Below are positions 1-44,599 of a stretch of 44,599 nucleotides of DNA, piece after piece (the first letter of the stretch is position 1; every line of letters starts with the position of its first letter). A program made the position numbers and the translations under genes. A model generated the notes under the pieces. That model ran no database searches and was not told the origin of the DNA. It saw nothing but the letters and a program-made list of their open reading frames with translations. Source of the stretch: Chiloscyllium plagiosum (lineage: Eukaryota); the NCBI RefSeq assembly GCF_004010195.1, contig NC_057721.1:52035656-52080254 (forward strand), read 5' to 3'.

Positions 1-444
1 GGTTAAACATCTTCAAATGTGCTCCCTGCCCTCATTGTGATCTTACTTCTCTCTTTGATTTCTCTGCTTTCAGTCCTCAAACCCCTTCTGAGCTTATTTT
101 GTCCATGGGACTCAAATACTGTTCCCTCCTAAATTCCTCACCTGACTCTGTTGTTAGTCAAAGCTTCTCTCTTCTTGGCTCTGTCTGCTGTTGTATAAGG
201 TAATATAAATGTTAATGTTGAAGACTACCTTAGGCTCGACCCAATCACATTGTGTCACATGGTCCTTGGGTGGAAAAGGTTCAGTCTAACAGAAAGATGT
301 ATCACCTCAGGCTCCTAATAGTTTTTGTAGTTGTGCCTAACCAGTTAAAATAACTTGTATCTCTTGTGATCATGCAATAAGTTGTATCTTGTTGTTAAGA
401 CAAGTGCCTCTTCTTATTAAGGCTCAATGGTTATTTATTCTTCA

Positions 445-1075
445 CCATTAGTAGAAAGTAGAGTAGCAGGTAGATAGGATGGTGAAGAAGGCATGAGGTA
501 TGCTTTCCTTTATTGGGCAGAGCATTGAATATAGGAGTTGGGAGGTCATGTTGCTGCTGTACAGGACAATAATTAAGCCACTTTTGGAATATTGCATGCA
601 ATTCTGGTCTCCTTCCTATCAGAAGGATGTTGTGAAACTTGAAAGGGTTTAGAAAAGATTTACAAAGATGTTTCCTGGTTTGGAGGATTTGAGCTTTAGG
701 GAGAGGCTGAAACAGCAGAGGCTGTTTTCCCTGGAGCGCCAGAGTCTGAGGGGTGACCTTATAGAGGTTTATAAAATCATGTGGGGCACGGATAGGATAA
801 ATAGACAAAGTATTTTCCCTGGGGTGAGGGAGTCCAGAACTTTTCACACAGAGGGTGGTACGTGTATGGAATGAGATGCCAGAGGAAGTGATGGAGGCTG
901 GTACAATTGTAACATTTAAAAGGCATCTGGATGGATATATGAATAGATAGAGTTTGAAGGGATATGGGCCAGATGCTGGCAAACGGGACTTGATTAGTTT
1001 GGGACATCTGGTCAGCATCGCTGTGTTGGAACAAAGGGTCTGTTTCCGTGCTGTACATTTCTATGACTTTATGAC
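445..1075 (+). mobile_element. CR1-clade LINE 3' fragment (HER1-like)
   Basis: Decayed ORF2 C-terminus (GMLSFIGQSIEYRSWEVML...LEYCMQFWSP...PGLEDLSFRERL) and a ctatgact-type tail. Confidence 0.85.
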
Positions 1076-2763
1076 AATGCTCATGGTGTTGATGTGGCTT
1101 TAGGGTGTGGTGGATTTCTGTCTGAATTGACCCCTGTTCAGATGGAGTTTCACATTAATTCCAGATTCTGAAGCCACCCTTGGGTACCTGCACCCTATTA
1201 TTTGAACTGAACTGTGGAAATTCACTCATTATCCTTCCAGTTAGCATGCTGGCTTTGCCAAGGCTGCACTATACATCCTTCATTTCTTATCTTCACCTGC
1301 CTCTCAGACTTGCCCTGGTTATTTGATGTTTGTTACCCTCTAGCCTGTTATTTGATGTTGGTGGTGGGAGTCCTCCCCCCTTACCAACGGGGACCTGAGA
1401 TGGGGGGATGATCGATGCAACAGAACTGTGCAGCTTTTAGTTAAGTGTGATCACAGACTTCCAGGCTGCCTATTATATCTGTGGCCTTGTGGAGTCTGTG
1501 GGCCATGTTCAGGTAGATAGTTATGGACCTTGGCATTGCTTTTGTTAAACTTTAGGTTATACTTCAGTGCCATTCCCCTGAGCTTTGTGGATCGGGTGCT
1601 GGGAAAGGTGGCAGGTTGGAGAACATCTTTATGGGTCTAATCTTGGACCTGGGCAGAACAGACATGAACAGGTCCAGGCTGTGGGCTGCAGAAGGGAACT
1701 GCTGAACCTGACGGCATGCCACACTTTCATGGTAGTGTCCACAGCAGGGTCTCCTTGGAGACAGAGCATGGAACCTTGTGCTTCATCAGCCCATCTGTTA
1801 AAATGACAGCTTTGTCTAAAATTTGAGAGATTTCTTTGGGAATTTTGACTTGCATTACAGTGCCTTTGTGGGTGGTTGACAATTATAACTTTTGTTTAAT
1901 CTGGTCAATTAGTTTTATTTTAAAGATAGTAGAAAAGTAGTAACATTCAAAACCAGCCAGAAGGCGTGAGTGGTTGCCACAACAACATATGATATCCATG
2001 TCTGCTTCAAACCTGCTTTAATCACGCCTTTCCTCAAACAAAAAGCTTTTACTCAGTTTACAGGCTATCACCCAATATCAATCTCCCCTTCAACTTATGT
2101 GGGACGCCGTCTCCTAAATTAGTGCCCATCTTTCCTGGGACTTTGTTTGAATCACTCCAAACAGATTTCCAACCAAGTCAAAATTTCAAGTAAACAAAGT
2201 CGCAAATGACCTCCGACGTGATTCCAAACTGCCACACACCGCAAAAGCACAAAGGTGATCAGACCCCAGTTTCTGATCTCCTACTCAGCAATGCATGTAC
2301 TTCATAAGAAGTGGGTCATCCAAATGGAGAAGAAAGAAAACCCCTGCTTGTGTCACATTATTTACAAACTTACATTAAAAAGGGAACCAAACTGAGAAAC
2401 CCCTTCACATATTAGCTTCACCCCATTGTTACTTACCTTCTCCTTCCAACATGTTCCCAATGTCAGGCTGAAATTGCATCAGGAGCTCATAAATGACATG
2501 TTGCTTACTAAAACCTCTAATTTCTTCAATCACAGCCTCTCTTTATAAAGCACAGGATCCTGTATGCTTTCTGAACCTCTCTCATCCTGCCCTCTCATTC
2601 AATGATCTGTGTTTAATACACCCAGATCCGTCTGCTCTTGCACCCCCTTTAGAATTCTAGCCTTTCTTTTGTAATGTTTCTCTTCATTTTTCTTACCTAC
2701 CTTGGTCATTTGTCACAGATCTGTTGGTGAAACCTTGCTGTGTGCAAGTTGTTGACCAGGTTT

Positions 2764-3813
2764 TGTCAAAATGACGGAGTGATGCAAGGCACAAATATAT
2801 ATACATATATTTTTAAAATAGTTTATTTTGGATTTTTGAATTTTTGACTGGTGGAATATGGTTTGTTGTGTATTGAAAGTAGATAATGATTATCGTGTAA
2901 GTATTTCTGCAGCTATAGTGATTTCTTTTAAAATAAACAGTATAACAGAGATGGCCTTGGAAGCTAATGGGCATTTGCTTATATTGGGAGAGCTTACAAG
3001 TGAACAAAGTAAACAATGTAGTGCATTAGGCCTTCAGAAGGTTCTGGATTTTTTCTTTGGCTTAGGGAAACAATCTTATCTTAAAAAAAGTTTAGGTTTT
3101 GGGATTCACTTGGGCAGTGTGCCGAAGTCTTGGTTGAAACTTGACATGCTAAAATTGGCCATAGTGTTAGGTGAAGGGATAAAATGTAGGGGAATGGGTC
3201 TGGGTGGGTTGCACTTCGACGGGTCGGTGTGGACTTGTTGGGCAGAAGGGCCTGTTTCCACACTGTAAATAATCTAATCTAATCTAATCTAATCATGTAA
3301 AACGGTTGCTTCTGAGAAAGGAAGGTAGTTTCGGATTTTTAAGAAAGAGATTTACCTCAATATAAGGAGCGCAGTTTACAAGTTCCAAACCAGAAGTATT
3401 TAGTTAAAATTGTGATGGGGTTGTATGAAGCCCAGTTATCTGTTGAATCAAGGAAGAGGTTACCAGATTCTCATGACGAGGAATTGATGTTACAATTTAA
3501 TCAAACCTTATGTGAGAAGGAAAGTCTCTCTAGTATTTGAGTACTAAAATGGGATATTGGTGGATAAGGGAATTGTGGTTTTACCATGTATTTCAAAATA
3601 TGTAAACTCATGTTATATGTAAATAGTTTGGCCTGTTCTATTTAATTTTCGTTTGCTTTGCTTTATAAACTTCTGTTTTATTGTAATCTGTGGCATTTTT
3701 GTTTCATTGAAAGATCACCTCATCAGAATCAAAAAGTAGAAATGATCTATCAGACCAGATCTCAGTCTGGGATGTGACTTAGTAAGCAGTCAGCATCAGC
3801 TGGGATCTTAACA
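2764..3813 (+). mobile_element. Possible old solo LTR containing a SINE insertion
   Basis: Ends ...ctgggatcttaaca, similar to the TAACA end of the LTR at 41383-41976. The 5' boundary is uncertain. Confidence 0.3.
3143..3294 (+). mobile_element. HE1-like SINE, 3' part
   Basis: catgctaaattg...gaagggcctgtttccacactgta followed by a (tctaa)n tail. Confidence 0.8.
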
Positions 3814-4062
3814 ACTGTGATTATACCTCAAAACAAATGTTAGTTCTGGTGCATCTTGGGTTGTTGTGAGACTGTGAAAGGAACAATACTATGTTCATAA
3901 ACAATTCCAACCTGAATTAACAACACATGTCAAAATCACAAATAAAAGATTAGTCAAAAACAAATGAAGTTAATGATATATACTTTAATACATAATTGTA
4001 ATAGTGACAATGGTGAAAACTGTAAGCAAATCGTAGATTGCCTGAATGGTTGTGTGAGACAA

Positions 4063-4889
4063 AGGGAGAATTTTCTGCAGCCCGCAAGAAAGGAAAATGT
4101 CATATGCTGGCTGGCTGAATATTAGATGAGTTTTGGTTTTACAATAGAGGGTTAAAATGTTGAGATTATGTCAGCAACATACCTGAGGCATGTAGCGCCT
4201 CAGGCAACCTTCTAGCTTCCTTACATGTGGAATACATTTGCCTGTCACGAATACTCATTAGTGTGAATATTTTTATAAATGTCTCCAAAATAAATTTAGT
4301 GGCACAGGAAAAACTTGTGGCATTGGTGTAGCTTGTAATACTTCACTTATGGGCAATAGAAAAAGTTGAAACTATCATCAGTTCTATGGCTTAAATCCAT
4401 GAATGCAAATCTCACTGCCAGCTCTCTATATACAGTGCAATTGCTGAAATAACTATGGGTCTCATTCAGCAAGTACACTTAGAGCCTCAAGAGCAAGAGG
4501 AGGGAATGCAACAAAGAAGGACTATTTCCACTAAACAAGTTGCTTTTGCAACCCCAGCAGCAGGCAGCACTAAAGGGAAACATTTTTAAGGATGCAACAA
4601 TCAAGAGAAGGCATCATAGAATATGGGCACTGGCATTTAGCAGCAAAGTTGTGTTCGTGATGCAGAGCTGCATTGCTTTGTCCAGGAGATTTATTTTTAC
4701 CTGCCAGTAGTTGCAGTATTGTCAGCTAATGTCAGGTTTCACCAGTGTAAAGCTTCCCCTGCTGTGGATTTGTGTGTGTGTTTCCCTTATATGTTGCAAG
4801 TGCTTAGATTTTTAGTTGGAATCACGTGAGAAATGGGAAAGAGCAAAAGAGTGTATGTGGTATAAGATGACACAATTAAAATTCTGCCC
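4063..4889. mobile_element. Possible decayed non-autonomous DNA transposon (MITE-like)
   Basis: Imperfect terminal inverted repeats gggagaatttt (4064-4074) and aaaattctgccc (4878-4889). No transposase is recognisable. Confidence 0.3.
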
Positions 4890-5693
4890 ATTATTTCCTG
4901 CCAGTACAGATAATGCCAATTGCACACACACACTTCATTGTTCTCCATCATTTACTATAATCAACACAGTTTAATGTAGGTTTAGTTGAACATAATGGTT
5001 TGTATTTGCCTGGCTTTCAGACAGTGTAATCTTATTGTTTTCTCTTCATGAGTTTATTTTTTAAAATATGGGGCATAATTCATGCTATGTCAGCTTTAAG
5101 TAATGGTCTTTGTTTAAGCAATGGGCTGAAATTGCCACAAAGTGCTTTCTCATGCCATACATTATCTTCTTAGCTGTATTCTGAATCAACTAATCATAGG
5201 GCAATTATATGCTGATGTAGTAAAGGGTAATTTACATGATTTTTAAACTGTGTTATATTTTCAAAACAGACTATATACCTTTAATTGAACTATGTTGTTT
5301 GCTGTGTAGAATATTATGCTAGGATATTCCTAACAAAATTAAAGTACTCTAATAAAAAGTTAGTGATGAATAACTTACAACAACAGAACCTTCCAAACAA
5401 CATAGTAGTGGAAAAGTTCAGTTTAAGAAACACAAGCAAACTTTTAAGGTCTCTGATATGATCACTCAGAATTAGGAAAATATTCATTCCAAACAGGTGC
5501 ATGTCAAACTGTGCAACACATTTGTATGCTACCTTAATTTCTGCCTTGGATACCTCTTCAAAGCTTATAGGACATAGTACACACACACAGGATCTGGCTC
5601 AGCTCCAAAACAGGAATTTACAGTAATAAGACAGAAAACAATGTACAATTATGAAATGACAACTTCCTTTTCATAACTTCGCTGCCATTTCAG

Positions 5694-5699
5694 TTTATT
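5694..5699 (-). promoter_or_regulatory. Candidate polyadenylation signal AATAAA overlapping the stop codon
   Basis: The minus strand reads TTT TAA TAAA at the end of the terminal exon. Confidence 0.3.
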
Positions 5700-5852
5700 A
5701 AAATGTATTTTCATATATTCTCAAAGGAAAGTGACGAATAAAGCTATAATTTGAATGTGAATTTCGATTACAATTCTGACTTGCTACAGGAGTCTCTTGA
5801 GTTCTTAATGTAGTGCCAACATTAACGTAGGTCTGATTGTCTTCAGGTTCTG
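5698..5852 (-). CDS. Terminal cytoplasmic exon with tyrosine motifs
   Basis: Acceptor ctctttcttgttag| (NAGNAG with the following CAG). Translation (A)EPEDNQTYVNVGTTLRTQETPVASQNCNRNSHSNYSFIRHFPLRIYENTF*, containing YVNV, SNYSFI and YENT. Confidence 0.75.
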
Positions 5853-8800
5853 CTAACAAGAAAGAGATGTAGTGTAAGACACAGTTTGCTTTGTTTAATT
5901 CATGTTGTGATATAAATGCACTTAGAACACTGACCGTATCAGAGAATTCTGTACCAATTCTCTAAATGAATGCTGGATGCTATTTTCATTATTTTATACG
6001 AGTACAGGAAAATTTTTTCTCTTCATGAGATTCTTATTATGGCATTGCTAACAAGACCATCATTCAGCTTCAGTCATTTGAGAAACTACTGAGCTCAGGC
6101 ATTAAGAACAGCTCTTTAAAGTCAATTTTAAATTTTAGCTGCCTGCCAACTAATTACTTGAAAACGTGTGATCTAATTATCTCTTTCTTTCACTGAGGGC
6201 TATAAATGTAAGACTACTCACAAATGAATACTCTACAATTTATGGTTGATTGACTATTGCCAGCACACATGGGTCATCTATTGTTACTTATTTACAAGTG
6301 GATGCAGAATGTGGTCTCACAGATCTCTACACTCTTGTGATGTTTGCTGTCTCCTGTTTTATATTGGAAAGGTTAAGTGGACTGTGTAAAAAGGTGTTTT
6401 GTGCATGGTTTAAGGAGGAATTAGCTGAATAATCGACAGAGTCCATTTGTTTCTTCTTTTTTTATTAACTTAGTGCTCCTTTTCTATCAGGTGCTAACTT
6501 TGGTCTTGCTTTTCTATAACAATGTGACATGCACAGATTAAATGCTTCATGTGAGTCAATATACTTGCACTGAACTCTGCAAGTTTAATCGTATAAATCA
6601 CATATACACTTCTACTGCATGAAAGACAGTGGAGAAAGGTAGACCACTTTATCAATGTATATACAGTCTGAACACATGTAATGTATCTTTGTATAAACTA
6701 ATTACAATTCTGGGTTATATTTCTACATAAGCAGAGACAATTTAAAGCAAGTAGTTAATAACACAAAGACATTGACCTGAAATGTTAACTCTGTTTCTCT
6801 CCTCACAGTTACTCCCTGGCCTGCTAAGTATTTCCATCATTCTCTGCTTTTACTTAATGTAAATGGTTACTGGAATTACAAGTAGATTATTTCTGTAGCA
6901 TACAATTCTCTATTTTAGATCCCAGAAATAAATAATTATATAATACTTCACCTCACTTACCTTGTGTATCATCCCCACTATCAACTGAACATTTGTATGT
7001 TGCTGTTAATGTTACAAGATCTGCTAAGATGCTTCACAGGAATGTTACTAAGCAAAATTGGACACCAAGTTGCACAACATGATGCAAAGCAGAGTGTCAG
7101 AAATTTGACCAAACGGTTCGTTTTAATGTGCATATTGATCAAGGAAAGAGAGCTGGAGAGACATAGGGTTTTTGGAGGAAATTCCAGAGTTCAGGGCCTA
7201 GGCCACTTCAAGAATGACCACTATTGAGCTTAAAAGAACCAGCTTTGCGAATTTTATGAAAGGTGAAGCCAACATCAATGTGAAGGACTGCTACGATATG
7301 TTATAGCATAGGACTTACAGAATAAATCAGGCTCTATGCTGCTTCTGTCTTACTCAATTTCACAGAGCACCCCAATTCCTTATTGTGACCTTTTCCAGTT
7401 CCTATAACAATCTTCCATGTCTATTATCTGAATGCCAAAGTGCAACATTTTACTAAGCGATCAAATCCAGTTGGAACTGGTTTGGGACAATTGGTTTCAG
7501 ATATGAAAAGACAGCTTTCTAAACAAGTACAGCCAACTATCAATTGTACAAGTCAAACTATTGTACAGAGTGTATATAAAATTCATTTAGCTCCTGCATA
7601 CATCCACCTACTGGAATCCAGATCAATTCAGAAGAATTGTGCTGAACAGTAATATTACCTCTATTTCGACAAGCTATGTACAAACCTAACTTTCTTGGGT
7701 TATAATCAAGGATTCAAATAATCTGGATCTTACCTTTTTTTGAACGCTTTAATAGCAAGTAAACAACCACACTTATGAGAATTAGACCCAGAGAAGCCAA
7801 CACCCACCATAAGTACGCTCCAACTGCAACACAAAAAATTGAAGGCTTTGTCACAAGCAGGCCATCTGATAACCCCCATAATAAAACACTCCCAAGATCA
7901 AATAAATGTTCCCATTTGTGTTTATTTTGGTCCAAATACACAGAAATATCCATAAATGTGAGAAGTGTAAAGTCAGCTCAAGTGTACAGTAAGCAGCAAG
8001 ATTTTGAAATGCTCCAATGTAAGCAGTTAATATATTGTTAATAAACTCCTGGATAACAAAGTACTGGGTGAATATTTAATTGGGAACAGATCTGGGATAT
8101 CGGTATAATTAACAGTTGATGAAATGCTGTCCTTCATTACTGGGAATTAGTTCAGGGTGAGATAGAGCTGGGCCTAGGGTAAGGAGTAGTTTATGGGAGA
8201 CAGTTATGAATAGTATAATTCGGTGAAGCAGCTGAGGCCTACACCTTCTTTGTGGGACTAGGGAATCCTTTTCATACTTCATACTAGTTATTTGTTCTCA
8301 GGTCAGATCCTGTGTGCCCCTCCAACCACTGCCACAAAACACCACTGCCCCACTCCAACTTCCCACAACACTGACATTGGGTCACATTAATTAATGCAAT
8401 TAAACTTTAACTACCAACTAGGTACGAGGTCTTTATCTATGCTTTGGAACAAGGAATTTCTCAACTCCATTTTAACTAGAATTAATTAGAATTTTCACAT
8501 TGGTTTCTTAATACTTTCTTTGATTGTGTATACATATAATTCCTGTAAATAAACCAGCTGGTAGGTTTAGCCAGAGCAACCAGACAACATTAAGTGGCTT
8601 CATTTCAGTAAATTACTATTTCTGTGCTTTTCATTTTCAAAGTCATGAAATCAATAAGAGTTCAAAGAAATCTGGTCTACTTATCGAATCCGCAATTTTC
8701 TCTGAATACAAATAAGAGTTGAAGATAGAATGAATCCTAACAACCTCTGGACTATTTCATTTTCTCACTACATGGAAGGAGAGAGTGATTTCAAGAAGGG

Positions 8801-11615
8801 AAGAGAACTTTAAAATTGAAATACCTTCACGTTGTTCATCAAATGGTATGGTTAGATTCCTAATGAGAGGGTTTTGCAACATCGAGTGATTCACGAGACA
8901 TGAATATACATCCCCTGCCTTCCAATGAGAGAGGTTGACATAACTTGTTGCAGAATTGCTATTGTTTGAGGCAATAGTAGTTCCAGAGTCAATCCATACT
9001 GAACCTTCTGTTCTTTCTTTTCTCCACCTCAATTGTATACCACCAGGATAGAAGTTCTCTGCTTTACAAACCAATTGTACACAACAGCTATTTTCAGGCT
9101 GAGGAAGAAATGTAACTTCAACCATTGGAGGAACTGGAGAGAAAAAAAATAAAACATGGAGTCATAGAATGATAGACACGTAGAATCCCTACGGTGTAGA
9201 AGCAGGCCATTGGGCCCATCAAGTCCACACTGGCTCTCTGCAGAGCTTCCCAACCTAACCAAACCCTCTACCCTATCCCTGGAGAAAGTGAGGACTGCAG
9301 ATGCTGGAGATCAGAGCTTAAAAATTTGTTGCTGGAAAAGCGCAGCAGATCAGGCAGCATCAAAGGAGCATGAGAATCGACGTTTCGGGTATAAGCCCTT
9401 CTTCAGTAAGGTTCCTATCCCTGGAACCTTATATTTCCTATGAGTAATCCACCTAAGCAGCTCATCCCTGGACAATGGGCAATTTAGCATGTCCAAGCCA
9501 CCTAAACTACAGAATTTAGGAAAACAAACTATTTTATTTTCCATTTCACATGGATATAGTGATGTTGTTCTGTCAACTTAATGCTGTACATAATGCTGTC
9601 TATTAAACACAGGCAAATATGTAGGTTATGATGTTGTTAATAATCTTTAGAAATATTTTTACAAAGATATTCACAATTCATTTCAACTTGTGACCAGCAA
9701 AAGTATTTAAATGAAAATACAACATATATCTATGATTACTGCAATGACAATAATATTCATACATATTTATATAATACAGAGGCATATATAACAAAATAAC
9801 TCATACCTTCTACTATGAGGCTTGTTTTGTTTCCTTCTATTTCTATAGTAGGTGGTGGAATATAGGATGCAATCTTACAATAATATAGATCAGAATCATT
9901 CATTTGGAGATCTTGGATTATAAAGTGAGTGACACCAGTATTGAGCTTCAAAATGATGCTCGTTCGATTATCACAGAGAGGACTTTGTATCAGCGAATCA
10001 TTCAAGTAAGTTATACTACATACAGGATTTTCGACTTGTTTACTCCTCCACCAGGAAACATGCATCCTTTCAGCTTTCAAATGATTGTACCAGTTGGAAA
10101 AAGTGATGCTGACACTTTCTCCCACGAATGCTCTGAGAACACCTGGAGTTTGGAAAATGTGGTCTTCACAATATATTAAAACTGTTCCAAAGAAAAATCA
10201 AAACAAATTAATATCATTAATTAAAAACTAATCAAATATATCTCTGTGAATTTGCTTACTTATTTGAAGACATGGGAGTTTAATATTAAGATTGAAATGA
10301 GAACTTTTACTGAGGAAAACATTACTTGGATTCAGCAGATCAACATTTCTTGTCTGCATTATTTTTCTTTTGAATCAAATCTTTACAGGAAAGAATGCAA
10401 TCAAGGTGTAAAACCCAAATGAATAACACAATCAATGAAGAATCTCTCATCCATTTGGAGTATGTGTGCAGTTTTGGGCCCATATCCCAAGAAGGATGTA
10501 CTGAGCCTGGAGTGTTTTCAGAGGAGGTTCACGAGAATGGTCCCAGGAATGTAAAGCTTAATATATAAGGAACGTTTGAGGACTCTGAGTCTCTACTCGA
10601 TGAAGTTTAGAAGAATGGAGGTGGGGGAGGGGAACATAATTGAAACTTACAGAATACTGAATGGCGTGGACAAACTGGATGTTGGGGAAATGTTTCCATT
10701 GGTAGGAGAGACGAGGACACAGCCTTAGAGTAAAGGAAGATCGTTTAGAATGGAGATAAGGAGAATCTTCTTCAGCCAGAGAGTGCTGAATCTATGGAAT
10801 TCAATGCCACAGAAGGCTATGGAGACCAGGTCATTGAGTATATTTAAGACTGAGATAGATAAGTTTTTGAGGATCAAGGGTTATGGGGAAAAAGGAGGAG
10901 AATGAAGTTGAGAAACTTATTAGTCATGATTGAATAGTGGAGCAGACTCGATGGACTGAATGGCCTAACTTCTGCTCCTATGTCTTATGGAAAAACATTT
11001 CACTGTTTGATTTTATTATACAAGTTTATGATAAAATAGAATCTCTACTGGTCCTTCAGCCCAACAAGTCCACACCAACCCTTCAAAGAATATCCCAATC
11101 AAACCCATTACTCTACATTTACCCTTGACTACCCCTGAACACAATGGACGGTTTAGCATGGCCAATTCACCTAACCTGCGCAACTTTGGATTGTGGGATG
11201 AAACCGGAGCACCCAGAGGAAACCCACGCAAACACAGGGAAAATGTGCAAACTCCACACAGCCAGTCACCCGAGGCTGAAGTTGAACCCAGGTCCCTGGC
11301 ACTGTGAGGCAGTAGTGCTAACCACTGTGCCACCCCCCACGGAGCCACTGTGCTGTTTGTACGTTAAGATGCTTGTATATTAATTTCAAAATGCAAAATT
11401 TATGTAAAATGAAAGTTTACTGAAAGATAAAACAAAATTGTAATGACATATTGGATATACAGAAGAGTTTTAGACAAGTTTAATGTCTGCATAGAGGTAT
11501 ACATGTCTGCTTAAAAAGCGTTGCTCACTTACTAACATACTCACCATGAAGATGTATTCACAATACAGCTAGTGCAGCAGGGGCTTAGGATGAAAGTTTT
11601 TGACCTTGATTGCAT
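5698..11615 (-). CDS. IgSF receptor gene, spliced model L-V(J)-C1-TM-Cyt1-Cyt2: non-rearranging antigen-receptor-like / CD28-like membrane protein, possibly pseudogenised
   Basis: Manually spliced exons 11545-11615, 9807-10181, 8825-9133, 7734-7823, 6961-7002 and 5698-5852, all with GT..AG boundaries. The V, C1, TM and Cyt1 exons are multiples of 3 (375, 309, 90, 42 bp) in phase 1 and give one open frame from V to the stop codon. The leader exon is defective. Confidence 0.8.
6961..7002 (-). CDS. Short cytoplasmic exon 1
   Basis: Strong donor CAAG|gtaagt at 6960. Acceptor attaacag| gives (A)TYKCSVDSGDDTQ; an alternative in-phase acceptor would start the exon at 6984. Phase 1-1. Confidence 0.5.
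7734..7823 (-). CDS. Transmembrane exon
   Basis: Acceptor tttttgtgttgcag|, donor AAAG|gtaaga. Translation (V)GAYLWWVLASLGLILISVVVYLLLKRSKK is a hydrophobic span with no charged residue, followed by a basic stop-transfer segment. Confidence 0.85.
8825..9133 (-). CDS. Ig C1-set domain exon
   Basis: Acceptor ttttttttctctccag|, donor GAAG|gtattt. Translation (V)PPMVEVTFLPQPENSCCVQLVCKAENFYPGGIQLRW...GDVYSCLVNHSMLQNPLIRNL has the canonical C1 motifs LxCxxxxFYPxxIxxxW and YxCxVxH. Confidence 0.92.
9284..9413 (-). mobile_element. Penelope-like short repeat insertion with a 12-bp direct repeat
   Basis: gaaagtgaggactgcagatgctggag...cgacgtttcgggtataagcccttcttcag, flanked by cctatccctgga at 9272-9283 and 9414-9425. 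The family call is inferred from the hammerhead-like motif. Confidence 0.65.
9379..9406 (-). ncRNA. Minimal hammerhead ribozyme core motif
   Basis: The minus strand reads CUGAAGA-A-GGG-cuuaua-CCC-GAAA-C-GUC: CUGANGA box, short stem II, GAAA box and GUC cleavage triplet, as in minimal type-I hammerheads of Penelope-like elements. Confidence 0.55.
9807..10181 (-). CDS. Ig V-set (VJ-type) domain exon
   Basis: Acceptor tttttctttggaacag|, donor GAAG|gtatga. Translation (V)LIYCEDHIFQTPGVLRAFVGESVSITF...HVSWWRSK...PVCS...PLCDNRTSI...FIIQDLQMNDSDLYYCKIASYIPPPTIEIEGNKTSLIVE. It has the C-strand Trp, DSxxYYC and a J-like G strand in one exon; the B-strand Cys is replaced by Phe. Confidence 0.9.
10455..10990 (+). 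mobile_element. CR1-clade LINE 3' fragment in the leader-V intron
   Basis: Decayed LEYxxQFW...QRRFTRMVPG-type sequence, ttcttcagccagagagtg, and the tail gaatggcctaacttctgctcctatgtcttatgg. Confidence 0.8.
11035..11340 (-). mobile_element. HE1-like tRNA-derived SINE, near full length
   Basis: The minus strand begins ggtggcacagtggttagcact (A box) ... ctgggttcaac (B box), followed by the shared core and LINE-like tail. Confidence 0.85.
11545..11615 (-). pseudogene. Candidate leader (signal peptide) exon carrying a 1-nt frameshift and an in-frame TGA
   Basis: ATG at 11615-11613 and donor G|GTGAGT at 11544. The ATG frame reads MQSRSKTFILSP. The phase-1 frame required by the V exon reads ...AALAVL*IHLH (TGA at 11560-11558). 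Removing one C from CCCC and reading TGA as TGG gives a typical signal peptide. Confidence 0.5.
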
Positions 11616-12689
11616 TTGGTTAAATTTACATTAAAATGTCAAAGGTAGTGGGAAAGGAGAATTCTAAAATTAATTCCATTGCATACACCCCAACAATTTT
11701 TTCTGACATTTCAAACTTTTCTCTTTTCAAAGTTAAGACAAATTCCCTTCTAAATAATTTAATTTCCCATGAAAAGCAGACAGGCCAACATTTGGTGCTG
11801 CCCTGTACAATATTTAGGGTAACAGAATGTCTGACAAAAGAACTCCTGCAAGACCTTATTGAAAAAATTCAAAGATCAGAAAGTGACAATATCAGCAGAA
11901 ATGTTCGGTAGATTATTCTTTCAAATTTGTCAGTTTTATCAGTGTAAAGAAGCATCCTTACCCAAACTAATCATGATGAGAATACACTTAGCGAAACAGT
12001 TATCAGATGAAGACATTTTGCTCAGCACCTGTAGAGTCGAAAAGATCGGAACTAGTTCTGGTATGGTAGGTGGATATGTGCAACCAACCTTCTGCTAAAA
12101 ACATGAAGTAGATTGCTGTGGGTTTGTACATCAGCCTTCCTGTTTGAAATGACCTTGCGATGTTTATCTTTAAACATACCTCAACAATGAAATAACTCCT
12201 CAAAAAGAATTAGTGTAAGGCATGTCTAAATGTGAAAATTTATTATTTGTTTCCACTATAGCTAGCAGACCTTGTGTATTTTGCATTAGATTTCCTGGTG
12301 TCTCACTTACACAACAAAAACTATTTCATTTTAGTATTTCAGAATAACTGGGTATGTTGATATGAATTTTCCCTTCTCAAAATAATTATAACTAAACGAT
12401 GAGGGGAAACTTGCATGAGAGAATTTATCATTGCAATAAATGAATCAGGAAAGGGGCTAAGTTAAATATTCACCCAACTAAAAGCGTTGGATTGAAGTGA
12501 GCAATTGTCCCACCCCTTTTCAAGCTGACGCAGCCAGTACACAAATTCAACACTCACTGATTCTGATATACAGCCCAACATGAGGTGTGTGGTTGAGCGG
12601 CTGCAAACCTCATAGGAGCCAAATTCCATCCAGGATAGCATAACTTAGATCTAAACTGTACAACTTAAAGTCAACTTGCTCTTCTTCTA

Positions 12690-14390
12690 CGAAAGAACAC
12701 TGGGGAAGAATTAAGTACCATCACCCACTGAAGAAGTGGCATTAAGCAAACTAATGGAGCTAAAAGCAGTTAAGTCCCCCAACCCTGATGGCTTTCATCT
12801 TAGGATCCTAAAAGAGGCACTACAGAGATAGTAGATGCATTGATCATAATTTTCCAAAAGTCTTTGGATTCTGGAGAAGTTCCAGCGAATTAGAAAACTG
12901 TCAATGTGACACTCCTATTCAAAAAGAAAGGATGGCTATAGGCTGGTAGCTATAGGCTGATCAGCTTACATCTATTATTGTTGGAAAAATGTTGGAATCA
13001 ATTATTAAGGAAGTAATAGCAGCACATCTGGAAAATCATAATCCAGTCAAGCAGAGTCAGTGCGAATTCAAGAAAGGATAATTATATCTGACTAATTTAT
13101 TAATCTCAACCAGAATAGATAGAGAGGAACCAGTAGATATGTTGCATTTTGACTTGCAGAAGGCATTTAACAAAGCACCTCATAAAAGGCTAAATCGATA
13201 GGTAACAGCTCACAGCGTTGGAAGTAGCATTGATAGAGAATTGGCTAATGGGCATGAAACACTGAGTCGGGATAAAGGATTCTTCAGGTTTAGGAGAAAG
13301 TAGGGCTGCAGATGCTGGAGAGTCAGAGTTGAAAATAGTGGCAATGGAAAATCACAGCAATACAGGCACCATCCTGACCTGCTATGCTTTTCCAGTGCCA
13401 CACTTTTTGATTCTTCTTCATGTTGCCAACCTGTGACCAGTGAGTTCCAGAACAATCATTGCTGGGATCACAACAGTTTACAGTATATATAAATGACTTA
13501 GAGGAAGGAAGTGAATGCATTATAGCCAAATTTAGGTGGAAAGACAGATTGCAAGATTGCTGAGTAAGTCAGTAAAATGTTGGCAGATGGAATATAGTTT
13601 GGGAAATGTGAAGTTGGTCATTTTGGAAGGGAGAACAAAAGAACAGTATTACTTAATGGAGAAAATCCGCAGAAAGCTGCATCACAAAGGGTCTTGGGGG
13701 TACTGTGCATGAAACACTAAAAACCAGCTACATAGCTGAGGCAGGTAATCAGGAATATTAATGGAATGTTGGTCTTTATTTCAAGGTGGTTAAAGTATTA
13801 AACTAGGGACATTTTACTGCAACTGTACAAGGTGCTGGTGAGACCATATATGGAATACTGGCAGCAGTTTTGTTCCCTTTATCTAAGAAATTATATGATT
13901 TCATTGGAGACAGTTGAGAGAAGGTTCTCTAGAATGATTCCTGGTATGGCCGAATTGACTTCTGTGCAAAGGTTAAACAACTTTACCCACTGAATTTTGG
14001 AAGAATAAAAGGTGATCTCCTTGAAACATATAGGATCCTTAAGGAGCTTAATGGGATAAATACTGAGAGGACGTTTCCCCTCATGGGAGAGTCTAGGACC
14101 AGACGGCATAGTCTCAGAAAAAAGGGACACCAATTTAAGACAGATTGAGGAGGATTTTCTTCTCTCAGAGGGTTGTGAATCTTTGGAACTTCTTGTCAGA
14201 GGCAGAGACTTCATGTATTTTCAGGGTGAGATAGGTTGATTCTTGATTAGTAGGGGAAACAAGGGTTATGGAGAAAAGGCAGAAAAGTGGACATGAGCAA
14301 TGTCAGGTCAGCCAATGCCCTATTGAATGGCAGAGCAAGCTCAAGGAACTGAATGGCTTATTCTTGTTTCTATTTCTTATGGTTTTATGA
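12690..14390 (+). mobile_element. Decayed CR1-clade LINE (RT region to 3' end)
   Basis: Broken RT motifs (KSPxPDGFH, NVTLLFKK, DLQKAFNKAPH, VRPYMEY) with many stops and frameshifts, ending in a typical tail. Confidence 0.85.
13292..13420. mobile_element. Penelope-like short repeat nested in the CR1, with internal inverted halves
   Basis: aggagaaagtagggctgcagatgctggag start, the same family as 9284-9413. The halves gtggcaatggaaaatcacagca and tgctatgcttttccagtgccac are inverted. Confidence 0.55.
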
Positions 14391-14689
14391 TTATTAAACA
14401 ATACAACTCACCTAATTAATATTCAGCTTCCTATCTTACCAAGCATGTCAAACAAAATAGACATTGAGAATTCTCAACATGGCAGTCAGAGCAGGTACTT
14501 GGTGACTTCAGCTTCGCACATGCTCCAAAGGACCAGTCTGTTGGTCACTGGACACCAATAACTCAGGGTACTCTCAATGGGCACTGGCCACTGCACCCCA
14601 TAATCACACACTTTGGCAAATGACATTGCCAGTTCTAAGAACATTCATGGCATATCTCTGATCCACTTACAGGATGTTTGTACACTTCA

Positions 14690-14960
14690 CTGCTCGACCT
14701 TGGGCTGTACCGGTAACAAATCCAGCTCAGTAACTGCACTGTGCATCATCTACAATAGGCAGTGCAGAAATTCACCAAGGCTCCTTCACCATCCCCTTTC
14801 AAAATGACAACCACTAACATCTAGAATGAAAAGACAGCAGATGTAATGGATTGCCACTTCCTGCAAATGCCCCTCCAAGCCACTCAGCATCCTGACTTAG
14901 AAATATATTGCCATTTCTTCAGCATGACTGGATCAAAATGCTGGAACTCACTCCCTACAA
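14690..14960 (+). mobile_element. Old LINE 3' remnant (CR1/L2 group)
   Basis: Recognised by pattern (catcctgacttagaaatatattgcc...ctggaactcactcccta). Possibly related inverted remnants lie near 19960-20270, 24180-24310 and 28950-29120. Confidence 0.4.
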
Positions 14961-17337
14961 TTTGTAACTGTTGAGCACCTTATGTCATGTGTCTTCAGGC
15001 AGCTTCATTGCTAATCAAGCAACTAACTGGGAGCCTTGCCTGCAAACAGACTCTTAATGCGGTGGATGTCCCTCCATCAAAAACTGCCAGCCAATCAATC
15101 AGAGACCAGTATATCTTCACTGTTCAGCCGCACCACCAGGAAACTGTGGCCACTGTTGGTAATGCACCTGAGGCACAGAATCATTGAGTGTCAGGGGCAA
15201 AACAGATGAATGTTGATGGGTGCTGTGGGGGAAAATGTCACAGAAGGTAAAAAGTTTAATACTATGGGCAGAGGTTGGTATTCAGTTGGCTTTGTCCCCA
15301 CCCCCTCTGTAACTGAGGTTGGGTTTCTTAAATAAGCACTGAGTGCCTATGAAGTCCATAAAGCAACTCTGGTAGAGTTTAATTTTTGAACTTCTCACAT
15401 GGCAATCCACCTGTCCAATCTTGCCTAAATGAAAACCAGCAGTTGTGGCATGCAGCCTTTATGAGGGCATTTATTTCCAACATTTAGGCTTTGATTGACA
15501 GGAAGGTCACCCACAAGCCATCTAGTCATGGATTTGATTGGGGTCAGAGGTGGGTGGTTGGCTAGTTCCCACCTCCAACCTAACATTGAATGCCCTCTCC
15601 CCAGCAGATTTGCCACAATAGAGGGCATTAAAGTACAAAGATGAGCTATTGGATTTGGAGGGCACATGACAATGAAATTCAATTCAGAAAATGGTAAACT
15701 GTATATTTGTATGGGGAAAATAAGAAGCAGTAAGTTATCACTTATAGTTGCCCACTTAACAATGGTCAATAAGTCAACAGAGCCTGTAATCTCATTGAGC
15801 ATCGTAAGATCTATTTTAATGTTGTGTCCCATGTGGTTGGTACTACTTTGGAGATGCTTGCCCTGTTTTCTAACTCTCCAACTTAAGACTGTCACCTTGT
15901 GCTTACAGCTTTCTGACATTTGACCTCACTCCCAAAAAGCCTAGTTGCCCAAGGTCTGCTCAGGAGCTACATTCCCTTTAACCTTTCCTACCGCTGTGTA
16001 GACCCTCTGAGCCACACAATTTAGAGAGAACATTATCGGGGAGCTTTTAACCATAAGGCTACACCCTGCCTGCTTGAACTACCATTAGTTCCAGGCCACA
16101 TTGTAGATGCTTGCTGATAGATCTTTATGAGCTGTTAGAAGCAATGTTCTTCCTCATTGGCCTCTCAAACAGGTGAAACTGCCCCTCTTGATCAAGTGCA
16201 GGGCCTTGAATTTCCTCCCACTCCTCAGGCATCACAGGCTTTTTCTTGTTAATACTCTCCCCCTCCCCCATCTCTGTGAAGGTCACAAGCAGAAGATCAG
16301 AAAGGAGGGGGATCCCCAGTAATCAGGGAATGGGAGTTTCCTGAAGCAAGTTCAGTGATGGGCAGGAGATTTTGTACTATAATTAGAACAGTACAATTTT
16401 CGTTCATAGTTTTTGACTTACTTTTTATTCTGGAAGTTATTTATTTTGCCAATATAAGAAGTTAACAATGTAAAATATCTCAACAAAGGTACAATGTTTT
16501 TCAATTTTTCTTATGCTAAGCAAACCCTACAGAACCTAACGCTAGATTTGACATTGGTTTCTATGGGAGTTAATGTTCACTTGAAATATTTTCCCATAAA
16601 GTTGCATTTTCCAGGAACACAACTTGAAGTGAAAACCTGCCGTACATCAGAAACTGAATTTTAAAAGGGATGCAAAAACATGAGATGCCTGAGGCCGTAC
16701 ATACACAAATCTTTAAGGGTCACAAAAAATTGAACAAAGAATAACTGAAGGCCACAAATTTAAAAGCTAATGCCAGAAGAATCAGAGATGACGTTAAGAG
16801 AAACTTTTTTATACAATGAGTGGTTAGGATTTCAAATGCACTGTCTGATTGGGTGATGGGTAAAGATTCAATGTTAGCCTTCGAAAGGGAATTGGATCCA
16901 TCTTGTTTCAATTCCTCCTACTTCTCACTTAAAGTCCTTAACCTTTACTATTCATACAAAAACAATGCATTTTCTCATTGCTTTCTCCCACAGTCTATGC
17001 ATAGAATGACCTCTCATACTCAATGATTTAAATCTCCACCTCAACTGCACTCCAGATGTATTTCCCTGCCAAATCTTCTTCCTTTTTTATATTCTATGCT
17101 TAACATATATAAGCCAACAGCTCATTAAGCTTTTTATAAATATTTATCACTGATTACTCCATTTTAGTGATTGGTGCTCATTAACGCTATGAGCTGAATC
17201 TTACCTGTTTTTGGCTGTGTACATTTTATCGCAATTCATAGTGAGTTTCTCTCAATGATGCTTTTTGAGTTTTATTTGTCCCAAACCCGCCACACTTGTG
17301 CCATTCACTTCCAACTAGCTCAATTCTACCAGCCACC

Positions 17338-17935
17338 ATAGAGTCATAGAGATGTACAGCTTGGAAACAGACCCTTCGGTCCAACCCGTCCATGCCGACC
17401 AGATATCCCAACCCAATCTAGTCCCACCTGCCAGCACCCGGCCCATATCCCTCCAAACCCTTCCTATTCATATACCCATCGAAATGCCTCTTAAATGATG
17501 TAATTGTACCAGTCTCCACCACTTCCTCTGGCAGCTCATTCCATACACGTACTACCCTCTGCGTGAAAAAGTTGCACCTTAGGTCTCTTTTATATCTTTC
17601 CCCTCTCACTTTAAACCTATGCCCTCTAGTTCTGGACACCCTGACCACAGGGAAAAGACTTTGCCTATTTACCCTATCCATGCCCTTCATAATTTTGTAA
17701 ACCTCCATAAGGTCACCCCTCGGCCTCTGACACTCAGGGAAAACAGGCCCCAGCCTGTCCAGCCTCTCCCTATAGCTCAAATCCTCCAACCCTGGCAACA
17801 TCGTTGTAAATCTTTTCTGAACCCTTTCAAGTTTCACAACATCTTTCCAATAGGAAGGAGACCAGAATTACATGCAATATTCCAACAGTGGCCTAGCCAA
17901 TGTCCTGTACAGCTGCAACATGACCTCCCAACTGC
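17338..17935 (-). mobile_element. CR1-clade LINE 3' fragment, relatively young
   Basis: ORF 17418-17837 KLERVQKRFTTMLPGLEDLSYRERL...FFTQRVVRVWNELPEEVV; tail ctctatgactctatg. Confidence 0.9.
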
Positions 17936-18984
17936 CCAGATATTGCAGAACAGACCAGCATCTCTCATTCATGTCGCTGCCCAGGGATGGCGGAGGTTGA
18001 GTTTTAAGGGTGTTCCGGACCTGGAATATTGCTGCCTAATGTCCAAGGTGACAACCTGGAGGAGAATGAAGGAAGACAAAATTGGCAGGTTCCTGCTCTG
18101 ACTTTCATGTCGAGAATTGTCACCATTTAATTTCCTCGAAGTGGGTGATACGTTAGCAAGTTGCATATTAATAAGGGTGAGATCATAGTTAATGAGGTTG
18201 ACAACTCATTATAATTCCCCACGAATAGGCATCTCACTGTTTCCTAGTGAGATCTCATCTAACTATTGCCCAACCTCAAGAAAGGCCTCAGTGGACTTGT
18301 TCCACAATTCACCCAGATTGCTCATCATAGTCTATGTCATTCAGGGCCCAATACAATTCTGCGTTCCATCATTTTGCAACTCCCGTGAATCTAAGGTTTT
18401 ATTATTTAAAAAGCAATACTTAGTTTTATCAATTATTGTATTTAAAATGAATGGTTTTAGAGTTAGCAATGTTGATCATTTACACGACAGCTTAAGATAT
18501 TTAGAAATTAGTAAGGACATTGACTTCAACCGTATTTGTGACCCATGAGCAAACACGAAGGGAGAGGTTGAATATCTCTAACCTAAATATTTTTCATTGC
18601 AATCATTTGGCTACTCAGTAGTAGTTTGTCTACCAGTTGTGGTTTTGGCTACCTTCAGCAAACACCCTCTCTGCCTCCAATGTGATCCCACTCACCAACC
18701 TAACCGGTGAATCAGATCTAACACTGATCAGCTAAAAGTCTAATTTGACTTTCTTTAGTGTCTATTTGTGTCCTTTTGGCCAACCCACACAGAATCTTCA
18801 GAATTAGCCAATATTCTTTAAAACCATCAAACTTAGTGCATGAATTAGAAATTAGGGATGTCAGTATTCAAGAGAATTGAAATACCTTTGTGGGATTATG
18901 ACAAAAGCATTTATAATTTCCCCACCTATTTCTTTTAAAATCTTCAGGTAGAAGCAACCAGGTTCTGGGGATTTGTCAGTCATC

Positions 18985-19580
18985 GAGTCATAGTCATACA
19001 ATCATACAGCACGGAAGCAGACCCTTCATTCCAACCGGTCCATGCCAACCATAATCCCAAACTAATCTAGTCCCACTTGCCTCCATAGCACTTCAAACAT
19101 TTCTTATTCATGTACTTATCCAAATATCTTTTAAACATCCATCATATCCTCTGGAAGCTCATTCCACACACAAATCACTCTCTGTATAGAAAAATCGCTC
19201 CCATGTCTTTTTAAAATCTTTCTCCTCTCACCTTAATAATATACTAGTCCCACTTGCCTCCATAGCACTTCAAACATTTCTTATTCATGTACTTATCCAA
19301 ATATCTTTTAAACATCCATCATATCCTCTGTATAGAAAAATTGCTCCCATGTCTTTTTAAAATATTTCTCCTCTCACCTTAATAATATACTCTCTAGTCT
19401 TGAAATCCCCCATCCTAGGGAAAAGATATCTGTCATTCATCTTATCAATACCCCTCATGATTTTATATACCTCTATTAGGTAAGCCCTCAATCTTCTATG
19501 CTCCAGTGACAACAGTCCCAACCTATCCAGGGTCTCCTTATAACTCAAATCCTCCACTGCCAGCAACATCCTGGTAAATC
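18985..19580 (-). mobile_element. CR1-clade LINE 3' fragment with an internal tandem duplication
   Basis: ORF 19357-19569 EDLSYKETLDRLGLLSLEHRRLRAYLIEVYKIM. Segment 19067-19243 is repeated at 19244-19390. Confidence 0.85.
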
Positions 19581-19617
19581 TTAGTGAGCTCCAATCTTTG
19601 GTTTGTAATTAGGTTGC

Positions 19618-19885
19618 TTGTATAAACTTTAAAAGAATATCATTTTGCTTGAATTAACTCCTCACAGGCCAATATCCAGTCACCAAGTCACCTTTTATTT
19701 ACACATGAATAGATGTTGACTTTAGTACTGCCTCTTTCAGAGTCAAATATCAGAGAGTCAGTATCTCTGACATTGTCCCTTTTTATTTGTCAGCCAGGGC
19801 TCCCCTGAATGGACCAGATTAACAGCCCGATCAGAGAACTTATATTCTATGAAGACCAGCTGACTGGCCTCATTACAATCACTAC
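19618..19885. mobile_element. Possible short solo LTR
   Basis: TGT...ACA bounded segment with ttttattt (AATAAA on the minus strand). No TSD seen. Confidence 0.3.
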
Positions 19886-20699
19886 ATTTCTCTATTTGGA
19901 GGACTGACAGAAAGTAATTACTCAACAAGTCAGTCATTTGTAATTTGCTGTTGCAGTACTTTCTTTCTTCATGGGATTTGCGAATTGATATTAGGCAGCA
20001 TTTACTGCCCATTCCTAATCATCCAGAGGACAGTTGAGGATCAATCACATTGCTATGGGTCTGGAGTCACAAGTAGGCCAGATCAGGTAAGCATGGCAGA
20101 TATCTTTCCTTAAAGGACTCTGGTGAACTTAATGAGAGTTTATAATCAATCAACAGTGTTTGCATAGTCACTGTCAGGATAACTTTTTATTCCGGAATTT
20201 TGTTGAATTCAGATTTTACCATCTGCCATGGTTGGATTCAAATTCAGAACTTGATTACGTGTTCAATGACAATTACATTACATCACCACTTCCCTTATTT
20301 GCAGAATTATCTATACCTGTTTAAACAGTACAAAATAAGCTTTATTTGTCAAACCTATCATTTGGAACTGAGCACAGATGGATAACTGGAAGTTACTCCT
20401 TGACTAGACAGACCAAGACAACAAAACACTTATATTTGTCATGGCAGCAACTTACATTTATATAATATCTTCCATGGAATAAAGTATCACAAACTGCTTC
20501 ACATGAGAGCTATCAAGCAAAATTTATAGATAATTAGTGATCAAAAGCTTGCTCAAATAGGTAGCTTTTAAAAGCACATTAAAGATGGCAGGGGAATTTG
20601 GAAATGGAATTCCAAAGCTTAAGGCCTGAGCAGCTGAAGGTACACCCAATGTTGGAGCAGGTAACAGTTGTGTACTTTCCAATTTCATTGAACTAATAT

Positions 20700-20960
20700 T
20701 ATAGAATCCCTACAGTGTGGAAGCAGACCATTCAGCCCACTGAGTCCACACCACCCCTCCAATGGGCAGTCCAACCAGACCCATCCCTGTAATCCTGCAT
20801 TTCCTCTGGCCAATCCCCTAAATCTGCATATCTTTGGACAGTGGGAGGAAACCCACACAGACACGGGGAATATGTGCAAACTCCACACAGCCAGTTGCCC
20901 CAGGGTGGAATCAAACCTGGGTTCCTGGTGCTGTGAGACAGCAATGCTTACCACTGGTCT
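20700..20960 (-). mobile_element. HE1-like SINE (diverged)
   Basis: cagtggtaagcattgctgtctcacagcaccaggaacccaggtttgattcc head and the shared tail. Confidence 0.8.
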
Positions 20961-21539
20961 GTGTCCACTGTGTCGCCCAGTCTAACATGAAACATAATGG
21001 CATTTCTGACACAAGGAATTAGCAATATTTACATCTGGAAGAATTGTTTTTAGAAACCCTGAGATGGCTCTGAAATGCTAATTTAATGCTGTACCTGAAC
21101 TGGTCCTGGTTTGAATAAAGAAAATAAATTGTTGAAAACTGATCTTAATTTTTCATGCATGCACAAATTCAGTGTTTTAAAAACATGTTTTTTTTCTAAT
21201 GACAGTTCCTGAGGGTTGACCAGCATTACACAAATAAAAGCAGAAGAAGGTCAGACTAGTCTCTGACCTTTAAAATGGTCTACATTTCACCTGATTCTTA
21301 AAACGACCCGAAGTGGGGGTGGTGAGTGAGCTAATACTGATGTATTGAGAGGAGGAAGGATGTTTACTGAGAGCAGCTGAAGCAACGTCAGAAAACTACC
21401 TATCACTGAGTAGTCAAATGTCCTAAATAAGAAAGAATGGCCAGAACAGAAATATCAATAATAACATCATCTTCATTTATATAGAACTATGAGATCATAA
21501 ACCATCTTTCATCTTGTCATGGGAGTGCTGCCCAGATGG

Positions 21540-22730
21540 ATGGAAAACCTTTTGTTCAAAGAGAAGAACAGTGACAACACTCATGGAACTGCAGTATGCA
21601 GATGAGAACGTCATCTGTGCTTTCTCAGAGGGGAATCTTCAACCTTAAAGCCTTCGCAAGAACGTCCTGAAGAGTCGGTCACAGCCTCAACCTCAAAAAG
21701 ACTCAAATCATTTTTCCAACCCATCACTGGGCATCCCTCCATTAAGATCAATGGAGAAATTCGGCCAAAAGCATTTCCTCTCCTTGGGCAAGGCCGATGT
21801 GGAGATCCAATACTACACACAATCCACAAATGCTGCTTTCAAGCTCCTAACGATGACAGTGACATCTGTACTGGTACCAGAATCCTTGTGTATAAGGCTG
21901 CCATCCTTCTGACTCTTCTATTTGGTTCTGAAACTTGACCTATGTGTCTAGATTCCACCTCAGAAACATGGAGAAGTACGAAGAATGCTATTTAGATGGA
22001 TTCTCCACATTAGCTGGGAGGACAGGCATACTAACATCAGAGTCCTTGACGGATGCTTGAGCTCTGGCTGCCAAGATAAACAGTCTTCACCAAGAATTAA
22101 AAGGAGGACAAAGGAAGCTGTTCAAAAATTCCCTGAAGGCTTCCCTCAAGAAATGCAACATAGATTAGATTAGATTACTTACAGTGTCGAAGCAGGCCCT
22201 TCAACCCAACAAGTCCACACCAACCCCTGAAGCGCAACCCACCCAGACCCATTCCCCTACATTTACCCCTTCACCTAACACTATGGGCAATTTAGCATGG
22301 CCAATTCACCTAACTTGCACATTTTTGGACTGTGGGAGGAAACCAGAGCTCCTAGAGGAAACCCATACAGACAAGGGGAGACTCCACACAGAGAGTCGAC
22401 TGAGGCAGGAACTGAACCCAGGTCTCTGGCGCTGTGAGGCAGCCGTGCTAACCACTGTGCCACTGTGCCGCCCAATGTCTGGGATCCCTCACCCAGAAGA
22501 AACTGAGTTGGAGGAATTTCATAACACAATATTTTAAGAACATCCATCAGCAAGAGGGAAAGGAACTGGAGAAAGGAATGTGAGTGATCTCAATGCCAAG
22601 GATCACTTCCACTTACCGGAAACACCTGCCAGGTATGTGGTCTGAGATGTGACTCCAGGATCAGGCTCATCAGACATGCAAGGACCAACAGAATCCATGA
22701 CCAATGGCACAGATTTTCCCGATGAGCAAT
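21540..22730 (+). mobile_element. RTE-clade LINE remnant split by a SINE
   Basis: Decayed ELQYADE (YADD box), YKAAILxTLLFGSET, ILHISWEDRHTNIRVL, GGQRKLFKNSLKASLKKC, and a C-terminal TCQVCG...LIRHART zinc-finger-like motif. Confidence 0.75.
22161..22472 (-). mobile_element. HE1-like SINE, full length
   Basis: gggcggcacagtggcacagtggttagcac head and (tctaa)n tail. Confidence 0.9.
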
Positions 22731-22779
22731 CATGTTCATTAATGAGAGATTGCTGATGACAACTAAAACATCCCAAGGC

Positions 22780-23100
22780 TTTTCATGGCAGCATTACAAA
22801 CCAAAGTGAATGTCAAGCCTAATAGGAGATATCAGAGCTGATGACCAAATGATTGGTTGAACAAATAGGTCTTAAGGAATATCTTAAAGGAGGATAGAGA
22901 TGCAGTGAGGTTTGGGTTAGGATTTCCACAGCTTAGGCACCTGAAGGCATGATTAAAAGTGGAGATGTGCAGGAGCGTGACATTGGAGGAGTATAAAAAT
23001 CTCGGAAGGCCTTGTAACATTAGAGGTGGCCATGTAGCTAAGTAAGGGTATCACCATGGAAGGATTTGAAGAAAGGCTGACAATTTTAAATTGAGGACAA
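22780..23100 (-). mobile_element. L2-clade LINE 3' remnant
   Basis: Minus ORF end SLSSFKIFLKTYLFNQSF resembles the L2 ORF2 C-terminus. Similar remnants lie near 7000-7210 and 20450-20650. Confidence 0.55.
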
Positions 23101-23219
23101 GGATGAGCTCAATGCTTTTACGGTAATCTTGTCACCTCACAATACAAGCTTTAATGCAGAAGCTAAAACTACACTTTCAATGTAACTACCTTCCAATTAG
23201 CCATCTGAGTCAGGCCATT

Positions 23220-24075
23220 GGTAACTGTAGGAATCATCTGGACCTCACACTAACAGCCCAGACCAGACAGGCATTCCAAGAGAGATTACACAGTAACAGG
23301 AATTCAGAAAAGTAAGACAGAGCTTGCCAAATGTAAAATTGAGAAAATAGAGGGAGACCAGAAGGGTTTTCGAATGGATCTGCAGCCGGTGAGGAAAAAA
23401 CTCTTTATCCAGATTCAAAAGATCCATAGGGCAGAGCAGTGGAAGCTGGCCAGCCCCCTGTGAGTCAGGCTAGGAACACTGAAAGATCCCAAACCAGGGA
23501 GAAATATCAGGCAGTAAAGGAGGCTGGCATTCCATGGATGAGCAGGAGCTCTGACTAACCAACACCGTCTCTTTTATCTAGAGGGAGACCAGGGAGTCTC
23601 TCAGATGGGCAGACAGATGCTGAGGGATGATTAGAGAAAACACTGGGTAGCACAACTGAAATTGGACATCTATCTTAGGATAATGATATCCCAAAGGATG
23701 TGGGACTGGTAGAGGACCTAGTCCCTCCTAAAGTACCAGAATCAGTCATTCACAACCCTGAAGTTCCACCGCCCTGGCAGCTGCCAGAGGACTGGTTCAA
23801 GTGAAGATAAAATAGAATCGAGTCAGCTGTTGAGTGTCTACCAGAAGCTAGATACATCTGAAGACAGCTAAGAGGAGTCTGTTGAGAAGGGGTCACTGGA
23901 TGATCACCCAGTTGAACCGTCAGTTGCTAAACCGGCAGGCATCAGAATCTTAAACACAAAGGCCCAGTTAATATGCCTCAGTAAAGAGCAGAGAAAGGAT
24001 TTGGACACAGTGCTTGTGCAATTTAAAGATAGGATTCTCACACTAATAGCCCCGATGTGGACATTGGAGCACCAT
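23220..24075 (+). mobile_element. Possible Gypsy pol remnant
   Basis: LSKEQRKDLDTVLVQFKD...DVDIGA resembles the segment preceding Gypsy RT; heavily decayed. Confidence 0.3.
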
Positions 24076-25729
24076 TTGTGTTTATCTTCTTAATCTCTAG
24101 GGCTGGGGTGGAAGTGTGAGTAGTGTGTGGAAATATCACCAAACCTTTATAAAGAAGCAAAAACACAAAAACTGCTTCTTGCTTTTTTATTCACAGGATG
24201 TGGGTATTACTTGCTAAGATTGCATTAATTGCTTATTCTTAAATACCCTCAAGAAGTTGATGGTGAGCAGCCTTCTTGAACCAATGCCATCCATTTTGTG
24301 TAGTTACACTCAGCAGCACTGAATTAATATCATTGTGTGTGTCTTTCCTATATTTCCCTTTTCTTTGGTATGGCTGAGAGAATGATTGTATACTTTCTTT
24401 AATTTGTCACTTCTATTCAGATTTGTTTTTTTAAGAAATAAGGTAGTTCTTTTTTTTGCCAAGGATGAAGACATGTCATTATGGCCTGAGGGCATAGACA
24501 GAAACCGCAAAGAAAACGGTTCTCTATTTTCAGATTAACAATTAAATTAAAAATGGACAGGCTTGCTGGACTCTAAAAATGGCCAAAAGTAACCACGTGA
24601 TCAGATTTTCAGTAGCTTCTGAACCCCATGCATTGTATAGACTAGCTCAGGCTGACACAAAGAACCTGGAGACAAGTCATCTGTTTGCAGCAGGTCTGGA
24701 CAAAGGAAACCATCAAGGCCAATTATGCTATAATGAGCATTAGTACTTTTACAGTTACCTCATCACCTTGCAATGGAAACTCTAATGAGGGAGACAGAAT
24801 TACACTATTAGGTTGATGACCTTCTAGTTAGCCAACTGAGAAACTTGTCCTTGTCTCAACAAAAATCAGAAAATTGCTTGCATGTGTAGTTCCGGAATTC
24901 TAAGTCAGTTGCCTTGGCAGCACAAGATGTGCAACTTCAGGCCTTATCAGCTAGAAGGGCTGCTGTTTATCTCTTTCTCTGTATCACAAAACTCATATCA
25001 TGAGAAAGATTGTCAGACAATTTTTTGATCGCAAGATCATCTGCTTTCCAGCTGCCAGAAAAGTAATTCACTACACAATCAGCCAAAGGACTAACTAGAT
25101 TGGACATTGAACTATGGGATTCCAAGCCATGTAAATTAATGCCATGTGTTTACTTTTTTTTTTGAAGTTCATAAATTCACAATTCCTTCCTATTTTTTGT
25201 TGTGCATGTTTAAACATGTGATTGATAGGGCAATTCAGTTCCTCTTCATTTTGAATGTCTTGTTAATGATCCCTCCTTTTGATTTCACCTGAAAGCATTT
25301 TTCTATTAATTTATTTTTAAAATTGAAACTCAAGAAAATTGGATTTTGGAAAGCCCTTTTGTTCTACTTCAGAAAGTCAGGGCTAAAAAGGGAGAGGAGT
25401 GAAACAAACAATGCCTCACTTGGGCTTAACAATAGAACAGTAATCATTTTAACTTCACCCCCCATTCTCTCTGTGCTTGTGACAAAGGACCTAGACTGAT
25501 ATCTGAAAATGACTTGGTGCATGGTAGGGTACAGGTAGCAAAGGTTTGGATGTGCTTAACTTTATGCAGGGCAAAAGATGGCTGGCTGACTACGAATTTG
25601 ATGTCTCATTTATTTATGTTATCGGGACTTCAAAACAGAGGCACTTGGGTGTTGTTTTTTCCTATGGACGTTTTGTTCCATAAACCTAGGTCTAGCCCTG
25701 TTCCCTGTTGTAATAATAGCAAATTACTA

Positions 25730-25990
25730 TTGATGCTGGAGAAATAGAGATAAAATATAAAGTGCTGGAGAAACAGGTCTGTGGAGAGCGAAACAGAGTT
25801 AAAGTTTTGAGTGCAATGATTCTTCAGACCTGAAGGGGGCTGAGACATGTTTTTGACAAAAGATGTAGAGGAACAAATGGAGCAGAGAATGAGGTCCCTG
25901 ACAAAGTCAGTATGATAGTAAAGGTGTAAAGTAGGTATAAATAGGTACAAATGACTGGTGTGAAAAGTAGAAATAGATTAAGTAGCAGTT
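25730..25990. mobile_element. Old Penelope-like repeat remnant
   Basis: gatgctggaga...agtgctggagaaac...gaaacagagttaa...ttcttcag. Related pieces lie at about 6770-6855 and 43520-43800. Confidence 0.4.
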
Positions 25991-26364
25991 TGTTTTGGAC
26001 TCTGTAACAATGCACAACTTTAGAAGCAGCAGGGTCTAGGTAGTGTCTTCCCTGACCCCTCCACATTGAATGGACAGAACTGTGATCGGAAGGTACTGAT
26101 TAAACATTTCAGAGCAGTGCAGTTGGACTGCTGTCTCCCAAGACTTTCAAGATCCAATATCTGCCAACAAAACACGTAGGTTGCTGAGCGATAAAATTAT
26201 AAATTCAATGGATATGAGAGGAGATGACCTACTGTTTATTTGGGCAGTACCAGCCATCTAGTCTTCATCCTCAGAGCACCACATAATGCACCTCTCTTGG
26301 GATGACACCACAATATCCAGTGCTGGTAACTGACACCTTAAAGTGAAATTTTGTAACTGAACAA

Positions 26365-26684
26365 ATTAGATTAGATTTTTTAGATTAGATTAGATTACAG
26401 TGTGGAAACAGGCCCTTCGGCCCAACAAGTCCACACCGACCTGCCGAAGCGAAACCCACCCATACCCCTACATTTACCCCTTACCTAACACTACGGGCAA
26501 TTTAATATGGCCAATTCACCTGACCCTGCACATCTTTGTGATGTGGGAGGAAACCGGAGCACCCGGAGGAAACCCACGCAGACACGGGGAGAACGTGCAA
26601 ACTCCACACAGTCAGTCGCCTGAGTCGGGAATTGAACCCGGGTCTCTAGCGCTGTGAGGCAGCAGTGCTAACCACTGTGCCACC
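26365..26684 (-). mobile_element. HE1-like SINE, young copy
   Basis: Intact A box (tggcacagtggttagc) and B box (gggttcaattcc), retained CpGs, (tctaa)n tail. Confidence 0.9.
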
Positions 26685-27059
26685 GGAAAATCTTCCTTAG
26701 ATCATATACAGGTCCATATAACACAGATTTGAAATTTAAAAATTACATAAACCACTGAAAGTACAGAATTCTATGATTTTGCAACACTAGTAGTTTAATT
26801 ACTCAGGTAAAATTATCAGTGTTAAAGATTGGTTGATTGACTGAGCCCTGGAAGCACTCAAAATTTGAGTTTGTAAACAACACGGCTACTTCTGATGTCT
26901 ATCTAGCTTTCTGCTTTGACTGAGGTATCAAGAAATCTATGGTATCTTTCTGATACTTTAATCACCAAATGGCATTACTAAGTTTGCAAATCACGAGAAA
27001 ACAAAATGGTAAGATAAGTAGTTAGAATGGCACAATGAATCCAGTTCAGAAGGCACACG

Positions 27060-27256
27060 TCACTAGGTTTTTTTCAACAGGTTTATGTAAAATCACCAGC
27101 TTGAGGAGCACTGCTCCTTCATCAGATGAAGTCACTTCACCTGACAAAGAAGTGGCGCTTTGAAAGCTTATGATTTCACATAAACGTGTTGGATTATAAG
27201 CTGGTGTTGTGTGACTTCTGACCATGTCCACCCTAGTCCAACAATGGCACCTCCAC
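27060..27256. mobile_element. Inverted-repeat Penelope-like element with degenerate hammerhead boxes
   Basis: Arms aacaggtttatgtaaaatcaccagctt (27076-27102) and aagcttatgatttcacataaacgtgtt (27164-27190). The minus strand contains CTGATGAAGGAGCAGTGCTCC. Confidence 0.55.
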
Positions 27257-27269
27257 ACAATGAATCTAG

Positions 27270-28250
27270 AGAGTGAAACCTATAAGGCTAAATGAGTGGG
27301 CAAAAATTTGGGAAGATGACATAAAATATGATAAAATGTGAAGTTATGTGCTTTGGCAGGAAGAATGGAAGATTTGAATATTATTAAAGTGGTGAAAGAC
27401 TGCAGAAGGTTTCAGTGGAGAGAAATTAATTAGTTCTTGTGCATTATACTCAAAAAGCTAGCATCCAAGTTCAGCAGGTTATAGGGAAGGCAAATGGACT
27501 GTCAGCCTTTATTTCAAAGAGGATGAAGCACAAAAATGGGGAGGATTTGCAAAATCTATACAAAGCACTGTACAGAACGCAGTTGGAATACTCTGAACAT
27601 TTTTGATCCCCTTATTTAGGGAAAGACACATTGGCATTGAAGATAATCCAAAGAAAGTTCATAAGGTTGATTCCAGGTATGGAAGGAGTTCCTGATGAGA
27701 AGAGCATGAGTAGTTTGGGCCTGTCCTCAATGGAGTATAAAAGTTTAAAAGTGTTAAAACATATAAGATTTTACCTGTTGTGTGACCATCAAGGATTTTT
27801 CCAAAGGCCCTCTGTGGCTCTACACCTCTCAATATTTGTCACTTATTCCTTTGCCTCGTTCCCGTCCCCATGGGCATTACCTCACACTTGTCCGGGTTGA
27901 ATGCACTTGCCACTTGTCTGCCTGCCTGGCTCGACTTCTGGTATCTTTCTGCAGTCTACAGATTTCACTGACAACCAATTTTTGTATTGTCTGCCAATGT
28001 TTTAACCATGCTGCCTATATTTAAGTCTAATACTGAGTCCAGCGGAACTCACTGGAAAAAACCATACAGTTGCACAAACACTCATCAAATATTTGTTTCC
28101 TGCTACTCTGACAATGTATGCTAAAATGCACATAGATTGCATTAACCACATTACCTATATCCACCCTTGTTATCACTTCCCTCTGAAAAATTCAGTTTCT
28201 TTAGTCAGACTCAGTTTTCCCTAATCTAATTCATAGCTTCTGAAATGGTG
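27270..28250. mobile_element. Two old CR1 fragments in opposite orientation
   Basis: Plus-strand IQRKFIRLIPGMEG segment to about 27770, then minus-strand RT remnants. Confidence 0.6.
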
Positions 28251-29134
28251 ATTTATCCTGCTGATAATTTTAAAATGTTTCACAATTCCAATTAATTCCT
28301 GAAGCACATTCCTGGGAAGACAACTTGTTACAGACCGATAGATTCAGAACAAATCAACAAGGTTATAGCAGCTAAAAGAATATATTAAAAGTGAGTTCAG
28401 AGAATGGTTAATGCATGCCAAGTTAATGAGTAATATATAACTATTCTCCAGGAGATGTCTCCTAATCCTTTGATATGCGTGGAGGTTCTTCACCAGCATA
28501 TGATATTAAAGTCAGGCATTGCCTCCAAAGTACCTTCAGACTTTGCAGTTCTGAGGTGTTAACAAAACAGAAAATATGTCAAGAAATTGAGAAACTGATT
28601 CAAACCCATCATTTCCTTCAGTGAATTGAACAGCTTATATAAAATACATCGAGTGAGGAGGGCTGTCTATTAACATAGGTTTATTATTCAATCAGAATGT
28701 CACCAGATTTTCCAATTTAATGTCATACCCATGGGTCTCCCTGGCATCCAGCAACTCAGAAGTAAGGAAAGGCTTTAGAGGCAATTGAGAAGCTGCTTTG
28801 GATTCATGGAAATACTAACATAAATACTCATTATTGACAGCTGTTTGTAGGAGAGAGTCTGTTCACATACTTTTGCTGAAAGGGTAATTTTGATACTTTG
28901 GAGGTTTGTGAATCACATTAGGATGGGAAATGCTGACCATGTCAGTTTGGAACTCATGTGAGAATCTCCAGCACCAGCAACATCCTAACATTTAGAAATG
29001 TGTAGTTGGCCAGTACAGAGAGGATAGCAGAATGGGAATATACTTTCAAGGCAGAATGGTGTGTGCCTAGGAAAGGAAGTTGCAGGTGGTACTATTTCAT
29101 GCATTTGTAGCTCTTGTCCTTCTCAATGGTACAG

Positions 29135-30085
29135 GTTAAACCATAAGATTTGGGAGCTGATGTAGGCTATTTCGCCTATTGAATTGACTCTGGCATTCAA
29201 TGACGTCATGTCTGATTGACAATAGAAAAGCACAGAAAAATAGAAAATAAAGCAGGAGTAGGCCATTCAGCCCGTCATCATTCATTATAATCACAGCTAA
29301 TCTAACTCAATAATAGGTTCCCACTTAACCCCAATATTCTTGGTTCCCTTTAGCCCCAAATGTTATGTCCAACTCCTTTAAATTATCCAGTGTTTTGGCA
29401 TTGAGTGCTCTCTATGGTAGCGAATTCCACAAGTTCACTACTCTTTGGGTAAAGAAATTTCTCCTCATCTCAGTCTTAAATGGATCACCCCATATTTTTG
29501 ACTGTTACCACTGGTTCTGGACTCGTCAGTAATGGGCAACATCCTTCCTGCATCGACACTGTCTCGTCCTATCAGAATTTTGTTTGTTTCTATGAGATTC
29601 TCTTCATTCTCTAAACTCCAGCTAAATCATTCAACCTCAGCTCTTATGTCAGTCTTGCCATCCAAGAATCAGGTATGGGACTGGTAAACTGGTAATCTTT
29701 TCCCCTTTCCTGGTTTCTCCTCATAACTCTTAATTCTCTTACTAATTAAAGGTTTGTCAATCTCAGTCTTGAGTATACTGAAAGATCCAGCTGCCTGACC
29801 TGCTGTGCTGTTCCAGCAATAAAGTTTCAACTTTGATCTCCAGCATCTGCAGACCTCACTTTCTCCTAATTAAAGGTTTGTCAATCTCAGTCTTGAGTAT
29901 ACTGAAAGATCCAGCCTCTATTACCTTCTGCAGTAAAAACTTTCACTGATTCACTACACTCTGAGTGAAAACTATCATCCTGATCTGTGCCATAAATAGG
30001 TAACTCCTTTCTTTGAGATTATGTCCTCTCATCCTAGACCCTCCTACAAGGGGAAATAAACTTTCTGCATCTACCCTCTCATCAT
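29135..30085 (-). mobile_element. Old CR1 3' fragments (continued at 31198-31470)
   Basis: Reverse-complement tails (gcaggagtaggccattcagccc) and VDAESLFPLVGGSRMRGHNLK...FTQSVVN. Confidence 0.7.
29792..29865. mobile_element. Penelope-like short insertion flanked by a 50-bp direct repeat
   Basis: tgcctgacctgctgtgct...ctccagcatctgcagacctcactttctc, with identical flanks at 29742-29791 and 29866-29915. Confidence 0.7.
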
Positions 30086-31197
30086 TTATATAAATGATTT
30101 GGATGGGAACATAGGAGGTATAGCGAGTAGGTTTGCAGATGGCACCAAAATTGGAGGTATACTGGACAGCGAAGAAGGTTACCTCAGAGTACAATGGGAT
30201 CTTGATCAATTGGGCCAATGGGCTGAGGAGTGGCAGATGGAATTTAATTTAGATAAATGCAAGGTGCTGCATTTTGGAAAAGCAAATCAGAGCAGGACTT
30301 ATACACTTAATGGTAAGGTCCTGGGGCATATTGCTGAACAAAGAGATCTTGGAGTGTAGGTTCATAGTTCCTTGAAAGTAGAGTCGCAGGTAGAGTCATA
30401 GAGTCATAGAGATGTACAGCATGGAAACAGACCCTTTGGTCCAACCCGTCCATGCTGACCAGACATCCCAACTCAATCTAGTCCCACCTGCCAGCACCCA
30501 GCCCATATCCCTCCAAACTCTTCCTATTCATATATTGGTAGATAGGATAGTGAAGAAGGCGTTTGGTATGCTCTCCTTTATTGGTCAGAGCATTGAGTAT
30601 AGGAGTTGGGAGGTCATGTTGCAGGTCTACAGGACATTTCTTAGACCACTTTTGAAATATTGCATGTAATTCTGGTGTCCATCCTATCAGAAGGATGTTG
30701 TGAAACTTGAAAGGGTTCAGAAAAGATTTACAAGGTTGTTGCCAGGGTTGGAGGATTTGAGCTACAGGGAGAGGCTGAATAGGCTGGAGCTATTTTATCA
30801 GAGTGTCGGAGGCTGAGGGGTCACCTTATAGAGGTTTATAATATCATGACAGGCATGGATAGGATAAATAGATGAGGTCTTTTCCTTGGGGTGGCGGAGT
30901 CCAGAACTAGACGGCATAGGTTTAGGGTGAGAGGGGAAGGGTATTAAAGGGACCTAAGGGGCAATGTTTTCATGCAGAGGGTGGTACGTGTATGAAATGA
31001 GCTGCCAGAGGAAGTGGTGGAGGCTGGTCTAATTGCAGCATTTAAAAGGCATCTGAATGGGTATATGAAAATGAAGGGTTTAGAGGGATATGGACCAAGT
31101 GCTGACAAATGGGACTAGATTAGATTGGGATATCTGATCAGCATGGATGTGTTGGACTGAAGGGTTTGTTTCCGTGCTGTATGTCTCTATGACTCTA
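30086..31197 (+). mobile_element. CR1-clade LINE 3' portion (RT FADD region to tail) with a nested inverted CR1 tail
   Basis: IASRFADGTKIGG...WAEEWQMEFNLDKCKVLHFG. An inverted 3'-end insert at 30395-30536 lies between ggtaga repeats. Confidence 0.9.
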
Positions 31198-31494
31198 AGT
31201 CCACTAAGAATCTTGTATGTTTCAATAAGGTTGCCTTTCATTCTTTTAACAGTCCAATCAGGAGAGCCCAACTTTCTCAATCTCTCCTCATAAGAAAACC
31301 CCTCCATGCCTAGGATTCACTTCATGAACCTTTTCCAGATTGCTTGTAATGCTAGTATATCTTTCCTTAGATAAGAAAAGCTAAACTATTCATAATATTC
31401 CAGCTTTAGCAGTTTTCCCTATTTTAGATTCCATTCCTTTTGAAATAATGGCCAATATTCCATTTGTCATCTCTATTTTCTGCTGAACTTAGAT

Positions 31495-31730
31495 ATCTGT
31501 CTGGGGTTTGCACACTCCCTGTGTTTGTGTGGGTTTCCTCTGGGTGCTCCGGTTTCTTCCCACAATCCAAAGATGTGCAGGTCAGGTGAATTGGATATGC
31601 TAAATTGCCCATAGTATTCAGGGATGATGTGGGTTAGGTGCATTACTCAGGGGTAAACGTAGAGTAATAGGCTAGGGAGTTGGGTTTGGGTAGGATACTC
31701 TTTGGTGGGTCAGTGTAGGGATTCTATGAT
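31495..31730 (+). mobile_element. HE1-like SINE, 5'-truncated
   Basis: gtttgcacactccc...gggtttcctctgggtgctccggtttc...tgtagggattctatga. Confidence 0.75.
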
Positions 31731-32019
31731 ATGAAATATTACAGGCAAGGAGGAATATTGAAATTTATTATTTTTTGCGAATGATGTTTCATTCATTATT
31801 GAAGTCAGTATCATGTCGTAAGTAAGTCATTACTATTTAACTGTGTCTTCAATGGGAGCTCCCTGATCTCTGTGTGTGTAATGGATGGAGTGCAATAGAT
31901 GATTGAGATGATGAGGTATAGTCATGTTTCTTATACAATATTATGTAAATCTCTCCGAAACACTAATTTAAACAAGCCTCTCATCATTATAAACATGTTC
32001 TGATGTTTGATGCTTTCAT

Positions 32020-34890
32020 TGTATGCTGTGATACTTCTAAATACTGTCTAGCCAACTCCCCCACTCTATTTAATCATTCCCTAAAGTTTGACACGTAGTC
32101 CAAATATGTGGCCTCTGAATTCTGATTTACCAATTTCTCCTTAATCAATTTTACCGGTTCTCTCACTAAAATTAAATCAAATGGACTGAATTTGGTCAAT
32201 TAATTTGGTACATCTCTGATTGCAAAAAGCATAAGAGAATGATCTTATCCCAAGCATTTGAATAGTCTTGATGATAAGCCCTCAACATAGTCTTTAATGT
32301 CTGATGCCACCTTTCTAGCGCTCCCTGCAACTCTGGATGGTATGCAGTACACACCCCTAAATGACCCCCTGGTGGTAGTTCATGGGCCACCCGCAACATC
32401 TCCTCTCTATAACCCACTGGCAAACAACTTGATGAATTTCTGCCCATTTCTCATCTGCCTGAATATGTGATGGTTTCCATTTCCTCATTAAGATGTAATT
32501 TTTAAGATAGTAGCATTCAGGGATACATTCAGATTCTTTTTCTGTGTATGCCTGCTGATACAATTATTTTAAATTTTAATTTCTACTATAAATCAATTAA
32601 TTTATCTGAGCTAAAGATATCTGTATTGTCATCTATCTGCTTCTGGCTTGTCTCAACCATTTGATCAAAAAGGGTCTCTGCTAATTCCACTTTAACTTTC
32701 TTATCTGTACTCTTTGATCTCTCCTGTTTCAACTGGTGACTTTGTGACCCCATTATCAAACAGTCAGGAAAAATATGTGTCCTGAGTTTCCACTGGCTTT
32801 TCAACCACAGTAGGCAGCATTCCTACCTGTGAACCAGCTATATCATTAGCAAGGACAAATTGAATTCTTGGAGCTGAGAATTTATCCAGTATTCCTACCA
32901 TGACTTCTTCACTCTTCTCTGGACATTCTAACCTCACTCAACATAATTGAGCGTTTCTTGTCACACTGTGAATTCCTGTTATTAGTACCTTTTCTGGCAA
33001 TAGTCCTTCAGCATTATCTATCTCCTCATCTTTCAACATCAGAGATTGAGAGGATCATGTATCTCTTAATATTGTAACCGCTTTACCAGCTGCTCCTGAC
33101 CTATGCGAATAAACTTTACCTTTGCAGGTATATGGTTTAAGAAGTTCTGGCACTCCCTCCTTAACCAACCTCTGACCAGGTTGTACATTCTGGTGCAGCT
33201 TTCTAGCCTCCACTGTGCTTTCCGCAATGACTCCATCAAAATTCACTGGCTTATCCTGTTTTCCTTTGTCTGGCTTCCCAGTGCTTTTTCTAACCCACCA
33301 ACACTGTGATTTCATGTAGCAGTGAAAACACAGGAGTTTTTTATCTTCTCTTGCCCCTTCAAGGGTTTCCTTTTTACTCTGCGTAAATTATCTTTATGAT
33401 CTTCACCGAGATCCACCTTTCCCTTCCCATGTGAGGGATTCTCTTTTCCCCAATTTCTATCCCTCACGGATTGAAGTTGATGTTGGAAACCAAACTTTGA
33501 TTTATGGACCAACTCATAACCATCAGCCATTGCAGCTGTGAATCTGCTCTTCCACATGAGTTCTCACTATTTCAGGAAGTGAATTTTTGAACTCCTCCAA
33601 AATAATCATCTCTCTAAGAGCATCTCTGCTTTGCTGTATTTTTAATGCCCTTATCCACCTTTCAAAAGTATTTTCATTAATCCTTTCAAACTCAGTGTAG
33701 GTTTGACCAAGGTCCCTCTTTAGATTCCTGAAACACTGTCTGTAGGCTTCTGGCACAAGCTCATATGCACTTAAGATGGCTTTCTTCACCTCCTCATATG
33801 CCCCAGATACCTCTTCGGATAGTGATGTGAATACCTCACCAGGTCTACTTATAAGTTTTGTTTGGATCAACAAAACACATATAGCCACTGGACACCACAT
33901 TTGTTTAGCCACCTTTTCAAATGAGATGAAGAAGTCTTCTACGTCCTTCTCATCAAATTTAGGCAATGCTTGAATATATTTAAACAGATCCCCACCAGGC
34001 CTTTGGTTACCATGGGTTTGTTCATCCTCAATCTCTTCCTTACTAAGCTTACCTTCAGCCTTCATCTCCATCCTTTTAAGCTGACTTTCCTGTCTAAGTG
34101 CCAATTTCTGAAGTTCAATCTCCCTCTCTTTTTCCTTTCCTCTCTCTCCTTTTCTCTCTCTTCTCTTTCTTTTTGTTCTGTTAATGCGATTCTGTCATTT
34201 TCTTTTTTCTCTGCTTTTAATCATAATTCAAACCATTCATTTCTATTGCCCTTTCCTTGGTCTTTTGCCTCTCACTCAAGCTGTTTCATTTTCAGTTGAA
34301 TTTTATCCATCTCTAAAGATTCTGATGTCATTTCCTGCAAATGTAAATGCTGAGCTGCTGCTGTAATTATCTGTCCTTTCCTCACGGAAGGAGACAGCTC
34401 CAACTCCAGCTTGTCTGCTAATTCCAGCAGCTTGGCCTTAATCACCTTTTGTAAAATCCTCAAAGTCACTTCTTCCACTCTCAGTAAACTCTTGGTGACT
34501 GAAAGAGCCATTGCTATCCCAAGCACTATTTAAACCAACCAAATTCAAAACCCAGAACAAATGACACAAACACCTGCCACTCACTGCTTTCGAGTCCAGC
34601 AACCCTAATCCCAAATCAGAACTAAAGAACAAATCCTACAAAGAACCAAACCCCTGCAAACATTTCAAGAAAGTAGCCCAGTCCCTAACATTGCTTGTTT
34701 GTTTTAAGCAGGATTAAAGTGGATATTCCTGGAATGATGCAGCTGGTGAAACTGATTACTTTTGAAATAAATAGAATTTATTTACAAGATTACCAAGTGA
34801 AACAAACAAGAGAGAACAGAATATATAATAACCTATTCGAAAATCCAACAGATTATCCCAACTTAATGATGCTGTTCCAAATACTTGCAA
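32020..34890 (-). mobile_element. Gmr1-like Gypsy LTR retrotransposon, degenerate (gag/SCAN-like capsid, protease, integrase)
   Basis: Gag LPKFDEKDVEDFFISFEKVA...AYELVPEAYRQCFR...IILEEFKNSLPEIVRTHV; degenerate CFHC knuckle; protease ILRDT; integrase AHELPPGGHLGV and AYHPELQGALERWHQTLKTML directly after the protease, with no RT between them. Confidence 0.85.
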
Positions 34891-35309
34891 CAGTCTGCTA
34901 CAATTTTGCCCATTTACTTGATCTATCAACAACTTGTTGTAACTTTATGTCATGGCCAACACTGTCTACAATGTTGTCCAATTTTGAGTTGTCAGCAAAT
35001 TTGCATCCAGGTTGTTCATGAATATAGTGAATATTTGAGACCCTAACACAGATCCCTGTGGGACATGACTAGTTTATTCCAACTCTCTGTTTCCCGCCAC
35101 TCAACCAATTTCCTGTCCATTTCAGTAATTTAGAATTAGAATTACTGGCACTGTCACATATACTCATATGAGTACAGTGAAACGTTTACAAGTCCCCACT
35201 TAAGGTGCCTTCTTAGGTATCAAACAACTTAGGTACAGATTCTCAAGTACTAATTCTTTGGGGGAAAAATTTAGAAAAGTAAAGAAATATGAATTCAGAA
35301 TATATATGG

Positions 35310-35640
35310 AGTGGCACGGTGGTTCAGTGGTTAGCACTGCTGCCTCACAGCGCCAGGGACCCAGGTTTGATTCCAACCTCAGGCGACTGCCTGTGTAGAG
35401 TTTGCACCTTCTCCCCGTGTTTGCATGGGTTTCTTCCTGGTGCTCTGGTCTCCTCCCACAAGTCCAAAGCTGTGCAGGTTAGGTGAATTGGCCATGCTAA
35501 ATTGTCCATAGTGTTCAGGGATGTGTAGGTTAGGTGCATTAGTCAGGGGGTAAAAGTAAGGGGATGGGTCTGGGTGGGTGGCTCTTCAGAGGGTTGGTGT
35601 GGACTTGCTGGGCCAAAGGACCTGTTTCCACTCTATCTAA
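35310..35640 (+). mobile_element. HE1-like SINE, full length
   Basis: gtggcacggtggttcagtggttagcactgctgcctcacagcgccagggacccaggtttgattcc head and the shared tail. Confidence 0.9.
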
Positions 35641-35689
35641 TAATGTCAGTCCTTCCAACCTAGACTGCGCCAGGCTATACCTGGAGGCC

Positions 35690-38600
35690 AGGAATGCCAG
35701 GAGTCCATTCTGAGGCTGGGAATTGAGTCCGCACTGAGGCCATGAATCCGAGTCTGCACCGAGGCCGGGAATCCGAGTCCACGCTGAGGCTGGGAATCCG
35801 AGTTCGTGCCGAGGCTGGAAATCCGAGTCTGCGCCGAGGCTGGGAAACCGAGTGGGCACCGAGGCTAGGAATCCGTGTCCGCGCTGAGGCTGGGAATCCA
35901 ACCCCATGCTGAGGCCGGGAATCTGAGTCCACACTGCAGCCGGGAATCCGAGTCCACACTGCGGCCGGGAATCCGGGTACGCACTAAGGCCGGGAATCCG
36001 AGTCCACGCTGAGGCCGAGAATCTGAATCTGCACCGAGGCCGGGAATCCGAGTCTGCGCTGAGGCTGGGAATCTGACTCCATGCTAAGGCCGGGAATCTG
36101 AATCCACACTGAGGCTGGGAATCATAGTCCACACTGAGGCTGCAAATCCGAGTCTGTGCTGAGGTTGGAAATCCGAGTCCGTGCTGAGGTTGGAAATCTG
36201 AGTCAGCTCTGAGGCCGGTAATCCGTGTCCGCTCTGAGGCCGGGAATCCATGTCCGCGCTGAGGCTGGGAATCCGAGTCCGCACTGAGGATTGGAATCCG
36301 AGTCTGCGCTCAGTCCGGGAATCCGAGTCTGCACCGAGGCCGGGATTCCGAGTCTGCATTGAGGCCGGGAATCCGAGTCCATGTTGATGCTGGGAATCCG
36401 AGTCCGTGCTGAGGCTGGGAATCCGAGTCTGCACTGAGGCCGAGAATCCGAGTCTGCACTAAGGCTGAGAATCCGAGTCCGTGCTGACGCTGGAAATCCA
36501 AGTTTGCGCCGAGGCTAGGAATCTGAGTCGGTGCTGAGGCTGGAATTCCAAGTCTGCACCAAGGCCAGGAATCAAGTGCGTACTGAGGCCAGGAATCCGA
36601 GTCCATGCTGAAGCCGGGAATCCAAGTGTGTACCGAGGTGGGAATCCGTGTGTGCGCTGATGCCAGGAATCCACGTCTACACTGAGGCTGAAAATCCTAG
36701 TCTATGCTGAGACCGGAAAACCGAGTCCACTCTGAGGCCGGACCTTCAAGTCCGCGTTGAGGCAGGAAATCCGAGTCCACACTGAGGCTGGGAATCTGAG
36801 TTCGTACTGAGGCCGGGAATCCGAGTCCGCGCTGATGCCGGGCATCCGAGTCCACACTGAGGCTGAAATTCCGAGTCAGCATTGAGGCCGGGAATCCGAC
36901 TCCATGCTAAGGCCAGGCATCCGGGTACGCACTAAGGCCGGGAATCCGAGTCTGCACTGAGGCTGGAAATCCGAGTCTACGCTGAGGCTGGGAATCCAAC
37001 TCCATGCTAAGGCCGGGAATCCGAGTCCACTGTGAGGCTGGGAATCTGAGTCCACTCTGAGGCCGGGAATCCGAGCCCACACCGAGGCCAGAATCAGTCT
37101 GCACCGAGGTTGGGATTCCGAGTCTGCACTGAGGCTGGGAATCCGAGTCCACGCTGAGGCTGGGAATCCAAGTTCGTGCCGAGGCTGGGAATCCGAGTCC
37201 GCGCTGATGCCGGGAATCCGAGACCACACTGAGGCTGAAATTCCGAGTCAATACTGAGGCTGGGAATCCGACTCCATGCTAAGGCCAGGAATCCAAGTCC
37301 ACATTGAGGCTGGGAATCCGAGTCCGCGCTGAGGTCGGGAATCCAAGTCCGCGCTTGGGCCGGGAATCTGAGTCCGCACTGAGATAGGGAATCCGAGTCC
37401 ACGCTGAGGCCAGGAATCCGATTCCATACCAAGGCCAGGAATACGAGTCCGTGCTGAGGCCGAGAATCTGAATCTGCACCGAGGCCGGGAATCCGAGTCT
37501 GCGCTGAGGCTGGGAATCCAACTCCATGCTAAGGCTGGGAATCCAAGTCCGCACTGAGGCTTGGAATCCGAGTCTGCGCTCAGTCCGGCAATCCAAGTCT
37601 GCACAGAGGCCGGGATTCCGAGTCTACGTTGAGGCTGGGAATCCGAGTCCATGTTGAGGCTGGGAATCCGAGTCCGTGCTGAGGCTGGGAATCCGAGTCC
37701 GTGCTGAGGCTGGGAATCCGAGTCTGCACTGAGGCCGGGAATCCGAGTCCGTGCTGAGGCTGGGAATCCGAGTCTGCACTGAGGCTGGGAATCCGAGTCT
37801 GCACTGAGGCCGGGAATCCGAGTCTGCACTAAGGCTGAGAATCCGAGTCCATGCTGAGGCTGGAAATCCAAGTCTGTGCCGAGGCTAGGAATCTGAGTCG
37901 GTGCTGAGGCTGGAATTCCAAGTCTGCACCAAGGCCGGGAATCAAGTGCGTACAGAGGCCGGGAATCCGAGTCCATGCTGAGGCCGGGAATCCAAATGCG
38001 TACCGAGGCCGGGAATCCGTGTGTGCGCTGATGCCAGGAATCCACGTCTACACTGAGGCTGAAAATCCTAGTCTATGCTGAGACCGGAAATCCGAGTCCA
38101 CTCTGAGGCCGGGACACCAAGTCCGGGTTGAGGCAGGGAATCCGAGTCCACACTGAGGCTGGGAATCTGAGTTCGTACTGAGGCCGGGAATCTGAGTCCG
38201 CGCTGATGCCGGGCATCCGAGTCCACACTGAGGCTGAAATTCCGAGTCAGCACTGAGGCCGGGAATCCGACTCCATGCTAAGGCCAGGAATCCGAGTCCA
38301 CTTTGAGGCTGGGAATCCGATTCCATACCAAGGCCAGGAATCCGAGTCTGCGCTGAGGCCGGGAACCTGAGTCTGCACTGATGCCGGGAATCCGAGTCCG
38401 CGCTGAGGCCGGGAATCCGAGTCCGCACCGAGGCCAGGAATCTGAGTCTGCACTGAGGCTGGGAATCTGAGTCTGTGCCAAGGCCGGGCATCTGAGTCTG
38501 TACTGAGGCCGGGCATCTGAGTCCATACTGAGGCCAGGAATCTGATTTCGTGGTGAGGCCAGGAATACGAGCCCATGTTGAGGCTGGAAATCGAGTCCAT

Positions 38601-38877
38601 GCTGAGGCCAGGAATCCTAGTCTGTGCTGATGCCGGGAATCCGAGTCTACACTCAGGTTGGGAGTCTGAGTCCGCACTGAGGCCGGAAATCCGAGTCCAC
38701 ACTGAGGCTGGGAGTCCGAGTCCATATTGAGGCCATGAATCCGAGTCCACGCTGATGCCGGGAATCCGAGTCCACACTGTGGCTGGAAATCCGAGTGAGC
38801 ACCGAGGCCGAAATTCGAGTCTGTGCTGAGGCCGGGAATCTGAGTCTGTACTGAGGCCGGGAATCCGAGTCCACCCT
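35690..38877. repeat. 25-bp GC/CpG-rich minisatellite, roughly 125 copies; consensus GAGGCYGGGAATCCGAGTCYRCRCT
   Basis: The 25-nt periodicity is directly visible, and the minus-strand ORFs show the corresponding 25-aa periodicity. Confidence 0.95.
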
Positions 38878-38879
38878 CA

Positions 38880-39030
38880 GTTCCAGGGTTTTTTGCCTTA
38901 CATAACAGTCTCTAGTGTGGGACTTTATTAAAAGCCTTCTGGAAATCCATAGTAATGACATCCATTGTCTTACCTCTGTCTACTAAATTTGTCATGTCTT
39001 CAATAAACTCTATCAGGTTTGTAAGTCTGA
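38880..39030 (-). mobile_element. CR1 RT fragment
   Basis: LTNLIEFIEDMTNLVDRGKTMDVITMDFQKAFNKVPH. Confidence 0.8.
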
Positions 39031-39584
39031 GGACCACATAGAACTGTTTCTTCCATTGTAACCACATTATATTATTAAGTTCAAAGATACCCCTCATTAA
39101 ACAGAACTGTTTAAGAATACATTAGATTTACTTGCATTTTTATGCAGGTCAGCTATGGCTATCTGATTTTTAATTCAGGTCAAGGATGCATCAAATTGCA
39201 GCACTACAGTGTTATCTTTTTTTCATCGACATAACTGGAACTAACTGATAACAAGTGCATGAGTGGGGTTGGTATTTATGACTGAAATTCACGAAGCTAT
39301 GCAACGAAATCCATTCTCGAATTTCAGATAACTTTAAGGTGTAAAAATATACTTACAATCGATAACAAAGTCACAGGGTGAGTCCATCTGATAACATACA
39401 GGTGCGAAGAAAGGCAGAAAGAATAAAATCTTTACAGCTTTAAAGAAGATGGCCAAAAGGTGAACTAATATAGATATATCAGATGGTAAATGTTACCAAA
39501 ACATAAACCTGAAACTTCAAACTAAACTATAACTGTTTGACAAGAGAAAACAAGTTCAAATTGTCAAAAAGAAAATATTGGGAT

Positions 39585-41380
39585 TAGAGTCATAAAGTCA
39601 TACAACAAGGAAATAAACCTTTTGGTCCCATCAGTCCGTGATGGCCATAATCCTAAACTAATCTAGTCCCACCTGCCTGCACTTAGCCCATATCCCCTCC
39701 AAACATTTCTTATTCATATACCTATCCAAGTATCTTTTAAACATTCTAACTACCCACATCCACCACTTCCTCTGGAAGTTCATTCCACACATGAACTATT
39801 CTCTGTGCCTTTTTAAAATCTTTCTCCTCTCACCTTAAAAATATGTGCCCTATCCTTGAAATCCCCCACCCTGGAGAAAATACACCATTTATATATACCC
39901 CCATGATCTTATAACCTCTATAAGGTCTCAACCTCCTACACTCCAATGAAAAAGTCTCAGCCTCTCCTTATAACTCAAACCCTCCATTTCTGGCAACATC
40001 CTGGTAAATCTCTTCTGAACCCTGTCCAGCTTAATGATATCCTTCCTATAGTAGGGCAACCAGAACTGGGTGCATTACTCCAGAAGAGGTCTCATCAATA
40101 TCTTGTACAACTTCACCAGAACATCCCAACTCCTATTCTTAAAGTTCTGAACAATGAAGGCAAGTGTGTTAAGTGCCTTCTTAACCGTCCTAATTATATG
40201 TGATGTAAACTTCAAAGAATTATCCAGCTGAACCCCATGTCTCTCTCCCAAGGCACTACTTGTAATTATTGAAGTCCTGCCCTTGTTTGTTTTACCAAAA
40301 TGCAATATCTCACATTTATCCAAATTAAACTCCATTTGCCACTCTTCAGCCCACTGACACAATTGATCAAGATCTCTTTGTAAGCTTAGATAACCTTCTT
40401 CACTGTCAATAATACCAGCAATTTTGGTGTTATCTGTAAACTTATTAACCACATATTCTATATTTTCATCTAAATCACTTCTATAAATGACAAACAAAAA
40501 TGGACCCAGCACTGGAACACCATTGGTCACAGGCCTCCAGTCCGAAAAACAATCTTCCATCATCACTGACTGTCTCCTTCCATTAAACCAATTTTGTATC
40601 AAATTGGCAAGCTCAGAGCCTTGTCAAAGGCTTTACTAAAGTCTAAGTAGACAATGTCTATCACTCTGCCCTTGTAAATCTTCTTGGTTACTTCCTCAAA
40701 ACACTCTAACAAGTTTGTGAGACACAATTTCCTCTGCAAAAAAAACATGCTGACATCCCTAATCATTCATTGCCTCCCCAATGTATATAAATCCTAACTT
40801 TTAGAATCACCTCTAACAGCCTACCCACCACTGAAGTCAGACTCACAGGTCAATAGGTCCCAGGCTTCTCCTTATATCCCTTCTTAAATAAAGGCACAAC
40901 ATTAGCCACTCTTTAGACATTCAGCAACTCATCCATAAATAATAGATGATACAAATATTTCTGCTAGTGGTCCTGCGATTTCCTCCTTTACTTCCCACAA
41001 ATTCCTGGTATACATTAGATCAAGTCCCAGAAATTTAACCACCGTTATATTTTCTAAGACCTCCAGTACTGCCTCTTCTGTCATGTGAATTGTTTTCAAA
41101 ACATCAATATTTATTTTCCTGGGTTCTCTAGCCTCCATTTCTATCTCCACAGTAAAACAAATGAGGCAAAATATTCATTTGAAAGCTCTCACAAATCCTG
41201 AGGGCTGGACAACCTCTTTGATCTTTGAGGGCCCTACTCTCTCTCTAGTTGCTCTCTTGTCCTCAATGCACTTGTAGAATCTCTTTGGATCATCCTTAAC
41301 CTTACTCGCCAAGGCTACCTCATATCCTCTCTTTGCCTTCCTGATCTCCCTCTTAAGAATGCCCCGCACTCATTATACTT
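39585..41380 (-). mobile_element. CR1-clade LINE, decayed ORF2
   Basis: ORFs 41175-41369, 40929-41150 and 40075-40602 (VLGPFLFVIY...KFTDNTKIAG...WQMEFNLDKC) plus the tail. Confidence 0.9.
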
Positions 41381-41382
41381 TT

Positions 41383-41976
41383 TGTGACAATGCTGTGGTT
41401 TTTGAGAGGTTATTTTATCCTGATTTTTTTGAAGAGCAGTTAGAAGGCAGGTGTCCGAGCTGTCTACCGAGATCATAAGAGTAAACAGCTTGTGAGGACT
41501 TTAAAGCTGGAACAATGGAGGCAGCCTGGCTGGGTGTGGTCAGCTCTCACAGACCATGCTTTCTAGTTTATTCTTAGTTTTTACATTTAGCTTTGAGCAG
41601 TTGCTGTTATGGGCTTGAAGAAGTAGAAGCTATCTTTTCCCTTTCTCTGTTAGAGCTAGAAGCTGGGGTTTCTCTCTGCTGCTGGGTTACCTGTCAGACA
41701 AATCTTTTATTTTGAATTTGCCATTTTTGTCAAGGGGATATTTATGGGATGTTACTATATCTATTATTATGGTTAAGTTTTCTAACTTCCTTTTTCATTG
41801 GTTGTATTTGAACTATGGTGTTTTAAAAAATTGTGTTCTGCTTATCATTGAGTAGTTTGACCAATCGAATGGCATGTGGAAAACAACAGATAACATCTAG
41901 CATTAAATTTAAAAAAAATTGGGGTGTAGGCTACCTCCTTAAAATATTTTTAGAGGGTCTGGTCTGGTCCATAACA
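41383..41976 (+). mobile_element. Solo LTR (Gypsy-type)
   Basis: TGTGA...TAACA termini about 594 bp apart; flanks tttt and tgtt form an imperfect 4-bp TSD. Confidence 0.55.
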
Positions 41977-43844
41977 TGTTCAAGAGATTCATCCGAACCC
42001 AGTTGTCAATATCTAATATACATTATTTTTTATTCTTGACTAGAATCTTGGCGAGAAGTTCTTCATGGAAAATAATAAATTGGTGAAGTCCTTTCACTGG
42101 TGACCTGTCCTGCTGGCAAACAAGCTCCTGTGATTTGAACGCTTTGGCTTTATTGAATCCAATTGTTGAGTTGGGTCTTGGCTGAAGCTCTACAGAGTTA
42201 CCTTGAATAATACATTTCAGCAAACACACTTCACAAGAGATTGAGGAAGGATGTATACCTGAATGAATGAATGATTTATTGTCACACGTATTTTACATGG
42301 AAATACGATAAAATACAGTGAAAAACTTCCTTTTGTCACCATAATCGAGTGCCATTTTGATAGTTTAAGAATAACAGATAATGAAAAGATACAGGTGGAC
42401 GAGTTCTGAACTGGCTCAGAACCACCATTGCCTTGCCAGACCCAACTGGTGCCCTCAGACACCATCTTTCGTCCCTGGGCCAATTCACTTTCACTACCCC
42501 CCTACTGGGCACACCAACATCAGAGACTATTGCCACAGTCGATGTTACCGTGGTATCCTCCCACCACCGCTTTGTTGCTGCCAGCACCGGACACAGGCAA
42601 TGACAAAGCCACCGATCCTCAGACACCATCTTTCACTGCTGGGCCTACCTCACGAACATTGCCTCAGGGCTCACTCTCCTCCACAATGGACTGGCCCTCA
42701 GAGTCAGGTAAATTGGGTCTTCTAATTCCATCAAGAACAGTTATTCACTTGTTGTGACGACCTGTTGAGGCTTCTCACTACGGGCGTTAGCTTCTTGCCA
42801 AGGCTGTTCTTCCCTGTTTTAAAAGGTTTCATTAGTTTTGCTAGTTTTTAATCACAGATGGATAATTTTTGCAAAATTACGCTGTGCAGTAATGGTGTTA
42901 TAACAGATTATAACTTATTTTGCCGCACTTCACAAAGAAAGAGAAAAGGCGCTAAGTAATTGATCTTGATGTTGGCATCCCACGAATTAGGTTGCTTTAT
43001 AGAATGCGTGGAAGCAGCACTCCTAGTACTAAGGAACTTAAAAAGAAACTGCTGTCATGCAAGGAAGCATTGAAGAAACAATAGTTATACAGAAACATTT
43101 GAAGACGTGCATAGATAAAGGCTGACAGAAAAGCAGGATTTAAATGATACAGGAAATACTGAAGTTCAAGATAGTATTCTCATTGTGGTCAAATGATATA
43201 TAAGATGGTTTGATTTGTTACCAATGTGACCTTATTCTAATAAACAAAATAGGTCACAGAGAAAGCTGACTTGAAGCTCTAGGCAGTTTATTTCTTTATG
43301 GATCAGTTACTAATGCACTGTCATTGACAGACCCTCAAAGACCTGTTCCCAGCCTGCATTGACTATTCTGTTGTTTGGTTGTGCTGAACATGGTAGGATT
43401 AAGGACTTCCATGAGCTCCTCAGTTACGGACTATATTGCCACTATGTTTTTAGAACGTTTTGCTTCAGATTCCAGTCAATTATGGGCCACAAAATATTGT
43501 TGACAGAGGTTTTGATGATAATAATAAAAACTGAAAGTGCTGGAGACAGAAATAGTTTTAAAATTTGGAGTCTAGTGGTTTGGAAATGACCATTTTTTAG
43601 CTGTTGACAGAGGGGGAAGAGGATGGTGAGGTTGCTGATGGCAAAGAGAGTGCAAATGGCAATAAAGGAGATATATGGTTGAAGTATATGTGTTAGTGAT
43701 AGCTGTGAATAGTAGATAACTGATCAGATGTGCAGAAAGCAGAAACATTGAAACAGGACACAGGCAAGTGAGGCACATGAATGTGATCAAAATGGAATAG
43801 TGTTTATGTTCTGTTCTTATTGAACTTGATTAAGATGAAGAGCT

Positions 43845-44098
43845 TCGATATAATTTAATTTAAGTTAATTTGAATTCAGTTTAATTTAAGTTTTATTTAA
43901 TTTGATTGTAGTTTAATTTAAGATAAGTAGATATGTTTATTCTGGTAGAATAGTGGGTATTATTATTAATAATATTGCGATATGACATTGTTGCACTGCC
44001 TGTCTTTCTGTATTTTGGTATTGTTCTTTTTGGTATATTGACGTTTTGTAAAAGATTTATTAAAAAAGTTTCTAATAAAAATATTTATTAAAAAAAAA
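43845..44098 (+). repeat. AT-rich low-complexity tract ending in AATAAA and an A-run (possible LINE 3' UTR)
   Basis: (ttaatt)-like repeats, then aataaaaatatttattaaaaaaaaa. Confidence 0.4.
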
Positions 44099-44129
44099 GA
44101 TAGAGACTGAAGTAATTGAATCCAACACT

Positions 44130-44599
44130 AGGGTCCCTGAATCTAAATAAAAGCAATTATGATGGAATGAGGTGTGAATTTGCAAGAATGGATCGGGAGT
44201 TCTGACTAAAGGAGTTGACAGTGGAAAAAGAATGATTAATATTTAAAGAACGTGTACTTGATTTATAGCAATTATTCTTTCCTAGGAGAAGGTGAGGACT
44301 GTCATTGCTGGAGATCTGATCTCCCCAGAGGGGAGGCCATATTGGATTTGGTACTTGGTAACGAACCAGGACAAGTGATGGGCTTGTTAGTGGGTGAGCA
44401 TTTTGGTGATGGTGACCACAATTCTGTGACTTTCACCTTGGTTATGGAGAGAGATAGGTGCGTGTAACAGGGCAGGTTTTACAATTGGGGGAAGGGTAAA
44501 TACAATGCTGCAAGACAGGATCTGAGGAGCATGAGTTGGGAGCATAGGCTGTCAGGGAAGGATGTCGTTGAAATGTGGAACTTTTTCAAGGAACAGATA
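44130..44599 (+). mobile_element. CR1-clade LINE fragments including the endonuclease C-terminus; runs off the window
   Basis: RGEAILDLVLGNEPGQV...EHFGDGDHNSVTF, an APE-endonuclease LD...xDH motif. Confidence 0.8.

What the first reader, a model, noticed from the sequence alone, without database searches (positions are those of the whole stretch)
5698..11615. Non-rearranging V(J)-C1 receptor: antigen-receptor-like ectodomain with its own signalling tail
Seen in sequence: V and a J-like G strand are fused in a single exon with no recombination signal sequence at its edges, followed by a true C1-set exon, an uncharged TM and a tail of about 70 aa with tyrosine motifs. Established: C1-set domains are largely restricted to Ig/TCR, MHC/B2M, tapasin, SIRP and a few B7 members, and germline VJ-C1 genes (PRARP- and VJC1-type) are discussed as relics of the pre-RAG antigen receptor. 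Inference: this may be an uncharacterised shark family of that type which, unlike TCR/Ig, signals through its own tail. The ORF track shows only disconnected pieces of it.
Basis: partly seen in the sequence, partly recalled or inferred. Interest (0 to 1): 0.85.

Follow-up and report, generated by a model that had tools for sequence, protein, structure and literature searches.

The report
Shark CD28-like receptor with extra C1 domain
This is a real, expressed, non-rearranging shark receptor gene that joins a CD28/CTLA-4-like tip to an antibody-type constant domain and its own tyrosine tail, an uncharacterised old family that may link co-stimulatory receptors to antigen receptors.

Summary
The observation largely holds. 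On the minus strand lies an intact gene, RefSeq LOC122555561 of Chiloscyllium plagiosum, named only "uncharacterized protein". It has five coding exons, not six: leader 12016-11962, V 10181-9807, C1 9133-8825, TM 7823-7734 and tail 5849/5852-5698. All are phase 1 with AG/GT borders.

The tail is 55-56 aa, not about 70.

Contigs of two runs (RNA by guess) carry the V-C1, C1-TM and TM-tail junctions. V and the G strand share one exon. No RSS heptamer lies within 1.1 kb, and the window holds no nonamer.

The V domain's best solved relatives are CD28 and CTLA-4, with a PPP FG loop and an extra Cys pair. It lacks the canonical B-strand Cys. The C1 domain is closest to Ig constant domains.

Three tail tyrosines are conserved across shark orders: two YxN motifs and SNYSFI.

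The family is old. Paralogue groups A and B each include a chimaera, and sturgeon and paddlefish carry relatives.

No paper I could search names it. The 2024 CD28-family survey describes only single-V members.

PRARP and the tetrapod VJ-C1 papers were not readable.

An earlier scan note on this window (s1-883882) had flagged the CD28-like signature.

The parts
11962..12016 (-). Leader exon (ATG at 12016-12014; 18 codons plus 1 nt, phase 1).
   Evidence: tblastn of the RefSeq model P0001 matches residues 1-18 at 100%. A GT donor follows. The sequence is conserved in orthologues as MSS..NCF.K.
11546..11615 (-).
   Evidence: Its frame ends in phase 2 (read), while the V exon needs phase 1. Among the 15 joints shown, none joins it to 10181 (15 more were not shown). 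The 128 and 99 nt of contig records 5 and 11 that lie beyond 10182 did not lay on 10183-11689.
9807..10181 (-). V exon (375 nt). It holds the last leader residues, the whole V domain and the G strand.
   Evidence: Pfam V-set E 2.5e-9. Best PDB matches are CD28 and CTLA-4. AG and GT borders. The joint 9133->9807 is seen in X1 and X2.
9850..9858 (-). PPP of the FG loop (residues 127-129 of P0001), aligned to the PPP of the CD28/CTLA-4 MYPPPY loop.
   Evidence: HMMER alignments to CD28 and CTLA-4. P127 and P129 are invariant and P128 nearly invariant across 18 family members.
8825..9133 (-). C1-set exon (309 nt).
   Evidence: Pfam C1-set E 1e-10. Best PDB matches are Ig light- and heavy-chain constant domains and UrIg2. 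All atlas hits shown carry C1-set. The joints 9133->9807 and 7823->8825 flank it.
7734..7823 (-). Transmembrane exon (90 nt): an uncharged TM followed by KRSKK.
   Evidence: Matches P0001 residues 247-274 at 100%. The joints 7823->8825 and 5849->7734 flank it.
5698..5852 (-). Cytoplasmic exon up to the stop codon (5700-5698). A NAGNAG acceptor at 5852 or 5849 gives isoforms X1 and X2.
   Evidence: P0028 and P0001 differ by one Ala. The joint 5849->7734 is seen in X1 and X2.
5818..5829 (-). YVNV (Tyr284), a membrane-proximal YxN motif.
   Evidence: A YxN motif at this site (YVN or YAN) is present in 8 of 8 shark group A proteins with a tail (alignment). The motif scan covered only the last 75 residues and so missed it in P0042.
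5737..5754 (-). SNYSFI (Tyr311), which fits the ITIM consensus [S/I/V/L]xYxx[I/V/L].
   Evidence: SNYSFI in 7 and SNYCLI in 1 of 8 shark group A proteins.
5701..5718 (-). IYENTF (Tyr322), a C-terminal YxN motif.
   Evidence: IYEN, VYEN or IYQN in 7 of 8 shark group A proteins; the Heptranchias model has IIHEK instead.
4427..5697 (-). 3' untranslated region (lower limit approximate).
   Evidence: X2 contig record 8 (1543 nt) continues 1264 nt beyond position 5691.

Best explanation
An intact, transcribed, germline-joined (non-rearranging) gene for a type I membrane glycoprotein of 326-327 aa.

Shown:
- The domain order is signal peptide, V domain, C1 domain, an 8-residue link, uncharged TM, and a 55-56 aa tail.
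- The V domain belongs by sequence to the CD28/CTLA-4 superfamily. It has YxC-x6-PPP-x5-G in the F strand and FG loop, and an extra Cys pair.
- The C1 domain is of the immunoglobulin constant-region type.
- The gene is conserved in sharks and a chimaera.

Inferred mechanism:
- It acts as a co-signalling receptor on leucocytes.
- The PPP-bearing FG loop contacts a B7-like ligand, as the MYPPPY loop does in CD28 and CTLA-4.
- The C1 domain raises the binding face about one Ig domain further from the membrane. Its conserved extra Cys (C160/C161) may mediate dimerisation.
- After ligation, Src-family kinases phosphorylate Tyr284 (YVNV) and Tyr322 (YENT), creating Grb2/GADS-type SH2 docking sites.
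- Tyr311 (SNYSFI) offers an ITIM-like site for SHP-1 or SHP-2. Output may therefore be mixed, as in BTLA.
- RefSeq predicts an in-frame isoform that skips the TM exon and would be soluble. I did not see it in the contigs.
For: Gene structure and expression:
- Searches give five exons, all phase 1, with AG/GT borders.
- One search shows three spliced joints in contigs of two runs from two studies. Spliced contigs have depth 40-57, against 8-17 for the contigs that carry introns.

Domains:
- Searches support the V-set and C1-set assignments.

CD28-type V domain:
- of 5 PDB sequences with E <= 0.001, 3 are CD28 and 1 is CTLA-4.
- for the Carcharodon orthologue's V domain, 22 of 28 hits with E <= 0.01 are CD28 or CTLA-4.
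- the paddlefish relative's V domain hits PD-1 first.
- hhalign of the family V profile against a V-only paddlefish 'CD28-like' protein gives probability 98.8 and E 4e-17, and the alignment runs through the FG loop and G strand.
- the same profile against a TCR-like V gives probability 96.7 and E 4e-10, and the alignment stops at the F strand.
- atlas leads include PD-1 and CTLA-4 clusters.
- The motif fits the CD28X signature and, in paralogue B, the CD28H-like signature. Both are quoted from PMC11599192 section 16.

Conservation:
-.

Background:
- The ligand-binding role of MYPPPY is stated in PMC3057841 (passages).
Against: - The E-values linking the V exon to CD28 and CTLA-4 are modest (1.7e-4 to 6e-4). 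Antibody VL domains follow closely at about 1e-3.
- For paralogue B, TCR-alpha V scores as well as CD28 and CTLA-4.
- A family profile searched against the PDB was dominated by multi-domain antibody and pIgR chains and did not single out CD28.
- The gene fails one defining feature of the CD28 family as published, a single V ectodomain. It also lacks the GxG bulge motif and the YxxxxT TM motif.
- The canonical B-strand Cys is missing, which is unusual for this family.
- No ligand, cell type, tissue or phosphorylation data exist here. The runs with spliced contigs are RNA only by guess, and the single-cell RNA run gave no reads.
Confidence: 0.55

Rival explanations
1. It is a relic of the pre-RAG antigen receptor, a sister of the Ig/TCR chains. 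Its resemblance to CD28 and CTLA-4 is either shared ancestry of all VJ-type V domains or convergence in the FG loop.
For: - The C1 exon is closest to Ig light- and heavy-chain constant domains and to UrIg2.
- It has a V-C1 order, a split leader and phase-1 exons, as antigen-receptor genes do.
- Paralogue B keeps GxGTxLxV, and its V domain hits TCR-alpha at 1.2e-6, level with CD28.
- RefSeq auto-names paralogue B 'immunoglobulin kappa light chain-like'.
Against: - For this gene and its Carcharodon orthologue, CD28 and CTLA-4 outrank every Ig or TCR V domain.
- hhalign favours the V-only CD28-like protein by 7 orders of magnitude in E-value, and only that alignment covers the FG loop and G strand.
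- UrIg2 matches only through its C domains.
- The TM has no charged residue for CD3 or CD79 pairing. The tail carries CD28-like YxN placed close to the membrane.
Confidence: 0.2
2. It belongs to a V-C1 (or V-C) family that is already described and that I could not read about. Candidates are the tetrapod VJ-C1 genes of Ohta et al. 2019, PRARP (Fu et al. 2019) and a SIRP-family member.
For: [quoted passage not shown]
- Salamander V(PPP)-C1 proteins exist.
- RefSeq names the Heptranchias orthologue SIRP-alpha-like.
Against: - No SIRP chain appears among the 60 best PDB matches of the V exon.
- Of the 10 non-family hits looked up by name, none was from a bird or reptile, although PRARP was defined in chicken. 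The species of 9 further hits were not checked.
- The 2024 CD28-family paper lists PRARP and SIRP merely as other VJ-type genes and says nothing about a CD28-like V-C1 gene.
- SIRP has V-C1-C1, not V-C1.
- Six accession and locus names of the family occur in none of the papers searched.
Confidence: 0.13
3. It is a B7- or butyrophilin-like ligand (V-C1 ectodomain) rather than a receptor of the CD28 type.
For: V-C1 plus TM is the B7 architecture (PMC3057841 passage). The atlas hits for the C1 exon include clusters carrying the CD80-like C2-set_2 family.
Against: - No B7, PD-L or butyrophilin chain is among the best PDB matches of the V exon or of three relatives' V domains.
- The PPP loop is a receptor-side feature.
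- The tail has three conserved tyrosine motifs.
Confidence: 0.07
4. It is a decaying or non-functional gene. The loss of the canonical V-domain disulphide would be a sign of this.
For: The B-strand Cys is absent in 7 of 7 shark orthologues with a complete V domain. In Scyliorhinus the F-strand Cys is lost as well.
Against: - The reading frame is open across five exons.
- Spliced transcripts exist.
- The tree follows the species order.
- The tail and C1 are conserved between orders at 56-71%.
- The loss of the Cys is itself old and stable.
Confidence: 0.03

Closest known systems
CD28/CTLA-4 family as defined by Quiniou et al. 2024 (PMC11599192): CD28, CTLA4, ICOS, CD28H, CD28HL1-3, CD28X, PD-1
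   Same: - It is the best sequence relative of the V domain.
- It shares YxC-x6-PPP-x5-G, as in the CD28X and CTLA-4 signature. Paralogue B has YxC[Q/E]xxxEIPPP, as in the CD28H-like signature.
- The first Cys of the extra pair aligns with CTLA-4's.
- The leader, V, TM and tail exon layout is the same.
- A tyrosine YxN motif sits shortly after a basic stop-transfer sequence.
   Different: - A whole C1-set domain lies between V and TM, whereas the paper states that every member has a single V domain.
- The second Gly of GxG is lost in this gene.
- There is no YxxxxT in the TM.
- There is no stalk Cys.
- The canonical B-strand Cys is lost.
- Synteny is unknown.
UrIg / UrIg2 (non-rearranging shark VJ-C1 genes; PMC12227049, PDB 9dmx)
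   Same: - Both are germline-joined VJ exons followed by Ig-type C1 domains.
- Both are found in cartilaginous fish.
- Both are auto-annotated as light-chain-like.
- The UrIg2 C domains are among the best matches of the C1 exon.
   Different: - UrIg has three C domains and only a secreted form. UrIg2 has nine C domains (passages).
- Their V domains are not among the V exon's matches.
- This gene has one C1, a TM and a tyrosine tail, and it has relatives in ray-finned fish.
Immunoglobulin light chains and TCR chains
   Same: The V-C1 order, the split leader, the C1 motifs (FYP..I.L.W and Y.C.V.H) and a J-like T-x-L-x-V ending of the V domain.
   Different: - No RSS and no separate J segment.
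- An uncharged TM with its own tail.
- A PPP FG loop encoded in the germline.
SIRP family
   Same: A VJ-type V domain followed by C1-set domain(s), a TM and a tyrosine-motif tail. RefSeq's automatic name for one orthologue is SIRP-alpha-like.
   Different: SIRP is V-C1-C1. No SIRP chain is among the 60 best PDB matches of the V exon. SIRP has no PPP loop (recalled, not tested).
BTLA (by tail logic only)
   Same: It combines Grb2-type YxN with ITIM-type motifs in one tail (recalled, not from a call).
   Different: BTLA has a single Ig domain of a different set. PMC3057841 places it outside the CD28/CTLA-4 group (passage).

Membership tests
CD28/CTLA-4 family (Quiniou et al. 2024) | Single extracellular IgSF V domain | tested here: not met
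   A C1-set exon (Pfam E 1e-10) is spliced between the V and TM exons.
CD28/CTLA-4 family (Quiniou et al. 2024) | P-x-P / PPP motif in the CDR3-like FG loop at YxC-x6 | tested here: met
   The sequence is YYCKIASYIPPP. The PPP aligns to the PPP of CD28 and CTLA-4. It is invariant or nearly invariant in 18 family members.
CD28/CTLA-4 family (Quiniou et al. 2024) | GxG bulge motif in the G strand (CTLA4, CD28X and chondrichthyan CD28/CTLA4 homologues) | tested here: not met
   This gene has G-N-K-T. The 7 paralogue B sequences have GxG.
CD28/CTLA-4 family (Quiniou et al. 2024) | Tyrosine signalling motif shortly after the TM (YMNM, YVKM or YxNx type) | tested here: met
   YVNV begins 8 residues after KRSKK. 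A YxN motif at this site is conserved in 8 of 8 shark orthologues with a tail.
CD28/CTLA-4 family (Quiniou et al. 2024) | YxxxxT dimerisation motif in the TM | tested here: not met
   The TM is VGAYLWWVLASLGLILISVVVYLLL. No Thr lies five residues after either Tyr.
CD28/CTLA-4 family (Quiniou et al. 2024) | Conserved synteny with one of the family's marker blocks (for example cd28/ctla4/icos; slbp-tacc3-tmem129; pudp-sts-anos1) | not testable with these tools
The 44.6 kb window holds no other gene, only repeats.
CD28/CTLA-4 family (Quiniou et al. 2024) | V domain closest in sequence to family members | tested here: met
   CD28 and CTLA-4 are the top PDB matches for this gene and its Carcharodon orthologue. 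PD-1 is top for the paddlefish relative. hhalign gives 98.8% to a V-only CD28-like protein. The margins over Ig and TCR V domains are modest.
Rearranging antigen receptors (Ig/TCR) | Separate V and J segments flanked by recombination signal sequences | tested here: not met
   V and the G strand lie in one exon, spliced to C1. No heptamer lies within 1.1 kb and no nonamer occurs in the window.
Rearranging antigen receptors (Ig/TCR) | C1-set constant domain of the Ig/TCR type | tested here: met
UrIg / UrIg2 | VJ domain related to the UrIg V domain, followed by several C1 domains | tested here: not met
   There is one C1 only. UrIg2 (9dmx) matches through its C domains only and is absent from the 60 best V-exon matches.
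SIRP | V-C1-C1 ectodomain with a SIRP-type V domain | tested here: not met
   There is one C1. No SIRP chain is among the 60 best PDB matches of the V exon.
PRARP (Fu et al. 2019) | Orthology to chicken PRARP1/2 (VJ-type V domain, ITIM tail) | not testable with these tools
   The paper is not held and I had no PRARP sequence. Indirect evidence only: of the 10 non-family hits that I looked up by name, none was from a bird or reptile.

The most novel reading that the evidence does not exclude
This family is a surviving V-C1 form of the ancestor that CD28-family co-receptors share with antigen receptors. It comprises groups A and B in cartilaginous fish and one gene in sturgeon and paddlefish. 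On this reading the single-V CD28, CTLA-4, CD28H and PD-1 receptors arose from a VJ-C1 receptor by loss of the C1 exon. [quoted passage not shown]
Probability: 0.2. Interest if true: 0.85.

Novelty: new variant of a known kind. Interest (0 to 1): 0.62.

Why it matters
[quoted passage not shown] Quiniou et al. [quoted passage not shown] Yu et al. [quoted passage not shown]

This gene couples a CD28-type V domain to an Ig-type C1 domain in a single non-rearranging receptor. It is conserved from chimaeras and sharks to sturgeons. That makes the question testable by synteny, domain trees and ligand binding.

It also adds a candidate co-signalling receptor to the shark immune system. Its ligand and its sign (activating, inhibitory or both) are unknown.

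Tried and rejected
- An upstream in-frame acceptor at 7865 would add 14 residues with a stalk Cys to the TM exon. It was rejected because both runs join at 7823, as do the RefSeq models.
- Paralogous exons elsewhere in the window: tblastn of the four exon peptides gave only self-matches; all others had E >= 0.58.
- Profile searches of the V and C1 alignments against the PDB were not discriminating. Whole-sequence scores sum over multi-domain antibody, pIgR and heavy-chain entries, so I fell back on single-sequence searches and hhalign.
- The alignment-based protein search returned 12 proteins. It added two sturgeon sequences but did not even return the group B members of its own query, so it says little about range.
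- The search with the salamander protein found only one further newt protein. No bridge to birds or reptiles was found.
- The single-cell RNA run X11 gave no reads on the stretch, so strand, ends and cell type remain unknown.
- Literature: seven searches found no paper naming this family. Fu 2019, Flajnik 2023 and Ohta 2019 are not held. Supplements, which hold the sequence sets of PMC11599192 and the gene tables of PMC10751288, were closed and may list these loci.
- I made no tree against curated Ig, TCR, SIRP or B7 references, because I held no such sequences as stored proteins and typed none from memory.

Full report
WHAT IS THERE

The finding lies on the minus strand. Reading 5500-11800 and the ORF list shows four open pieces with AG/GT borders.
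- A V-like piece at 10181-9807.
- A C1-like piece at 9133-8825.
- A hydrophobic piece at 7823-7734.
- A terminal piece ending at the stop codon 5700-5698.

Pfam scores the V piece as V-set (E 2.5e-9, 37.7 bits, cut-off 26). It scores the next piece as C1-set (E 1e-10, 42.3 bits, cut-off 21). The ICOS-type V-set_2 model scores 16.1 bits, below its cut-off. The TM and tail pieces match nothing above cut-off.

A HMMER search of the V exon against 1.84 billion representative proteins returned 26 proteins with E <= 0.001. The first is a 326-aa protein that is 100% identical over the exon. The cluster look-up names it XP_043557521.1, "uncharacterized protein LOC122555561 isoform X2" of Chiloscyllium plagiosum. 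Its siblings are X1 (327 aa) and X3 (297 aa). The gene is therefore annotated but uncharacterised.

GENE MODEL

tblastn of the RefSeq proteins on the window places residues 1-18 at 12016-11963. The remaining residues fall on the four pieces above.

All five exons have canonical AG and GT borders and are in phase 1 (55, 375, 309, 90 and 152/155 nt).
- X1 and X2 differ by a NAGNAG acceptor (5852 or 5849), which adds or drops one Ala.
- X3 skips the 90-nt TM exon in frame.

The phase-1 reading there has a stop four codons upstream (read). It cannot serve the V exon.

The tail is 55-56 residues, and there are five coding exons, not six.

TRANSCRIPTS

One run search and one laying of 6000 bases (5690-11689) were allowed. 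Contigs of runs X1 and X2 were informative. Both are from coded organism A, about 1-3% diverged from the window. They come from two studies, and their RNA label is a guess.

They carry three joints, all with CT..AC ends, which read GT..AG on the minus strand.
- 9133->9807 (side 255 in both runs).
- 7823->8825.
- 5849->7734.

Spliced contigs have depths of 40-57. Contigs that carry the introns have depths of 8-17.

X2 record 8 links C1, TM and tail and then runs 1264 nt further, so the 3' UTR is long. Records 5 and 11 run 128 and 99 nt past the V exon's 5' border.

Run X3 (organism B, few differences) holds a 340-nt V-exon contig with no differences. The single-cell RNA run X11 gave nothing.

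I could not lay the true leader and the tail in one 6000-base call, and I chose the tail. The acceptor at 5852 and the TM-skipped form were not among the joints shown. Fifteen more joints were not shown.

NON-REARRANGING

V and the G strand share one exon, and that exon is spliced straight to C1. The only CACAGTG or CACTGTG heptamers between 9000 and 12200 are at 11300, 11323 and 11346, inside an interspersed repeat. No ACAAAAACC or GGTTTTTGT nonamer occurs in the window.

THE V DOMAIN

phmmer of the V exon against PDB sequences gave 5 sequences with E <= 0.001. Three are CD28, one is CTLA-4 and one is an scFv.

The CD28 alignment covers the E-F strands and the FG loop. The window's PPP sits on the PPP of MYPPPY. 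The CTLA-4 alignment covers residues 12-122. The first Cys of an extra pair (C73) aligns with a CTLA-4 Cys. The second (C88) lies about five residues from its counterpart.

There is no Cys between residues 23 and 73, so the canonical B-strand Cys is absent.
- The same holds in 7 of 7 shark orthologues with a complete V domain.
- 7 of 7 group B proteins and 2 of 2 sturgeon/paddlefish proteins keep it.

Results for relatives' V domains:
- Carcharodon orthologue: 22 of 28 hits with E <= 0.01 are CD28 or CTLA-4.
- Paddlefish relative: PD-1 takes four of the top five places.
- Carcharodon group B protein: the result is mixed, with a tandem VL chain at 6e-8, TCR-alpha at 1.2e-6, CD28 at 4.4e-6, CTLA-4 at 4.6e-6 and ICOS at 5e-5.

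hhalign of an 8-sequence V profile gave two comparisons.
- Against a V-only paddlefish protein that RefSeq calls CD28-like: probability 98.8 and E 4e-17 over 106 columns, through the FG loop and G strand.
- Against a coelacanth TCR-like V domain: probability 96.7 and E 4e-10, ending at the F strand.

That paddlefish protein's tail carries YEDM, the motif which PMC11599192 (section 16, read in full) gives for CD28X.

The same section gives the CDR3-region signatures YxCx6PPPx4/5GxG (CD28X) and YxC[E/K/Q/N]xxxEIP[P..][P..] (CD28H-like).
- This gene reads YYC-KIASYI-PPP-TIEIE-GNK. It fits the first signature except for the second Gly.
- Group B reads YFCQxSIEIPPP....GxG. It fits both.

The protein-atlas leads include PD-1 and CTLA-4 clusters. 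These are leads only.

Against all this, the margins over antibody V domains are small for this gene. A family profile against the PDB did not single out CD28.

THE C1 DOMAIN

phmmer of the C1 exon finds lambda-type CL and CH domains and UrIg2 among the best 60. The profile does the same. All atlas hits shown carry C1-set.

The motifs FYPGGIQLRW and YSCLVNHS are in the sequence. Two adjacent Cys (C160, C161) lie five and six residues before the B-strand Cys.
- C161 is kept in group A and in sturgeon and paddlefish.
- Group B has none.
- Whether they form an interchain bond is inference.

TM AND TAIL

The TM has no charged residue. The tail's three tyrosines are conserved across shark orders.
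- A membrane-proximal YxN (YVNV, YVNI, YVNF or YANF).
- SNYSFI in 7 of 8 sequences and SNYCLI in 1.
- A C-terminal YEN or YQN in 7 of 8.

Sturgeon and paddlefish tails have LVYENL and IYDN.

The ectodomain has eight N-x-S/T sequons.

THE FAMILY

Word-based searches found orthologues in Rhincodon (82%), Stegostoma (76%), Carcharodon (61%), Heterodontus (54%), Scyliorhinus canicula and S. torazame (57%) and Heptranchias (58%). C. punctatum is in the same 90% cluster.

One search also gave the following.
- A Callorhinchus protein (41% in the V domain).
- A second group in Callorhinchus, Pristis, Hemitrygon, Amblyraja, Carcharodon, Stegostoma and Pristiophorus. The Callorhinchus member, LOC103180135, has a curated mRNA record, NP_001279395.
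- A paddlefish protein.
- An axolotl protein with two V(PPP)-C1 units.

Searches added two sturgeon proteins and one newt protein.

All source names are "uncharacterized" or automatic labels: kappa light chain-like, lambda-like, SIRP-alpha-like, HLA-DM beta-like, class I-like.

A maximum-likelihood tree of the V+C1 region was built from 21 rows, with the axolotl protein cut into its two units by script.
- Group A: 9 rows, support 99/97.
- Group B: 7 rows, support 87/97.
- Each group holds the chimaera as the first branch and follows the species order.
- The A/B duplication therefore predates the split of holocephalans and elasmobranchs.
- Sturgeon and paddlefish fall outside A+B with weak support (73/81).
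- The salamander genes sit on a very long branch, and their membership is uncertain.

No ray or skate member of group A appeared. With these searches that is no proof of loss.

Identity to the Carcharodon orthologue by domain is V 58%, C1 71%, TM 60% and tail 62%.

SURROUNDINGS

The rest of the window holds no other Ig exon. It contains the following.
- Reverse-transcriptase fragments.
- A SCAN/gag-like ORF.
- A 25-bp minisatellite of about 127 copies at 35710-38872.

Two stretches inside the gene's introns (about 9090-9490 and 10490-11490) have enormous contig depth in all three runs. They are interspersed repeats.

Earlier scan notes place another receptor-like gene 30 kb beyond the window and an NKp30-like gene 7.3 Mb before it. 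I did not test either.

LITERATURE

Quiniou et al. 2024 (PMC11599192; abstract, sections 14, 16 and 23 read) define nine CD28-family members.
[quoted passage not shown] - In the main text, 'C1-set' occurs only in a methods list.

Verissimo et al. 2023 (PMC10751288; passages) and the UrIg2 paper (PMC12227049; passages) discuss NKp30, PRARP, UrIg, UrIg2 and "several VJ-C1-type genes in tetrapods". They mention no CD28-like V-C1 gene.

Yu et al. [quoted passage not shown] They infer a common ancestor of the CD28/CTLA-4 family and antigen receptors.

Six locus and accession names of the family occur in none of the papers searched.

Fu 2019 (PRARP), Flajnik 2023 (UrIg) and Ohta 2019 are not held, and supplements were closed. 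Prior description there cannot be excluded.

My recollection is that chicken PRARP is V-only and that its orthologues were described as V-C2. That comes from memory, not from a call.

VERDICT

It is better stated as a CD28/CTLA-4-superfamily V domain mounted on an Ig-type C1 domain, in an old gnathostome family with two paralogues in cartilaginous fish.

It fails the published single-V criterion, so I do not file it as a CD28-family member. It most likely works like one: ligand binding through the PPP loop and signalling through YxN and ITIM-like tyrosines. That step is inferred.

I rate it a new variant of a known kind, with interest 0.62.

Noticed in passing
window 10040-10060 (B-strand region of the V exon); alignment A3: The canonical B-strand Cys of the V domain is replaced by Phe, Tyr or Ser in 7 of 7 shark group A proteins with a complete V domain. 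The F-strand Cys is kept in 8 of 9 group A proteins; Scyliorhinus has lost it too. Group B and the sturgeon and paddlefish proteins keep the pair. This is an old, stable loss of the Ig disulphide in one paralogue.
   Followed up: partly
window 9073-9078 (Cys160-Cys161 of the C1 exon): Two adjacent extra Cys lie just before the B strand of the C1 domain (three in Rhincodon). They are conserved in group A, one is kept in sturgeon and paddlefish, and group B has none. They may form an interchain bond. With structure prediction closed, this could not be modelled.
   Followed up: no
window 7824-7865: An upstream in-frame AG acceptor would extend the TM exon by 14 residues that include a Cys (a CD28-like stalk Cys). 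Neither the RefSeq models nor the contigs use it. Organism A has a 12-nt insertion behind position 7838.
   Followed up: partly
window 9090-9490 and 10490-11490: Two intronic stretches have contig depths up to about 350,000 in all three runs, with many loose ends. They are copies of highly repeated, transcribed interspersed elements. The upstream one carries the three RSS-like heptamers.
   Followed up: no
window 35710-38872: A 25-bp minisatellite of about 127 copies (75% matches) lies in the only GC-rich part of the window (GC 0.59). It produces long spurious ORFs on the minus strand.
   Followed up: partly
window 30099-34104 and 40078-40602: Retroelement debris: a SCAN/gag-like ORF (Pfam SCAN, E 1.7e-8) at 33526-34104, and reverse-transcriptase fragments at 40078-40602 and 30099-30356.
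   Followed up: partly
P0009 (Ambystoma) and P0049 (Lissotriton): Salamanders encode V(PPP)-C1 proteins. The axolotl model has two tandem V-C1 units before one TM and a short tail without tyrosine motifs. They sit on a very long branch in the tree and may be a separate family or the tetrapod VJ-C1 genes mentioned in the literature.
   Followed up: partly
records holding P0040/P0005 (Carcharodon) and P0039/P0006 (Stegostoma): Group A and group B genes sit on records of identical length in each species (118,536,060 and 82,076,947 bases). They are therefore probably on the same chromosome. The distance between them is unknown.
   Followed up: no
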